Assembly (NCBI GenBank): GCA_050309605.1
Contig: JBNRMN010000064.1
Location: 1 to 64,000, forward strand
Direction: 5' to 3'
DNA length: 64,000 nucleotides
Source of the DNA: Anaerohalosphaeraceae bacterium
GTDB lineage: Bacteria > Planctomycetota > Phycisphaerae > Sedimentisphaerales > Anaerohalosphaeraceae
The notes under the pieces are model-generated. The model had not been told where the DNA came from, searched no databases, and worked only from the letters and a program-made list of their open reading frames with translations. This document shows, in pieces, positions 1-64,000 of this stretch (the first letter of the stretch is position 1; each line of letters begins with the position of its first letter). The position numbers and the translations under genes are program-made.

Positions 1-126
1 TTTTACGCTCAAACAACGCGGATTAAACCCCGTGAATACAGTAAAAGAGGCGCTGAAAATCTATCTCAAAACCGGCCAGCTGCCGGCATTGAAAGAGTTC
101 ACTGCTTCAAATGGCTAAAATCTTAC
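1..126 (+). mobile_element. Right end of a probable IS66-family insertion sequence
   Basis: Transposase-like tail, then ATGGCTAAAATCTTAC ending at 126. IS66 elements are bounded by GTAA...TTAC. The left end is outside the window. Confidence 0.55.
2..118 (+). CDS. 3' end of probable IS66-family transposase (partial, runs off the window start)
   Basis: Frame +2 reads FTLKQRGLNPVNTVKEALKIYLKTGQLPALKEFTASNG*, resembling the C-terminus of short IS66 transposases; the stop is closely followed by ...TTAC. Confidence 0.6.
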   Translation, partial: FTLKQRGLNPVNTVKEALKIYLKTGQLPALKEFTASNG

Positions 127-212
127 TCCTCTTTTTTATGTATCAGTCGTGCGGCAGCTTCACTCAGGACGGTCATTCGAGGTATGTGCGGTCATGAGAG
201 CCTGCCCTGCGA

Positions 213-3113
213 TTATGATTCACAGACAAAAGCTTGTGCCAAAACAGAGATCGGATGGAGCACCGGTATATTGTGTCGGCACAGGGTTTCGATCTGCATC
301 TTGCAGGCGGCGCATTCGGTCAGGATGATGTCGGGCTGACAGGCGTCAATGGCTTCCTTGAGGGATTTTCCGATAGCCGCCGATAAGTCGCGGTTTTTGG
401 CCTGCATTCCGGCTGTACCGGCCAATCCGCAGCAGCCGGCGTTTAGATCCTGCACCTCCAACCCGCACAGCTCGCCGAGTAATCGCGGCGTCAGGGCGGT
501 ATCCCGAAGCGGCTTGAGATGGCACGGGGTATGATAGGCAATACGTTTGCCTGAAAACGGGTGAGCACTCGTCTTGAGTCGGCCGCGAAGTTCCGGATGC
601 GCGGCGAGCAGCTCGTCCAGATAAGCCATCAGCTCCGCGGTCTGCCGTGAAACGCTGTGGGCCGTATCCGAATCGTCAATGAAATGCATTTCCGGCCCCA
701 GACACAGCGCCGCACTCGGCTCGGAACAGACCACCCGATACCCCATCGCCGCATAGGGACCCAATCGGCGAAGATTGAAGAGCAAATCCTTTCGCGCCCT
801 GTCCACATTGCCATAGACAAACGCCGGCATCGGGGCCGGACGCTGTTTGGGCACAGCGACCGCCACATTGGCACGGCGCAGCACATCAAGGACCGCCCTG
901 CCGGTGCTGTGGTCGTTGTAATTGACAAAGCTGTCCACAAAATACACCGCATGGCCTATCGGCGATTTCAGCGTCTCCGATTCAGCCGATAAGGCCTGCG
1001 CCTTGCGTATAAATGATCCCCGTTCAAAATGCGGCAGCGGACGATTGCGATCCAGCCCGATCGTCTTTTCCAGCAGCCATCGCACGACGCTCCAACGCAT
1101 CATTCGGTTGCTAAGCGGCGACGACGCGCAGGCTACGATGCTCAGCCAACGATTGTGAATCAAAGCCCGCTCCGCCGCCGTAAAACCGGTATGTTTGGCA
1201 ATCTGTGCCCGCGCTTCGATGATCAAGCGTGACATATCCACGCCCGCCGGACACTCAATCGAACACATTTTGCAGTTAACACACAAGGCCAGATGTCGTT
1301 TTAATTGGGCATCATCCAGCGGCCGCCCGTCCTTCTCAGCGGCCATCCAGGCCGCGATGAGATTCGCCTTGGCCCGTGTGGTCGCCACTTCCTCGCCTGT
1401 TCCGCGAAACACCGGACACATCCGCATACCGGGGCCTGTCGCCAGACACACCCCGCAGCCGTTACATTGTTCGACTTCCAGCCGAAACACCTCCGGTTCA
1501 AGATGCAGTTCCGGCGTAAACGGCGCGGCCGAAGCCAGCGACTCGACCCGCAGATTTTTTATCATTATATCCGGATCGTCATTGACGATTTTCCCCGGAT
1601 TTAACAGGCCGTGCGGATCAAACAGTGCTTTAACGCCCTTGAGCAACTCATAATACGCATCGCCGTATTGCCGCCGAACGAACGCCGCCCGCAGCAGGCC
1701 GTCGCCGTGTTCGCCGCTGATTGAGCCGCCCAGCGACCAGGCCAGTGAAAAGACCTCCTCGGCAATGCGCCGCATCGCCTTCAGGTCGTCGGCCTTGCGC
1801 AAATCCAGATAAGGCCGGATATGCAGTTCGCCGTCGCCGGCGTGGCCGTAATAGGCCGCGGGAAAATGGTACCGCTTGCTGATGTTTTCCAGTCCGGTGA
1901 TGTAGGCGTCAAGCCGTCGATGGTCCACCGAAACGTCTTCAATAAACGCCAGTGGATGGGCCTGTCCGGACCCGCGATTGAGCAGCGGCACGGCGTCTTT
2001 GCGCGACTTCCAGAGATGCGCCTGTCGCGGCGCATCGAGAAACTCCGTCGCTCGCGCCGCCAGGTCGCCTACCGCCTTGATGGTCGCGGCGATCTTGTCC
2101 CGTACCATCTCGACCGTCGGCCCGGAATGCTCAACCAGCAGCGTGGCGGCACAGTCCGCCGGCAGCACATCGCGATATTGCGGCAGTGCGTCGCGTGCCA
2201 TGGCCGCCAGGGTCTTATCCATCAGCTCACAGGCGCCGGCGCCGTTTTCGACAATAATCGGCACGGCTTGGGCCATCGCTTCAAAACCGGCGAACTCAAA
2301 CTGCACCAGCCCTACTGCCTTTGGCAACGGTACTGTGCGAAGGGTTATTTCGGTAAATATTCCCAGCGTTCCTTCCGAGCCGGTCAGCAAACGCGCCATA
2401 TTGACGGCGCCGTCGGCAACCGCGCCGTTGAGTGTATAAGCGCAGCGATTGCGTTTCGTGGCCGGCTGCGATTGGGCGATGAGCCGTTCGTTGGGTTCAA
2501 GCCATTGCAGGCAGCCTTCGAGCAGTCGCCGAACCGCCGGTTCGACGCCGTCTTGCGGCCGCATCCCATTGCGAAAATCGCACACCGTCCCGTCGGACAA
2601 TACCGTTCGCAGAGACTGAACGTGGTCGCTGATGAATCCGTATCGCAGGGAATGCGCTCCAGTGGCATTATTGGCCACGACTCCGCCGATGACCGCTCGA
2701 TTGCCGCTGGATGGATCGGGGCCGATCTTTCGCCCCAGACGAATAAGGCGGCGGTTCAACTCATCCAATACCACGCCCGGCTGAACCCGAACCCATGATC
2801 CATCGTCGGCTGTCTGCACAATCCGCGTCATATAGCGCCGCATATCCAGTACGATGCCGTCGGTCAGAGACTCCCCCGCTACGCCGCTGCCGGCGCCCCG
2901 TGCGGCAATGGGAATGTTATTTTCAACGGCATAACGCACCGTCGCAACGACATCGGCTTCAGTGCGCGGCATCACCACACATCTCGGCATTATCCGATAG
3001 ATGCTTGCATCCATACTGTAAGCGATGCGATTAAAGACATCCACTCGCACATCGCCTGCAATCAGCCCGGCCAGGTCCGCTCCTACCGCTTCGATTGTCT
3101 TTGTCGTTGTCAA
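213..3113 (-). CDS. FAD-linked oxidase / 4Fe-4S oxidoreductase (GlcD+GlcF-like fusion, YdiJ-like)
   Basis: ARGAGSG FAD motif, GSEGTLG, GHAGDGELH, SGEHGDG, two CxxCxxC Fe-S motifs and C-terminal CCG domains (CCGLAG). Confidence 0.88.
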   Translation of the reverse strand: MTTTKTIEAVGADLAGLIAGDVRVDVFNRIAYSMDASIYRIMPRCVVMPRTEADVVATVRYAVENNIPIAARGAGSGVAGESLTDGIVLDMRRYMTRIVQTADDGSWVRVQPGVVLDELNRRLIRLGRKIGPDPSSGNRAVIGGVVANNATGAHSLRYGFISDHVQSLRTVLSDGTVCDFRNGMRPQDGVEPAVRRLLEGCLQWLEPNERLIAQSQPATKRNRCAYTLNGAVADGAVNMARLLTGSEGTLGIFTEITLRTVPLPKAVGLVQFEFAGFEAMAQAVPIIVENGAGACELMDKTLAAMARDALPQYRDVLPADCAATLLVEHSGPTVEMVRDKIAATIKAVGDLAARATEFLDAPRQAHLWKSRKDAVPLLNRGSGQAHPLAFIEDVSVDHRRLDAYITGLENISKRYHFPAAYYGHAGDGELHIRPYLDLRKADDLKAMRRIAEEVFSLAWSLGGSISGEHGDGLLRAAFVRRQYGDAYYELLKGVKALFDPHGLLNPGKIVNDDPDIMIKNLRVESLASAAPFTPELHLEPEVFRLEVEQCNGCGVCLATGPGMRMCPVFRGTGEEVATTRAKANLIAAWMAAEKDGRPLDDAQLKRHLALCVNCKMCSIECPAGVDMSRLIIEARAQIAKHTGFTAAERALIHNRWLSIVACASSPLSNRMMRWSVVRWLLEKTIGLDRNRPLPHFERGSFIRKAQALSAESETLKSPIGHAVYFVDSFVNYNDHSTGRAVLDVLRRANVAVAVPKQRPAPMPAFVYGNVDRARKDLLFNLRRLGPYAAMGYRVVCSEPSAALCLGPEMHFIDDSDTAHSVSRQTAELMAYLDELLAAHPELRGRLKTSAHPFSGKRIAYHTPCHLKPLRDTALTPRLLGELCGLEVQDLNAGCCGLAGTAGMQAKNRDLSAAIGKSLKEAIDACQPDIILTECAACKMQIETLCRHNIPVLHPISVLAQAFVCES

Positions 3114-3117
3114 TGTG

Positions 3118-3810
3118 TTAACTCCTCATCTTGAGAACGCGGCAAGAACCGGTCGAAAGCAATCGGCAAAGCGATTCGGCCGATGGCGTATCCGCGGCAA
3201 ACACCACCGCTGCATCGGCACAGCGCACCAGTTGTTCGTTCCGCTCAAGCCTATTGAGATAAGGGGCATTGAACAATACGATATCATAGGTACGCCTTGC
3301 CTCGGCCAGCAGTTGTTCCCACTTGGCCGGACTAAACATTGACACACAATGCGCCGGCCAGACAGATAAATTCCTGACCGGTGTTTCCGCGGGCAATGCC
3401 GAACTATCTGTTACGTGGATTTCAAAGACGTGCGCCACCGCGTCGCGTTTTGTATCCAGATCGACCAACAGACAGTTATGCGAATCCGCCAGCCGCACCG
3501 CAACATGGACCGGCACGGTTACCGGCAAATCGCGCAGGCTGCCGGCCGCCAGAAGAACCGTGCGGGCTTGTCCGTTTGTTTTGGCATCGTCGCTAAGCAG
3601 TGCACAGCACTCGGAAACCACATCCGCCGGCGATACGGCCGATGCACCGACCGATGTATTTTTTTTTCGGCCCGACAACAGACCCGCCAGGCCGCAGATA
3701 AACACAACTAAGAACACCCCGGCCGCGGCGGCATACAGCCACGGATTAAGCATCAATGCGTTAAACCAGTCCGGAAGCCCTTCAGCAACTACGGCGTTCA
3801 TAACGGTCAA
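3118..3810 (-). CDS. Membrane-anchored degenerate ParA/MinD/Wzc(CpsD/CapB)-like protein
   Basis: N-terminal TM helix; LLVDLD, YDIVLFNAP and ADAAVVF match the SIMIBI-type fold, but no Walker A GKT/S is present. Confidence 0.6.
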   Translation of the reverse strand: MTVMNAVVAEGLPDWFNALMLNPWLYAAAAGVFLVVFICGLAGLLSGRKKNTSVGASAVSPADVVSECCALLSDDAKTNGQARTVLLAAGSLRDLPVTVPVHVAVRLADSHNCLLVDLDTKRDAVAHVFEIHVTDSSALPAETPVRNLSVWPAHCVSMFSPAKWEQLLAEARRTYDIVLFNAPYLNRLERNEQLVRCADAAVVFAADTPSAESLCRLLSTGSCRVLKMRS

Positions 3811-5159
3811 TTCGGGAACGGTCTTGGGATCGAAGCAGACGCGGCTTCATGACCGCAAAAACGCTGGATATCCTTCTGTACAATGCCGCTGAGCAGCGCC
3901 TGCTGGTAGTCCGACAGGTATTCATCCTGACGGATCGGAAACCGGTGGGTCGGTGCGATCCGCTGCGGTCGGGATGAGGAGGACGAACCGTCTGCCGAAG
4001 GTGCATTCGAAAAATACTGCTCCATGACATGTTCAATCGCGCCATTTGGTGTCCGCTTGCCGGATTGCTGCGGCTGACGACGGCGAGCGGAGGAGGCCTT
4101 GCGCTGTTCGGACAAAATCTGTTCGGCCAGATCAAAGGGTGGGATATTGTCTGCGGTCAGCTTTTGCTCAAGGTGTACATCGTCCTCGGAAATGACCTCC
4201 TCGCACGGCTCACAGTACGGTTCCGGCTGCTGGTCATCGACGGCGTCCTGCATCGCCCATTCTTCCTCCTGCCGACCAAGCTGCATTCGGACATCTTCAA
4301 TCGTCTCCGTCAGTTCGGCGTTTTCACGCAGCAGCCGGGCATTGTCGGCGTCAACCTGTTCAATCCGTGATTCGGCGCTTGACAGCTCCGCACGAAGCGA
4401 TTCCAGTTCGCGCTGCCGCTCACGCAGCGTGCGAGCCGCAGCTTCCTGAGCCGCTTTCATGGCGTCTATCGTTTTAGCCCATTCGAGAGTCTGCTCTTCA
4501 AGTCGTTTTTCGACATCTTCTTTTTGCTGATCGGCTCGGCGAAGCTGCTGAGCCTGCTCGGCCAGAGTGGCGGCGTATTCCTCAACGCAAAATTTAAGGG
4601 CCGAAAGCTCATTGATTTTCTCGGCAAGCTGATGTTCCAAATCCTCAATCCGCTGCTGTTTGTCGGCGGCAAATCGGGCCGATTCGTCAAGACTTTGCTT
4701 GAGCTGTTGATTACTTTCCTGGAGTTTGTCGATTTCCTGAATTTTTTCATTCAACCGGCCGATGTTCTCTTCCAGTGCGGCCTGGATGTCGGCCGCCGGT
4801 TGAGTGGGCCTGGGCGGGTCCGGCTCACCGGCGTCGCTGGCGAGGTTGTTGGGGCTGCCCTTGTGCAGCGTCTCAAACGGCAGGATTCGAGCGCCGACCG
4901 CCTGACTTGAAGGCTTCGGATCCGATGCGTCATGATCTTGTTTTTGTTCTTGATTGGCATTGTCTTTATTTTCGGGTTGCAATGGATGTGCAGGGTGTAC
5001 GGATTGTACGGTCTGGCCGGCTTGGCCGGTGTGCGGCTGAGCACCGAGTGTCGATTCGGCACGGACGCCCCCAGCGGATTGCATCACTTTCTGCAACTGG
5101 GCTTTACATTGCAGGATGTCGTCATCCAGTTCAATTTTTTTTTGATGTTCGCTTTGCAT
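3807..5159 (-). CDS. Hypothetical long coiled-coil protein
   Basis: 450-aa ORF with RBS GGAGG, a central E/Q/K/L heptad-rich region and disordered flanks; overlaps the next gene by 4 nt. Confidence 0.75.
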   Translation of the reverse strand: MQSEHQKKIELDDDILQCKAQLQKVMQSAGGVRAESTLGAQPHTGQAGQTVQSVHPAHPLQPENKDNANQEQKQDHDASDPKPSSQAVGARILPFETLHKGSPNNLASDAGEPDPPRPTQPAADIQAALEENIGRLNEKIQEIDKLQESNQQLKQSLDESARFAADKQQRIEDLEHQLAEKINELSALKFCVEEYAATLAEQAQQLRRADQQKEDVEKRLEEQTLEWAKTIDAMKAAQEAAARTLRERQRELESLRAELSSAESRIEQVDADNARLLRENAELTETIEDVRMQLGRQEEEWAMQDAVDDQQPEPYCEPCEEVISEDDVHLEQKLTADNIPPFDLAEQILSEQRKASSARRRQPQQSGKRTPNGAIEHVMEQYFSNAPSADGSSSSSRPQRIAPTHRFPIRQDEYLSDYQQALLSGIVQKDIQRFCGHEAASASIPRPFPN

Positions 5160-5299
5160 CCGACCCTCCGATCAGCATTCTGTCATAAAACTCATCACAA
5201 GTCAGTATAGACCAACACACGGAGAAAATCAAGCCGTCCGGCACCTCGGCTTGCGAATTCATTATGTTTCCGCAGCAATTAAACCGCCGCCATGTCGTG

Positions 5300-6529
5300 C
5301 TATTGATGAGCCGGCCCGAGGGAATACAGGGTATAACTGCTTAAGTTAAAGTGACTTAAAATGTCTTCGATGTCATGAACGGTTACCGCTCGAATGAAAT
5401 CAATATCTTGTGCCGTCGAGATATACTCTTGACGATAGACCCAGTTGAAGCCCAGGTTGACCAGCCGTCCCATGGGCTGTTCGCTTTTAAGGGCCACCGA
5501 GCTGAGGACTTTGTTGCGAGCCGACTCCAATTCCTCGGCGGTGATGCCGTCTTTGGCGATCTCGGCAAAAAGTGTATTGAGTATCTGCTCAACCCGATCG
5601 GCGTTTTGGGGATCGCAGCAGATATAGCTGCAAAACGCCCCGGCAGCGTCCATCGAAGCCAACTCCAGAAATGCCGTATCGGCAAGGGCAGGGTCAACCA
5701 ACGACCAGAAATAACGCGAACCGGTACTGTCGCCGAGGATCACGCTGAGCAGCTTGGCCGCGTACCAGCGGTCGTCCTGCATTGAAACAGCCGGGCTGTA
5801 CAAAGCCAGATGCTGTCGGATCAGGCCGGCCTTTTGGTCATACACCTTGTGCGGCTCGCCTTGGTGCGGCGGCAGCAGGCGCGCCGCATCGGATAACGGC
5901 CAGGAGCCGCAGTGCCGTTCGACCTGAAGGCTGAGTTGGTCAAAGTCGAAATGGCCGCAGCAGACCAGTGTGATGTTGTTGGGGGCGTAACGCCGAGCAA
6001 AGTAGCTGCGCATCTGATCGACGGTTAAATCGGTGATGCTCTCGATGGAACCCAGGACGCTGTGGCCGCAGGGATGATCCTTGAAAAACAATTCCCGTCC
6101 GCGATCAAAAACCAGAAATTCAGGCATATCCAAATACATCGCAATTTCTTCGAGAATCACCTGCTTTTCGAGGTCAAAGTCTTCCTTGCGCAGCGAGGGA
6201 CGCATTAATTGCGCCCACAAGGCAGTAACTGCATCGAGGTATTCCGGCAGCACCGCCGCGTAGTAAACGGTATTTTCCTCACTGGTAAAGGCGTTGTATT
6301 TGGCGCCGAGCCGGTCGAAGGCCTCATTGACCTCCAGAGCCGAAAGCGTCTGGGTGCCTTTGAACAGCATATGCTCCAGAAAGTGCGATACACCGCTGAT
6401 TTCCGGCGACTCGTCGCGCGCGCCGGTACGCACGAAAAAGCCCAGCGCCGTCGATTGGGCGGCGGGATTGATTTCGCCGATAAGTGTCAAGCCGTTGTCA
6501 AGCTGTCTGTGTTTGAATTCCATAGGCAT
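5300..6529 (-). CDS. M16 family (pitrilysin/insulinase) zinc peptidase, catalytic subunit
   Basis: HFLEH inverted zinc motif, NAFTS, EKQVILEEI. Confidence 0.92.
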   Translation of the reverse strand: MPMEFKHRQLDNGLTLIGEINPAAQSTALGFFVRTGARDESPEISGVSHFLEHMLFKGTQTLSALEVNEAFDRLGAKYNAFTSEENTVYYAAVLPEYLDAVTALWAQLMRPSLRKEDFDLEKQVILEEIAMYLDMPEFLVFDRGRELFFKDHPCGHSVLGSIESITDLTVDQMRSYFARRYAPNNITLVCCGHFDFDQLSLQVERHCGSWPLSDAARLLPPHQGEPHKVYDQKAGLIRQHLALYSPAVSMQDDRWYAAKLLSVILGDSTGSRYFWSLVDPALADTAFLELASMDAAGAFCSYICCDPQNADRVEQILNTLFAEIAKDGITAEELESARNKVLSSVALKSEQPMGRLVNLGFNWVYRQEYISTAQDIDFIRAVTVHDIEDILSHFNLSSYTLYSLGPAHQ

Positions 6530-7756
6530 CTATACTCGTATCTCTTTGGGGCCGATGGTTACGGCGGTAAAAGTTTCAAAGGGGTGCTGCTTCAAAAAAT
6601 CAAGAACCGAATCGACCGTTAAGCGTTCAATCCCCTGTCGAATTTCCTCCAGCGTGCGCACCCGACCGAGCAGAAAATAATCGCCCGCGATTCCCGCCGA
6701 GCGAGCGCTGGTCGATTCGCTTTTCATAATCAGCGAACTTTTCAGGCCGACTTTGGCCCGCTGCAGCTCATCTTCGGTGACGCCCTCTTGGAGTCGCTGA
6801 AACTGTTCCCATAGGACATCGAAGGTCTGCTGCGCCTTGTCAGGGGTGGTCCCCGCATAACAGGAAATACCGGCGTAATCTCTGAGCGTATGATACCGCG
6901 CCCCGACGGAATAGCACAGGCCGCGTTTTTCACGCACCTCGGCAAACAGCCGGCTGCTCATCCCGCCCGACAAAATCGAAACAGCCGCCATTGTTTCGTA
7001 ATAATAACCCGCCCCGATAGGCGGCATGGCGGTCATCAGCCCGATGTGCACCTGGGCGCCGTCGTTGGGATAATGTGTATAAGACCGCGATCGAACGACC
7101 GGCTTGACCGTCTGCGCCTGTCCGGCGCCAGGCCGACTGAATAGCTGCTCCACACGCCGACAAATCGTTTCACACTCATAATTGCCCGCCACCGAGATAA
7201 TGATTTGCGACGGATTGAATAATTGTCCGGCAATCCGGGCGCATTGGTCGGCGGTCATCGTCAACAACTCAGGTTCTTTGCCCTGGCCGGGACGACCGAA
7301 CGGATCCGGATAAAACTGCTCATACAGCAGCAGCATCACTTTGCTGCGCGGGTCATCATCAAGGCTGTGCAATTCTTCAACCGCCAGCTTGCGCGACAGT
7401 TCAAACTGCGCTGCGTCCAGCCGGGGGGACAACAGGATATCGGCGTACAGGTCCAGGGCCGGCTCCAGATTGCCCGCTTCCAGCGCCGCATTGAACGTCA
7501 GATGGCTGGCGGTGATGGTGGTATTGCGATGGATGCCCAGGCCGTCCAGCGCCTCGACCAGCCGGCGACTGTCGCGGCTTCCCGCGCCGCGGAACAGCCA
7601 GTCGGCCAGAATTGATGCCGCTCCGCAGCAGCCGTCGGGCAGACAGGACGCGCCGCCCGGCGTAAGCATATGAAACGAGGCGGACTGAACATGGTTCATC
7701 CGTTCGCCCACCAGTGTCAAGCCGTTGGATAACTGATAAAAATCCATTTTCGTCAT
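6530..7756 (-). CDS. M16 family peptidase, non-catalytic partner subunit
   Basis: LSNGL start and GGMSSRLFAEVREKRGLCYSV; HxxEH is absent. Start placed at MTKMDF. Confidence 0.85.
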   Translation of the reverse strand: MTKMDFYQLSNGLTLVGERMNHVQSASFHMLTPGGASCLPDGCCGAASILADWLFRGAGSRDSRRLVEALDGLGIHRNTTITASHLTFNAALEAGNLEPALDLYADILLSPRLDAAQFELSRKLAVEELHSLDDDPRSKVMLLLYEQFYPDPFGRPGQGKEPELLTMTADQCARIAGQLFNPSQIIISVAGNYECETICRRVEQLFSRPGAGQAQTVKPVVRSRSYTHYPNDGAQVHIGLMTAMPPIGAGYYYETMAAVSILSGGMSSRLFAEVREKRGLCYSVGARYHTLRDYAGISCYAGTTPDKAQQTFDVLWEQFQRLQEGVTEDELQRAKVGLKSSLIMKSESTSARSAGIAGDYFLLGRVRTLEEIRQGIERLTVDSVLDFLKQHPFETFTAVTIGPKEIRV

Positions 7757-7817
7757 TGTCAATCCGTGATTTTCCTTTCGAACACAGGTATTAACCCATC
7801 CATCCCGTCTATCGGTT

Positions 7818-9197
7818 CTAAACCACCGCCTTGGCAATCTCACGACGGCTGAACACCCACATCCCGAACAGCAGAATCACCGCAGCCTTGACAAACAGTG
7901 TCATTAAAACCGTCATTGCCAAAAACGTTCCCTCAATCAGACGCCCGTTGATGATATAATGCGATGGGTTATAGATGCCGTCAAATTGCGGCAGCATCCA
8001 GAGCACCGGACGCAGGGTAAAGTTGTAAATCAATCCCATGGCCACACCCAGTCCGTCGAACGAGTCAACAATAAACGTATTGGCCGTTCCCGCCAGAAAC
8101 GCGACAAGACAAACCAAAATGGCCACCGGAAACGACAGCCACGTCGTCAGCGAAACCCCCAGCGCCGCCAGAAAGGCCAGCCGCACATAAATCAGAAGCA
8201 GCGACCGGACAAAGTTGCCGGTAAACGTGCCGCTGTGAAACAGCACCTCCACATCGTCAAGAATGACCGTCGTATAATTCAACGATGGATTATTGAAAAA
8301 CGCCACCGACAAAAATCCGTCATCGGCAACGGCGTTGGCCGGAACGGAAAACTCATGATACGTGCGTATCGACGCATCACGCTGCACCTCATAAATGGGC
8401 GTTTCGACTCGATCCAGCCCCGTTTCGATTTGACGCAGGTCCCCGACCCGCCATGTTCCGTAAATTGTGTCGTCCGGCAGCGCCGTGGTCGCCTCGAGCT
8501 TGAAGCGTATAAAAATCATCGCGTCGGAGTCGTCGGGGATTGTGAGCCGAACGCCCCCGAAATCCCATCGCTTGGATCGCCCGGGCGGACAGGACTTGGC
8601 AATCAATCGCTCCTGGGCCAGCAATTCCCGCAAGGCCTGATAATGACTCATGTCGCGCGGAATTTGGCCGCTGTCGCGAAGCATTTTGAACCGTTCTTCA
8701 GCGGATCGGCGCAACTGTTCTTCATCGTAAGTGACCTTCAATCCGGAGCGGGCCGTGTAAAACTCCGCCCGGATGCGCTCGTCCTGCACTTCATCGATTT
8801 CCACCAGCTTCGGAATGGTCAGCGTCAGGCCGTAAATAATCGCGCCGAATACCGCCAGCAGCACGCCGTTCAAAATCAAAATACCGATTAGTTTTCCCGC
8901 GACAACCTGATAGCGGCGGACCGGCTTGGTGACCACCAGATACAGATGGCGGCGTTTGAGATCATTGCTCAGCGTATAGGTGGAAATCGCAATGGTAAGA
9001 ATACACAACAGAAGACTGACCAGTCCGAGACCGTAACTGACAAACGTCTGCAATTTGCCCAGCGGCGTGCCGTCGCCCTCCATCACAACGCTCATCAGCG
9101 GCAGCAGCACAACCAGCAGTACAATGACCGCCAGGGCCACCTTCATCCGAACCGCCTGCGAAAGGGTATTTCGTACAATCGCCCAGAGACTATGCAT
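7818..9197 (-). CDS. ABC-2 type transporter permease with large extracytoplasmic loop
   Basis: Multiple TM helices, VVTKPVRRYQVVAGKLIG motif and FSRREI C-terminus; start at MHSLW after GGAG. Confidence 0.8.
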   Translation of the reverse strand: MHSLWAIVRNTLSQAVRMKVALAVIVLLVVLLPLMSVVMEGDGTPLGKLQTFVSYGLGLVSLLLCILTIAISTYTLSNDLKRRHLYLVVTKPVRRYQVVAGKLIGILILNGVLLAVFGAIIYGLTLTIPKLVEIDEVQDERIRAEFYTARSGLKVTYDEEQLRRSAEERFKMLRDSGQIPRDMSHYQALRELLAQERLIAKSCPPGRSKRWDFGGVRLTIPDDSDAMIFIRFKLEATTALPDDTIYGTWRVGDLRQIETGLDRVETPIYEVQRDASIRTYHEFSVPANAVADDGFLSVAFFNNPSLNYTTVILDDVEVLFHSGTFTGNFVRSLLLIYVRLAFLAALGVSLTTWLSFPVAILVCLVAFLAGTANTFIVDSFDGLGVAMGLIYNFTLRPVLWMLPQFDGIYNPSHYIINGRLIEGTFLAMTVLMTLFVKAAVILLFGMWVFSRREIAKAVV

Positions 9198-10461
9198 TTT
9201 GTTCGTCTCCACTGTCTTGCGGCCGTGTTACCTCCGTGCTGCCGTCGGACTTGCCTTTGCGCTCGATCAAACTCTCAAGCACGTCTTTTTTGACCTTCTC
9301 AATCGGCTCGGTCGGCGTCTGTGGGGCGGCGTCGGTTTTGTCGGTCTCCGGTTCGGCGTCCGGCTTGGCGGCAGTCAATCGGCTCAGGAGACTCTTGTCG
9401 GCCGGAGGTTCCGGTTTCGGTTCCGGCTTGCTTTCCGGCTTGGTTTTTTCAGTGGCCGCCGTCGAGTCCGACGGTTGTTCGTCCGGGGCCACGCGGGCGC
9501 TGACAAGCTGATCCAGCAGCGATTGTGAACGCACCACGGGACGCTCGGCCAAAAAGCCCGTAATCCCCGTACCGACCCCGGCGCCGCTGGTGACCTGTTT
9601 TTCCTGAAGCGCTTTGTTGACGATATTGATAAAATAGGTCTCCAGCTTATCCATCGGACGCCGGACGTCGCAGTCGTGCCCCTCTCGGCGTAAAATATCC
9701 TGAATTTGCTCAAGGGCCGCTTCGCTGAGCCGGCCGGTATGAATCTCGGTCTGATCCTGATGCTGAAGCAACTCTCTGACCGGGCCTTCCACCCGCATCC
9801 TGCCGCCGTACAGAATGCCGATCCGGTCGCAGATATCTTCCACATCGGCCAGCAAATGGCTGCACAGCAAAATGGTCTTGCCGCGCCGCGCCAATTCCGC
9901 CAGCAAATCCTTCATCTGCCGCGTTCCCATCGGGTCCATCCCCGACGTCGGCTCGTCAAGAATCAGCACATCCGGATCGTTAATCAGCGCCTGGGCCAAT
10001 CCGATACGCCGCGCCATCCCCTTGGAAAACGTCCCCACCGGACGATTGCCCATCCCCGCCAAGCCGACCATTTCCAACAGCGTCTCAATACGTTCGTTTC
10101 GCACCTCGCGGGGCAAACCGAAAATCCGACCGTAAAAATCCAGCGTCTCCCGCGCCGTCAGATAGCGATACAGATACGATTCTTCCGGCAGGTAGCCGAT
10201 CCGCGTCGAAATCTCCGGATTATCGCAGTTGCCGCCCAGCACAAACGCCTTGCCTCGGGTCGGATGCAGCAGATTCAGAATCATCTTCAGAGTTGTGGTT
10301 TTGCCCGAGCCGTTCGGCCCCAAAAAACCGTATATCTCATTGTAACGAATCTGAAGATTCAAATCCTCGACCGCGACGACCTTGGCGCGTCCCCACCAGT
10401 CGGGAAAAATCTTGGTCAGTCCAATTGTTTCTATGGCATAAGTGTTTTCATCAGAAACCAC
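9190..10461 (-). CDS. ABC transporter ATP-binding protein with low-complexity C-terminal extension
   Basis: GPNGSGKTT, FSKGM signature, ILDEPTSG, SH switch; P/E/K-rich tail. Confidence 0.93.
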   Translation of the reverse strand: MVSDENTYAIETIGLTKIFPDWWGRAKVVAVEDLNLQIRYNEIYGFLGPNGSGKTTTLKMILNLLHPTRGKAFVLGGNCDNPEISTRIGYLPEESYLYRYLTARETLDFYGRIFGLPREVRNERIETLLEMVGLAGMGNRPVGTFSKGMARRIGLAQALINDPDVLILDEPTSGMDPMGTRQMKDLLAELARRGKTILLCSHLLADVEDICDRIGILYGGRMRVEGPVRELLQHQDQTEIHTGRLSEAALEQIQDILRREGHDCDVRRPMDKLETYFINIVNKALQEKQVTSGAGVGTGITGFLAERPVVRSQSLLDQLVSARVAPDEQPSDSTAATEKTKPESKPEPKPEPPADKSLLSRLTAAKPDAEPETDKTDAAPQTPTEPIEKVKKDVLESLIERKGKSDGSTEVTRPQDSGDEQNA

Positions 10462-10500
10462 AATCGGTCACTCCAAAAATCAAACTGAAACAGTTTCCAT

Positions 10501-12495
10501 TCAAACGGAAAACCCGCTTTCGCTTGCCGCGCCGGTGTGCGGTTCCAGATGTTCGCCGTACCGCACCAGCCGGGCACTGTTGAACACGACGACAACCGCC
10601 CCGCCCAGATGCAGCACCGCCGCCAGAATAACCGGCAGCCAGCCCAGCGCCGAGGCGATAATCCCCATCAGGATAAACAAAATGCCAAAGCCGAGATTCT
10701 GATTGATGACGGTGCGGGTTTTTCGGGATAAGTGCATTAAAAACGGCAGACGCCGCAGGTCGTCGCTCATCAGGGCGATTGACGCCGAATTGATGGCCAC
10801 GTCGCTGCCGGCGGCCCCCATGGCAATGCCCAAATCGCCGGCCGCCAGTGCCGGGGCGTCATTGATGCCGTCGCCGACCACGGCGACAATATGCCCTTCC
10901 TGACGAATCTTTTCCACTACCGCAAGCTTATCCTGCGGCAGACAGTGCGCCTTGTAATCCGTGCAGCCCAGTTCCGCCGAGACCCGATTGGCCACCTCGT
11001 TGCGGTCGCCGGTCAGCATGGTTACGCGGCGGACACGGGAATCGAACAGCTCTTTGACCGCCTGTCTGGCTTCGGGACGGGCTTTGTCCTGAAGACCGAT
11101 CCAGCCGATGCATCGTCCGTCCGCCGCCACATAGAGGGTGCTGAAGCCCTGTTCTTCATGCAGCGACGGATCCGAAACCGTCGAAACATCAATCCCTTTT
11201 TCCTTCAGGAATGTATCACGCCCTACCAGCACAGTCCGGCCGGCCACCGTTGCGGTAACGCCTTTGCCCGGCGTCTCTTCAAAGTGTTCCGCGGGCGTGA
11301 AATGCACATTGGCCTCTTTGGCCAGACTGATGACCGCCCGCGCGGCCGGGTGCTTGCTCATCTGTTCAGCCGAAGCGGTCAAAGCAAGCAAATCCGCCGG
11401 ATCCACCTCCTTGGCCGGCTCGATTTTGGTCACATACAACTGGCCGGTCGTCAGCGTACCGGTTTTGTCGAAGACCACGGCGGTAATCTTGCCGGCGATC
11501 TCCAGCAGCGACACATTTTTAATCAAAATCCCCAGCCGCGCCGCCGCCGACAGGGCCGCGACCATCGCCGTCGGCGTCGCCAGAATCAGCGGGCACGGAC
11601 ACGAAATCACCAGCGCCGAAATAGACCGCGTCATATCCTTGGTAAAGAAATAGATAATCACGCTGATCATCAGCACCGTCGGAATGTACCACTTGACGTA
11701 CTGATCGATCATCCGCATAATCGGAAGCTGCGTCCGTTCGGCGGCCATAATGAGCTGCTGAACTTTACCGAGGGTGGTATCTTTGCCGGCCTTGGTAACC
11801 TCAATATCCAACACGCCGGTCAGATTCGTGGTTCCGGCAAAGACCTGCATCCCGACCACCTTGTCAGCCGGCAGCGATTCGCCGGTAATCGTCGCTTCAT
11901 TGACCGTACTGAGGCCGCGTTTGATTTCGCCGTCAGCCGGGATATTGTCGCCGGGGCGTACGCGCACCACATTGCCGGCCCGCAGCGAACTGACCTTGAC
12001 CTCTTCTTCGACGCCGTCGGCGGTGAGCCGATGGGCCGTCGTGGGCGTCAGCTTAATCAGGGACTCAATGGCCGCCCGCGCCCCCAGGGCCGTTCGCGTC
12101 TCCAGCAGCTCGGCCAGCAGCATAATGAACGCCACCGTCCCGGCCTCCACATACTGGCCGATGGCAAACGCCGCAATCACCGCCAGCGCCACCAGCTCAT
12201 CCATATGCATATGGCCGTGCAAGACGCCTTGGATGGCATGAACGATAATCGGCAATCCCAGCAGCACCGCCCCGGCCATGGCCATCATTTCGCTCAGTTC
12301 CCGACTGGACGCCCCGTACAGCCAGGAAAACAGCGGCAGGTTCACCAAAATGCTGTTGAGAATCAGAATGCCGCCCGCCAGCGTCCCGAACAAGGCCAGA
12401 CTGACGCGCATCTGTTTGCCTTCAGTGGCGGCGTGTTCAGCCAGTGCAGCCTGATCAAACTCCGTCGTCTTGATATTTAGATGCTTATGTCCCAT
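10501..12495 (-). CDS. Heavy-metal translocating P1B-type ATPase
   Basis: TGES, SCPC, DKTGTLT, HP and GDGINDAPAL motifs; no N-terminal CxxC metal-binding domain. Confidence 0.93.
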   Translation of the reverse strand: MGHKHLNIKTTEFDQAALAEHAATEGKQMRVSLALFGTLAGGILILNSILVNLPLFSWLYGASSRELSEMMAMAGAVLLGLPIIVHAIQGVLHGHMHMDELVALAVIAAFAIGQYVEAGTVAFIMLLAELLETRTALGARAAIESLIKLTPTTAHRLTADGVEEEVKVSSLRAGNVVRVRPGDNIPADGEIKRGLSTVNEATITGESLPADKVVGMQVFAGTTNLTGVLDIEVTKAGKDTTLGKVQQLIMAAERTQLPIMRMIDQYVKWYIPTVLMISVIIYFFTKDMTRSISALVISCPCPLILATPTAMVAALSAAARLGILIKNVSLLEIAGKITAVVFDKTGTLTTGQLYVTKIEPAKEVDPADLLALTASAEQMSKHPAARAVISLAKEANVHFTPAEHFEETPGKGVTATVAGRTVLVGRDTFLKEKGIDVSTVSDPSLHEEQGFSTLYVAADGRCIGWIGLQDKARPEARQAVKELFDSRVRRVTMLTGDRNEVANRVSAELGCTDYKAHCLPQDKLAVVEKIRQEGHIVAVVGDGINDAPALAAGDLGIAMGAAGSDVAINSASIALMSDDLRRLPFLMHLSRKTRTVINQNLGFGILFILMGIIASALGWLPVILAAVLHLGGAVVVVFNSARLVRYGEHLEPHTGAASESGFSV

Positions 12496-12558
12496 ACGGT
12501 TTTCTCAATTTGCCTGTCTTTAATCTCAGTTAGTCATCCGTCCGGTCAATTCACGCCT

Positions 12559-13848
12559 TCAGCGGCGTTGAGCGCCCTGTTGGTCGGGCTGCCGGCGTCT
12601 GATCTGCGGATCACGATTGATCAGCACACGAATTTCACGGCTGTGGCCCTCTTGAGACGGTTGAATCACAATCTTTTCGTCCGCGTCGCTGAGCACCTGC
12701 TGAATCGCATTCTGATAAATCTGCTGCAAAACCAGCTCCGGACGCTTGCGATATTCCGGCAGCAGCGCCATCAGATACTCGGCATTGGCCTTGGCCTCTT
12801 CAACCACGCGCATGCGATAGGCCCTTGCTTCGGAAATGACCGTCTGAACCTGACCGGCCAGGTGGCTGACCAGTTCCATCTGTTCTTTGTCTGACAGATC
12901 ACCGTTTCGAAGCTGCTCAAGCAATTGCTCGGCTTGCGGGCCGCCGACATCGGTCAGCAGCCGTTCTTTATATGACGCGGCGTCAATGCGCGCCTGTTCA
13001 CTTTCCTGGCGGGCGCGGTTGGACTCCTGAAATGCAGCGTCAACCTGACGCGGCCAGACGATACGGTCGGCCCGCACAGCGTCGATCTCAATGCCGCTGC
13101 TAATTTCGTCCAGCCTGCGCTGCAGGGTATTTTGGACATCGACGGCGATATCCGAACGGCTTCGCACGGCGTCATCGATACTGTATTTGACCATCGTCGC
13201 CACAATGGCATTGGACGCCAAACTGTTGAGCAGCGGTTCGACCGTCTCCGCGGCGGCGTCCAGCACATCCTCGCCGGGGTTGCGCGGACGGATATAAATC
13301 GATTCGAAGAAATCAATCGGCGAGCGAATACGATACGTAATCGTCCAGCGCGAATGAACAATATTGTAATCCGTACCGGCCAGTCCCGTCTGCTGGTCGT
13401 TTCGGGTCAGACAGTAGCCGTCCCGAAGCGGATTGAGCGGTCCGGTGACCATCCGCGGCGGCGTTCGCCCCAACCGCTCCTGTTCGGTCTCAAAATACCA
13501 GAACGAATCGAGATTCAGTGTCTGCACGCGCTGAACGGGAATGCGAATCACCTCGCTGATCGGTTCGGGAAACGCAAATTTCAAACCCGGCCGCAGAATG
13601 CGATGTTCCCCTTCACCCCGAAATCGGCCGAACTGAAGCACCAGCGCCTCTTCATCCGGCTGAACGCGAAACACACCGCTGACCGCAAACAAGACGATCA
13701 GCAGCACCATAATGACCTTCAAAATCGTAAAACTGACCCGCAATGCATTGGTCAGCGATTGACCGGCCGCATCCAGATCGTCAAACGTCGGCGAGGGGGT
13801 TTCCTGCGGCTCAGGACCTGCGGGATGAGGTTCATGTGTATGTGCCAT
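12559..13848 (-). CDS. SPFH/Band 7 protein, HflK-like
   Basis: Single TM, VQPDEEALVLQFG, PGLKFAFPEPI, VWPRQVDAAF and a coiled-coil C-terminus. Confidence 0.85.
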   Translation of the reverse strand: MAHTHEPHPAGPEPQETPSPTFDDLDAAGQSLTNALRVSFTILKVIMVLLIVLFAVSGVFRVQPDEEALVLQFGRFRGEGEHRILRPGLKFAFPEPISEVIRIPVQRVQTLNLDSFWYFETEQERLGRTPPRMVTGPLNPLRDGYCLTRNDQQTGLAGTDYNIVHSRWTITYRIRSPIDFFESIYIRPRNPGEDVLDAAAETVEPLLNSLASNAIVATMVKYSIDDAVRSRSDIAVDVQNTLQRRLDEISSGIEIDAVRADRIVWPRQVDAAFQESNRARQESEQARIDAASYKERLLTDVGGPQAEQLLEQLRNGDLSDKEQMELVSHLAGQVQTVISEARAYRMRVVEEAKANAEYLMALLPEYRKRPELVLQQIYQNAIQQVLSDADEKIVIQPSQEGHSREIRVLINRDPQIRRRQPDQQGAQRR

Positions 13849-13862
13849 AACAATCCTGCCTG

Positions 13863-14765
13863 TTAATTCTCGGTTTCTTTGGGCTGAAGTTTGGGCAGTT
13901 CTTTGAGCAGATGGATCGGCTCGGTTTCCACGCCCAGCACAATCGTACTGCGTTCTTTCAGAATCCTGCGAAGCGCCTCGATATCACGCAGAAACATCGC
14001 CAGTTCCGGGTCGGCCTCAAGCATTTGATAATACTTGGCCGCTTCGGCATCCCCGTCGCCGCGAATGGATTTGGCCTGCGATTCGGCCACCGCCAGCAGC
14101 TCCTGCCGCATGGCGTCGGCTTCACTGCGAATGGCTTCGGCCTCCGAGTTGCCCGCGGCCAAAATCGACTCCGTGCGGCCTTTGCGGTCAGCCCGCATTC
14201 GATCAAACACCTTTTCGGTCACACTCTCATTGATCATCAGACGTTTGATACCGACGGTCTGAATTTCCATTCCATACTGACTTAACGCATGGCCGGCAAT
14301 TTCCGTCTGCATCTCCGATTCAATTGCTTCAAACTTAATCCGCCCCGGATCGGTGTTCACAAAATCACTGAAATAATACCGGCCAATAACGGAGTTTTGT
14401 GCGTTACGGAGCAGACTGCGAAGTTTCCCTTCGGCACTGCGCTTGTCCTGCACCGACACAAGATAGCGCTCCGGATCGGCAATCCGCCACACCACATAAC
14501 TGTTGACAATAATCGGTTCGTTGCCCGCGGTATTGGTCTCTTCAAGGACGCCTTCATATAACCGGCTCCGCGAATCAAAGCGATGAACCCGATCAATCGG
14601 CAGCGGATACTTTAAGTACAGTCCCGGCGCGGTAATGGGACGTACGGGCTTGCCGAATCGCGTGACGATGACGGTTTCGGTTTCGCGCACCTGAAAAACC
14701 ACTGCAAACAGTGTCAGTACCAGCACCACCAGTGCGACGCTCAAAAACACCCAAAAATTCTTCAT
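13863..14765 (-). CDS. hflC: SPFH protein, HflC-like protease modulator
   Basis: VRETETVIVTRFGKP, PGLYLKYPLP, VFDRMRADR, IRGDGDAEAA. Confidence 0.85.
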   Translation of the reverse strand: MKNFWVFLSVALVVLVLTLFAVVFQVRETETVIVTRFGKPVRPITAPGLYLKYPLPIDRVHRFDSRSRLYEGVLEETNTAGNEPIIVNSYVVWRIADPERYLVSVQDKRSAEGKLRSLLRNAQNSVIGRYYFSDFVNTDPGRIKFEAIESEMQTEIAGHALSQYGMEIQTVGIKRLMINESVTEKVFDRMRADRKGRTESILAAGNSEAEAIRSEADAMRQELLAVAESQAKSIRGDGDAEAAKYYQMLEADPELAMFLRDIEALRRILKERSTIVLGVETEPIHLLKELPKLQPKETEN

Positions 14766-14856
14766 ACCTCGTTTCCCTTATATGAATTCAACACCAGTCT
14801 GTCTTCTGTTTCGTTTCAACGTTCAACCACGTCGTTTTTTTGTCGTCGGTCGGAGC

Positions 14857-16920
14857 TTATTGATCGTCCAGCCCCAAATCAAGATCATACAGCGACGGCA
14901 TCAGCCGCTCCTGGAGATCCACGATAAAGACCTGAGCGTCCTGCGGATCGGCAACCACAACATACTTGCGAATCTTTTCCAGCGACTCTTCCAGCGTCGC
15001 CAGACGCAGCAATCGCGGATACAGCTCCGGTGCGGCCGTATAGGCCTTAAGCTGCCCGCCGAAACGCAGCCCTTCCCCCCGCGCCTCATTGATCCGCACA
15101 AACGCATCGGCCTCGGCCAATCGGAGCGTCTTGAACACCTGACCGCGCGCAGCGCTGAATGATTCCCTCAGATCAACCCGCAACGCCTCGGCTTGTGCCG
15201 TGTCGCCCTGCTCACGAGCCTGCCCGAATGCCAGCGCTTTTTGGTACAACTCGTTGACCCGGTCAATCGAACCGGCCAATTCCGTCAAGACCCGGTTGCT
15301 CTCGGCACGGGCATTCAGCACACTGGCCTGACGATTCTGAATCGCCGCGATGACTTCCTGATACTCCGGCACCACCTGCGGCGGCGGATGAATCCCCTGA
15401 AGACCAAGGAACACGATCTCGACGCCCAGTCCGGCGTTATCGGCCGCATTTTGAATCCGGCGATGCAGCTCGCGAGACGCCTCAAGACGCCCTTCTCCCA
15501 GCAGATTCTTGCCGATTGGCGAGATCACCCCCGGCCGTGCCCGATCCTCTGCTTCGACTTTGGAACCGGCCACAAAACGCACCAGTTCACGATAACAGAT
15601 CGCTTCCAGGATTTGTTCCGGCGTCTCGTGGTTATACAGGTAATCCCGAAGATTACGGATTCGGTATTGAATCGGAATATTGGCCCGAATAATACTGACC
15701 GGCACAACTCCTTCTTCGTCTGCGGTTTCAGACTGAGCGGCCGCCAGCAGGTCATATTCCTCAAGATAATGCTCTTCGCCCCACAACAGGGGTTTTCGTC
15801 TGGCCTCATCCGTATCCTCGATGCGATAGCCGACGGTAATTTCCTGAATCTTGTCTGTCGGATACACATAGGCGATTTCAATTGGCCAGGGCCACTTCAG
15901 CGACATACCGGGGCCGATGGTTCGTCCACCTCGATCCGGCTGGGGCGAACCGAACCGCTCAACGATTGCCATTTGACCCGGGCCAATCACCACCAACGAA
16001 CTGATACAATACATGGTCACCGCCGCAAACAGAATCAACGGCAGAATCGCACGCTCCAGCAGCTTGTAAAACCACGTCTGAGAAACCTGAAAACCGAATT
16101 GATAATCGATGGTGTGAGCAATGGTATGCAGAAAACCGCCCGGTTCGCTGAACAGCCCCAACAGCCGGCTGTCAAAAGCCGCCCGGCTGTATTGACCGGC
16201 GACACGCGGCCGATAGACATCGAAAATGGTGTTCAAAATCGTTTCGGTCCCCAGCACAATCAGCAGGCCCGGAACCAGGATTTCGACAAATCGCAGAAAA
16301 ACGCCGTATTTAAACTGTGCCAGCGCCAGTCCGACTGCCAGCAGGAAACCGATGACCGCCCCGGCCAGTAAATAGCTGCCCCCCGCCCGCAGCGGCTTCC
16401 AGTCCGTCTGGCTGCTCATCCCCGACGCAAAACGGCTGAACAAGAACAGCAAAAACGCCACCACCACCATCAACACCGCCCCCAGCAGCGGATTGGCCGG
16501 CGACCATTCAACGACACCGAAGACTTTGTTTTGATAAAGGAATATGCCGACGAGAATCTCATAGACGGCAAGGGCAACGCCGGCCAGAGGAAGAAACCAT
16601 TTTTCCAGCGTCGCCAAACGTTTCTGGGCAACCGCCATCAAAGCCGCCCGGTCGCCGCCGGATGAAAAAATCGTCTTCTGCCGGTCGGTTTTGGCAAGCT
16701 GGGCCATATCCAGCTTTTCCTGCTCAGCCCGCGTCCGATGCTTGAACTGGATCAGCAGCATCAGCCACATCACCACAGAGGCCAGCATCAGCCAACTGAA
16801 CAGATAAATACCCAGCACCTCCTGAAACACACCGAGCAAAAGCGTACTAACGAAAAAGACAAAACTGACAAGTAATGCGATAAGTGAAACCGTTTCGGCC
16901 TTCCTCGACGATCCTGTCAT
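14857..16920 (-). CDS. SPFH protein (HflK-like) fused to a multi-TM N-terminal domain
   Basis: About 7 hydrophobic segments, then IVERFG, PGMSLKWPWPIE and GIHPPPQV. Confidence 0.82.
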   Translation of the reverse strand: MTGSSRKAETVSLIALLVSFVFFVSTLLLGVFQEVLGIYLFSWLMLASVVMWLMLLIQFKHRTRAEQEKLDMAQLAKTDRQKTIFSSGGDRAALMAVAQKRLATLEKWFLPLAGVALAVYEILVGIFLYQNKVFGVVEWSPANPLLGAVLMVVVAFLLFLFSRFASGMSSQTDWKPLRAGGSYLLAGAVIGFLLAVGLALAQFKYGVFLRFVEILVPGLLIVLGTETILNTIFDVYRPRVAGQYSRAAFDSRLLGLFSEPGGFLHTIAHTIDYQFGFQVSQTWFYKLLERAILPLILFAAVTMYCISSLVVIGPGQMAIVERFGSPQPDRGGRTIGPGMSLKWPWPIEIAYVYPTDKIQEITVGYRIEDTDEARRKPLLWGEEHYLEEYDLLAAAQSETADEEGVVPVSIIRANIPIQYRIRNLRDYLYNHETPEQILEAICYRELVRFVAGSKVEAEDRARPGVISPIGKNLLGEGRLEASRELHRRIQNAADNAGLGVEIVFLGLQGIHPPPQVVPEYQEVIAAIQNRQASVLNARAESNRVLTELAGSIDRVNELYQKALAFGQAREQGDTAQAEALRVDLRESFSAARGQVFKTLRLAEADAFVRINEARGEGLRFGGQLKAYTAAPELYPRLLRLATLEESLEKIRKYVVVADPQDAQVFIVDLQERLMPSLYDLDLGLDDQ

Positions 16921-17102
16921 AACCTATTTCCCAATTTTTCGTGAACTGATTCGGTCTTGTTTTACTATGGTTAAGGAAGAAAACTATACGCCATACGATG
17001 CAAAATGCAAGCAGCGGCTTTACAAAATTGGTAATTTACGTAAAATTGCATCATATACGGTTTAATTCCTTCAGTACAGAACTATTTTTTTAAGGATAAA
17101 AC

Positions 17103-18110
17103 GTGCTTAATCGACTGCTGATTATCGCAAAAAACACCTTCATCGAGACGCTGCGGCAACCCGTTTATGCGATTATTATCGCTTTCGCGCTGCTTCTGAT
17201 GGTCCTGGCACCGACCATCAGCATGTACACCCTTGATGAAGACATTAAACTCCTCCGCGAATTAGGCCTTTCTACGCTGTTTCTGGCCGGTTTGTTCATT
17301 GCGGTTTTTTCGGCTACCGGCGCCATCACGGAGGAAATCGAAACCGGAACCATCACCACCGTGCTGTCCAAACCCATCAGCCGTCCGGTGTTCGTTGTCG
17401 GCAAATTCGTCGGCCTGACCGGAGCGGTCACGCTGGCCCACCTGATTGGTATGCTGGCCTATCTGATGGCCGTGCGGCACGGAGTGCTCGAACGTGCCTC
17501 CGATGAAGTGGACTGGACCGTTATCGCTGCCGGCGGCGGCGCCATTTTGATAACGATTGCTTTAACTGCTTTTTTGAACTATGTTTATGACTGGCATTTT
17601 TCAGCTACCGGCATCACACTTGCGGCGGTTTCACTGGGAACGGGGGTGCTTTTTCTTGCAGTAGTAGATAGTGAATGGAAGATAAATCCAGCCGGAAATG
17701 AATTCCAGGCTTTCGATATTTACGCCTCGATTCTGCTGCTGCTGGCATTGATCACCATCGTCGCTCTGGCGGTCTTGTTCTCGACACGTTTCAATGTGGT
17801 GGTCACATTAACCTGCTGTGTCGGGGTGTTTTTGCTGGGTCTGATCAGCGACTGGGTATTCGGACGATTTGCCGCCCGCAGCCTGAGCGACCCGGCCTAT
17901 GAACTGTTCGACCAAATCGGCATCCTCTTGGCGCGCGTCGGAACGGTGCTCGTTCCGAACCTGCAAATCTACTGGGTCAGCGACGCCATCTACGAAACCG
18001 GTGTCGTCCCGGCCGGCTACCTGCTCATCGCACTGGGTTATACCGCCTTCTACACCGCCGGCATCCTTGCCCTGTCCATTGCCTTCTTCCAGAAACGCCA
18101 AATTGGATAA
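17103..18110 (+). CDS. ABC-2 type transporter permease
   Basis: IAKNTFIETLRQP, EEIETGTITTVLSKPISRPVFVVGKFVG and FQKRQIG; multi-TM. Confidence 0.85.
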   Translation: MLNRLLIIAKNTFIETLRQPVYAIIIAFALLLMVLAPTISMYTLDEDIKLLRELGLSTLFLAGLFIAVFSATGAITEEIETGTITTVLSKPISRPVFVVGKFVGLTGAVTLAHLIGMLAYLMAVRHGVLERASDEVDWTVIAAGGGAILITIALTAFLNYVYDWHFSATGITLAAVSLGTGVLFLAVVDSEWKINPAGNEFQAFDIYASILLLLALITIVALAVLFSTRFNVVVTLTCCVGVFLLGLISDWVFGRFAARSLSDPAYELFDQIGILLARVGTVLVPNLQIYWVSDAIYETGVVPAGYLLIALGYTAFYTAGILALSIAFFQKRQIG

Positions 18111-18198
18111 ACAGAGACATAAATAATCAGTTTTTCGCTCTGTGACGACCGACCCTGCGCCCCATCCATAACCTGAACCTGCGATAACGGCCGCCTTA

Positions 18199-18651
18199 TT
18201 AAAGGATATAATCCAGAGCGATTTCGTCGCAATGATCCTGCTTGGGACACTGGGCACAATCGCTCCAGACCTTCATCGGCAGGGTTTGACGATCCACCTT
18301 CTTGAAACCGAGTTTTTCGAAAAAGCCCGGCTCCAGCGTTAGGGTGAAGATGCGATTTAGCCCCAGCAACCGGGCCTTATCGATACAGGCTTTGACCAGG
18401 GCCGTGCCGACCTTTTTGCCGAAGTAACGCTGATCGACGGCCAGCGACTTGATCTCGGCCAAGTCTTCCCACAGCACCTTCAGGGCGCAGCAGCCAATCA
18501 CCTGCCCATTGTCCTCGGCAACCTTGAAACTGTGGATTTGCTCATACAAGTCCGACAGCGAGCAGAACAGCATCCGGTCATACTCGGCATAACAACTAAT
18601 CAAGGCGTGCATCGCCTTGACATCATCTATCACGGCATCGCGTACTTTCAT
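18199..18651 (-). CDS. GNAT N-acetyltransferase (short ArgA-like amino-acid acetyltransferase)
   Basis: LAEIKSLAV, IFTLT..PGFFEKLGF, KVWSDCAQCPKQDHCDEIA. Confidence 0.85.
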   Translation of the reverse strand: MKVRDAVIDDVKAMHALISCYAEYDRMLFCSLSDLYEQIHSFKVAEDNGQVIGCCALKVLWEDLAEIKSLAVDQRYFGKKVGTALVKACIDKARLLGLNRIFTLTLEPGFFEKLGFKKVDRQTLPMKVWSDCAQCPKQDHCDEIALDYIL

Positions 18652-18805
18652 AGCAATCTCAAATCTTCCCGATGATTATCGCCTAATGAACCAACCAAGC
18701 CCATTATAACCGAAATCGGCCGGCCGGGACAATCTCTTTTCAGAGTGTCCCGAATCAAGTATCTCGTCGTTGCCGTGAAACGCGAACCGCTATGCTGAAC
18801 GGAAA

Positions 18806-18847
18806 CTGATTCCTCCGCAAAATCCGGTAACTTCGCGGAGGAATCAG
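18806..18847. terminator. 13-bp inverted repeat downstream of the beta-propeller gene
   Basis: CTGATTCCTCCGC...GCGGAGGAATCAG. Confidence 0.5.
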
Positions 18848-18861
18848 GGGGTTGCCGCCAA

Positions 18862-20999
18862 TTAAGGTTCAAGCCAATGGGCGGACAGGACGGCCAGATC
18901 AAGCAAATCCACCCGACCGTCGCAGTTGAGGTCTCCGGGCTGGAGCGGACCCCAAAGGCCGATATATACTGAAGCGTTTTCGCCGGCCACAGTAAATCGC
19001 CCGCCGGCAACCAGGTGGCTGCCAAAGGGCAGCAGCGCAAAGACGCGATCACTCGTACCGCTGCCGAGAGGCTGCCACACTCGGCCATCCCATCGGGCGG
19101 TATAATTGGTCGTATTTCCTGCGGATCGATAAAAAAGCCCGCCGGCAAACAGATGTGTATGCATCGCGGCCAGACTATACACGTGTGAGTTAACGCCGGC
19201 CCCGACAGGCTGCCAGGAAGCGCCGTCCCACTGGGCAATATTGCTGACCGGCGTAGCCACTGTCCCCGGCGCACTGGTGAATTCACCACCGGCAATCAGA
19301 TGGCCGTCATAGACGGTCAGGGCGTGGACTTTGGCGTTGAGACCTCCGGCGGCCGGCTGCCAACCTGAACCGTTCCATCGCGCCACATACATGGCCGTAT
19401 CAAAACCGGCGCCGGTAAAGTCGCCGGCTGCAACCAATTCATTGTCATAGACCGCCAGCGCACGCACACTGTTGTTGGTGCCAAACCCCAGCGCCTCCCA
19501 CGAAAGCCCGTCCCACGCTGCGATAAAATCGGCAAAAACCGGGCCGCCGACCACGGAGAAATCGCCCCCGGCGATCAGCTTGCCGTCATAAATCGCCAGC
19601 GATCGAACGGTTGCATTGGCGCCGCCGCCCAAAGGCTGCCAGAAGGTCCCATTCCACCAGGCAACGTAGCCCGTAAAGTCGCCCCCGGCGACAAGGACGC
19701 CATGATAGACAATCAGCGCGTGGACAACGCCGTCAATTTCGGCGCCCAGCGGATGCCAGAGGGCGCCGTCCCAGCGCGCCACATAAGAGGCCGATTCGTC
19801 GCCGATTGACGTAAAATTTCCGCCGGCGATCAGATCGCTGTCGTATCGGGTCAACGCATTGACATAGGCTTGCGTTCCGGCATAAAACAACCCCTTACCG
19901 AGCGTCTGCCACGTCAGGCTGTCCCAGCTTGCCACATAGTTGGCGGCGGTCTCGCCGACAGCGGTAAAGCTGCCGGCGCTGATGAGTCGGCCGTTGTAGG
20001 TGGTCAGCGTTTCAACCCGTGCATTGGCGCCCGAGCCGACAGACTGCCACGATGCGCCGTCCCATCGGGCAGCCCCCCGGCCGTGGTGAAATCACCGCCG
20101 GCGACCAGTTCATCGGCATAAACGGTCAGAGCACGAACGGTCGAATTCATCCCCGAACCAAACGATTGCCATGCGGCGCCGTCCCAGCGAGCAATGTAAG
20201 AAAACGACGTAACGCCGAATTTGGAAAATTCGCCGCCGGCAACCAGTTGGCCATCATACGTCGTCAGGGCACGAACTCTGCCGTTTGCGCCGTCGCCGTA
20301 AGCGGACCAATCCAAACCATTCCATCGGGCGATATAGTTGACGGTATTTCCGCCGGCCGTGGCAAAGTTACCGCCGGCGACCAGATGACCGTCGTGCACA
20401 TGCAGGGCATAGACATAGCTGCTCATACCGAGTCCCAGTGTCTGCCACGAAAAGCCGTTCCATTGAGCGATATAGTTCGTTGCAGCGCCGCCTGCGGTGG
20501 TAAATATGCCGCCGGCAATCAGCCGCGGCCCGAATACGGCCAGCGTATAGACATCTGAATTCATTCCCGTCGCCAGCGGCTGCCAAGTGGCGCCGTCCCA
20601 GCGAGCGATGCGATTGCAGGACAACGCGCCGGCTGTGGTAAATGAGCCGCCCGCGATCAACTGGCCGTTAAAGACGGCCAGCGCATAGACCTGTCCGTTC
20701 ATACCGGCGCCGAGCGATGACCAGGCCGTACCATCCCAAACGGCGATGTTATTGGCCGTCGTTGACCCGGCCATTGAAAAATTGCCCCCAACAACCAAAA
20801 CTTCCGACGCCGGCCCGGCGCCGTCGGGATCCCACCGGAAAACCACATTGACCGTGCCGTTCAAACCCGGAATGCCATTGCCCAACAGCCACTGTTCGGG
20901 ACATTGGGCGCCGATCGGTTCAACGAGCACCCCCTGCATCGCAACGCCTGCGAGCAGAGCGGCAAGAATGAAACGTGATTGATTTGATAATTTAGACAT
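18862..20999 (-). pseudogene. Secreted WDG-repeat beta-propeller protein with C-terminal dockerin-like motif, frameshifted near 20071
   Basis: ORFs 20004..20999 and 18862..19935 carry the same ~47-aa repeat (GGxFTxAG..xxIARWDGxxWxxLG). The repeat continues in another frame across about 20070. Signal peptide at the start and GDLNCDGRVDLLDL at the end. Confidence 0.8.
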
Positions 21000-21422
21000 T
21001 TTTTCACCCCTTTTTATGTGATTTTATTGTGAATTACGTTTGAATTGTCCGCCTAAAATGTGTGTTTAATTCATAGGCATACTCCTGAAATTTGGTTTCA
21101 GTCTGTCAGGTCCTTTGGTCGTCCATTCGAAAGAACCTCACCTTTGTCTTCTCAAAAAATCAATGCGCATGCCCTGCGGCGGGGGAGTTTGGATGTGTCG
21201 TTCTCACCAATCCCGGTTGTGTCTTCAACCCTCGCTGTGTCTCCTTAAGCGACAACTATTTTGACAATGAAAACCTGGAAAGTCAAGAAAATTTCCCAAA
21301 GAACCCAAAAACAGAGGCATTTTGCATAACCTGTCCGGTTTTGTGCTGACAGGCACACGGGGGTTTTGATTTTCGACGGCCTGTCTTTCGGTTTCTGATT
21401 ATGATTACGAGAAGGAAAAACG

Positions 21423-21458
21423 AAAAAACCCCGCGAAGGGGTCAAAAACGGGGTTTTT
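21423..21458 (-). terminator. Probable intrinsic terminator downstream of tRNA-Cys
   Basis: AAAAAACCCCG...CGGGGTTTTT inverted repeat. Confidence 0.5.
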
Positions 21459-21474
21459 AGATGAAAAATCAAAC

Positions 21475-21548
21475 AGGCGGCGGTGGGATTCGAACCCACG
21501 AATAACGGTTTTGCAAACCGTCGCCTTGGACCGCTTGGCTACGCCGCC
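21475..21548 (-). tRNA. tRNA-Cys(GCA)
   Basis: Reverse complement GGCGGCGTAGCCAAGCGGTCCAAGGCGACGGTTTGCAAAACCGTTATTCGTGGGTTCGAATCCCACCGCCGCCT folds as a cloverleaf with anticodon GCA. Confidence 0.95.
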
Positions 21549-21800
21549 GTAAATAAGATTTGTCCGGCATGTCAAGAATATCCTTCCACAAGCCGGAGAA
21601 CGCACGCTCCAGCCGATACTCGGTTAATCTAAATAAAAGCGGCCGATATTGCAAGAAAAAAGGATAAAATAATAAATTCTGCCCTTAATTTTCTTGCAAC
21701 ACGGTCCTGTTTTGTGTAGTGTAATCGGCAGTTCGCCGGGAAGGGTTTTCCGGTATTACTCCTGAACAAAGCGAATCTCGAACGGCATTTATCCACTTAT

Positions 21801-21871
21801 TGGGGTATAGTGTAACGGTAGCACGACTGACTCTGGATCAGTTAGTTGGGGTTCGAATCCCTGTACCCCAG
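21801..21871 (+). tRNA. tRNA-Gln(CTG)
   Basis: TGGGGTA/TACCCCA acceptor stem, ACTGA-CTCTGGA-TCAGT anticodon arm, GTTCGAATC T-loop. Confidence 0.95.
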
Positions 21872-21909
21872 AATAAACATAAAGCACCTTAAAAAAAAGA
21901 CTTGCGATT

Positions 21910-21941
21910 AAGCCCTTGGTGCAGCAGCGGGGGCTTTTTTC
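21910..21941 (+). terminator. Intrinsic terminator after tRNA-Gln
   Basis: AAGCCCTT...GGGGGCTT followed by a T-run. Confidence 0.55.
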
Positions 21942-22184
21942 GTTTGTTATTTTGATTTTTTTCCGAATTCGCAAAATGCGGGCGCTTTTACTGTATATCT
22001 TGAATTGCCCCCGTCATCTTGTCGTGGTATAATTCCACCTGTTTTATAGTCGTGTCCTCCGCTTTTATCCGATTCATATTTTATGAAGACGGTGCGGCAC
22101 TTTGTTTTAGACAAGAATCGTCTTTTTAGAGTTCATCTGACGGCCGCGACAAGAAATCCTTGGCACAAAAGAATGAGGTGTACC

Positions 22185-23777
22185 ATGGAACGACGAAAAC
22201 GCGTGATGCAGCGGTCAATGCGGCTGGGGCATTGTGTTTGCGACCCCAAGCAGCCGTGTCCGTGCGATCTGTTCAAAGAGAAAAATATCTGTCTCTGCGC
22301 CGGTGAACGGCTGGACGAGCCAACCGGTCCGGTCGCCCTGACGCAGCTTGTGGAAAAGGCCGGCTGCGCCTCGAAGATCGACCAGGCCTTCCTCAAAGAC
22401 GTGCTCCGCGACCTGCCCGACCCCGCCGATCCGCGCGTGCTGGTCGGCACGGCCGCCGGCGATGATGCGGGCGTCTATGAACTGCCGGACGGGACGTGTC
22501 TGGTGCAAACGGTGGATGTGTTCACGCCGTCGGTCGATGATCCGTATCTGTTCGGCCAGGTCGCCGCGGCCAATTCCGTCAGCGACGTCTATGCCATGGG
22601 CGGCACGCCGCTGACGGCGCTGTCGGTCATTGGTTTTCCCGTAAGGCAAGTCCCTGACGCCGTGATGACCGACATCCTCCGCGGCGGCATCGACAAAATG
22701 CACGAAGCCGGCGTCTCGGTTATCGGCGGACACAGCATCAACGACAGCCAGCTCAAGGCCGGCTTTGCCGTAACCGGCGTGGTGGATAAACACCGCATCT
22801 TTACTAACGCCGGCGTCAAACCGGACGACGTGCTTATCCTGACCAAACCGCTGGGCACTGGGATCGTGGCCTTTGCCGCTCAAATCCGGAAAGCCGCCGC
22901 ACAAAGCCTTCAGGCCGCAGCCGAGTCGATGACGCAATTGAACAAAACCGCCGCCGAATTGATGATTCAGCACAATGCCCATGCCTGCACTGACGTTACG
23001 GGCTTTAGCCTGATGGGACACCTGGCGGAAATGGCTCTGCGCAGCGGCGTAGATGTCGAGGTGTGCTGGGACCACATCCCCCTGCTGGACGGGGTTTTGG
23101 ATTATGTTGCGGCGGGTATCCTGCCCGGCGGCATCGAACGCAACAAGGAATCCTGCGGCCATGCCGTCTTCCGCGACGCCGACGTCAGCGAACTGATGGA
23201 GGATATGCTCTATGACCCGCAGACGTCCGGCGGCCTGCTGATCGCTGTCGGGCCGGACAATGCCGATGCCCTGCTCAAAAGTCTGCACAATGCAGGTATC
23301 ACCGCCGCAGCAGCCATCGGGCAAGCAGCCGCCCCCGGCACCGGCCGCATCCGTCTGCGAACTGACCATAGCCGTCCCCGTACTGAAGCGGATAAATCCC
23401 CGGAACAAATCGCTTCCCATCAAAGCACCCCCCAATCCGTTCAATCGACTGAACCTGCCGCCGCATCGCAGGAATGCTGCTGTCCGTCATCTACAGCAAG
23501 TCCCCCGGTCGGGATGGAGGCGACGTTTCAGCAGTTTCTGGCCTCGGCCGGTCGTCCCGGCGGACTGGATGCGGTGACCAAACAGGCTGTCAATATCGCC
23601 CTGAGCGTCCTGACCCGATGCGAACCGTGTCTGCAGATTCATCTGAAAAAGGCTCAACAAATGGGATTTTCGCAGGCCGAAATCGACGAGGCCGCCTGGC
23701 TGGGTATTGCATTCGGCGGCTCACCGGCTATGATGTTCTATAAGTCAACAAGTGAAAAGGTAAAAGGTAAAAGGTAA
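22185..23777 (+). CDS. selD: Selenide, water dikinase SelD with N-terminal Cys-rich (FTR-like) and C-terminal CMD/AhpD domains
   Basis: LTQLVEKAGCASKI, DDAGVY, QTVDVFTP, ANSVSDVYAMGG, GGHS, TDVTGFSLMGH, DPQTSGGLL; RBS GAGGTG before ATG 22185. Confidence 0.93.
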   Translation: MERRKRVMQRSMRLGHCVCDPKQPCPCDLFKEKNICLCAGERLDEPTGPVALTQLVEKAGCASKIDQAFLKDVLRDLPDPADPRVLVGTAAGDDAGVYELPDGTCLVQTVDVFTPSVDDPYLFGQVAAANSVSDVYAMGGTPLTALSVIGFPVRQVPDAVMTDILRGGIDKMHEAGVSVIGGHSINDSQLKAGFAVTGVVDKHRIFTNAGVKPDDVLILTKPLGTGIVAFAAQIRKAAAQSLQAAAESMTQLNKTAAELMIQHNAHACTDVTGFSLMGHLAEMALRSGVDVEVCWDHIPLLDGVLDYVAAGILPGGIERNKESCGHAVFRDADVSELMEDMLYDPQTSGGLLIAVGPDNADALLKSLHNAGITAAAAIGQAAAPGTGRIRLRTDHSRPRTEADKSPEQIASHQSTPQSVQSTEPAAASQECCCPSSTASPPVGMEATFQQFLASAGRPGGLDAVTKQAVNIALSVLTRCEPCLQIHLKKAQQMGFSQAEIDEAAWLGIAFGGSPAMMFYKSTSEKVKGKR

Positions 23778-23845
23778 AGGGTAAAGGGTAAACGTGTGGA
23801 CGGCCTTCGGCCGGATATTTTTATTATCGCTTTTCACTTTTCCCA
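23752..23845. repeat. Heptamer tandem repeat (GTAAAAG/GTAAAGG) with partial inverted copy
   Basis: gtgaaaag-gtaaaag-gtaaaag-gtaaagg-gtaaagg-gtaaa, then cttttcacttttccc. Confidence 0.65.
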
Positions 23846-23852
23846 TCGCTTT

Positions 23853-23949
23853 GGAGGTGACAGGCAACCGGTGTTGCTCCTGGTCTTCAAAACCAGTGTG
23901 GGGCGGCGATCCCGTCCCGGGTGGGTTCGACTCCCATTCGCCTCCGCCA
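23853..23949 (+). tRNA. selC: tRNA-Sec(TCA)
   Basis: 8-bp acceptor stem GGAGGTGA/TCGCCTCC, 6-bp D stem, CTGGT-CTTCAAA-ACCAG anticodon arm, long variable arm and GCCA end; adjacent to selD. Confidence 0.95.
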
Positions 23950-23974
23950 TTTTTTTGTTTAAGCGGCCGTGCCG

Positions 23975-24502
23975 TTAATCTCGCATCCGTTTGGCCATCA
24001 TCGCCGCATACCCCTTGCTGATGTGCGGTCGGTCGGCCAGGTGCAGCCGGCCGAGCACCTTTTTGATGGTCTGTTCGTCCGGGCCTTCCACCTCGACGAA
24101 ACAGCCCAGCGGCGGCACATCGTCCAGACAAACCTCACAGCCGTCCAGCTCCCACAAACGGCGCGTTTTCGATACCGTGACATACGTTTGATATCCCAGC
24201 CGATTGAAAATCGCCGTCATTGCCGTTCCGTCGGCGATCTGTGTTTCGATTTCCTCTCGTGTCTTATAAGCGCCGCCCTGCCGCGGCCCTTTGAAGGTCA
24301 GAATCGAAACGGTATTGCCGTCGGCTGTTTCGGTGCGGATCCGAAGTCCGCAACGGTTTTTTTTCAGCATGCCGGCAACATCTCGAAAATGGACGTCGTG
24401 CTGAACACGCTCGGCAACAAAACGCGCACCGGCCGCCCTGAGACGTTCGGCCGTCAACTCAAGGGAATCGACTTTGATTTTGGCTTCAATTTCCAGCGCC
24501 AT
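23975..24502 (-). CDS. cyaB: CYTH-domain protein (class IV adenylate cyclase/triphosphate tunnel enzyme)
   Basis: EIEAK, LRIR, LTFKGP, REEIE, FVEVE. Confidence 0.88.
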   Translation of the reverse strand: MALEIEAKIKVDSLELTAERLRAAGARFVAERVQHDVHFRDVAGMLKKNRCGLRIRTETADGNTVSILTFKGPRQGGAYKTREEIETQIADGTAMTAIFNRLGYQTYVTVSKTRRLWELDGCEVCLDDVPPLGCFVEVEGPDEQTIKKVLGRLHLADRPHISKGYAAMMAKRMRD

Positions 24503-24991
24503 TCAGGAGACCTGCGCAAAATAGACGACATAATTTTTGCCGTAGTGCCTGGCGCATTTGGGGCACGTAGTGTAATACATCAAGTGCCGCTTGATTGTTT
24601 TGCCCCTGGCGATAACCCACCCCTGCATTTGTTTGCACCACAGGCGTGTCTCTTTGTATGGTCCCTCGAACACTTTTGAAAGAAATGTTCCGCTGATGGT
24701 TACATTATCGGCCTGCGGAACCTGTTTGCCAACCTCAAGATAGAGCTCCATCGTCCACGACGAAACGTGATCCGACAGAGCCAGCGGGGGCTGCGGCGTA
24801 AAGGCGCCTGCCTTGTCGATTTTGTCCATACACCGCACCATCACCTTGCCGAAATTCAGCGGGATGTGCATAAAACAACGCACCTTGTCTTTGATGAACA
24901 GCTTACCGTCCCACTGAAACTCTTTTTCGTCCCAGGATGTCGGGTCGAACTTTGGGCAGCAGCCCGTCTCTGAAGGATATGGATTGTTCAT
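24503..24991 (-). CDS. Conserved hypothetical protein (GyrI-like small-molecule-binding fold)
   Basis: CCPKFDP..WD, SKVFEGPYK, YYTTCPKCA..YGKNYVV. Confidence 0.75.
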   Translation of the reverse strand: MNNPYPSETGCCPKFDPTSWDEKEFQWDGKLFIKDKVRCFMHIPLNFGKVMVRCMDKIDKAGAFTPQPPLALSDHVSSWTMELYLEVGKQVPQADNVTISGTFLSKVFEGPYKETRLWCKQMQGWVIARGKTIKRHLMYYTTCPKCARHYGKNYVVYFAQVS

Positions 24992-25004
24992 TTCGTCTCT
25001 CCTG

Positions 25005-27575
25005 TTAAACTACAATATTGACCAGGCGCGATTTGATGACAATGACTTTCCTGGGCTTTTTTCCGTTCATAGCCGCCTGTACTTTGTCCGAGGCCAGCGC
25101 CCTTTGCCGAATCGTTTCCTCATCGGCGTCAGCGGCCACGACAATCTTGTCCTTGATTTTGCCGAGCACCTGTACAGCCAGCTCCACCTCCTTGGCCTTG
25201 CACAACTGAGGATCATAGGTCGGCCACGGCACATAGGCCAGTGTATCGCAATGACCCAGCCGCTGCCAGAGTTCCTCGGCAATGTGCGGCGCAAACGGCG
25301 ACAGCAGCAGCACAAACGTTTCAACGGCCTCTTTCGGGCGAACGGTCTGCCGCGCCAGATGGTTGATAAAAATCATCATCTGACTGATGGCCGTATTAAA
25401 CCCGAAACCTTCAATGTCCTCAGTCACTTTTTTAATCGTCTGGTGCAGCAGGCGCATCGTTTCTTCATCGGCCGGTGCGTCTTGAATCGCCGCCGTCGGC
25501 GCACCGCTGTCGGTGTCGATGAGCGTCCGCCAGACCTTATTCAGAAAACGATGCACCCCTTCAACGCCCTGCATACTCCACGGCTTGGTCGCCTCCAGCG
25601 GCCCCATAAACATCTCATACAGCCGCATCGAATCGGCGCCGTACTGATCGATCACCGCGTCGGGGTTGATGACGTTGCCGCGGGATTTGCTCATCTTCTG
25701 GTTGTCCTCGCCGAGGATCATCCCCTGATTGACCAGTTTTTTGAACGGCTCCGGCGAGGCCGTATAGCCCAGATCGTACAGCAGCTTGTGCCAGAACCGC
25801 GAATAGAGCAGATGCAGCACCGCGTGTTCGGCCCCGCCGATGTACAAATCCACCGGCAGCCAGTACTTTTCCTTTTCCGGATCGAACGCCGCGGCATCGT
25901 TTTTCGGGTCGGTATAGCGCAGATAGTACCAGCAGCTTCCGGCCCATTGCGGCATCGTGTTGGTCTCGCGCCGGGCCGTGGTGCCGTCGGGCAGGGTTAC
26001 ATTGACCCAATCGGTCGCCTTGGCCAGCGGCGGCTCACCGGTGCCGGTCGGTCGAAAGTCATCCACATCCGGCAGACCCAGCGGCAGCTCGCTTTCATCC
26101 ATTGCGATGACCTGCCCGTCTTCGGCGTGCAGAATCGGAAACGGCTCGCCCCAATACCGCTGCCGGCTGAACAGCCAATCGCGCAATTTGTAATTGATTG
26201 CCTTCTTGCCCAGACCTTTTTCTTCGAGCCAGGTTGTGATTTTTTCCTTAAACTCCGGCGTGCTCAGGCCGTCAAATTGACCAGAGTTGATCGCCGTCCC
26301 GTCGCCGGTGAAACACAATCGTTCTGCGGCCGCCTCTTTGGCCAATTCGGGATTATCAGGCCGTACCACCTGAATAATCGGCAGATTGAATTTTTTGGCG
26401 AATTCGAAATCACGGTCGTCGTGGGCGGGGACGGACATAATTGCGCCGGTTCCGTAGCTGATGAGAACATAGTCGCTGATCCAGATAGGGATTTTTTCGT
26501 TGTTGACCGGATTGATCGCATAGGCGCCGGTAAACTGGCCGGTTTTTTCTTTGGACAGATCCGTTCGATCCAGGTCGCTCTTTGTGGCGGCCTGCTGTCG
26601 ATAGGCCGTCACGGCCTCTTTATGCTCCAATGTGGTTACCTGTTCAACCAAGGGGTGCTCCGGCGCCATCACCATATACGTTGCCCCGAACAGCGTATCC
26701 GGACGGGTCGTAAAGACGCGCAGCGCCGCATCGTGGCCGACGACCTTGAAATCCACTTCCGCCCCGACGCTCTTGCCGATCCAGTCCTGCTGAAGTTTTT
26801 TAATCGATTCGGGCCAGTCCACCTCATTCAGTCCATCGAGCAGCCGCTCAGCATACTTGGTAATCCGCAGCATCCACTGCCGCATCGGCTTGCGGATGAC
26901 CGGATGGCCGCCGCGTTCGCTGACGCCTCCGACGACTTCTTCGTTGGCCAGTACCGTCCCCAAGGCCGGACACCAGTTGACCGGTGCATACGATTCATAG
27001 GCCAGCCGCTGACTGTCAATATATTTCCGCACGACCTGATCGCCCTGCGACTGAATCTCGTCGGGGATGGGCAGCTCTTCTATCGGCCGGGCCTTTTGCT
27101 GTACCTCGTCAAACCAGCTATTGTAAAACTTCAGGAATATCCACTGCGTCCATTTATAGTAGCCGATGTCGGTCGTATCGACCTGACGGTCCCAGTCGTA
27201 GGAAAAACCAAGCGCCTGAATCTGCCGCCGCATATTGTCGATATTTTTCTGCGTCGTTTGGGCCGGGTGTGTGCCGGTCTGGACGGCGTATTGCTCGGCC
27301 GGCAGCCCGAAGGCGTCCCACCCGATCGGGTGCAGCACGTTAAAGCCGCACATCCGCTTGTAGCGGGCTACAATATCGCTGGCCGTGTAGCCTTCCGGAT
27401 GCCCCACATGCAGCCCCGCCCCCGACGGATATGGGAACATATCGAGCACATAGTATTTCGGCTTGCCCGCCGCGGCCGGGTCCGAGCCGTCCGGCGTGCG
27501 AAAGGTCTTTTGGCTGAGCCATACATCCTGCCATTTCTTCTCAATCCGATTAAAATCGTATCGTCCATCCTGCAT
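25005..27575 (-). CDS. leuS: Leucyl-tRNA synthetase
   Basis: [29 protein letters not shown]. Confidence 0.98.
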
Positions 27576-27675
27576 AAAAACCGTCCTGCCTGTCGCTTGA
27601 GTCGTAAAAATCCATATTGTTATCGGGTAAAAGACTTATTATATCCAAACGCCCCGAAAGAGCAAGAGCCGGAAA

Positions 27676-28362
27676 TTACCACCATTCGGGGCGATTGGCC
27701 GACGGGCAGTGTTTGGCAATAGGACAGCCGGCACAATCGGGTTTGCGGGCTTTGCAGACGGCCCGGCCGTGAAAGACCAGGCAATGGCTGAACATCGTCC
27801 AGCCGCCGTATTGGGTCTGTGGCACGATTTGCATCAGGTCAAACTCCAGCTTGACCGGATCGCGGTGCTCGGACAGCCCCAGCCGACGGCTCAAGCGGAT
27901 CACGTGCGTGTCGCAGACGATGCCCTGCACGCCGAAGCAGTTGCCCAGAATCACGTTGGCCGTTTTGCGTCCGACGCCGTTGAGTGAAAGCAGTTCGTCC
28001 ATTGTCCGGGGCACCTGTCCGCCGAATTGATCCCTCAGGGCCTGGCAGGTTTTTTGAATGCTTTTGGCCTTGTTGCGATAAAAACCGGTCGAGCGAATGT
28101 CGTTTTCAAGCTCTTTTTGCGGGACTTTCAGCCAGTCTTCAGGCTTGCGATATTTTTGGAACAGGTCTTTGGTGACGATATTGACGCGGACATCGGTACA
28201 CTGAGCGGCCAGAATCGTGGCGATCAGCAGCTCCAGCGGCGATGAAAAATCCAGCGACACCGTCGCGTCCGGGTAGGCTTTGCGAAGAATGGGAAATATC
28301 TTCAGCACGCGGGCCTTTGCCTGGGCCGGATCGACCTTGATAGATGCGGTTGTCTTTGCCAT
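27676..28362 (-). CDS. nth: Endonuclease III
   Basis: LLIATILAAQCTD, HhH GVGRKTANV, CxxxxxxCxxCxxxxxC Fe-S motif. Confidence 0.96.
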   Translation of the reverse strand: MAKTTASIKVDPAQAKARVLKIFPILRKAYPDATVSLDFSSPLELLIATILAAQCTDVRVNIVTKDLFQKYRKPEDWLKVPQKELENDIRSTGFYRNKAKSIQKTCQALRDQFGGQVPRTMDELLSLNGVGRKTANVILGNCFGVQGIVCDTHVIRLSRRLGLSEHRDPVKLEFDLMQIVPQTQYGGWTMFSHCLVFHGRAVCKARKPDCAGCPIAKHCPSANRPEWW

Positions 28363-28389
28363 GGTCGATATTGTAGCATCCGGCGGCGT

Positions 28390-30189
28390 TTAATCAAGCC
28401 CTTGAATCGCGTCAAACAGCTCCTGCCTGTCATAGATACCGGACAGACGTATCGGCTCATTCACATTGGGCAGCAGCAGAATTGTCATCGGTACGGTGCC
28501 GGGAATACCATAGACCTGCTGCAAGTCCACCGAGGCAGGGAAATCGGCCAATGTGGTATCGGCCTTAACCGGCAAGATGTCGGCGGCCTTGAGCGCCTCG
28601 GCGACCTGTGGATCGCGAAACACCCGATCTTCAAGGATTTTACAGTTCGTGCACCAGTCGGCGGTAAATTTGATCAAAACCGGACGATTTCGGTCAGTCG
28701 CAGCTTGTATCCGCCCGCGGTCATACGCGACCCAGTCAACCAGGTCGGTCTTTTGCGGCAGCAGCCAAAGCGCCGATACCACGGCAATCAATATCGCCAG
28801 CCCGCGAATCAGCCACTTTTTAGGCGTCGGCGTGGAAAATGATACCCATGTGCCCCACATCCAGACGACAAAAGCCGCGATCACCGCGAATGAGGCCACA
28901 TCCAGAATCCGCTCTTTGGGCAAGGCTGAGAGCGGCTTGATCGCCAGCAGCAGCAGTGCAAAGCCCATCGCCTTTTTGAATTGATCCATCCATCCGCCGG
29001 GCTTGGGGATGCGATTCAGTAAATTTGGCGCCAGCACCAAAACCGCATACGGCAGCGCCATCCCCATGCCCATCAGCAAAAACACCCAAAAGCCCATCAG
29101 CCAATGCTGGGCCTGTACCCAGATGAGCACCGCCGCCAGAATCGCCCCGCTGCACGGAATACTCAAAATCGCCGCCAGAAACCCCATCCCGAACGAACCG
29201 CTGAACGTACTGGCATCGGTCGTCTTGCCGGAAATGCTCGACGGCAGCGTCAGCGGCAATATATCAAACATAAACATCGCAAAAACGACCAGAAACACCA
29301 CCATAATGATGTCAAATGTCGCATAGCGATAGGGATCGCTGAGATTAAAGACCGCCCCGGTCGTCAGCCGCAGTGCCGAAGAAAACACCCCCACCGCGAT
29401 AAAAAACGCTGCGATCCCGACACAAAACGTCAATCCGAGGGCAATCCGACGGGAAGAATGTTCTTTAGAGATGTTCACCATCCGAGACACAATCAACGGC
29501 AGCACCGGCAGCACACACGGCATAATATTAAACGCCAGCCCCGCCAGCAGCGCCAACAGCAGCATCACGACCGTTTCCGCAGCCGATTGTGAAGACATCA
29601 GCGGCGCCGCTTTGGGATCCGAGGCAGGTGCATCGACCGCAGCGGTCAGTGCCGGGGTAAACTCCAACGCCGGCCATGCATCTGACTCAGAAAAATCGAC
29701 CTCTGCACTGAGCGTTGTTTCAAACGGCGGCAGACATAACCTGCTCGTACAGGCGATACCCCGCAGGTGAACATCAATTGTAAGTGTTTGTAAATTTTCA
29801 GGATATGATTCGATTGGAAAAACAAGATAAAAATCACCGACATAAACATCAATCTCTTTTTGAAGCGAGGCGTCATAAAACAAATTCGGCTCAGGATACA
29901 ACGTCGCGCCGAACTGCACCCCCTGAGCCTCGGCCTCGGCCTTCAATTCCAACCCCGGTGCCGGGGCGGTCTCCGGGTCGGAGTAATAATGCAGATCGTC
30001 GGTCCCACTGAATCGCACAGCAATGGCCGGCGTACCGTCGTACTGCACGGTTTCGATCCGAGCGGTCGAGTATTCCTGCTCGTGGCGGGTTATCTCAACC
30101 GGTTCGGCATATCCTGCCGCCCCAAAAAACCAAACAAAGGATAGAATGAAACTTACTGGCAAACATGACTTCATTACTCTGTTCTCCAT
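28390..30189 (-). CDS. dsbD: DsbD-like thiol:disulfide interchange protein
   Basis: N-domain CTSRLC, TM domain MPCVLP/IPCS and thioredoxin domain FTADWCTNC. Confidence 0.88.
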   Translation of the reverse strand: MENRVMKSCLPVSFILSFVWFFGAAGYAEPVEITRHEQEYSTARIETVQYDGTPAIAVRFSGTDDLHYYSDPETAPAPGLELKAEAEAQGVQFGATLYPEPNLFYDASLQKEIDVYVGDFYLVFPIESYPENLQTLTIDVHLRGIACTSRLCLPPFETTLSAEVDFSESDAWPALEFTPALTAAVDAPASDPKAAPLMSSQSAAETVVMLLLALLAGLAFNIMPCVLPVLPLIVSRMVNISKEHSSRRIALGLTFCVGIAAFFIAVGVFSSALRLTTGAVFNLSDPYRYATFDIIMVVFLVVFAMFMFDILPLTLPSSISGKTTDASTFSGSFGMGFLAAILSIPCSGAILAAVLIWVQAQHWLMGFWVFLLMGMGMALPYAVLVLAPNLLNRIPKPGGWMDQFKKAMGFALLLLAIKPLSALPKERILDVASFAVIAAFVVWMWGTWVSFSTPTPKKWLIRGLAILIAVVSALWLLPQKTDLVDWVAYDRGRIQAATDRNRPVLIKFTADWCTNCKILEDRVFRDPQVAEALKAADILPVKADTTLADFPASVDLQQVYGIPGTVPMTILLLPNVNEPIRLSGIYDRQELFDAIQGLD

Positions 30190-30654
30190 TTATGGTGTCT
30201 TGATAAGGTAGTTTACGGAAAAAACGGGGCAAAGTTTAGCATAATTTATTTACCCAAACGGTCCAATAGCCTGTTTGAGAGATCAAAAAACAAATATTAA
30301 AAAGAAAATTTGAGGATTCGCCCTTTCGGTCGAGCCATTTGATGGCCTTTTTCATAACACTGTAACATATTATATTTACTATAGTTATGTCAAAACTTAT
30401 CCGATTTTCGTTCAATTTGAATTATTTAATATCCCGGCGGGAAACCATCCTTATTCTGATGCATTTCCCACAAGAGCATCGGGGCCGTACAATGCGGGTC
30501 ACACACTGACACTCCAGCCGCCAAAGACTGTTCGACTCAAGGCAAATAAAGATGTTTTTTGTCTCGTTATATGCTATGCTCAATCCGGACTGTTGTCAAT
30601 GGCTGTCAGTGCCGATATAAATAGCGGACTTTTGTGAAAGGAATGGCCGATTTT

Positions 30655-32262
30655 ATGATCAAAGGATTTCGCCTGATCGCGATGCTGACAGTGGTCAGTC
30701 GGGTGTTCGGTATGCTGCGGGATATGGCATTTGCCTATTTTCTCGGCGCCGGACTGATTATGGATATTTGGGTAATTGCCTTTAAGATTCCGAACCTGGC
30801 CCGACGGATTTTCGGTGAAGGTGCGGCCACTTCGTCGTTTATCCCCGTCTATAGCGATCAGCTCAAAAAGGACCGCGCGGCCGCCTATCAGTTGGCTCAT
30901 ACGGTGGTTACGGTCATTGTCGTGCTGCTGACGGGCGTGGTGCTGGCGGGGCTGGGGCTGATTGCGTATATTCATCGGTTTCATGCCCCGCTGGAAAGCA
31001 CGCGGCTGATGCTGGTGCTAGCGGCGCTGATGCTGCCGTATATGGTGATGATCTGCGCCGAGGCGATTTTGGCCGGGATACTCAATACCCATCGGCACTT
31101 TGCCGCACCAGCAGCGGCCCCGATTGTGCTGAATATCGTCAACATTACGACGCTGTGTGTCGGCGGCTGGGTGATGGGGCTGGAACCGGAGCAGCACGTG
31201 TTTTTGCTGGCGTTCGGCGTCCTTGCGGCCGGCGTAATTCAGGTCGGGATGCAGATGGTGCCGATGCGGCGGCTCGGCCTGACCCTGCGCCCGGCATGGC
31301 AGGTCCACTCGGAGGCGTTTAAGCGGATTTTGTGGCTGATGGGGCCGATGATTCTGGGGATGGCGGTCACTCAACTTAATACACTGGCTGACGATATTAT
31401 CGCCAAGAGTCTGTCCGGCTCGGTCGAGAAGGGAACCTCTTTTGTGATGCTGGGACGAGAGCTACGCTATCCTGTTTGGGCCGGCTCGGTGGCGGGGCTG
31501 TTTTATGCCCAGCGGCTTTACCAATTTCCACTGGGCGTTCTGGGCATCTCGCTGGCCACGGCCATTTTTCCGGTGCTCAGCGATGCGGCCGCCGACCAGG
31601 ACGATGCCCGGCTTGCCGAGACCACACAACAGGGCCTTCAGGCGGCGATTTTTCTGGCACTTCCGTCAACGGCGGGACTGATTCTGATCGCCCGCCCGCT
31701 GGTGGCAGCGATTTACCAGCGCGGTCGGTTTACTGCGGGCGATACCGCGCTGGCAAGCGGCGTACTGATTTGTTATGCGCTGGGGTTGTGCGGGTTTTTT
31801 GTTCAGCAGATCTTGCCCCGTGTCTTTTATGCGCTGAAAAATTCCAAAGTACCCGCGCGAACGGCTGTTATGGCGGTAGTGCTGAATGTGATTCTGAATT
31901 TGACGCTGATTTGGCCGATGGGGGCGGCCGGATTGGCTTTGTCCACGGCGATTTGCTCGTATGTCCAGGCCGGGATTTTGTTATGGCTGCTGCATCGGCG
32001 GATGGGGATCCGTTTTGATGGCCGCTTTTGGTCGGTGCTGTCCAGGACGTTGTTGGGGACGGGGGTCATGGCAGCAGTCGGATGGGCGGTATTGGCGGCA
32101 CTGGGCGGATTGCCTGGCTCGTTCCGCATGGATGTCGTTCGGGTGTTGGCCACAGCAGCCGTCTGCGTGGGGGTGTATGCCGCCGCGGCTGCGGCCATGG
32201 GCAACCCGATGCTGGCACTGATCGTCGGCACTCGACGACGAAAAAACCGCAGGATGGAGTAG
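30655..32262 (+). CDS. murJ: Lipid II flippase MurJ (MviN)
   Basis: SRVFGMLRD, AFKIPNLARRIFGEGA, YAQRLYQFPLGV. Confidence 0.95.
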   Translation: MIKGFRLIAMLTVVSRVFGMLRDMAFAYFLGAGLIMDIWVIAFKIPNLARRIFGEGAATSSFIPVYSDQLKKDRAAAYQLAHTVVTVIVVLLTGVVLAGLGLIAYIHRFHAPLESTRLMLVLAALMLPYMVMICAEAILAGILNTHRHFAAPAAAPIVLNIVNITTLCVGGWVMGLEPEQHVFLLAFGVLAAGVIQVGMQMVPMRRLGLTLRPAWQVHSEAFKRILWLMGPMILGMAVTQLNTLADDIIAKSLSGSVEKGTSFVMLGRELRYPVWAGSVAGLFYAQRLYQFPLGVLGISLATAIFPVLSDAAADQDDARLAETTQQGLQAAIFLALPSTAGLILIARPLVAAIYQRGRFTAGDTALASGVLICYALGLCGFFVQQILPRVFYALKNSKVPARTAVMAVVLNVILNLTLIWPMGAAGLALSTAICSYVQAGILLWLLHRRMGIRFDGRFWSVLSRTLLGTGVMAAVGWAVLAALGGLPGSFRMDVVRVLATAAVCVGVYAAAAAAMGNPMLALIVGTRRRKNRRME

Positions 32263-32558
32263 TTCTCGATGCGGTGCTTTCAGATGCAGTACCGGTGGCC
32301 TGTCTGTTGTGATGTTGACTTTGCCGGCACGGCGTCGGCGAATGCAAGAGCACGCGGAAATTTGAATTGTCGAGGTGATTGAGCCATAATAAAACAACCC
32401 AAACGGAAAGATCGGTGTAACAACAAGAGGCGATGGGCAATGCAGCAAACATTTTTCCGGAATTGTGGTACGGGGTTTGACGGGAAACGGCGGGCCGGCT
32501 ATAATAGGGTGTATTGTGGCCTTCGAAAACCCTGTTGACTGTAAAACGGAGGTGACTT

Positions 32559-33020
32559 ATGAAAGTGATAGAATTTCTGGACTCCCAAGGCGTTCATTAT
32601 GAGATGAGCCAGCATCGTCCGGTGTTTACCGCGCAGCAAATGGCCGCCGAAGAACATGTGCCGGGCATGGCGGTGGCCAAACCGGTCGTGGTGCGGGCCG
32701 ACAAGACGTATTATTTATGCGTGCTCCCGGCCTGCTGCAAAGTCGATTTTGACGTCTTAAAGAACGCGCTCGGCGCTGCCGATGTGGTATTGGCCGATGA
32801 AGATGCAATCGCCAAACTATTTGACGATTGCACACTGGGCGCCGAGCCGCCGTTCGGCCGCCTGTACGGACTGGAAACACTGATGGATGCAACGCTGGAA
32901 CAAGACACGTTTATCGTGTTTCAGGCCGGAACACATGAGTTGGCGATACGAATGGATTTGGATGATTATAAAAAACTGGCTCAGCCGCGGGTTTTGAATT
33001 TCAGTTACCATATGCGATAA
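32559..33020 (+). CDS. YbaK/EbsC aminoacyl-tRNA deacylase family protein
   Basis: VAKPVV, GAEPPFG, FQAGTH; RBS GGAGGT. Confidence 0.88.
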   Translation: MKVIEFLDSQGVHYEMSQHRPVFTAQQMAAEEHVPGMAVAKPVVVRADKTYYLCVLPACCKVDFDVLKNALGAADVVLADEDAIAKLFDDCTLGAEPPFGRLYGLETLMDATLEQDTFIVFQAGTHELAIRMDLDDYKKLAQPRVLNFSYHMR

Positions 33021-33100
33021 CGAACGCCCCGGAATAGGGAAGACGGAGCGGATTTCCGGTATCCGGTGCATGCACAGGACTTTTTTTGCGGAGGCCGTAC

Positions 33101-35449
33101 ATGGTCAGACAAGGAGTTGTTTTTTTTACAGCGGCAATAATGGCGGCGGGGATGGTGCCCCAAACGTATGCACAAGGTGATGAGGAGGCAATTTTTTCGC
33201 CTCTGACCGCCTCGGTTTTTGTCAAAACCGCACGAGAGATTTTTCGTGAGGACCCTTCCCGTATTGAATTGGCCATGCGGTTTCTGGAAGCCGCCGATGC
33301 GCTGGATCGCAGTTCGGCGGGCATTCCGGAACAAGTATTGCGCATCGGCGCCGAGAGTTGTGTGGGGCAAACCGATTATTCGCAGGCCATGACCTCCGCA
33401 CTGCGGTCATACATTGGACGCCAATTTGATCTGGAAGTTGCCTTGTCCGCCATCCGGTGTATGTTGTCGCGACTGGATACCCGTCAGGATCGCGAGGCGT
33501 TGCTGGGTCGTTTGCTTCGCCGCTATGCTCCGGTCAACGAGAGGCTCGGCTCGGAACTGGCCACTCAGCTCGGTCTGTTGGCAATGGAAAAGACAGACAT
33601 TGAGACGGCCAGACATCAGTTTAATTACGCTTATTCGCTGAATCCGTATAATGATCTGGCCTTTCAGATGCTTCGTGAGGTCTATGCCGCCGAGGGGTTG
33701 TCCGTCAGCCCTGAAGCCTACGCCGTTCATCTTCGCAGAATGATCGACGTCAATCCTTATGATCTGTCCGCAGGGCTGCGATATGCGGATCTTCTCAGGC
33801 AGTTCGAGTTATACGCGCCGGCGGCGCGGATGTATGAATACACCGACAGCGTGTTTCAGTCCCGCTTTCCGGATCAACAGACCGATCAGAGCATCTATCT
33901 GCCCTGGCTGCTGAGCTGTTATCATACGCCTCGTTTGCTGACGCAGTGTCTTGACCTTGCCGAGCGGTTTCGTTCCGAGACGACGTTTGATCTGATGCTC
34001 GAAGCGGTTGCCGGTCGCGCCGCCGCCAAGCTGGGTCGAGCAGAACAGGCCCGCCGTATTCTTGAACAGGCCGCCGATAACGCCGAACAAATGCTCGGCG
34101 AAAAGGATCTTGCGCTGCCGATTTATCCCGAACATCTGGCGTGGTTTTTCAGTTTCATTCTGGAACGTCCGGACAATGCCCTGGCCTGGAGCAATCAGGC
34201 CTTCAGTCAGGCACCGGATCGGCACGGGGTGCGTGCTGTTTTTGCCTATACACTGGCGGTCAATGAGCAGTATGAATTGGCCCGACAATACGCCGAATCG
34301 TCGGCCCAGAGCGACCAGACAGCGGCGATTACGATGGCATTGGTGCATCGTCATGAGGGGAATCGGCAGGAAGCGATTGATCTGCTTCGTCGTGCGATTG
34401 CCATGGGGGCGGACACATTTGAAGCTGAAAAAGCCAAATCGCTTTTGACCGATCTGGGGGCAGATTATCTGACGCCGCCGGTTGCTCAGGCGATTGAGAA
34501 AACGCTTGAAGAGCAGTTTGGCTCCCGTGTTGTGCCGGTTTATACCGAGCCGCGGCAGCGCTTCGCAGCCAAACTGATGTTCAACAGCAGCAATATCCTC
34601 TACGGCGCAGAATTTGACGCGCGGCTGGTTATCGAAAACAACAGTTCCGCCCCCCTGTTGATTCAGGATGAGGGGATGCTGACGGGGGTGGTTCGGGTTG
34701 ATGCGGCGGTGCGCGGCGATTTGACAATGCAGCTTCCCGACGTGCTGACGATACGGTTTCGTCCCAATCGGCCGATACAGCCCAACGAACACATTTTTAT
34801 TCCGCTGGATCTGCGTACCGGCAAACTCCGCCGTCTGTTGGCGAGCTATCCGCAGGCCACGCTCGAATTGGAGTTTAGCGTCTATCTGGATCCGGTTCTG
34901 CACGAAGACGGCACGGTGAGCAACGCCCTTCGGGACCTTTCGCCTGTTCGCGCCACGCTGAGACGTCGGGGCGTCAATTTGACGCGCGATTTTATGTTGC
35001 AGCGACTGGATGCGTTGGCCAAAGGACAGGAAGGCCAGAAGATTCTGGCCGCGCGCCTGTTTGCAGGTCTGTTGGCTGAACAGGAGGCGTTTCGCCGGGG
35101 GCAGGCGGACTATGGCTATACGCGGGTTGAGCCGTCGCTGCTGGTGGATTCGGTTCGCCGAGTACTGACGGATGAGAATTGGCCGCTTCGTGTGCATATA
35201 ATGGAGGAGATCAGTTATCTTGAATTTTCGAGCGACTTTACCCTGATTCAGACGCTTTCGAGCAATTTGGATCATAACCGCTGGCCGGTGCGGTTTATGA
35301 CGCTGTATGTGCTCAGCCGAATTCAGGGCGGCGCATTTCAGCCGGTGTTGGATTGGAAGGCACAATATGATCCTCACCATCTGACTCGACGACTTGCGGT
35401 GGCCCTGGGCGGCAAAGAACCCCCGCAGCCTCAGCGAGACCCCAGATAA
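33101..35449 (+). CDS. Secreted TPR/HEAT-repeat protein
   Basis: Signal-peptide-like N-terminus after GGAGG, helical TPR-like repeats and a HEAT-like C-terminus. Confidence 0.75.
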   Translation: MVRQGVVFFTAAIMAAGMVPQTYAQGDEEAIFSPLTASVFVKTAREIFREDPSRIELAMRFLEAADALDRSSAGIPEQVLRIGAESCVGQTDYSQAMTSALRSYIGRQFDLEVALSAIRCMLSRLDTRQDREALLGRLLRRYAPVNERLGSELATQLGLLAMEKTDIETARHQFNYAYSLNPYNDLAFQMLREVYAAEGLSVSPEAYAVHLRRMIDVNPYDLSAGLRYADLLRQFELYAPAARMYEYTDSVFQSRFPDQQTDQSIYLPWLLSCYHTPRLLTQCLDLAERFRSETTFDLMLEAVAGRAAAKLGRAEQARRILEQAADNAEQMLGEKDLALPIYPEHLAWFFSFILERPDNALAWSNQAFSQAPDRHGVRAVFAYTLAVNEQYELARQYAESSAQSDQTAAITMALVHRHEGNRQEAIDLLRRAIAMGADTFEAEKAKSLLTDLGADYLTPPVAQAIEKTLEEQFGSRVVPVYTEPRQRFAAKLMFNSSNILYGAEFDARLVIENNSSAPLLIQDEGMLTGVVRVDAAVRGDLTMQLPDVLTIRFRPNRPIQPNEHIFIPLDLRTGKLRRLLASYPQATLELEFSVYLDPVLHEDGTVSNALRDLSPVRATLRRRGVNLTRDFMLQRLDALAKGQEGQKILAARLFAGLLAEQEAFRRGQADYGYTRVEPSLLVDSVRRVLTDENWPLRVHIMEEISYLEFSSDFTLIQTLSSNLDHNRWPVRFMTLYVLSRIQGGAFQPVLDWKAQYDPHHLTRRLAVALGGKEPPQPQRDPR

Positions 35450-35608
35450 AAGACAGAGAAAAGCATAATAGGTCGACTTTCGCCCGCCGGCAGAAAACGA
35501 AAAATTTTTACAAATATAGAAAAAATCTATTGAGTTGTCGGCTGAAATTTCGTAAATTCGCCACTCTTGTTTAGCATGTGTTAATAACCTAATGGAAAGG
35601 GATGAACA

Positions 35609-35782
35609 ATGCCTGCAAAAGTAGATGCAAGTACGTGTACCGGATGTGAGGCGTGTGTGGATTCGTGTCCGAGCGAAGCGATTGAAATGAAGGACGGCAA
35701 AGCGGTGGTCATCGAAGACAAGTGCGTCGATTGCGGCGTGTGCGTCGATGAGTGCCCCGTCGAAGCCATCAGTATGGAATAA
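35609..35782 (+). CDS. 2[4Fe-4S] ferredoxin (57 aa; not in the ORF track)
   Basis: MPAKVDASTCTGCEACVDSCPSEAIEMKDGKAVVIEDKCVDCGVCVDECPVEAISME*, with two CxxCxxCxxxCP motifs. Confidence 0.95.
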   Translation: MPAKVDASTCTGCEACVDSCPSEAIEMKDGKAVVIEDKCVDCGVCVDECPVEAISME

Positions 35783-35792
35783 TTGGATTGCC

Positions 35793-35865
35793 GGCCCCAT
35801 CGTCTAGAGGCCTAGGACACCGGGTTTTCAACCCGGCGACAGGGGTTCGAATCCCCTTGGGGCTA
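35793..35865 (+). tRNA. tRNA-Glu(TTC)
   Basis: GGCCCCA/TGGGGCT acceptor stem, CCGGG-TTTTCAA-CCCGG anticodon arm, GTTCGAATC. Confidence 0.95.
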
Positions 35866-35873
35866 AAATATTG

Positions 35874-35909
35874 AAAAGGTCGTTTTCTGCTCGAAAACGG
35901 CCTTTTTTC
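35874..35909 (+). terminator. Intrinsic terminator after tRNA-Glu
   Basis: AAAAGGTCGTTTTC...GAAAACGGCCTTTTTT. Confidence 0.6.
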
Positions 35910-35956
35910 TTCTTAATCGCAAACGTCGAATCAACCGTCTGTATGGAGAGATAATC

Positions 35957-36889
35957 ATGTCGGCAAAAATAACCGTGGTCGGTGCCGGGAACGTCGGAGC
36001 AACGGCGGCGTTTATGGCCTCGCAAAAGGGCCTGGGGTCCGTCGTGCTGCTTGATATTGTAGAAGGCTTGGCTGAGGGCAAGGCGCTGGATATGGCGCAG
36101 GCCAAAGCCGTTTATCCGGCCGCCGGGCAGGTGACAGGGACGCGCAACTGGACAGATACGGCCGACAGCGACGTGGTGATTATCACCAGCGGCCTGGCGC
36201 GCAGACCGGGGATGAGCCGCGATGATTTGCTGGCCAAAAACGCACAGATTGTCAAGTCTGTGACCGAACAGATTGTCCACACCTCGCCGAAGGCGTTTAT
36301 TATTGTGGTCAGCAACCCGCTGGACGTGATGACGTATGTGGCCGCGAAGGTCAGCGGATTTGACCAACAGCGTGTGATGGGAATGGCCGGGGCCCTCGAT
36401 TCAGCGCGGTTTGCCTGTTTTGTCGCCGAGGAGCTGGGGGTTTATGTCGGCGATGTCAGCGGCGTCCTGATGGGCGGGCACGGCGATGATATGGTGCCGC
36501 TGCCGCGCTATACAACGGTGGCCGGGGTTCCGCTGACCGAATTGATGGCGTCCGAGAGAATCGACGCGCTTGTCGAACGCACCCGAAAAGGCGGCATTGA
36601 AATCGTCAATCTGCTGGGGACCAGCGCCTATTATGCGCCGGCGGCCGGGGCGGTCGCCATGGCCGAGGCCATTCTGAAAAACACCCGTCGGATTATGAGC
36701 TGTTGTGTCTATTGCGACGGTCCGTACGGCATCCGAGGCGATTATGTCGGCGTGCCGGCGATGCTGGGCAAAAACGGCGTTGAGAAAATTATCGAATTGG
36801 CATTAAACAAGACCGAACAGGCGATGTTCGAGGCTTCGGCAGCTCATGTTCGGGCGCTGACGGACAAGGTGGATACGATGCTCAAGTAA
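35957..36889 (+). CDS. mdh: Malate dehydrogenase (LDH-like)
   Basis: GAGNVG, RRPGMSRDDLL, NPLD, LDSAR, GGHGD. Confidence 0.95.
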   Translation: MSAKITVVGAGNVGATAAFMASQKGLGSVVLLDIVEGLAEGKALDMAQAKAVYPAAGQVTGTRNWTDTADSDVVIITSGLARRPGMSRDDLLAKNAQIVKSVTEQIVHTSPKAFIIVVSNPLDVMTYVAAKVSGFDQQRVMGMAGALDSARFACFVAEELGVYVGDVSGVLMGGHGDDMVPLPRYTTVAGVPLTELMASERIDALVERTRKGGIEIVNLLGTSAYYAPAAGAVAMAEAILKNTRRIMSCCVYCDGPYGIRGDYVGVPAMLGKNGVEKIIELALNKTEQAMFEASAAHVRALTDKVDTMLK

Positions 36890-36942
36890 CATCGATTGAA
36901 TTCGGCGGTCTTGACTGATGTGTTCGGTCTTGCCGGGAAGGC

Positions 36943-38919
36943 TCAAAGCCCTTCAGGGGTTTTTTCCTTGCCTTCTTCAAGTTTTTTGTTGAACATCCGG
37001 ATCTGCATATCGATCGCGACCAGTGCCCAGTCGATATAGTGCAGTTTATGATAAGGCTGTTGATGCGCTTCGTTCATCAAGCCGTCATAGATGGCGTCGA
37101 GAAAACGCCCCTTTGTACGTCGTGAAATGGGTTCCGGCGCGGCCGCCCATTCCCGCAGTTCCTGGTATTCATTACGCAGCCGCCGGCTGGCCGTCAGTTG
37201 TTCGGCGGTCAGGTAATTGCCCGGGTTGAGCGAAAGCTGCAACCCCTTCAGCGCCATAATCAGCGGCTCGTAATTGGCCCGGCTGTCCAGCCGCATAAAC
37301 TTATACTGATTGATGTAGATGGGGTATTTGGCCGCCTGGCTGACAGCGCTGTCGGGCGTCATCTTATACTGGCGTTTGCTGGTTCGTGCAAAGACCAGTT
37401 CTTCGCCGCAGTCGCTGCGCTGAATTTCTTTTTGAATCATCCGTGAAACCGCCAGCCGTCCGCTCTGGGTAATCTGCGTTCCCCCGCCCAGAACAAACAG
37501 ACACTTGACAAAACTCATCGGCAAGGTGGTTTGCTTGCCGATTTGCGTATGACGAAGCTGAAAAGACAGATGCAGGCTGTGGGGGTTGACCGGATAGAAA
37601 CGGGTTATTTCGTGGATGAGCTGATTCAGTACCCACGGATCGGGAGTGGCGGGCTTTGAGATTTCGCCGAGGGTGTTCAATCGTCCCGGCGCCAGTTCGA
37701 GAAAGCCGCGTTTGCCGGGTCCGGGGTCTCCGGAATGGTCGTCCACATAGCCGCCCAGCCGCCAGGTCAGCACATCCAGCGCAAACTCATGAAAATAGCG
37801 AAATCCATCAAAAACAGGGTCCTGATGGGCTTGTATCGTGTCCACCGCCCGTACGCCCAGATTGCTCAGTTCCACTTCGGCGCCCATCGGCACCAGGCCG
37901 GGATGAAGATTGTTGCGCACGTTGAGCATATCACCCTGAACGACGCGCGGGTCAAAGGTGTTCTCCGCCGCTGAAATGGCGTACTTGACATAGTCAATCA
38001 GGTCATACCGTCCGTCCGGCGGCATGGTCTCCAGTCCCCTTCGCAGAATCATATCGACGGCGGTATGATTTCGATTGACCATACGCAGGGCAATCAGCAG
38101 ACTCAACGCTCGATTGAAGTATCGCGGATTCGGCGCCAGACGGTCCAATTCATAGCGAAATCGTTCGTGAATCAGAGATTCAAAATGATTCAGCAGGGTT
38201 TGCTTCATCACGAGGGCTAAATAATTGTACAGATAAGGCCCCGCCTGTCGGTCGTTTATCAGCGTCTGAATGGAAGGGACGGGACGGCTCAGTTCGTGTT
38301 CCAGATAGTAATCGCTGACGGCGTCCTGTCCCAGATGACTGACGACCAGATCGCGTTCGGTCGTGCCGATCAATTCACGTCGGGCCATGCGTTCGATGTT
38401 GGCATCGGGCGACTGCTCACCGGGGCGCGTGTGCCTGTCAAAAAACTTTTCGATGCGTTTGCGCAGCCACAATTCGTGGATCAAATTCACGTGAAAGCGA
38501 TCGCCAAAGCGTTTTTTCATTGTTCGCGGGCTGGCCAGGTACGCCTGCGCCTCCACCGGGCCGTTGGCGGTGTTGACTTTGACGGTTTCGCGTTCGTAGT
38601 GTTTGCCTTCGTATTTGTCGATCACCGACATCGCCGACGGGGGGACATTGTAGATGACAAATCCCTGAATCTTGGCGGTCGGATCGGGAATGGCATAGAA
38701 ATACACATTGTCAGGGCTGACGCGGCGGTAGTCGGGCAGCATGGCCAGTTCGGCCGCCAGCACATTCCACGGCGTCGATTCGGACGGCTTGAGGGTAAAG
38801 CTGAACCCGCAGACCGACTCAAAGATCGACGGCTCGCGCAGCGACCCATAGACAAACAGATTGGTGGTTGTTTTTTTATCAATAAGTGTCTGCATAGCAG
38901 CGTTATTCTCCGAAATCAT
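36943..38919 (-). CDS. Gamma-glutamylcyclotransferase (AIG2-like) domain fused to a large C-terminal domain (possible COOH-NH2 ligase fold)
   Basis: N-terminal LFVYGSLR...DKYEGKHYER; C-terminal GAEVELS, LELAP, HSLH. Confidence 0.75.
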   Translation of the reverse strand: MISENNAAMQTLIDKKTTTNLFVYGSLREPSIFESVCGFSFTLKPSESTPWNVLAAELAMLPDYRRVSPDNVYFYAIPDPTAKIQGFVIYNVPPSAMSVIDKYEGKHYERETVKVNTANGPVEAQAYLASPRTMKKRFGDRFHVNLIHELWLRKRIEKFFDRHTRPGEQSPDANIERMARRELIGTTERDLVVSHLGQDAVSDYYLEHELSRPVPSIQTLINDRQAGPYLYNYLALVMKQTLLNHFESLIHERFRYELDRLAPNPRYFNRALSLLIALRMVNRNHTAVDMILRRGLETMPPDGRYDLIDYVKYAISAAENTFDPRVVQGDMLNVRNNLHPGLVPMGAEVELSNLGVRAVDTIQAHQDPVFDGFRYFHEFALDVLTWRLGGYVDDHSGDPGPGKRGFLELAPGRLNTLGEISKPATPDPWVLNQLIHEITRFYPVNPHSLHLSFQLRHTQIGKQTTLPMSFVKCLFVLGGGTQITQSGRLAVSRMIQKEIQRSDCGEELVFARTSKRQYKMTPDSAVSQAAKYPIYINQYKFMRLDSRANYEPLIMALKGLQLSLNPGNYLTAEQLTASRRLRNEYQELREWAAAPEPISRRTKGRFLDAIYDGLMNEAHQQPYHKLHYIDWALVAIDMQIRMFNKKLEEGKEKTPEGL

Positions 38920-38929
38920 AAATCACTTG

Positions 38930-40081
38930 TCAATGGACAATGCGATTGACGTGAGCGTGGATGAAGGTCAGAATTTCATAACAAATCGTATCGGCCAGTT
39001 CCGCCAGGGCATAGGCCGAGCAGGGTGAGTCGTGGTCATTGTCCAGCACCGTTACCATTTGTCCCGGCTCGGCGTCCGGCACATCCGTTACGTCAAGAAT
39101 CACCTGATCCATACACACCCGCCCGATGACCGGTACGATATGCTTTCCGATTTTCATTTTGGCGCGGTTAGAAAAACAGCGGCGATATCCGTCGGCGTAC
39201 CCCAGCGGGACAATAGCGGCCACGGTATCGCGTACCGGAATGAATGAACGACCGTAACTGACCGAATGGCCGGCCGGAATTCGGTGCAGTTGCGCAATGG
39301 GCGCTTCGAGCCGAAGCACGGGCTTGAGTGAAATCGGCGGCTGAGCCATCCGGCGGGAATAATAGCCGTACATCGAAATACCGCAGCGCACCATATCATA
39401 ATGCGCACGGGGCAGTTTGATTGTACCGGCGCTGTTGGCCGCGTGAATAGTGACATCTCTGCGTCCTTTGAGCCGATGTGTGTCGAGGAACTGCTCGAAA
39501 CGGTCGATTTGCTCTTCGGCGTAAGAGAGGTCTTCTTCGTCGGCGGTGGCAAAGTGCGTAAAGACGCCGACCAGTCGGATATTTTCGCAGTCTTCAATCG
39601 CCTCCAGCAGCGTCGCGGCCGACGTCGGTTCGACTCCGCAGCGCCCCATGCCCGTTTCGATGTTCAGATGCACACGAAGAACCAGCGACGTGCCGGCCAG
39701 AATGCTTTTTACAAATCGCAGGCTTTCAATTGAGGTCAAAACACACTCAAGACCTTCGCGGGCGCAGATGCGAATTTGTTCAATCGACCAGACGGGACTG
39801 ACCGGCTCCAGAATCAAAATCGATTTCTTGCAGGCCATAACGGCGATGTGCAGCGCCTCATAGAACGTGGCCACCGCATACGCATCCACCGGCCCTTTTT
39901 GGAGAATGTTGACGATTTCGGTGATGCCGTGTCCGTAGGCGTTGGCCTTGACTACGGCACAGAATTTGGTATGGGCCGGACACAGACTGCGCAATTTCTT
40001 CACATTGTCCAGTACATCTTTCGAATGAATATGCGCCTGCAAATCGGGGCGAATATACTGTTGTGTTCGATAGACTTTCAT
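38930..40081 (-). CDS. alr: Alanine racemase
   Basis: AVVKANAYGHG, ETGMGRCG, THFATAD, GYADGY, GRVCMDQ. Confidence 0.96.
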   Translation of the reverse strand: MKVYRTQQYIRPDLQAHIHSKDVLDNVKKLRSLCPAHTKFCAVVKANAYGHGITEIVNILQKGPVDAYAVATFYEALHIAVMACKKSILILEPVSPVWSIEQIRICAREGLECVLTSIESLRFVKSILAGTSLVLRVHLNIETGMGRCGVEPTSAATLLEAIEDCENIRLVGVFTHFATADEEDLSYAEEQIDRFEQFLDTHRLKGRRDVTIHAANSAGTIKLPRAHYDMVRCGISMYGYYSRRMAQPPISLKPVLRLEAPIAQLHRIPAGHSVSYGRSFIPVRDTVAAIVPLGYADGYRRCFSNRAKMKIGKHIVPVIGRVCMDQVILDVTDVPDAEPGQMVTVLDNDHDSPCSAYALAELADTICYEILTFIHAHVNRIVH

Positions 40082-40800
40082 TTTCGATCCGGGTGTAAAA
40101 TCTGACGGCGAAGTCTGAACAATTCCTTAAAAGCGCGGATAATGACCCTTGGATTGGCGCCGGTGGCTCGGCCGGCGATTCGCGGATAATGCCGCACACC
40201 GACCTGTGTGATTCGGCAGCCTTTGCGTTTGGCGCGGGCAAGAATTTCGGTATCGATCAGTGCGCCGGTGCTGAGCATCTCCATTCCGTCGAACACGCTG
40301 CGCCGGTACAGTTTAAACGCGCAGTCGATGTCTTTGAGCGGCAAACCAAATAAAAACCCGACCAGACGTGTCCAGCAGAAGGCGTTTAACTTCCGGATGA
40401 GTCCTTCCTGTCGATTCAGCCGATAGCAACTGACGATGTCGTATTGATCCTTCAGCTCCAGCAGCGGCGGCAAGTCGTTCAGATCAAATTGACCGTCGCC
40501 GTCGGTGTAGAAGACCCAGTCCCTGGACGCGGCGCGAAAACCGCTTTGCAGAGCAGCGCCATAACCGCGATTGATCGGATGATGCACCACGCGAATCCGT
40601 TGGTTATCCGCCGCCAAACGATCGGCGATCTGGCCCGTTCGGTCGGTGCTGCCGTCATCAACGATGATGACTTCGTAATCGGCGCCGATCGACTCAAGCA
40701 CATCAACGGCTTTTCGGGTCAGCGGTTCAATCGCCTCTTGTTCGTTCCAGCACGGAAAGAACACACTCAGCGAAACGGGATGTGAGTCTGTCGCGGACAT
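40078..40800 (-). CDS. GT2 glycosyltransferase (DPM1-like polyprenol-phosphate glycosyltransferase)
   Basis: VDDGSTD, NRGYGAAL, TDGDGQ, DIDCAFKL. Confidence 0.9.
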   Translation of the reverse strand: MSATDSHPVSLSVFFPCWNEQEAIEPLTRKAVDVLESIGADYEVIIVDDGSTDRTGQIADRLAADNQRIRVVHHPINRGYGAALQSGFRAASRDWVFYTDGDGQFDLNDLPPLLELKDQYDIVSCYRLNRQEGLIRKLNAFCWTRLVGFLFGLPLKDIDCAFKLYRRSVFDGMEMLSTGALIDTEILARAKRKGCRITQVGVRHYPRIAGRATGANPRVIIRAFKELFRLRRQILHPDRK

Positions 40801-40855
40801 ATTATTCTGTTGGTTCCGGAATTGGCCGCTATGATTCTTTTTGCCGTAAACACCG

Positions 40856-43576
40856 CTACCAAATATAGCGTTTTCCAATCTGTTGCGATTCCTCTTGAAG
40901 CGATTCGGCCAACCCTATTAGATCGTCTTTGTCAGGCGGGTTAAAGCCGGCCAGATAGCGCGCACCGATCAGCGCCGAGCCCAGACGATGAAGATAGCCG
41001 CTTTGTCGGGCCAGCTGTTGCCGATGGGTCTGAAACGACTCCAAAAATTCGCGAATGACCTGCTCAACCTGATCGCGAAACGCCGCGGAACGCCCAATTT
41101 GTGCCAGAGCGATCATAGCTGACGGATACGGGCGCTCCTCAAACGCCGCTTTGGCATAGTTCAAAATGTTCATCACGTGACGGGGGTCGTTGGTTTCAAA
41201 CGTCAGCCGCACCAGCGTCAGATTTTTAGAAAACTCATCGGGAAAGACGGCGCTGCCCTCCAGAATGGTATCGACGAGCTGTCGGCCCTGAGGGCTGTCG
41301 GTATCGACAATCAGATGCTGCATTTCATCCACAAAAGCCGTCTTCCAGTTCGGCGTGGCCATCAAGGCCCGCATAAAGGTTGAATCGATCTGCGAACGAG
41401 GCATCAGAGCAACCCAGACGTCGCGTTTTTTGAGGTCGTCATCCAGCCAGCGTCCGATTTGGCGCATTTGCTCGGCGTCGGGCGTTCTGCCGGAGCGCAG
41501 AATTTGCTCGGCAATCGGGCCGCCGGCAAAGATGTGCTGCCACAGCTTAAACGTATCATGGTCAAACGCCGCCTGAGCGCGTCCGTCCATAAAATGCTGA
41601 AGCGGCGTCTTGCCGGTATCGGGGTCGGGATGCTGGCCGAACGCCAGGCCGCCGCCTTCGGTCCAGTAATTAAAGATACGTCCGCTCAGATTATTGGCGT
41701 TGATGAAATCGCACACCTCAAACGGCTTTTGATGCGAATCGGTCATTCGCATAAACACCGAGTCGCGGATATCGTCGCGCGGCCACGGCGCAAGATAAAT
41801 GCGATAATACTTTGCCCCCCAATACAGCCCCAGACCGATCACCCCTGCCAGAGTTGTCAGCCAGGCGGTTTTTTGCCAGTTCAGAGGAATAACAGCCGGC
41901 TGAAGGGTTTGCGTTTGTTTCCAGCGGTACAAAGCCGTGACCATCTGCCAACTCTGGAGTGCAAACATAGCCAAGACCGGCGAGGCCGACGGGCCGGCAA
42001 TGGCGATAAACCGGCGGGACTGAAACGCCATGTACACCGTCAGTGCCCCGACGAGAATCAGGGCAATGTCGATTTTGGGCCAGCCTGCATCCGCCGGCGG
42101 AGGTCCGGCGGCTGTATGGCGCGGTCCTTTGCGCGCCGGACGCAGCGCGGGTTTGCGGGTATGCAGTATTGCCCAGACCGTCAGCAGCACCGCGGCGACA
42201 ATCAGCATCACAGCGAACGCTTCCTCATCGCCGACGGGGTTGGGTGTCTCTCGTGCCGGATCCATCCAATCGAAAGCGGGCCGCCACTCATTGACGGTAC
42301 GCCACGAGGCGGCGTGCTCGCTGATGCTGATCTCGAAGGTGTGCGTCAGGTTGGTTAATCGAAACGGGTTAAACACAACCATCGCCAAAAACGACACCGC
42401 CCCGGCTGCCAGAACGTGGCCGATGGTCTTGTTCGAAATCCGCACAAAGCGTTCTTTGCAGACGGCCAGCAAAACCACAATCAGCGCGCCCGAGGCCAGC
42501 AGCAGCAGGAAACCCGTTGTGTTGCTGATCATAAAATGGTCAAGGATGCGGCGAAACTGCGGATTGATATGCGGCGGGATGTCCAGTTGAAATCCCGCCA
42601 GAAGCACGACGGGAAAAACAAGACCTGCAACAATGTGGAACGTATAAAAAAGCCCCGCCGGAACACGCCGCACGGCAGCAAGACTGCACGCAACGACCGT
42701 CAGCACCACACCGCTCCAAAAAAAACCGTTGAGCAGGCTTATTTTTTCGTAATCCGCCTGCATAAACCGCATGGTTTCCAGATAGTAAGAATTGGTGTGA
42801 AATTTGTAGTAGAGCAGATACAGCGCCATCCACAATCCCGACAGTCCCAGTGCAATGGTCCATCGCCGCGGCAGATTCAGTAAGATATGTACCGCCACAA
42901 ACGGCGTCATCATGATATAAGCGTAGATATAGCCGCCGTGGACATTGGCCCAGAACACAATCAGCGGGATCATCAGCCAGATGATTTTGTGGTGTTTGTA
43001 ACAGCTCAACGCCAGCAGCAAAATAAACAGCGGTACCAGCAGATTGGAATAGCAGGCCGGACGGATATCATAAAATGACCGGCCGATGACCATTGCACCG
43101 CAGGCGGCAATCATCGACAGAAAATCCCCCGCGCCCAGCACCCTGCCCAGGGCATAGACCACAAAAATCGTGGTAATAAAAAGCGCGAATTTCCAATAGA
43201 CCAGCGCATTGTAATGCGGCTCCTGTTCGCCGCCGAACCACACGGCCAGCTTGTAAAACGTCAGATGTGTCAGCCAGTTTTGATTGATCCAGCCGGTCGG
43301 GTGCCAGAACCGAATCAGGCCGTGCGTCCACTCAGGCCAATCGGCAAGCTGCTCGTCGGTCGGGCCGGACAGATGGGAGTTGAAACTGAACGGCTCGACG
43401 GTATCCACGCCGTGGCCGGCAAAATGCCGCCCGCATGCCAGCGCAACCCACGTATCCCCGGCCGCAACCATGTGTGTCGAGGCATACACCCCGAACAGCA
43501 CAAGAGCGGCCAGAATGACCGGCTTTTTCCAGCGAATTTCCGGTTCCGTATTCAGGGGGTCGATTAGGTCAGCCAT
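40856..43576 (-). CDS. Large polytopic membrane protein, probable GT-C fold glycosyltransferase
   Basis: More than 12 TM segments; DTWVAL in the first loop, WANVHGG, EWRP; soluble C-domain with NYWTEGG and FMDGR. Confidence 0.65.
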   Translation of the reverse strand: MADLIDPLNTEPEIRWKKPVILAALVLFGVYASTHMVAAGDTWVALACGRHFAGHGVDTVEPFSFNSHLSGPTDEQLADWPEWTHGLIRFWHPTGWINQNWLTHLTFYKLAVWFGGEQEPHYNALVYWKFALFITTIFVVYALGRVLGAGDFLSMIAACGAMVIGRSFYDIRPACYSNLLVPLFILLLALSCYKHHKIIWLMIPLIVFWANVHGGYIYAYIMMTPFVAVHILLNLPRRWTIALGLSGLWMALYLLYYKFHTNSYYLETMRFMQADYEKISLLNGFFWSGVVLTVVACSLAAVRRVPAGLFYTFHIVAGLVFPVVLLAGFQLDIPPHINPQFRRILDHFMISNTTGFLLLLASGALIVVLLAVCKERFVRISNKTIGHVLAAGAVSFLAMVVFNPFRLTNLTHTFEISISEHAASWRTVNEWRPAFDWMDPARETPNPVGDEEAFAVMLIVAAVLLTVWAILHTRKPALRPARKGPRHTAAGPPPADAGWPKIDIALILVGALTVYMAFQSRRFIAIAGPSASPVLAMFALQSWQMVTALYRWKQTQTLQPAVIPLNWQKTAWLTTLAGVIGLGLYWGAKYYRIYLAPWPRDDIRDSVFMRMTDSHQKPFEVCDFINANNLSGRIFNYWTEGGGLAFGQHPDPDTGKTPLQHFMDGRAQAAFDHDTFKLWQHIFAGGPIAEQILRSGRTPDAEQMRQIGRWLDDDLKKRDVWVALMPRSQIDSTFMRALMATPNWKTAFVDEMQHLIVDTDSPQGRQLVDTILEGSAVFPDEFSKNLTLVRLTFETNDPRHVMNILNYAKAAFEERPYPSAMIALAQIGRSAAFRDQVEQVIREFLESFQTHRQQLARQSGYLHRLGSALIGARYLAGFNPPDKDDLIGLAESLQEESQQIGKRYIW

Positions 43577-44748
43577 TTCTGGATACGCGCTATACCTTTT
43601 TCAATCTGCTCCATCGAACAGGCAAAGCTCAGCCTGACATTATTGGGACAGCCGAACGGATCGCCCGGAACAACCGCAACCAGCGTCTGTTCGAGCAGCG
43701 CAGCGGCAAAATCCATACTGTTGGCGATCTTGGCTCCGCCGATAGTGCGTCCGTAGTGCGCCGAGACGTCGGGGAAACAGTAAAACGCCCCCTGCGGAGC
43801 GGCGCAGCGGATGCCGTCGATGGCGTTGAGTTTATCGGCCATAAACCGCCCGCGTTTTTCGAATTCCACGCGCATTTTTTCGACAGCGCCGGTTGTGTCT
43901 TTCAGGGCCGCAATCGCCGCCGGCTGCGTAAAGGTCACGGGATTCTGGGTCATATGATCCTGCATCCGCGACATGGCCTTCATCACGTCCTTCGGCCCGG
44001 CGGTATAGCCCAGCCGCCAGCCGGTCATCGAAAAGGACTTGCTCAGCCCGTTGATCGTCAGTGTGCGATTATAGGCATCCTCACTAATGGCGGCAAAACT
44101 AAGAAACTGCGTGCCGTCATAGACCAGCCGTTCGTAAATCTCATCGGACAGGACCATCACTTTTGTCCCCTCTAACACGGACGCCAAAGCCCGCAATTCG
44201 TCGGGACTGTAGCAAAAGCCGCCGGGATTGTTGGGCGAATTGAGCACCAGCAGAGCGGTCTTGTCGGTGATCGCGGTCTTCAGTTGATCGGGGGTAACTT
44301 TGTAGCCCGTCTCGGCGGAGGTTTCCAGAATGACCGCCTTGCCTCCGGCCAGCTTGGTGGTTTCCGGGTAGGTGACCCAATAGGGCGTCGGCAGCAACAC
44401 CTCATCGCCCGGGTCCAGCACCGTTTGCATCGTCATATAAACCGAATGCTTGGCGCCGATATTGACGACAATCTGCTCAAATGAGTAGTCCAGCCCGTTT
44501 TCCCGTTTCAATTTTTCGGCGATGGCCTTTCGCAGTTCCGGCGTGCCGGCGGCGGGGGTGTATTTGGTCTGGCCTTTTTTCAGGGCCTCAATGGCGACCT
44601 CTTTGATAAAGTCCGGCGTGTCAAAATCCGGTTCCCCGGCGGCAAATCCAAGAACATCCATCCCCTGAGCTTTCATTTCCTTGGCTCGACTGGTTACGGC
44701 AATGGTTGCTGACGGCGGTACGGCGGCGGCGCGCTGACTGACTTTCAT
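43564..44748 (-). CDS. aspC: Class I PLP-dependent (aspartate) aminotransferase
   Basis: GEPDFDTP, NSPNNPGG, SDEIY, SKSFSMTGWRLGY. Confidence 0.9.
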   Translation of the reverse strand: MKVSQRAAAVPPSATIAVTSRAKEMKAQGMDVLGFAAGEPDFDTPDFIKEVAIEALKKGQTKYTPAAGTPELRKAIAEKLKRENGLDYSFEQIVVNIGAKHSVYMTMQTVLDPGDEVLLPTPYWVTYPETTKLAGGKAVILETSAETGYKVTPDQLKTAITDKTALLVLNSPNNPGGFCYSPDELRALASVLEGTKVMVLSDEIYERLVYDGTQFLSFAAISEDAYNRTLTINGLSKSFSMTGWRLGYTAGPKDVMKAMSRMQDHMTQNPVTFTQPAAIAALKDTTGAVEKMRVEFEKRGRFMADKLNAIDGIRCAAPQGAFYCFPDVSAHYGRTIGGAKIANSMDFAAALLEQTLVAVVPGDPFGCPNNVRLSFACSMEQIEKGIARIQKWLT

Positions 44749-45097
44749 ACGGCTCTCAACCTTTCCTGGAAAAAGAGGGACAATATGTTTTTAATTCAAG
44801 ACATTCCGCAGTCCGGTATTAAACCACCCCGTCATCTGCCGGTCAAGTCAAATCCACCCAAAAAGTCTGTGGTTCGGGCCGTATTGAATTTAGGTATTGT
44901 CATCGGAATACTCTGAAATGTCGGTTTGTGTTACGCCTTGCGCATCCCCCCTCGAACGGGACACTTTGATGAACCGTCATCTTTATAGAAATGCGCATTG
45001 TGTGCACACAAGCGCGCCCTCCGGAACCTGTTCGGACAGTCCGGATACTCCCCCTGCCTGCTTCGGCCGCCGTGTCGCGTCGGCCATCCACATCACA

Positions 45098-45988
45098 TCA
45101 TAACATCGGCAAATAGCCGCGATTCATCCATTCCAAGTCGACGTTGTCCGGCTGTAAGCGAGTACTGATCTCTCCTTTCATGAGATCAAGCGTTCTCTTG
45201 TCTTCCCATCGCCGTTTTTCGGCGTGGCCGTCGGCAAACCCAAGCGTGCTTTGTTTATTATGATAATACGCCGGCCAATCCCACCACTGCCAGTAATTGT
45301 CGTTTTCCATCAGCACAAACCCGCCCTGGTTCCATCGCTGCTGCTTGACGGAGACGTCTTCTTCAACAAACACATATTTGTTGCCCGGCGAGCGAATATC
45401 TGTAAAACGAACGGCCACTTTCAGCTCGCGCGACCCGCTGCCGGGAAACTGCGCAACACGGTATTGTGATATAGTACCGTAAAGCCCCCCCGAACGCCCG
45501 TTAACTGCGAAGTCTTCGCCATTCATCAAGCCGGAAATCGCGTAGCTGCGGTACACATCAAACGGCGGCATTTCTCTCACGTTCGTCCGATCCCCCGGAC
45601 AATGATACAACTTGACATCGCCCGTGTAGGGGTACAATTTGCCGGCGCGAATGCCGTTGAGCCGATGTTCGAGTGTAATGGCATCATCGGCCGGGACGGG
45701 ATTGAATTCGGGGTTATCACTGTCTTGAAACAAAGGACGCTCTACCCACCGGTAAGGGGTAGGTCTGTTACCGGAATAATAGGTCGAACCGCCAACCAGC
45801 CGCCCGTCAAAATCGCCCTGATAGAGGTGCCAGGCAGTCGATAAGCCTTTTTGGTTGCTCAAACACACCGCGCCGGTGGCGATTTCTTTGGCCACACGCA
45901 GCGACGGGATAATAATCGAAAGCAACAAAGCGATAATGGCGATCACCACCAGCAGTTCGATTAACGTGAAAGCCCTTGTGCGTCTCAT
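45098..45988 (-). CDS. Prepilin-type N-terminal cleavage/methylation protein with H-X9-DG C-terminal motif
   Basis: AFTLIELLVVIAIIALL..IIPSL, CLSNQK, YHCPGD, HNKQSTLGFADGH. Confidence 0.9.
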   Translation of the reverse strand: MRRTRAFTLIELLVVIAIIALLLSIIIPSLRVAKEIATGAVCLSNQKGLSTAWHLYQGDFDGRLVGGSTYYSGNRPTPYRWVERPLFQDSDNPEFNPVPADDAITLEHRLNGIRAGKLYPYTGDVKLYHCPGDRTNVREMPPFDVYRSYAISGLMNGEDFAVNGRSGGLYGTISQYRVAQFPGSGSRELKVAVRFTDIRSPGNKYVFVEEDVSVKQQRWNQGGFVLMENDNYWQWWDWPAYYHNKQSTLGFADGHAEKRRWEDKRTLDLMKGEISTRLQPDNVDLEWMNRGYLPML

Positions 45989-46226
45989 ATTAGTCTCCTT
46001 TATAGAAGGAATTTACTGTTTCAAGAGACAGAACCCCTTGAATTCAACTTGCGCACGGATTATATGCTCTTTGTTTTTTATTATAGTCCAAACACCAAAT
46101 GCAAATCAACAAGAAAATGCCTTAAAAGCAAATTAAATTGAACTTAGCAATCGGTTTTTAGTATCCACAAGCGAATATTGGGTGTTATTTTTTGAAAAAA
46201 TCCGGTTTTCGACCAGTCATATTGAG

Positions 46227-49200
46227 TCATTTATTCGGGGCCTTTGCGACGGCGGCCTTGTGAAATTTGCGTTCCTGCATCAGGCAGAAAATGACGGGCA
46301 CGATCAGAATATTCGTAATCGCCACGACCATGCCGCCAAAGGACGGAATGGCCATCGGGATCATAATGTCGGCCCCCCTGCCGGACGAAGTCAGCACGGG
46401 CAGCAGGGCCAAAATCGTCGTGGCACTGGTCATCAGGGCTGGTCGGGCGCGGCGGTGGGCAGCCTCGATGACGGCGTTTCGGATTTGGCCGACGGCGACG
46501 GGAGTTTGCTGCCCATCGAAGCGCTGGGTCAGGTAGGTCATCATGAGGACGCCGTCGTCCGTGGCGATGCCGAACAGGGCCAAAAACCCCACCCAGACCG
46601 CCACACTGAGATTATACGGATGAATGTTAAGCAAATCGCGAAAATTCGTCCCCAACAGCGAAAAATCCATAAACCAGCTCTGATTATACAGCCAGAGCAT
46701 AATAAACCCGCCCGACCAGGCCGTGAAAATGCCGGTAAAGACCAGCAGCGTTCGCGGGACGGTGTGAAACTGGAAAAACAGAATAATGAAAATAACGCCC
46801 AGCGCCACCGGCAGCACCACGCGCAGCGTTTTTTGAGCGCGAACCTGATGTTCATACGTACCGGCGAAACGATAGCTCACCCCGGCGGGGATCTCCAACT
46901 GGCCGGCGTGGATTTTGTCGGCCAGAAAGTCAGCCGTCTGTTCGACGACATCCACTTCGGCAATGCCCTCCCGCCCGTCAAACAGTACATAACCGACCAG
47001 AAACGTATCTTCGCTTTTAATGACTTGCGGACCGCGGGTGTATTCGATGTCGGCAAGTTGAACCAGCGGAATCTGGACGCCGCCGGGGGCCGGTACCAGG
47101 ACGCGGCCGATGGCCGAGACCTCGTCGCGCAGCTCGCGCAGATAGCGTACGCGAACCGGATACCGCTCTCGCCCTTCCACCGTCATCGTGATGGGTTTTC
47201 CGCCGATGGCCACTTCGATGACCTGCTGAACATCATCAACGCGCAGGCCGTAGCGGGCAATGGCCTCTCGATCGATGCGAATCTCCAGATAAGGCTTGCC
47301 GACGATCCGGTCGGAAAAGACCGTTGACGGATCAATTGAGGGAACTTCTTTAAGCAATTCTTCCATCCGCAATCCGACGCGTTCGATGGTTTCAAGGTCA
47401 GGTCCGAAAATCTTGACGCCCATCGGGGCGCGCATCCCGGTCTGAAGCATCACCAGTCGGGTCTCAATGGGCTGGAGCAGCGGAGCGCTGGTCGTGCCGG
47501 GGATTTTGGCGACGCGAACGATTTCATCCCAGATGTCGCGCGGCGTTTCGATGTGGTCGCGCCATTGGCGAATCGCCCTGCCCTCTTCGTCGGTCACCAA
47601 TCGGCCGTGTTCGTCGCGTTTGTACTTGGTATGGTAGTCGATGACCGTCTCAATCATCGAAATCGGCGCCGGATCAAGCGGACTTTCGGCACGCCCGATT
47701 TTGCCGACGACGGTTTTGACCTCCGGTATGGAGGCAATCGCGGCGTCGATTTCCTGCAGGACATCCAGCGCCTCGCCGATGGAAGCGTGCGGCATTGTCG
47801 TGGGCATATACAGAAACGACCCTTCGTCCAGGGAGGGCATAAATTCGCGTCCCAGACTGCGCCACGCCGTCACGCCGGACAGCACCAGCACCGCCGCCAA
47901 GACAAGGAAGACCGTTTTGAACCGCAGACAGATTCCCAGTATTACCGGATACAAGCGATACACCAGATAAATCAATAACAGTAACACCGCCACAACCACC
48001 GCCACAAAAAGGATATTTTGTGCATTGCCCTTGTCCGGGCCGAGCGGCAGCCACTCTATGCCCAGCAGGACGGTAATTAAAACAACGGCAATCACGTCAA
48101 GGATGCGACCGCTCCATTTGGCTTTAAGCGAGGGATGTGTTTTGCGGCGGATTTTTTTATACAGCAGATACGCCAGCGGCGGAATGACAAACACCGCCGA
48201 AAACGCCGCGGCCAGCAAGGCGAAGGTTTTGGTATAGGCCAGCGGCTTGAAGAGTTTGCCTTCCGACCCGACCATCGTAAAGACCGGCAGAAAACTGACC
48301 ACGGTCGTGGCAATCGCCGCCAGTACCGCCGAACCGACTTCGACCGCAGCGCTGTGAATCACCTGGATATAGGATTCGTCCGGCCCGGCCTCATCCAGCT
48401 TGCGAACGATATTTTCACAAATCACAATCCCCATATCGACCATGGTGCCGATGGCGATGACAATGCCGGACAAGGCAACGATGTTGGCATCGATACCGAA
48501 TAACTTCATCGCGATAAAGCACATCAGCACCGACAGCGGCAGCAAACCGGAAATCAGAATCGAACTGCGAAAATTGCGCAGTAAAATAAGAATGACCAGT
48601 ACGGTAATCAGCACTTCGTGGGAAATCGCATCATAGAGCGTGCCGAGCGTTTCGTAAATCAGGCCGGTGCGGTCATAGAACGGTACAATCCGAACCTGAC
48701 TGACCGTCCCGTCGGGCAGTGTTTTTCGCGGCAGGCCTGGGGCGATCTCGGCGATTTTTTCTTTGACGTTTTGAATTACCGCCAGCGGATTTTCGCCGTA
48801 CCGCACTACGACGACGCCGCCGACAGCCTCGGCGCCGGCCTTGTCCAGTGCCCCGCGGCGCAGCGCCGGGCCATGCGACACACGAGCGATATCGCGGATG
48901 CGAATGCCGACATTATCCCGCATGGCGACGACGGTATTTTCGACATCTTCAAGGCTTTTGATGAATCCGATGCCGCGGATAAGGTACTCGGCGTTACTGA
49001 TTTCAATCGTCCGCGCGCCCACATCCCGATTGGACGCCTGCACGGCCTTGACAATATCGGTCAGCGCAATGCCGGCGGCGCGCATGGCGTCGGGGTCCAC
49101 GTCGATCTGATATTCACGAACAAAACCGCCGACCGAGGCGACCTCGGCAACGCCGCGTGCCGACTGAAGCGCATACCGCACGGTCCAGTCCTGAATGCTG

Positions 49201-49766
49201 CGCAGCTCGTCCAGATCCCAGCCGCCGGTCGGACGGCCGTTTTCGTCATGCCCTTCGAGCGTGTACCAGAAGACCTGTCCCAGCGCCGTCGCGTCCGGAC
49301 CGAGCATCGGCGTTACGCCGGGCGGCAGTGTGCCGGACGGCAGCGAATTCAGACGTTCAATGATCTTGGCGCGCGACCAGTCAAACTCCGCGTCCTCATC
49401 AAAAATCACAAAAATGCTCGAAAAGCCGAACATCGAAATGCTGCGAACGCTGCGCACCTTGGCCATGCCGAGCAGGTTGGCCGTTAGCGGATAGGATACC
49501 TGATCCTCAATATCCTGCGGACTGCGGCCGGGCCACTCGGTAAAGACAATCTGCTGGTTTTCGCCGATGTCGGGGATGGCGTCCACGCCAACGGGGGCGC
49601 GCTCAAGAAACGGGATGTCCCAGTCGAACGGCGCAAAGACCACGCCGGCCCATACAAAGCCGATCACGGCCAATATCATCACCAGCCGATTCGTTACGCA
49701 AAACCAAAACAACCCGGCCAGCAGCCCTTTTTCAGACGGTTTATCCTGTGTCGTCGGCACATTCAT
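46227..49766 (-). CDS. cusA: CusA/CzcA family heavy-metal efflux RND permease
   Basis: DAIPDIGENQQIVFTEWPGRSP, MPSLDEGSFLYMP, RARPALMT. Confidence 0.93.
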   Translation of the reverse strand: MNVPTTQDKPSEKGLLAGLFWFCVTNRLVMILAVIGFVWAGVVFAPFDWDIPFLERAPVGVDAIPDIGENQQIVFTEWPGRSPQDIEDQVSYPLTANLLGMAKVRSVRSISMFGFSSIFVIFDEDAEFDWSRAKIIERLNSLPSGTLPPGVTPMLGPDATALGQVFWYTLEGHDENGRPTGGWDLDELRSIQDWTVRYALQSARGVAEVASVGGFVREYQIDVDPDAMRAAGIALTDIVKAVQASNRDVGARTIEISNAEYLIRGIGFIKSLEDVENTVVAMRDNVGIRIRDIARVSHGPALRRGALDKAGAEAVGGVVVVRYGENPLAVIQNVKEKIAEIAPGLPRKTLPDGTVSQVRIVPFYDRTGLIYETLGTLYDAISHEVLITVLVILILLRNFRSSILISGLLPLSVLMCFIAMKLFGIDANIVALSGIVIAIGTMVDMGIVICENIVRKLDEAGPDESYIQVIHSAAVEVGSAVLAAIATTVVSFLPVFTMVGSEGKLFKPLAYTKTFALLAAAFSAVFVIPPLAYLLYKKIRRKTHPSLKAKWSGRILDVIAVVLITVLLGIEWLPLGPDKGNAQNILFVAVVVAVLLLLIYLVYRLYPVILGICLRFKTVFLVLAAVLVLSGVTAWRSLGREFMPSLDEGSFLYMPTTMPHASIGEALDVLQEIDAAIASIPEVKTVVGKIGRAESPLDPAPISMIETVIDYHTKYKRDEHGRLVTDEEGRAIRQWRDHIETPRDIWDEIVRVAKIPGTTSAPLLQPIETRLVMLQTGMRAPMGVKIFGPDLETIERVGLRMEELLKEVPSIDPSTVFSDRIVGKPYLEIRIDREAIARYGLRVDDVQQVIEVAIGGKPITMTVEGRERYPVRVRYLRELRDEVSAIGRVLVPAPGGVQIPLVQLADIEYTRGPQVIKSEDTFLVGYVLFDGREGIAEVDVVEQTADFLADKIHAGQLEIPAGVSYRFAGTYEHQVRAQKTLRVVLPVALGVIFIILFFQFHTVPRTLLVFTGIFTAWSGGFIMLWLYNQSWFMDFSLLGTNFRDLLNIHPYNLSVAVWVGFLALFGIATDDGVLMMTYLTQRFDGQQTPVAVGQIRNAVIEAAHRRARPALMTSATTILALLPVLTSSGRGADIMIPMAIPSFGGMVVAITNILIVPVIFCLMQERKFHKAAVAKAPNK

Positions 49767-49781
49767 AGATGCAACCTCAAC

Positions 49782-49927
49782 ATATCGACATCCGAAATCC
49801 GAACAGCGAAACACGTTCGAATATCAGAATGCTTCATGCTCAAATCAACGCCCCTGCTTATCTCTGTCTTTGGGGAGTTTAATCGTGTGATTTTGTTTCG
49901 TATTTCGTGTTTTGGGCTTCGACATTT
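49782..49927. repeat. Imperfect inverted heptamer-repeat element
   Basis: Left arm atatcga-catccga-aatccga-acagcga-aaca; right arm tgtt-tcgtatt-tcgtgtt-ttgggct-tcgacat. Confidence 0.6.
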
Positions 49928-50228
49928 ACTTTTGAAACTGCGGCAGCTTGTCCAGATACTTTTCCGGGTTGCTGGTAAATTCCGCTTCGCAGCCGGGACA
50001 GCAGAAATAAACTTTCTTGCCCTCGTACTCAACAAAGAGATTTTTGTTAATGGGGGCATCCATCACGGGACACATCGTCTGTTCAACGGCGTTTTTTGCT
50101 GATTGAGCCGCCTGATGAGCCATGTGGTCATGTCCGGCATGGTCGTCATTGTTTTTGCTGCAGCCGACAAACGTACCGACGGCAACCATCAGAGTCAATA
50201 CACCAAAAATTTTCATTGCTGTCTTCAT
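49926..50228 (-). CDS. YHS-domain lipoprotein (putative periplasmic metal chaperone)
   Basis: Lipobox FVGC, His-rich linker, CPVM...VYFCCPGC..F..NPEKY. Confidence 0.85.
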   Translation of the reverse strand: MKTAMKIFGVLTLMVAVGTFVGCSKNNDDHAGHDHMAHQAAQSAKNAVEQTMCPVMDAPINKNLFVEYEGKKVYFCCPGCEAEFTSNPEKYLDKLPQFQK

Positions 50229-50249
50229 TGTCGTATCCTTTCCATAACG

Positions 50250-51968
50250 TTAGTGAACATGATTATGCGTCGGGTCTTGTGTCTGTTCGTTCGCCTGCTC
50301 GGCCTCTGTAAACTGCGGCAATTTGTGCAGGTATTTTTCCGGTTCAGCCAGAAACATCTCCGGACACCCCGGACAACAGAAATACACTGTTTTTCCCTCG
50401 TATTCAACAAATACGTCTTTGTTGATCGGGCCATCCATCACCGGACACAAAACCTGCTCCCCGTCGGCGCCGGCGTGTTGATGACCGACGGGCATCGGTT
50501 CGCTGTCGGAGCTCATCAGGCTGGGGCGGCCGCGAAGCTGAAGTTCCGAGTCGATCTTGAAATTGCCGCGTGTTACAACCTGCTCGCCTTCCATCAATCC
50601 TTCGCGGACCACATAGTAATCGCCCGCTCGCGGGCCGAGGACAATTTCCCTGCCGATATAGGTCGGCCTGTCGGCCCCCTCGACGACCGCGTACACCAGC
50701 GCACGGTCGAGCTTGCGTCCAGTCAGCAGGGCCGCCGAGGCCGGAATCACCAGCGGCGCCGGTTCAGGCTCCTGGGCCGCGACATAGCCCAGCGACTCGG
50801 CGGTCTCCAACGGCATGTGACAGATATCACATTGGCCGGGGGTATCTTTGACGATCTCGCCGTGCATCGGACAAATCCATTTGTCGGCCAGCAATGGCTC
50901 AATGACCCGACCGCCCTCGGCCAGCGACGAAGAAACAACCGCCCGCACCAGCATATCGGGCTTGAGCCGGCCGTCGGGATTGTCCACCACCGCACGCACG
51001 CGAACGGTTCGTGTGGCATCGTTGAGCAGGGGGTTGATAAAACTGATGCGCCCCGTAAACACTTCGCCGGGCCAGGCCTCGGTCGTAAATTCCACTGTTT
51101 GTCCGAATCGCAACCACGGCAAATCAGACTCATAGGCGTCCATCATCACCCACAAACGACTCAAATCGGAAATGGTGTAAATCGGACTTCCGGTCTGGAC
51201 ATACATCCCTTCGTTGGCTTTTTTCTCGATCACGATGCCGCCCATCGGCGCATAAATAGTCAGATGGTCCAGCGGTCGGCCTTCCTGCTCGATTTTTTCA
51301 ACCTGCGCCTCAGTCAGCCCCAGCAAAAGCAGTTTCTCGCGGGCGGCGGTCAAACTCGAGGCCACCGACTGGCGCACCAGCTCGGATACCGCCGGTCCCA
51401 ATCGCTGCTGCGATGCACGCGCTTCGAGAAATTCGGCCTGAGCGGTGATCAAGTCGGGGCTGTAGAGAAAAACCATATGGTCGCCGGCATTGACGCGAAT
51501 TCCCGTATAATCGACATAAAGCCGGTCGATACGACCCGGAACCCAAGCGGTGATGGTTTTGGTGCGTGTCTCATCCAGTGCCAATTTGCCGACCAGACGG
51601 ACGTCCTTCGTAACAGCTTGTCGCACAACCGGACTGGTCTGAACCTGCATCAGCCTGGCGATCTCCGGCGAAAACGAAATCACCCGCTCGCCCATCGAAT
51701 CATCCGAATCGTCATCCAGCGGAATCAGGTCCATCCCGCAAATGCGACACTTGCCCGGTTGGGTTTCGCGTATCTGGGGGTGCATCGAACACGTCCAGAT
51801 GGTCTCTGCGGCCTGCTCCTGCGTACTTGACCCTTCCTGAACATCACTGAGAAGCCCTTTTCTATCCAACCACACATATGCCGCGGCGAATCCGGCGGCA
51901 AAACCAACGGCCAAAAACAGGACAAATATGCCCTGTTTAAGTAAATTTGTGTGTTTTTTCTTATTCAT
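50250..51968 (-). CDS. cusB: CusB-like RND periplasmic adaptor with heavy-metal-binding and YHS domains
   Basis: WTCSMHPQI..PGKCRICGMDL, WICPMH..PGQCDICHM, C-terminal YHS. Confidence 0.9.
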   Translation of the reverse strand: MNKKKHTNLLKQGIFVLFLAVGFAAGFAAAYVWLDRKGLLSDVQEGSSTQEQAAETIWTCSMHPQIRETQPGKCRICGMDLIPLDDDSDDSMGERVISFSPEIARLMQVQTSPVVRQAVTKDVRLVGKLALDETRTKTITAWVPGRIDRLYVDYTGIRVNAGDHMVFLYSPDLITAQAEFLEARASQQRLGPAVSELVRQSVASSLTAAREKLLLLGLTEAQVEKIEQEGRPLDHLTIYAPMGGIVIEKKANEGMYVQTGSPIYTISDLSRLWVMMDAYESDLPWLRFGQTVEFTTEAWPGEVFTGRISFINPLLNDATRTVRVRAVVDNPDGRLKPDMLVRAVVSSSLAEGGRVIEPLLADKWICPMHGEIVKDTPGQCDICHMPLETAESLGYVAAQEPEPAPLVIPASAALLTGRKLDRALVYAVVEGADRPTYIGREIVLGPRAGDYYVVREGLMEGEQVVTRGNFKIDSELQLRGRPSLMSSDSEPMPVGHQHAGADGEQVLCPVMDGPINKDVFVEYEGKTVYFCCPGCPEMFLAEPEKYLHKLPQFTEAEQANEQTQDPTHNHVH

Positions 51969-52008
51969 ATCCACAATCAAAGCCTCAACTGTATTTCATA
52001 TCGTTCCT

Positions 52009-52022
52009 ACTACTATAGTAGT
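52009..52022. promoter_or_regulatory. Perfect 14-bp palindrome upstream of cusB (putative operator)
   Basis: ACTACTATAGTAGT. Confidence 0.4.
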
Positions 52023-52048
52023 GTATATGTTTGAAAAAATCTGCCTGA

Positions 52049-53338
52049 TTATTCCTTTTCAGGCATGGCGGGCAGTTGCCCCCCCACCAGCGCTTCGAGA
52101 CGAGCCAGGCTTTGCAGGTGAGTGGCCAGCGTCCGCTCGAAGGTCAACTCAAAGGTCAACAATTTTCGCTGGGCATCAATCAGACTCAGAAAATCAATGG
52201 CGCCGGTCCGGTATGCCTGCTCGGACACCTCCAGCATTTCTTTGGCTTTGGGAATCAGCACGTCCTGATAGAGTCTGACCTTCCGACGACTGTCTTCTGC
52301 GGCAAACATCAGTTCCGCCGCCTGAGAGGCCAAATCGCTTTGCATCTGTGTCTTAGCCTGAAGGGTCTTCAGCGCCTGCGATTGCGCTTGCTGAACGCCG
52401 GCGTTGTAACTGTCCGTCCACAGCGGCAGGTTTAACGTCACCATGGCAATCACGGGATCGCGCCCGCTGCCGGGGGTGTTCGGCATTCGCGCTGAATCGG
52501 TCTGAATCCAGTCGATGCCCAGCGTAACATCCGGCCAATAACGCTTTTGCGCCAGTTCGGCACGGCTCCGCGCGGCGGCAATCTCAAAGCTCATCGCCGA
52601 CAATTCGGGGTTGGCATCGATCAGCAAAGCAATGACCTGAGCCTCGTCGAGTTCTTCGATTGGCAATGCTTCCTGTTTCGGCCAGGGCAAATCCATTTCC
52701 GGCGGCTGGTTCAGTACGGCATTGACCATGGCGACCACGGGCTTTTTTTTTCGCTTGAGCGTGAGGTATTCATCTTCAAACATCGCCAATTCAATCTGCG
52801 CGCGGACGATATCCGGATGGCTTGCCGCCGCCGTGCGATACCGCGCTTGAGCGACCTGCTCCAAATGCTTGAGCAGCTCAAGATTGCTCTCGGCGATTTC
52901 CACGGCCTGGGCCAAATAAGCAAACTCAAAATAGGCCGCCTTTGTCTTTGAAATCACCTCCAGCCGAGCTGCCTCAAAACGTCTGCCGGCCGCCCGCGCC
53001 GCGGCTGCGGCCGCATCCGTCCGCGCTTCGATCTTGCCAAACCAGGGAAACCGCTGCATCAAGCCCAGACGGTGTTTCTGCGGCCCGACACGCGTCTCAA
53101 CCTCTTGGATGAAATACCCATACGTAAACATCGGATCGTCCAGGGCGCGCGCCTGCGGTACCTGCGCCAAGGCCGCCTTGTATTCGGAAAAACGGCTTTG
53201 CAGCCCGGCGTTCTTGGCCATCGCCACGCGCACATAATCGGTAAGCGTTACAGGTAAATTCGGGTCCAACGGATCAGCGGCGTGCAGCGGCATTGTCCCC
53301 ACAACGACAACGGCTGAAATCAATATCCGTATTCTCAT
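52049..53338 (-). CDS. TolC/CusC family outer-membrane efflux protein
   Basis: Signal peptide, QRFPWFGK, YRTGAIDFLSLIDAQR; first gene of the RND operon. Confidence 0.9.
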   Translation of the reverse strand: MRIRILISAVVVVGTMPLHAADPLDPNLPVTLTDYVRVAMAKNAGLQSRFSEYKAALAQVPQARALDDPMFTYGYFIQEVETRVGPQKHRLGLMQRFPWFGKIEARTDAAAAAARAAGRRFEAARLEVISKTKAAYFEFAYLAQAVEIAESNLELLKHLEQVAQARYRTAAASHPDIVRAQIELAMFEDEYLTLKRKKKPVVAMVNAVLNQPPEMDLPWPKQEALPIEELDEAQVIALLIDANPELSAMSFEIAAARSRAELAQKRYWPDVTLGIDWIQTDSARMPNTPGSGRDPVIAMVTLNLPLWTDSYNAGVQQAQSQALKTLQAKTQMQSDLASQAAELMFAAEDSRRKVRLYQDVLIPKAKEMLEVSEQAYRTGAIDFLSLIDAQRKLLTFELTFERTLATHLQSLARLEALVGGQLPAMPEKE

Positions 53339-53367
53339 GCGTCACCTGGGTAAAAGGTCATCGTTTT

Positions 53368-53383
53368 AGTAGGAATTCCTACT
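53368..53383. promoter_or_regulatory. Perfect 16-bp palindrome upstream of the efflux operon (putative operator)
   Basis: AGTAGGAATTCCTACT, about 30 nt upstream of the TolC start. Confidence 0.45.
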
Positions 53384-53509
53384 GTATTACTATGAAATAA
53401 ACTTAACAAAACATCTTTCGATGTCAATCAGAAAAAAATCCCAGAATGAGCACATATTCAGAATCGTCAACTATCCATTCAGCAAATCAATCGTCTCTTG
53501 CCGTCGGAT

Positions 53510-54964
53510 TTACTCCCACGCAAAGCGAAATTGTGAAGAATAAACGTGCGCCTGGTCAATCAGATTCTTCAACTCCTGCGCTTTGTCCGGATGCGAAGCA
53601 ACCAGATTTTGCGAATCCACCTCGCCGATGTTGGTTGACAGATCATAAAGTTTAATGCGGGCTGGATCAACATCCTCCAGATAGTGCAACTTTGAGGAAT
53701 AACGGTTGACATTCAGACGGACCATTTTCCAGTTGCCCTGCCGAATGGCCTGTTTGCCGTTTTGTTCAAAGAACTCCCAGTATAAATAATCGTGCGTTGT
53801 TTGATTTCGTCCCAACAACGCCGGCAGATAGGAAATGCCGTCCAGTCCCTCCGGAATCGTTTGTCCGGTCAATTCACAGCAGGTCGGCAAAAAATCCCAA
53901 AAAGCGCTGATGTGTTCGCAGGTTGAGCCGGGTTTGATTGTTCCGGGCCAGCGTGCGATAAACGGCACACGGATTCCGCCTTCATACAAATCCCGCTTGA
54001 TGCCTCGCAACGGTCCGTTGCTGTTGAAAAAGGCCCAATCGTTGCCGCCTTCGGCATGGGGACCGTTATCGCTGGTGAAAATAACCAATGTGTTGTCGTC
54101 CAGACCGAGCGATTTGAGCAGATTGAGAATCCGTCCGGTGTCCCTGTCCACGCGCGTTACCATCGCGGCATACGCGGCCCGCGGTGTTTCCTGTGCGCCG
54201 TAATGCCCGCCCGGCCACGGCGTTTCCGGCCAGCCCAATTGACGATAGTCCACTAAATCCGGCTCCTCCGGCACGACCAACTCGGCGTGAGGAATCGTGT
54301 ACGCCATATACAGAAAGAACGGACGGTCTTTGTTTTGGAGGATGTAGTTCAGGGCTTTATCGGTAAAGATATCATGGCTGTAGGTCTTGCCGTCCAGCGA
54401 AACATTGTCTGTATTCTCCCAGATGGGGCTGGAAGCGTCGGGATAATAATGATGCGCCGAGACCTGATCCAAATGGCCGTAAAAATAATCAAATCCCTTG
54501 TTGTTTGGATGGCCGGTCGTTCCAATATCCCCAAGTCCCCATTTACCGATACAGCCGGTATGGTAGCCGGCCTGCTGGAATACCTCGGCGACCGTTAAAT
54601 CGTGCGGACGCAGCGCGAGCGCGGCGTTTCCGCGGATATAGCAGCGCCCTGTGTGCAGCCCGGTCATCAGACTGCATCGCGACGGAGCACAAACCGTGCT
54701 GCCGGAATAATGCTGCGTAAAGCGCATTCCCTCGGCGGCCATCTTGTCAATATAAGGTGTTCTGATTTTGGTCTGGCCGTAACAGCCCAGATCGCCGTAT
54801 CCCAAATCATCCGCCATGATATAAATCACGTTGGGGCGGCGTTTACCGATGCGAGCCTGAAGGGTTTGGTTGGTCAGCATAATCCCGGCATTGGACAACT
54901 CTGCGGCAGTCCACAATGAGCCGGCGGCCGCCGTACAATACTTAAGAAAAGTTCGTCTGTTCAT
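53510..54964 (-). CDS. Tat-exported formylglycine-dependent (S1) sulfatase
   Basis: NRRTFLK Tat signal, PNVIYIMADDLG, CAPSRCSLMTG, FTSDNG, YEGGIRVP. Confidence 0.95.
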   Translation of the reverse strand: MNRRTFLKYCTAAAGSLWTAAELSNAGIMLTNQTLQARIGKRRPNVIYIMADDLGYGDLGCYGQTKIRTPYIDKMAAEGMRFTQHYSGSTVCAPSRCSLMTGLHTGRCYIRGNAALALRPHDLTVAEVFQQAGYHTGCIGKWGLGDIGTTGHPNNKGFDYFYGHLDQVSAHHYYPDASSPIWENTDNVSLDGKTYSHDIFTDKALNYILQNKDRPFFLYMAYTIPHAELVVPEEPDLVDYRQLGWPETPWPGGHYGAQETPRAAYAAMVTRVDRDTGRILNLLKSLGLDDNTLVIFTSDNGPHAEGGNDWAFFNSNGPLRGIKRDLYEGGIRVPFIARWPGTIKPGSTCEHISAFWDFLPTCCELTGQTIPEGLDGISYLPALLGRNQTTHDYLYWEFFEQNGKQAIRQGNWKMVRLNVNRYSSKLHYLEDVDPARIKLYDLSTNIGEVDSQNLVASHPDKAQELKNLIDQAHVYSSQFRFAWE

Positions 54965-55018
54965 CATAATCTCCTGATCGTCGGTCGTGGATTTGTTCAG
55001 GCTGTCATAGAACACCGG

Positions 55019-57685
55019 TTATCGCGGCCAAAACACATACGCCATCCAGTGTCGAGCAAGGTGTGCCAGATCGGCCAAACCGATGTGACCATCCCCGGTC
55101 AAATCCGCTTCTGTAAAAACCGGCACAAGCGACTGAGAGGTCCGTCCTGAAGGGCCGGCGGCAAGATACAGCACCTCCGCGTGTGTCAGTGCCTGGCTGT
55201 AAATGCGCAATTCATCCACTTTAACAGGCCCGGCCCCCCGTCTGGACAAGGATAATCGGGTCTGTCCGGCCTCAGAACCGCTCGTCGGCATGAACGCCGC
55301 ATCGTTTCGGGCAACCAGCAAGCCGTTACAGAACACCTGCATTGTGCTGACCAGACCGTCTTTAACAAACGCATAATGATTCCAGTTCGGACCACAAACT
55401 TCCGCTCGATCAATCCTCCATTTCGCCTGATCCCAGTTCTGTTCTTGTCGCGGCGGCGGGCCTGCAAAAAACTCAACACTGTCCACCTCGGTCGGCCAGT
55501 CATCGGCCTGACCCTCTATCCATAGCGACAGCGTCACGGAGGGGCCTATATCGGCAAAAACAGAGGCCGGAAGCAGAATGAAACTGTCCGTATCTTCCAG
55601 ACGAACACAGGCGCCTTCAACACCTTGCTCGTCCCAGATCGTGTCCGGATTTACCGCGACAACCGTTGCGTGATGATTGTTGCCGGATGAATCGAATGCA
55701 ACGTCGCCGGAATTTTCATCAAACAGATAGCGGGCAATCAGATCGCCGCTAAGCGGTTCGACTGCAAATACATCATAATCACTGTGGAGCCAATAGTCCG
55801 CTAATAAAAGAAAATCCGCCGAATCCACACGGCAATCGCGATTGATATCGCCGGGGACAGTCCCATCAGGCCGACAGCGCTGCGGATATAACCGCATCTC
55901 ATTCAAATAAACAGTGCCTGCGGCGTCAGCGGAAGCACCATTTCCGACACCTATCGACAGAGCGACAATATGATTCGAATCGATACCCTGAGCGATGAAA
56001 TCCGATAATGGAATATCCCATTGCTGCCAATGCGGCCGTGTCACAGCATCGGGATCGGGGTGAAATACCACCGCTTCGTTGGCTCCGTCGTCAAGGACGA
56101 TGGATAATCCTGCCGGACGGTTGTCTTGCCGCCCGCGGAAATTGATTTGAATGGCCTTCCAGCCGTCCTGCGTCCAAGTTTGCGGGACGTCAAACGTAAT
56201 CGCAGCTTGTCCGGTGTGCGGCGGTTCTGCACAATCGTACGTCAAGTTCATAATATGCAGCAATGAATCCAATGCCGCCTCAGCGCCCCCTGCTGCCGTC
56301 CAGACCTGCCGCATGGCCGCGGTATCCGCATACGTATAGAAATCTTCAATCAGGCTGTAATAATACGACTCCTGCAAAGTCAGCGTCCAGATTGGGCCGG
56401 TAACCAGCACCGCCCCGCCGGCGTCGAGGGTATCGATGCGCCATTGATATGTGGTATTGCCCGGCAATAACTCCATGTCCAGGACAGCCGCCAAATCGGT
56501 AAAATCGACGACGGGGGTTGTATAGTTGCCTGCCAACTCAAGTTTGTTTCCAACGCCGAAATAAACATTATACGAATCAACCAACGCATCTCCTGTCCAA
56601 CTGATTGTGTGAATCTCCGGCCAGACAATCGTCCCGTCGGCCGGCACCGGATGGGTCGCCTTTCCGCCGGTCGAAAAAGACCAGACTTGCCCGCTATACA
56701 CGTGCCCCTCATCCGCGACATCCACACGCCAGCAGTAGGTTGTGCCATAGTTTAATAAACCGGACGGCGGCGTATAGGAAGCGGTCGAACCGGTATCGTA
56801 TCCGCTGAGCACATCGCTGCAGGATGTGTCCGTTCCGATATTGATTACATAAGCGGGATCAGAAGCGTTGAACACCTCCCACCGCAAGGTTTCCAGCGGA
56901 CTGACAACGGTACTGCCGTCAGCCGGCGTCGGAGCAATCGCTTTCGGACGGGAAATCACCAGTCCGGGGTGATGGTACAGCCACTCAATATCCGCTTGGC
57001 TAAGCGCTGTATTGTAGATCTGAACATCGTCAATCAGCCCCTCGGTCCAGCGGGCCAAGGTGCCCCACTCGGTCGCTTCACGAATGCCGGTGCCGATGAC
57101 AACATCCTCAGTCAACAGCGTCGCCAAATCCCACGTCAGAGCGGCCGTGCCATACGGATCGCCATCCAGATAAAACGCCACATTTCGGTTCCCGTCATAC
57201 GTAACGGCGATATGATGCCACACATCATCGGTCATGGGGGTGCCGGTGGCACTGGTGGCAAACCCAGCGTTAAACTCATTACGTAACTGGCCGGCAGTGC
57301 CGCTTTGCAAGCCCAGATCGTACCGTATGCGAGCGTCTGTGCCGGTATCGCCCCAGCCAATTAAGAACGTACCATTGGCCTGATTGACCGCCGTTTTAAC
57401 CCACAGTGAAACCGTCCGAGCGTCGTTGCCGCCAATGCCCTTGTAGCCGACCAGTTGAGCAAAATCATTGACACCGTCCAGCGCCAGCGCCTCGCCGGTG
57501 ATGCCCTGTCCGCCGGTCGTAATTGACGCGCCGTTTCGCAGGGTCGCCGCAGTACCGATCGACGCCGGCGACACGCCGTTTGAAGTCGAGTCAAACGGCA
57601 AATGGACAATAATGTCCGACGTGCAAATACCGACCGTTACTCCGGCATAGATCATCACTATAAAAAGTCCTTTTATTTTCACCAT
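55019..57685 (-). CDS. Secreted multidomain protein: LamG-like jellyroll x2, beta-sandwich repeats, CBM-like domain and two dockerin-like motifs
   Basis: WHHIAVTYD/IDDVQIY LamG motifs; GDINRDCRVDSADF and ADLTGDGHIGLADL. Confidence 0.85.
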   Translation of the reverse strand: MVKIKGLFIVMIYAGVTVGICTSDIIVHLPFDSTSNGVSPASIGTAATLRNGASITTGGQGITGEALALDGVNDFAQLVGYKGIGGNDARTVSLWVKTAVNQANGTFLIGWGDTGTDARIRYDLGLQSGTAGQLRNEFNAGFATSATGTPMTDDVWHHIAVTYDGNRNVAFYLDGDPYGTAALTWDLATLLTEDVVIGTGIREATEWGTLARWTEGLIDDVQIYNTALSQADIEWLYHHPGLVISRPKAIAPTPADGSTVVSPLETLRWEVFNASDPAYVINIGTDTSCSDVLSGYDTGSTASYTPPSGLLNYGTTYCWRVDVADEGHVYSGQVWSFSTGGKATHPVPADGTIVWPEIHTISWTGDALVDSYNVYFGVGNKLELAGNYTTPVVDFTDLAAVLDMELLPGNTTYQWRIDTLDAGGAVLVTGPIWTLTLQESYYYSLIEDFYTYADTAAMRQVWTAAGGAEAALDSLLHIMNLTYDCAEPPHTGQAAITFDVPQTWTQDGWKAIQINFRGRQDNRPAGLSIVLDDGANEAVVFHPDPDAVTRPHWQQWDIPLSDFIAQGIDSNHIVALSIGVGNGASADAAGTVYLNEMRLYPQRCRPDGTVPGDINRDCRVDSADFLLLADYWLHSDYDVFAVEPLSGDLIARYLFDENSGDVAFDSSGNNHHATVVAVNPDTIWDEQGVEGACVRLEDTDSFILLPASVFADIGPSVTLSLWIEGQADDWPTEVDSVEFFAGPPPRQEQNWDQAKWRIDRAEVCGPNWNHYAFVKDGLVSTMQVFCNGLLVARNDAAFMPTSGSEAGQTRLSLSRRGAGPVKVDELRIYSQALTHAEVLYLAAGPSGRTSQSLVPVFTEADLTGDGHIGLADLAHLARHWMAYVFWPR
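57013..57522 (-). repeat. LamG-domain DNA repeat, copy 1
   Basis: 57024..57420 aligns without gaps to 59304..59700 (offset 2280); about 22 mismatches in 397 nt by hand count. Confidence 0.92.
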
Positions 57686-57793
57686 TAACCTTATGCCCCC
57701 TGAATTAGGGCCTATACGGCGTTCGCAAGGCCCTGCAATCTGAATTAAAATAGCATTGTGACAACTTATCAATTTGCCCAAGATTGTGATAAT

Positions 57794-57824
57794 CGGGGCG
57801 GGATTTCCACAGAAACCCCGCCCC
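57794..57824. terminator. GC-rich hairpin between LamG genes
   Basis: CGGGGCGGG...CCCGCCCCG. Confidence 0.5.
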
Positions 57825-57835
57825 GGTGAAACGCT

Positions 57836-59968
57836 TTATTGAGACGACACAACGTTATTGCTTAGCCAGTCAGTCGCGAACAATGCAAAATCCGCCAGAT
57901 CAACTCTGCAGTCGTTGTTGAAATCATACCGCAGCTTTGGGTCATCCGGATCCGTACATACCGGTTCGCCCTGCAGCATATCGTGGTACACCGCTATAAC
58001 ACCAAGGGCATCTAATGCATAGTTGTAAATTCGCACGTCGGCAACAGAACCGGGATAGTTATAAGTTGACGCTGTCGCCGAGGCGCCGCCGATGATCACA
58101 TTACTGATGCCAGAGACTAAATCAGTTTGGGTAAGCGTCGCACGATTCAGCACTTCAATCGGGCCGTCTGCGTCATAGATCCCGTAGGTCACACGCTCGG
58201 AAGTCTCCGGATCATAGGTCAATGCCACAAAACGCCAGACATCTGTCTTGTCTGCCGGAATGGCATTTTGCCAGGGTCCGCCTTGAATGAGCGTGTCGAT
58301 CCAGCCAGCTGACTGTTGCACAAGCGCATATGAAGCGCTTTTGTTTACCGGCCTGCGCCAGTCGCCGCCGGACGGCCCCAGTATCCACGCGGTCAGGGTC
58401 AGTCCCTGCGGATGGAAGTTAAAAAACTCACCGCTGTTCGGAATCATAACCACCGACTCGCCGTTGAACTGCACCGCCCCCTGAGGTGCACCATTCGGAC
58501 CGACAGTATATTCAATCGGCTCAGCAGCCGGCAGCGGCTCTGGATCGTTGGGGTCCACATACACCCCGTCCCAGTTCTCGTCCGGATGGGTCAAGTTCGC
58601 CTGAAGGGTTCCGTTCAGGGGCCAATGTGCGACCAGGCGACGCGTCATCAGGCGAGCTGATTCTGAAATGTCCGGCTCCAGTAACGAGTTGTCCACTTCA
58701 CAATGATAGAACCCCTCGTCAGTTACCTGGACATTATTGATTGTCAGTGTAGCGGTTGTCGCCCCACTGATCGTGCCGCCATCACTGAGCGGTGAACCAT
58801 CTTTATACCACTGGTACATCGTGGCATTAATGGCTGTAATGGAGAATTCCGCAGTCGTGCCTGCCTCTATCGTCTTGCTGAGTGGACTTTTGGTCACAAA
58901 AGCATTCGCGGGAGCCGTTGTAAACATCAGCTCCGGACCGGTATGAATGATCGAATTCGGCTCGTTCGGCTCTATCGCATCGACTCGCCAGTAATAAACC
59001 GCATCATTGATTAGCGTCGGCACATAGAAAAAGTCCTCCGGATCCTCTGAGGTCGTCTTGACCAGATTATTTCCATAGTAGTCAGGACTGGGCGAATTGC
59101 TGTCCGTCCCAAAATAAACCTCGTAGGTAATGCCGAGCCCCGCGGCCTCTTCTGTCTGCCCCCAAGTCAGGATCTGATCCAATCCGACTTCGGCGCCATT
59201 TGGCGGATCAAAATCAACAGGAATTTTAAGGTTATATATTTGTCCGGGGTTGTTCGAAATCCAGGCAATCTCTTCAGCCGTTAATGCTCGGTCGAAAATT
59301 GCCACATCGTCAATCAGTCCCTCGGTCCAGCGAGCCAAGGTACCCCACTCGGTCGCTTCACGAATGCCGGTGCCGATGACAACATCCTCGGTCAACAGCG
59401 TCGCCAGATCCCATGTCAGAGCAGCCGTGCCATACGGATCGCCATCCAGATAAAACGCCACATTTCGGTTCCCGTCATACGTAACGGCGATATGATGCCA
59501 CACATCATCGGTGATAGGAGTGCCGGTGGCACTGGTGGCCGCTCCGGCGTTAAACTCATTACGTAACTGGCCGGCAGTGCCGCTTTGCAAGCCCAGATCA
59601 TACCGTATGCAAGCGTCTGTGCCGGTATCGCCCCAGCCAATTAAGAACGTACCATTGGCCTGATTGACGGTCGTTTTAACCCACAGCGAAACTGTTCGAG
59701 AAGCGTTGCCGCCGATCCCCTTGTAACCAATCAATTGCGCAAAGCTTCCCGGTTGGCCATCAAGCTGCAAGGCCTCGCCGGTGATGCCCTGCCCGCCGGT
59801 GGTGATCGTTGCATTGCCCATCAATGTCGCATCCGCCCCCACCAAGGCCGGAGAGACACCATCTACTTCAGTGTCAAAGCGTAAATACTGCACTACAGAG
59901 TCTGACACAGAGGCCGAAACAAAGCCGCAAAGAATCCCCCATAACAAGAGTAGCATTTGTTTTCGCAT
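57836..59968 (-). CDS. Secreted protein: LamG x2, Ig-like domain and C-terminal dockerin-like motif
   Basis: Signal peptide, LamG motifs, YQWYKDG...DEGFYHCEV Ig motif, YDFNNDCRVDLADFALFATDWL. Confidence 0.87.
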   Translation of the reverse strand: MRKQMLLLLWGILCGFVSASVSDSVVQYLRFDTEVDGVSPALVGADATLMGNATITTGGQGITGEALQLDGQPGSFAQLIGYKGIGGNASRTVSLWVKTTVNQANGTFLIGWGDTGTDACIRYDLGLQSGTAGQLRNEFNAGAATSATGTPITDDVWHHIAVTYDGNRNVAFYLDGDPYGTAALTWDLATLLTEDVVIGTGIREATEWGTLARWTEGLIDDVAIFDRALTAEEIAWISNNPGQIYNLKIPVDFDPPNGAEVGLDQILTWGQTEEAAGLGITYEVYFGTDSNSPSPDYYGNNLVKTTSEDPEDFFYVPTLINDAVYYWRVDAIEPNEPNSIIHTGPELMFTTAPANAFVTKSPLSKTIEAGTTAEFSITAINATMYQWYKDGSPLSDGGTISGATTATLTINNVQVTDEGFYHCEVDNSLLEPDISESARLMTRRLVAHWPLNGTLQANLTHPDENWDGVYVDPNDPEPLPAAEPIEYTVGPNGAPQGAVQFNGESVVMIPNSGEFFNFHPQGLTLTAWILGPSGGDWRRPVNKSASYALVQQSAGWIDTLIQGGPWQNAIPADKTDVWRFVALTYDPETSERVTYGIYDADGPIEVLNRATLTQTDLVSGISNVIIGGASATASTYNYPGSVADVRIYNYALDALGVIAVYHDMLQGEPVCTDPDDPKLRYDFNNDCRVDLADFALFATDWLSNNVVSSQ
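59304..59878 (-). repeat. LamG-domain DNA repeat, copy 2
   Basis: Near-identical to copies 1 and 3. Confidence 0.92.
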
Positions 59969-60077
59969 AACCAACCCTTTCTGTAGAAGTTAACGGTTCT
60001 AAACAGGCCCGCCAACATCACTTTGCGACAAGGGAATAGCGTCGCGGAGTGATGATAGAAACCGAACAGTAATTGTT

Positions 60078-60875
60078 TTACTGCCTGTTACGTTTTCTTA
60101 TAACAGCAAATGCTCCAAGTCCTAAAAGAGCCAGTGTTGCCGGCTCCGGAATCGCTTGTCCCGGATTATTATATAACCACGTGATCTCGTCAGCGCCCAG
60201 CGCGACACTGTAAATCTGAACATCATCAATCAATCCCTCGGTCCAGCGGGCCAAGGTGCCCCACTCGGTCGCTTCACGAATGCCGGTACCGATGACAACA
60301 TCCTCTGTCAACAGCGTCGCCAAATCCCACGTCAGAGCGGCCGTGCCATACGGATCGCCATCCAGATAAAACGCCACATTTCTGTTTCCGTCATACGTAA
60401 CGGCGATATGATGCCACACATCATTGGTGATGGGGGTGCCGGTGGCACTGGTGGCAGCTCCGGCGTTAAACTCATTACGTAACTGGCCGGCAGTGCCGCT
60501 TTGCAAGCCCAGATCATACCGTACACGAGCGCCTGTGCCGGTATCGCCCCAGCCCATAAAAAACGTACCATTGGCCTGATTGACGGTCGTTTTAACCCAC
60601 AGAGAAACTGTTCGAGGAGCGTTGCCGCCGATCCCCTTGTAACCAATCAATTGCGCAAAGCTTCCCGGTTGGCCATCAAGCTGCAAGGCCTCGCCGCTGA
60701 TGCCCTGCCCGCCGGTGGTAATCGTTGCATTACCCATCAATGTCGCATCCGTCCCCACCAGCGCCGGAGACAGGCCATCCTCTTCAGTATCAAAGTTCAG
60801 ATGCAACTCCACAACTGCGGGTGCCACAGCCGTCATTAAACTGACCATCATTAATAATGCAGCATAGTTTTTCAT
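60078..60875 (-). CDS. LamG-domain PEP-CTERM protein
   Basis: RBS GGAGGT, signal peptide, LamG, and IPEPATLALLGLGAFAVIRKRNRQ sorting signal. Confidence 0.92.
   Translation of the reverse strand: MKNYAALLMMVSLMTAVAPAVVELHLNFDTEEDGLSPALVGTDATLMGNATITTGGQGISGEALQLDGQPGSFAQLIGYKGIGGNAPRTVSLWVKTTVNQANGTFFMGWGDTGTGARVRYDLGLQSGTAGQLRNEFNAGAATSATGTPITNDVWHHIAVTYDGNRNVAFYLDGDPYGTAALTWDLATLLTEDVVIGTGIREATEWGTLARWTEGLIDDVQIYSVALGADEITWLYNNPGQAIPEPATLALLGLGAFAVIRKRNRQ
60208..60795 (-). repeat. LamG-domain DNA repeat, copy 3
   Basis: Near-identical to copy 2 over the domain's N-terminal part and to copy 1 over its C-terminal part. Confidence 0.92.
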
Positions 60876-61023
60876 CGTTCTACCTCCAGATTCCAAAACG
60901 TCATTATTCACGTCAGCTATCACATTAACCATTATTTGTATCGACACACTCAACAGACTTATGCAACATACACCTCCTTTCCGTCTGTGGTAAAATGTAA
61001 ACTGTATTTAATTCTAAAAACCT

Positions 61024-61932
61024 CTATCGATAAGTGCGGGTGATATATGCCTCTGCGATGTGATTTTTAACCCAATTCATATCATCGGAATGAAACCGCT
61101 CCACGCGGCCATCCAAATAGCCGGCGTTGAGCCGTACGCTTGGCTTGTTGTCACGATTGGGGTCCAACAACGAAAAATAGGGCACCGTTCGGCCGCCGCC
61201 GCGAAAACGGTGGGAGCTGTACCATGTCTGCTGAGGATTGTCAAACAAGATATTTGTGTTATTGGTCAAATAAAACAGTGAATCCTGAACCACCAGTCTA
61301 TTGCTGCTGGTCATTGTCCGTGGCCCTTCGAAATGAGCGCTTTGCGGGTCGATATGACCGGAAATATTTCTGTTGTAGCCCTGGTAATTCCACAACAACA
61401 TATACGTGGAATGCAGCGGCACAAAACGGCCGGATCTGTAGAATTCACCATACGTTCCCTCTGCAGAACGGCCGGAGGTGTCCGGCGGCCATGGGGTGTC
61501 ATGTCCTATCGGGGACGCCGTACAATTGAACACGCCGACATCGGGCAGATACGATCCAAGATATTGACCCACATAGTTATCATAGTGAAAATCATCGGCA
61601 AGCCGAATGACCGGATTGCCGACGAGCCAATTCAGTTCAAAAGGACGGTGATAGTTGCCGTTGTTCGGATTGTGGATGTCTGCATTGGACGCCGAGGGCG
61701 GCAGTCTGTCGTTTTGATCATTGGCGTACGCTGCCAGACCATAGATCAACTGTCGCTGGTTGCTGCCGCAGATCGCAATCTGGGCCTGTTCTTTGACCTT
61801 CCGCAATGCCGGAACGACAATCGACATCAGTAAGGCAATGATCGCAATGACCACCAGCAGCTCAATTAAGGTGAACCCTCCGGGCCTGCGGCCCAATACC
61901 TGACTCGATTTAGGGGTGTGGAGCACAATCAT
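61024..61932 (-). CDS. Prepilin-type N-terminal cleavage/methylation protein (H-X9-DG-like family)
   Basis: GFTLIELLVVIAIIALLMSIVVPAL, CGSNQRQ, NAGYLDGRV. Confidence 0.9.
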   Translation of the reverse strand: MIVLHTPKSSQVLGRRPGGFTLIELLVVIAIIALLMSIVVPALRKVKEQAQIAICGSNQRQLIYGLAAYANDQNDRLPPSASNADIHNPNNGNYHRPFELNWLVGNPVIRLADDFHYDNYVGQYLGSYLPDVGVFNCTASPIGHDTPWPPDTSGRSAEGTYGEFYRSGRFVPLHSTYMLLWNYQGYNRNISGHIDPQSAHFEGPRTMTSSNRLVVQDSLFYLTNNTNILFDNPQQTWYSSHRFRGGGRTVPYFSLLDPNRDNKPSVRLNAGYLDGRVERFHSDDMNWVKNHIAEAYITRTYR

Positions 61933-61977
61933 TTTCGTACTATCCTTTCTGTTTTCCACGTTAACAGTCCATTCCAT

Positions 61978-63630
61978 TTAATCGCGTGGATCAATTACAA
62001 TTTCCGGTAATGCGAATAGTCCCCGACGCGAATTCAGTTTTGTCCTGCTGAGAATTACCAGCGTCAGAAAACGATCATCGTCGGAAAGCGACACGTTCAC
62101 CAGACGCGGATCATCCTGCGTGGTAGCATTTTCATAGTGAAAGCGGACCTGTCCATCCACAAGGACGTAAAAATCAACCGGTTCATCCGTTTCGAGAACA
62201 GGATTGATCGACGTTCTTCCGCATAGACTGCGAAACGCGGTTAACTCAAATGCCGGCAATTCTTCCCGCATCCGATCCAAATCAAAGGTAATGCCGGAGT
62301 TGGCATGCATCGAAATCGCAGGATGGTCCTCGGTGCCATAACGTACGTCGCCCAGCGTCTGCCGGTAATGCCCATCGTGAATGTAAAAGCCATTTGAAAT
62401 ATTCCAGTAATATCGACCATCGGTGGCAGGACATGCTTCAAACACATCACCGCGTGAGCTGACTACCACCGGCGACCGACGTCCGTCCGGCACAAATACA
62501 CCGTCAATCAGCGATAAATCTTCAACAACGACATAACTGCACTGAGCGGTTGTACTAAGGCCCTCCCGTCGATGGAAGCCTTCCTGCCATTGGCCCGTAT
62601 CCGGATTGATCGAATAATTCGGAAGACCGTCTCCAAAACCACGGCCTCCGCCAAGCACATCGGCAAGATCAATATGCTCGCCTCGCCACAGCACGCCGTT
62701 TTGTGAAACTATTTCACGAATAAACGCATTTTTTCGAGTCGGAATTTCACGAATCTGACCGGATTGTAAAACGGCTCGCGATTGTCCGGCCTTGATCTCC
62801 TGATGCCGGGATGAGGCCCCCGCAGGGCCTGCGACCAGCATCGCCTTGCCCTGGAACATATGGACCTCGGCAGTCCGGTCGGCGGCGACGTAAACCCCGA
62901 ATTCAGTCCCCAAATCGACCACGGTCGAATAGGGTGTCTGAATCGTAAAACCGCGGGCATATTCGGGCACCCTGGCAAAAACGCGGCCCGAGTGCAATAT
63001 CATCTTTTCCGCCGAGGCCGGTTCAAATTCGGCGGGGCCTTCGATAATCACTTCCGCCCCGTAATCAAATGCCACCTTAACGACGCCCTCGGCCAAGCGC
63101 AGCACATGAGAACGATTTTTCAAACGGCTGCCGACATTAAATGCTTCACTCGGCAAAGCCCATCGCACATCGACCGAATCCACCAGTGTGGCAACTGATT
63201 GAGTCGCCGGCGGCGCCCAGTAATTCAGATACGCCAGAATCAGCATAAATGCTGCAGTCGAAAGAATCGCGGAATACAGAAACAATTTGCTGATGTGAGA
63301 AGTCTTTGCAGTGGAATCGGACACCACATCCGAAAACCTGTCAGGGTGATGTTTTGTCCGTTTGAGGGTTATACCGGGAGCGGTTTTTTCACTGATTGCC
63401 AGCGCCTTCCATACACGCTTATCTTGACAGGGGCTTGCCGAGGCCAGATACAGTTGAATGCGGCGTTTCAACAATGCGGCATTTTTCATGTGATCGCAAT
63501 ATAACACCATCGCCTCGTTTGATTCCATGAGCCAGCGGTCCAGCAGTTCCAGTCGTTCATCGCTGATATAACCGTCAACCAGTTCCAGAATCAAACGGCT
63601 TAATTCGTGTTGTTCCTGATCGGTCATCAT
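61978..63630 (-). CDS. FecR-like anti-sigma factor with C-terminal NPCBM-like carbohydrate-binding domain
   Basis: Cytoplasmic N-domain, TM, GFTIQTP..VVDLGTEFGV FecR motif, MHANSGITFDL...VLVDGQVRF. Confidence 0.85.
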   Translation of the reverse strand: MMTDQEQHELSRLILELVDGYISDERLELLDRWLMESNEAMVLYCDHMKNAALLKRRIQLYLASASPCQDKRVWKALAISEKTAPGITLKRTKHHPDRFSDVVSDSTAKTSHISKLFLYSAILSTAAFMLILAYLNYWAPPATQSVATLVDSVDVRWALPSEAFNVGSRLKNRSHVLRLAEGVVKVAFDYGAEVIIEGPAEFEPASAEKMILHSGRVFARVPEYARGFTIQTPYSTVVDLGTEFGVYVAADRTAEVHMFQGKAMLVAGPAGASSRHQEIKAGQSRAVLQSGQIREIPTRKNAFIREIVSQNGVLWRGEHIDLADVLGGGRGFGDGLPNYSINPDTGQWQEGFHRREGLSTTAQCSYVVVEDLSLIDGVFVPDGRRSPVVVSSRGDVFEACPATDGRYYWNISNGFYIHDGHYRQTLGDVRYGTEDHPAISMHANSGITFDLDRMREELPAFELTAFRSLCGRTSINPVLETDEPVDFYVLVDGQVRFHYENATTQDDPRLVNVSLSDDDRFLTLVILSRTKLNSRRGLFALPEIVIDPRD

Positions 63631-64000
63631 CCTGAGTGTCCCGTTGTCAAAAGTCTATGAATACATTGCTGCAGCACACTGTGAATCCGCGACATGGTAT
63701 GGTAGATGCCGTTGGTGGAACGACCGAAAATCTCTGCGATCTTGACCATCGAAATATTTCGTTCATAACGCATCAGTAAAAGCCGTCTGTCAATTTCTCG
63801 GAGCCGCTTTAGACAGTGTTTCAAGGCCTCTAAGCGTTCTGAAAGATCGTCTTCCTCGATTTCCAGATCAGCGATTTGCTGATAAAAACCATCGCTTAAA
63901 TGCGGCCTTGATCGCGCGTTTTTTTTGAGAAAATTAATGGCTTTTCGGCGGGCAATGGTCATCGCCCACGCGGTAAAATTCGAATCCGGACGGAATTTGT
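63627..64000 (-). CDS. ECF sigma-70 factor (planctomycete/verrucomicrobial type), partial
   Basis: FRPDSNFTAWAMTIAR, ALKHCLKRL, LLLMRY...IAEIFGRS...MSRIHSVLQQCI; the 5' end is outside the window. Confidence 0.9.
   Translation of the reverse strand, partial: KFRPDSNFTAWAMTIARRKAINFLKKNARSRPHLSDGFYQQIADLEIEEDDLSERLEALKHCLKRLREIDRRLLLMRYERNISMVKIAEIFGRSTNGIYHTMSRIHSVLQQCIHRLLTTGHSG

Follow-up and report, generated by a model that had tools for sequence, protein, structure and literature searches.

A conserved Phycisphaerae operon joins genes for an HflK/HflC-type SPFH trio, a P1B-type ATPase and an ABC-2-type exporter

The client content of bacterial SPFH cages beyond FtsH is an open question despite the many structures published since 2022. 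In the E. coli HflK/HflC-FtsH complex (PDB 7vhp/7vhq, 7wi3 and 9cz2), HflK and HflC are SPFH/Band_7 proteins with an N-terminal membrane anchor, encoded by an adjacent pair of hflK-type and hflC-type genes. This pair comes after hfq and hflX and lies at 4.40 Mb in E. coli K-12, far from ftsH at 3.33 Mb. According to the available part of one report, residues R141, E142 and R185 of E. coli HflK contact FtsH, FtsH has the P-type ATPase MgtA among its substrates, and scramblase activity has been reported for HflK/C (PMC13220708). Another kind of membrane scaffold is described, in the part of the source available, for the P1B pumps of Mycobacterium tuberculosis, which need co-encoded membrane scaffolds, the PacL proteins, that stabilise the pump and cluster it in membrane patches (PMC13460109).

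The locus reported here encodes three SPFH proteins that share with the E. coli pair the Band_7 domain, the N-terminal anchor and the adjacency of an hflK-type and an hflC-type gene. E. coli HflK/HflC are the best sequence and fold matches of the trio, and the two sets of proteins group together in a tree.

Layout and conservation of the module

Six minus-strand genes in the window, the whole 64,000-nucleotide stretch that was analysed, are spaced as one operon (Table 1). Their arrangement is as the initial annotation described it: three consecutive SPFH genes, one with an extra part of about seven transmembrane segments, are co-oriented with genes for a P1B ATPase, an ABC ATPase and a permease, and a second permease gene is divergent. 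The HflC-HflK gap in the window is 14 bp. Across loci, the median intergenic gaps were -4, 22, 38, 40.5 and -32 bp, the gap from HflK to the P1B gene did not exceed 100 bp in 58 of 60 loci, and no intergenic terminator was found; the tight spacing suggests co-translation from a single message. The defence models of PADLOC gave no match for six of the seven module proteins, and the ABC ATPase matched generic ATPase models only.

Table 1. Features of the module and its surroundings in the window
Feature	Position	Strand	Basis or remark
HflK-type SPFH protein with polytopic N-terminus, 687 aa	16920..14857	minus	Band_7 at residues 311-540 (Pfam); first gene of the operon in order of transcription
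N-terminal domain of the 687-aa protein alone, residues 1-308	15997..16920	minus	six TM helices, conserved loop, TM7
HflC, 300 aa	14765..13863	minus	NCBIfam equivalog TIGR01932
HflK, 429 aa	13848..12559	minus	best model TIGR01933, under cut-off
P1B ATPase, CPC-type, 664 aa	12495..10501	minus	TIGR01525
ABC ATPase, DrrA/ABC-2 type, 423 aa	10461..9190	minus	ABC_tran 1.2e-30
ABC-2-like permease, 464 aa	9212..7818	minus	Pfam matches all under gathering score
Second ABC-2 permease, 335 aa	17103..18110	plus, divergent	PF12679 39.2 bits
Divergent intergenic region, 182 bp	16921..17102		conserved boxes, probably promoter elements
GNAT acetyltransferase, 150 aa	18199..18651	minus	Acetyltransf_1 3.4e-16

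The neighbourhoods of the SPFH orthologs were surveyed in the best 80 of at least 583 related species-level loci; these are the closest relatives and belong to one class, with the other approximately 500 matches and a more distant subfamily outside the sample. Counted over loci with enough room for the gene in question, HflC stood beside the fused HflK in 71 of 71 loci, HflK completed the trio in 69 of 69, and the P1B gene followed in 59 of 59. The ABC ATPase was kept in 57 of 58 loci, the 464-aa-type permease in 54 of 55 and the divergent adjacent permease in 71 of 72; one locus (L077) retains the trio and the pump and is missing both ABC genes. Identity of the anchor protein across these loci was 45-82%. 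The arrangement recurs in nearly every related locus with room for it and is far beyond chance. A lack of conserved synteny, named at the outset as a finding that would speak against a functional grouping, was not seen among the related Phycisphaerae loci. In Phycisphaerae (Planctomycetota), the seven genes form a conserved membrane module, composed of a six-gene operon and a divergent second ABC-2 permease, and the module is a conserved, apparently undescribed variant of the HflK/C system.

The divergent intergenic region also contains conserved elements: TTGTAAAG and GTTATATTACA were present in 80-99% of 72 aligned regions (median length, 179 bp). These boxes are probably promoter elements. 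A promoter-like site lies at 17019-17046 in the window, and the count of such sites over the whole 182-bp region was not above chance.

The surroundings of the module vary. The GNAT ORF family occurs in 57 of 80 loci, upstream at a median of -1722 bp and in the orientation of the operon, and it is uncertain whether this gene belongs to the module. A pair of M16 genes is found in the window and in one other locus (L001) only, its place being taken by a protein of approximately 595 aa in 47 loci. About 30 of the 80 loci carry upstream a fatty-acid-synthesis-like block of two ketoacyl synthases, two FabA-like proteins and ACP, which is absent from the window.

The SPFH trio and its CDF-like domain

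Our analysis places the trio, on profile, fold and tree matches, in the HflK/HflC family, with one HflC and two HflK-type proteins. PF01145 was matched by all three (E 5.6e-13, 5.7e-25 and 1.1e-18 for the 687-, 300- and 429-aa proteins, respectively). HflC scored 140.3 bits with TIGR01932, above the equivalog cut-off of 134.4. HflK was also the best NCBIfam model of the other two proteins, which, unlike E. coli HflK, remained under its cut-off of 159.4 (TIGR01933; 129.7 bits for the 429-aa and 96.2 bits for the 687-aa protein). In tblastn searches, the best match of E. coli HflC was the 300-aa protein (2e-21) and that of E. coli HflK was the 429-aa protein (7e-12), and Foldseek ranked HflK first for the C-terminal part of the 687-aa protein. 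Hydropathy indicated a single N-terminal TM helix in HflC and another at approximately residues 40-62 of the 429-aa HflK; the 687-aa protein, unlike these single-anchor proteins, has about seven hydrophobic segments ahead of Band_7. In a quick IQ-TREE analysis of 30 rows, with a thin reference set of only three E. coli proteins, the HflC clade joined E. coli HflC (SH-aLRT 95), both HflK-type clades joined E. coli HflK (SH-aLRT 87, unresolved), and QmcA lay outside on a long branch. Grouping with FtsH-associated orthologs was one half of the second finding that the initial annotation had named as refuting; the tree places the trio with E. coli HflK and HflC.

The reported lack of ftsH and hflX in the window was borne out, since Pfam detected neither family among the 41 window ORFs scanned, and tblastn with E. 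coli FtsH and HflX gave nothing at E <= 1e-5 in the window and the 80 related loci, none of which had ftsH within 10 kb. As a trait of the system, however, "FtsH-less" carries no weight because ftsH is unlinked to hflKC in E. coli too, and a 64-kb window says nothing on this point.

The additional N-terminal part of the 687-aa HflK was analysed separately. A profile search with this domain retrieved 977 cluster representatives (50% identity) at E <= 0.001, and all 71 sampled relatives were fused to Band_7. Pfam gave no Cation_efflux (PF01545) match for the window protein itself. Among the relatives, 11 of 71 matched this family at E <= 0.01 (best, 3.9e-6), one relative, P0196, scored above threshold (30.6 bits against a gathering score of 26.6), and no other membrane family recurred; precomputed PF01545 assignments were present in 4 of 120 relatives, and NCBIfam gave one weak CDF match among seven. 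With a model of residues 1-308 (pLDDT 73.3, pTM 0.71), Foldseek returned CDF transporters in 14 of the first 15 rows at E 0.015 to 0.2, with no match at E <= 0.001 and best TM-scores of 0.49/0.52, and the hhalign probabilities against CDF were 0.3-12.5%.

CDFs (YiiP/FieF, ZitB and the ZnT family) are the best fold matches of the domain, and they share with it a six-helix membrane domain whose N- and C-termini are predicted to lie on the same side, as well as the LRAGxSYLxG segment of the family, which aligns with the TM5 signature of CDFs. In contrast to CDFs, the metal ligands are replaced. Site A, which we take to be formed by residues of TM2 and TM5, was located in E. coli FieF and ZitB; its four positions carry L44, S48, Y183 and G187 in the window protein and are H in 29, G in 60, Y in 53 and N in 35 of 71 relatives. 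The cytoplasmic C-terminal domain of CDFs is also missing; in its place, the protein has a highly conserved cytoplasmic loop with invariant residues (approximately residues 234-289), a seventh helix and then HflK. This evidence, moderate as a whole although several of the measures give a weak CDF link, suggests that the domain resembles the membrane domain of a CDF stripped of its metal ligands, and it looks derived from a CDF metal transporter. The ligand loss makes a function as an adaptor or sensor more likely than one as a pump.

The P1B-type ATPase and the ABC-2 genes

The pump is the best-conserved gene of the module (median identity, 69%). It scored 569.1 bits with TIGR01525 (cut-off, 346.25), contains E1-E2_ATPase and Hydrolase domains (Pfam) and the motif VFDKTGTLT, and matched CopA (1e-99), sCoaT (1.5e-96) and ZntA (6e-90) in the PDB. 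Like the P1B-1/2/4 pumps (CopA 3rfu, ZntA 4umv and sCoaT 7qbz), it has the core P-type domains, DKTGT, CPC in TM4 and about eight hydrophobic helices. Unlike them, it lacks HMA, no other metal-binding domain being detected by Pfam, and begins with a short His-rich segment, M-[AVG]-H-x-H-[LI]-[HG], which is conserved among 62 pump sequences. In the same sequences, C299-P300-C301 of TM4 (62 of 62), N600 and H629 are invariant, and TM6 reads H629-[FL]-x-[GS]-[SA].

These residues fit none of the described P1B subgroup signatures. The TM4 motifs given in the available part of PMC13460109 include SPC, PCP, SCA and CSC, and the P1B-6 motif is N-x18-H-N-x-(S/T); the TM4 motif of the pump is CPC, and the P1B-6 motif is absent because N600 and H629 are 28 residues apart. 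The invariant TM6 His is as in SPC-type pumps, but CPC stands in place of SPC. In alignments of the pump with CopA and ZntA, the TM5/TM6 residues that we take to mark Cu-type and Zn-type pumps were not visible. The pump probably exports a divalent or soft metal.

The initial annotation regarded the His-rich N-termini of two proteins as fitting a metal role. This applies to the pump, whereas the start of the 429-aa HflK, MAHTHEPH, is not conserved. With the conserved His start and CPC of the pump and the CDF-like extra domain, the metal link is nevertheless stronger than first claimed, and we infer that the module is functionally tied to metal export.

The make-up of an ABC-2 exporter, an ABC ATPase with ABC-2 membrane subunits, is present according to Pfam. 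The ATPase scored 219 bits with TIGR01188, under its cut-off, and has a Pro/Glu/Lys-rich C-terminal tail of approximately 120 residues. The 464-aa permease has weak ABC2_membrane matches (PF12679, 23.3 bits) and a large non-hydrophobic insert at approximately residues 140-330 by hydropathy, while the 335-aa permease exceeds the PF12679 gathering score of 27.2. The sole NCBIfam match of the permeases is weak and GldF-like. They were described as related, which holds for the first 110 residues or so (28% identity, E 9e-6) and only there.

Possible roles and comparison with known systems

As a whole, our results are best explained by an HflK/C-type cage that acts on, or together with, the P1B pump and the ABC-2 exporter encoded beside it, a tentative reading with a probability of about 0.42. 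The genes present, the families of their products, their conserved order and their operon-like spacing are observed directly; beyond this, the three SPFH proteins would most likely assemble together into a single HflK/C-type ring or cage that faces the periplasm, in which the CDF-like domain of the fused HflK may act as the adaptor or sensor. The cage, which may touch its clients directly, would hold the pump and the exporter together in a single patch of membrane, govern their stability, or do both, and it would probably work together with the unlinked FtsH protease, not in its place. Conserved operons can also join unrelated functions, as the position of E. coli hflK-hflC behind hfq and hflX illustrates, which is a point against a shared function. 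The trio may consist of ordinary FtsH modulators in a historical super-operon, HflC, HflK and a lineage-specific extra HflK serving an unlinked FtsH beside a vertically inherited pump and ABC genes that have neither shared function nor contact with them. This view, which we consider rather unlikely, is consistent with the equivalog score of HflC, the grouping of the trio with E. coli HflK and HflC, the placing of E. coli hflKC among unrelated operon genes at a distance from ftsH and the variable flanks, and shared ancestry accounts for part of the synteny, as all 80 loci are in one class. However, the order of the core genes persists even where the proteins are only 45-50% identical and the flanking genes have changed, the close spacing points to one message, and if transport proteins had no bearing on SPFH function, there would be little reason for the extra HflK to carry a transporter-like domain.

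That fusion could be read further, as a Rosetta stone: the ligand-less CDF-derived domain, as an adaptor built into the HflK, would bring the P1B pump and possibly also the ABC-2 exporter into a cage whose periplasmic SPFH dome encloses the pump outlet and which could act without FtsH. We regard this as improbable; if true, it would be the first time that genetics has defined the transporter clients of a bacterial SPFH cage. The proposal of the initial annotation, an FtsH-independent cage dedicated to gathering the pump together with a heteromeric ABC exporter in a microdomain for metal handling, appears quite improbable. It is supported in part: the conserved synteny, the operon spacing and the metal link have held up, one ATPase gene is accompanied by two different permeases, no ftsH lies near any of the loci, and the FtsH-contact residues R141, E142 and R185 align with Q109, T110 and N208 of the 429-aa HflK in an unreliable alignment of approximately 22% identity. 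In contrast, hflKC normally has no ftsH close by, the trio falls within the family of the FtsH-associated HflK/HflC proteins, and the His-rich start of HflK was not retained. In an envelope or lipid module, an HflK/C assembly would remodel the membrane and the ABC-2 system would export a lipid or envelope component, with the P1B pump as a passenger. The scramblase activity noted for HflK/C in the available part of PMC13220708, the GldF-like match and the upstream fatty-acid block of some loci agree with such a role, but no partner is as constant as the pump (59 of 59), while loss of the ABC genes does occur, the window has no fatty-acid block, and the fused domain resembles a metal, not a lipid, transporter. 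We consider this role very improbable.

The cage acting on or with the pump and the exporter, which we favor, has partial parallels elsewhere. In the E. coli qmcA-ybbJ (SPFH-NfeD) locus, the SPFH gene is divergent to the metal ABC exporter genes fetAB, beside cueR and 3 kb from the P1B gene copA. However, QmcA, which faces the cytoplasm, belongs to another SPFH subfamily and pairs with an NfeD partner, and the genes are not one operon; the parallel may be a coincidence. The PacL-Ctp "effluxosomes" of M. tuberculosis likewise have a P1B ATPase co-encoded with an upstream membrane scaffold, but the PacL proteins are, in the available part of the source, small single-pass proteins that bind the N-terminal metal-binding domain of the pump (PMC13460109), while SPFH proteins are encoded upstream here and the pump has no such domain. 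Pfam found neither a PacL-type protein nor HMA in the module; the likeness is one of concept only and implies no homology.

If the link between the trio and its neighbours is physical, the module provides a specified set of clients for purification and imaging, and scaffolded metal-efflux platforms, known from PacL-Ctp, would extend to SPFH proteins. If it is only historical, the extra HflK still represents a large undescribed subfamily, with the 977 cluster representatives. Compared with E. coli HflK/HflC, the system has a third subunit, a polytopic N-terminal domain of approximately 300 residues is present on one HflK paralog, and the operon is shared with a P1B pump and an ABC-2 system in place of hfq and hflX. 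One clade holds two genetic clues, an HflK fused to a transporter-like domain and an SPFH trio whose genes share a closely spaced, conserved operon with those for a metal pump and an ABC exporter, and the operon hints at what bacterial SPFH scaffolds may hold.

Gene content and conservation of the module

The ORF listing and the Pfam and NCBIfam scans of the window matched the seven-gene description in the initial annotation and establish the family membership of the module proteins (table below). The operon is transcribed on the minus strand in the order fused HflK, HflC, HflK, P1B ATPase, ABC ATPase and 464-aa permease, with a second permease gene divergent to it. Hydropathy analysis showed about seven hydrophobic segments ahead of the SPFH domain in the fused HflK, and one N-terminal anchor each in HflC and HflK. 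The likeness between the two permeases is confined to their first ~110 residues. The last ~120 residues of the ABC ATPase form a low-complexity tail with a high content of Pro, Glu, Lys and Asp, which is probably variable, since ortholog lengths range from 345 to 464 aa. An anti-phage defence system was rejected as the identity of the module.

Features of the window. Loci: gene next to the fused HflK (anchor), in place and co-oriented, over loci with room for it, among the best 80 of at least 583 loci. Identity: median to the window protein.
Feature	Position	Strand	Scan result or remark	Loci	Identity
Fused HflK, 687 aa	16920..14857	-	SPFH/Band_7 at residues 311-540; best NCBIfam model HflK, 96 bits, below the cut-off of 159		50%
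HflC, 300 aa	14765..13863	-	140.3 bits, above the equivalog cut-off of 134.4	71/71	52%
HflK-type protein, 429 aa	13848..12559	-	129.7 bits, under the HflK cut-off	69/69	46%
P1B ATPase (pump), 664 aa	12495..10501	-	TIGR01525, 569 bits	59/59	69%
DrrA-like ABC ATPase, 423 aa	10461..9190	-		57/58	58%
Low-complexity tail of ABC ATPase	9190-9560	-
ABC-2-like permease, 464 aa	9212..7818	-		54/55	42%
ABC-2 permease, 335 aa	17103..18110	+	divergent to operon	71/72	55%
Divergent intergenic region	16921-17102		conserved boxes
Two M16 peptidase genes	7843..5300		after operon
Two beta-propeller proteins	18862-20999	-	DUF5122/Rax2-like
AIR-synthase/carboxymuconolactone-decarboxylase-like fusion protein	22083-23777	+
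tRNA-Sec gene	23853-23945	+	74 bits
Heavy-metal RND efflux set	46227-53338	-	apart from module
AcrB/CusA-like pump (RND set)	46227-49814	-
Small YHS protein (RND set)	49926-50228	-
CusB/HlyD-like adaptor (RND set)	50250-51980	-	HMBD and YHS domains
Outer-membrane factor (RND set)	52049-53338	-

Species-representative genomes were scanned with an alignment of the 687-aa protein, which yielded at least 600 matching stretches, at least 583 of them encoding a relative. The best 80 of these loci, the nearest relatives and members of one class, were retained and searched by tblastn with the window proteins. This neighbourhood survey, proposed with the initial annotation, found synteny conserved in the best 80 of at least 583 loci, all of one class, and the operon is tight: neighbouring genes are separated by median gaps of -4, 22, 38, 40.5 and -32 bp, and a promoter/terminator scan found no terminator-like site within any of its intergenic gaps. 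Gene order was colinear in 79 of the 80 loci; in the exception, L070, the HflK query cross-matched the fused paralog. The sole miss of the divergent permease is a partial match in L055, which stems from chromosome CP070830.1. Locus L077 retains the trio and the pump, with different genes at the positions of both ABC genes, and in L024 one additional gene separates HflK from the pump.

In the divergent intergenic region, the boxes TTGTAAAG and GTTATATTACA are conserved over 72 loci and are candidate promoter elements or a candidate regulator site. A search of this region for a metal-regulator operator returned the conserved boxes and no clear palindrome, and the promoter/terminator scan was not above chance.

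All of the best 80 loci come from MAGs labelled Phycisphaerae, Sedimentisphaerales, Anaerohalosphaeraceae, Planctomycetota or “Pirellulales”, except for an unclassified “uncultured bacterium” MAG (L068) and one Candidatus Aegiribacteria. The locus carrying the Aegiribacteria label, L018 (JAIVYN010000014.1), has the same cluster start, and the proteins of the many loci labelled “uncultured Pirellulales” fall among Phycisphaerae relatives; both labels are likely to be binning or labelling errors. The named closest relatives of the 687-aa protein (the best 96% identical) are all from Phycisphaerae or Planctomycetota. The same holds for the extra domain, including the distant subfamily around P0130 (about 35% identical), its range being read from the names of the listed relatives.

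The flanks of the module change among the 80 loci. The M16 peptidase pair was rejected as a module member, because it was found only in the window and L001. In 47 loci, the 464-aa permease is followed by a protein of ~595 aa without a Pfam match (e.g. L003:18908-20689, plus strand), which may be an optional eighth member; the window lacks this protein and has the M16 pair in its stead. Upstream of the module, a GNAT gene is present in 57 of the 80 loci. An upstream block on the opposite strand, comprising seryl-tRNA synthetase, two ketoacyl synthases, two FabA-like dehydratases and acyl carrier protein, occurs in 20-34 loci (e.g. L077:913-6324) and is missing from the window. In the window, the GNAT gene is preceded by two beta-propeller proteins, one of which ends in a dockerin-like part; the one at 18862-19935 had no tblastn match in the 80 loci.

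The RND efflux set constitutes a second metal-export locus in the window, ~30 kb from the operon. The tRNA-Sec gene sits just 3' of the fusion protein, which is probably a selenophosphate synthetase relative. Other window genes encode a sulfatase, PEP-CTERM proteins, prepilin-like N_methyl proteins and Laminin_G_3 proteins, in keeping with the Phycisphaerae or Planctomycetota affiliation of the closest named relatives.

Membership of the HflK/HflC family and the question of FtsH

The initial annotation described the cluster as FtsH-less. The observation itself held: no FtsH or HflX family was found in the 41 scanned window ORFs, and E. coli FtsH and HflX, used as tblastn queries, had no match at E <= 1e-5 in the window or the 80 related loci (~1.3 Mb in total). 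As a meaningful trait, however, it loses its force. In E. coli K-12, hflK-hflC follows hfq and hflX at 4.40 Mb, with ftsH at 3.33 Mb; since the two are unlinked there, separation of hflKC from ftsH is the normal state.

The best match of E. coli HflC was the 300-aa gene (2e-21), and E. coli HflK matched the 429-aa (7e-12) and 687-aa (6e-11) genes. In a quick maximum-likelihood tree of 30 rows, whose thin reference sampling consists of three E. coli proteins on long branches, the 300-aa clade grouped with E. coli HflC (SH-aLRT 95) and both HflK-type clades with E. coli HflK (SH-aLRT 87, unresolved); each of the three paralogs was monophyletic (support 99-100). Because of these matches and this grouping, the trio are, by sequence, members of the FtsH-associated HflK/HflC family. 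The FtsH-contact residues R141, E142 and R185 of E. coli HflK were aligned onto both HflK-type proteins at ~22% identity, at which the mapping is unreliable.

The P1B pump and the extra domain of the fused HflK

The pump has the P-type core, including DKTGT, and no HMA domain was found in it by Pfam. It matched solved pumps near-equally: CopA (1e-99), SPC-type sCoaT (1.5e-96) and ZntA (6e-90). In an alignment of 62 sequences (the window and 61 loci), C299-P300-C301, N600 and H629 never vary, TM6 follows the pattern A-A-x-L-H-[FL]-x-[GS]-[SA] and the N-terminus the pattern M-[AVG]-H-x-H-[LI]-[HG]. The TM5/6 residues characteristic of Cu-type and Zn-type pumps were not visible in the pump alignments. 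Of the His-rich N-termini cited in the initial annotation in favour of a metal role, the pump start is conserved, whereas MAHTHEPH of the 429-aa HflK is not. Compared with the subgroup motifs given in PMC13460109, the CPC motif is common to the pump and the Cu and Zn groups and differs from SPC, PCP, SCA and CSC; the N-x18-H-N motif listed there for P1B-6 is missing from the pump. The metal is likely to be divalent or soft.

Residues 1-308 of the fused HflK comprise six helices followed by a cytoplasmic stretch and a seventh helix. This cytoplasmic stretch is the best-conserved part of the protein, with Y236, P238, S251, Q274-F275-G276 and W283 invariant even in distant relatives; its invariant loop contains YRPR...DSRLLG...EPGG...DYQFGF. 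A profile search of 1.84 billion cluster representatives gave 977 relatives of the domain at E <= 0.001, of which 537 reached E <= 1e-30. Their lengths mostly fall within 630-870 aa; shorter members appear to be fragments, for example P0196, which ends with the beginning of an HflK domain. Sequences of 1204-3435 aa in which the 687-aa protein is extended by a further fusion were searched for and not found; this is weak evidence.

The origin of this domain can be weighed from several searches. Band_7 was detected in all 71 scanned relatives and Pfam Cation_efflux in 11 of 71 (best 3.9e-6), with one relative exceeding the gathering score; no other membrane family matched more than one of the 71, and precomputed PF01545 was present in 4 of 120 relatives. 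When the domain was modelled on its own (pLDDT 73.3, pTM 0.71), CDF transporters took 14 of the first 15 Foldseek rows (ZnT7, YiiP, ZnT3, ZnT1 and ZnT4), SLC30A10 standing lower in the list, and the LRAGxSYLxG segment of the family aligns with the CDF TM5 signature. Set against these are the statistics: no Foldseek match reached E <= 0.001 (top TM-score 0.49/0.52), and hhalign of the domain against CDF gave probabilities of 0.3-12.5%, the narrow domain profile giving 1.8% for E. coli ZitB and 0.3% for FieF. This profile had a single, chance-level match among PDB sequences, NCBIfam gave one weak CDF match in seven relatives, and Pfam gave no match for the N-terminal domain of the window protein. 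A protein atlas search with residues 1-305 returned only scores of 0.80, leads without value. At the CDF metal-ligand positions, the window protein has L44, S48, Y183 and G187, and the family consensus is H, G, Y and N. On balance, we consider it probable, at odds of about three to two, that this six-helix domain is of CDF descent and has lost the CDF mode of metal binding. In the place of the usual CDF cytoplasmic domain, the fused protein would then have the conserved loop and an HflK.

Proposed function and comparison with known systems

We propose that HflC and the two HflK-type proteins form one HflK/C-type assembly facing the periplasm, in which a docking or sensing surface would be provided by the six-helix fusion together with its invariant loop on the cytoplasmic side. 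The assembly may retain the pump and ABC exporter of the operon in a membrane patch, control their turnover, or both, and would probably work with FtsH. An uncontrolled prediction of the complex of the pump (664 aa) and the N-terminal domain (308 aa) scored 0.01 against a mark of 0.32, which lends no support to binding and does not speak against it either. Overall, the reading in the initial annotation finds partial support: a functional coupling to metal export is plausible and better founded than before, physical scaffolding is a candidate mechanism, and the “FtsH-less” claim is unsupported.

A full-text literature search outside the subscription journals brought up no description of an operon that joins SPFH with P1B/ABC genes, nor of an HflK fused to a CDF domain, and “ABC” and “ATPase” are absent from the accessible text of a 2009 survey of prokaryotic SPFH operons (PMC2636767). 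Precedents for the proposed coupling appear in two papers: MgtA, a P-type ATPase, is an FtsH substrate (PMC13220708), and mycobacterial P1B pumps depend on membrane scaffolds encoded with them (PMC13460109). In E. coli K-12 (NC_000913.3, 505000-520000), the SPFH-NfeD pair qmcA-ybbJ is divergent to fetAB, which encode an iron ABC exporter, and lies directly beside cueR, 3 kb from copA; this arrangement is a loose parallel to the module and may be coincidence. Our analysis describes a new form of the HflK/C system rather than a new kind of protein, distinguished by its three subunits, the fusion to a transporter-like domain and constant transporter partners.
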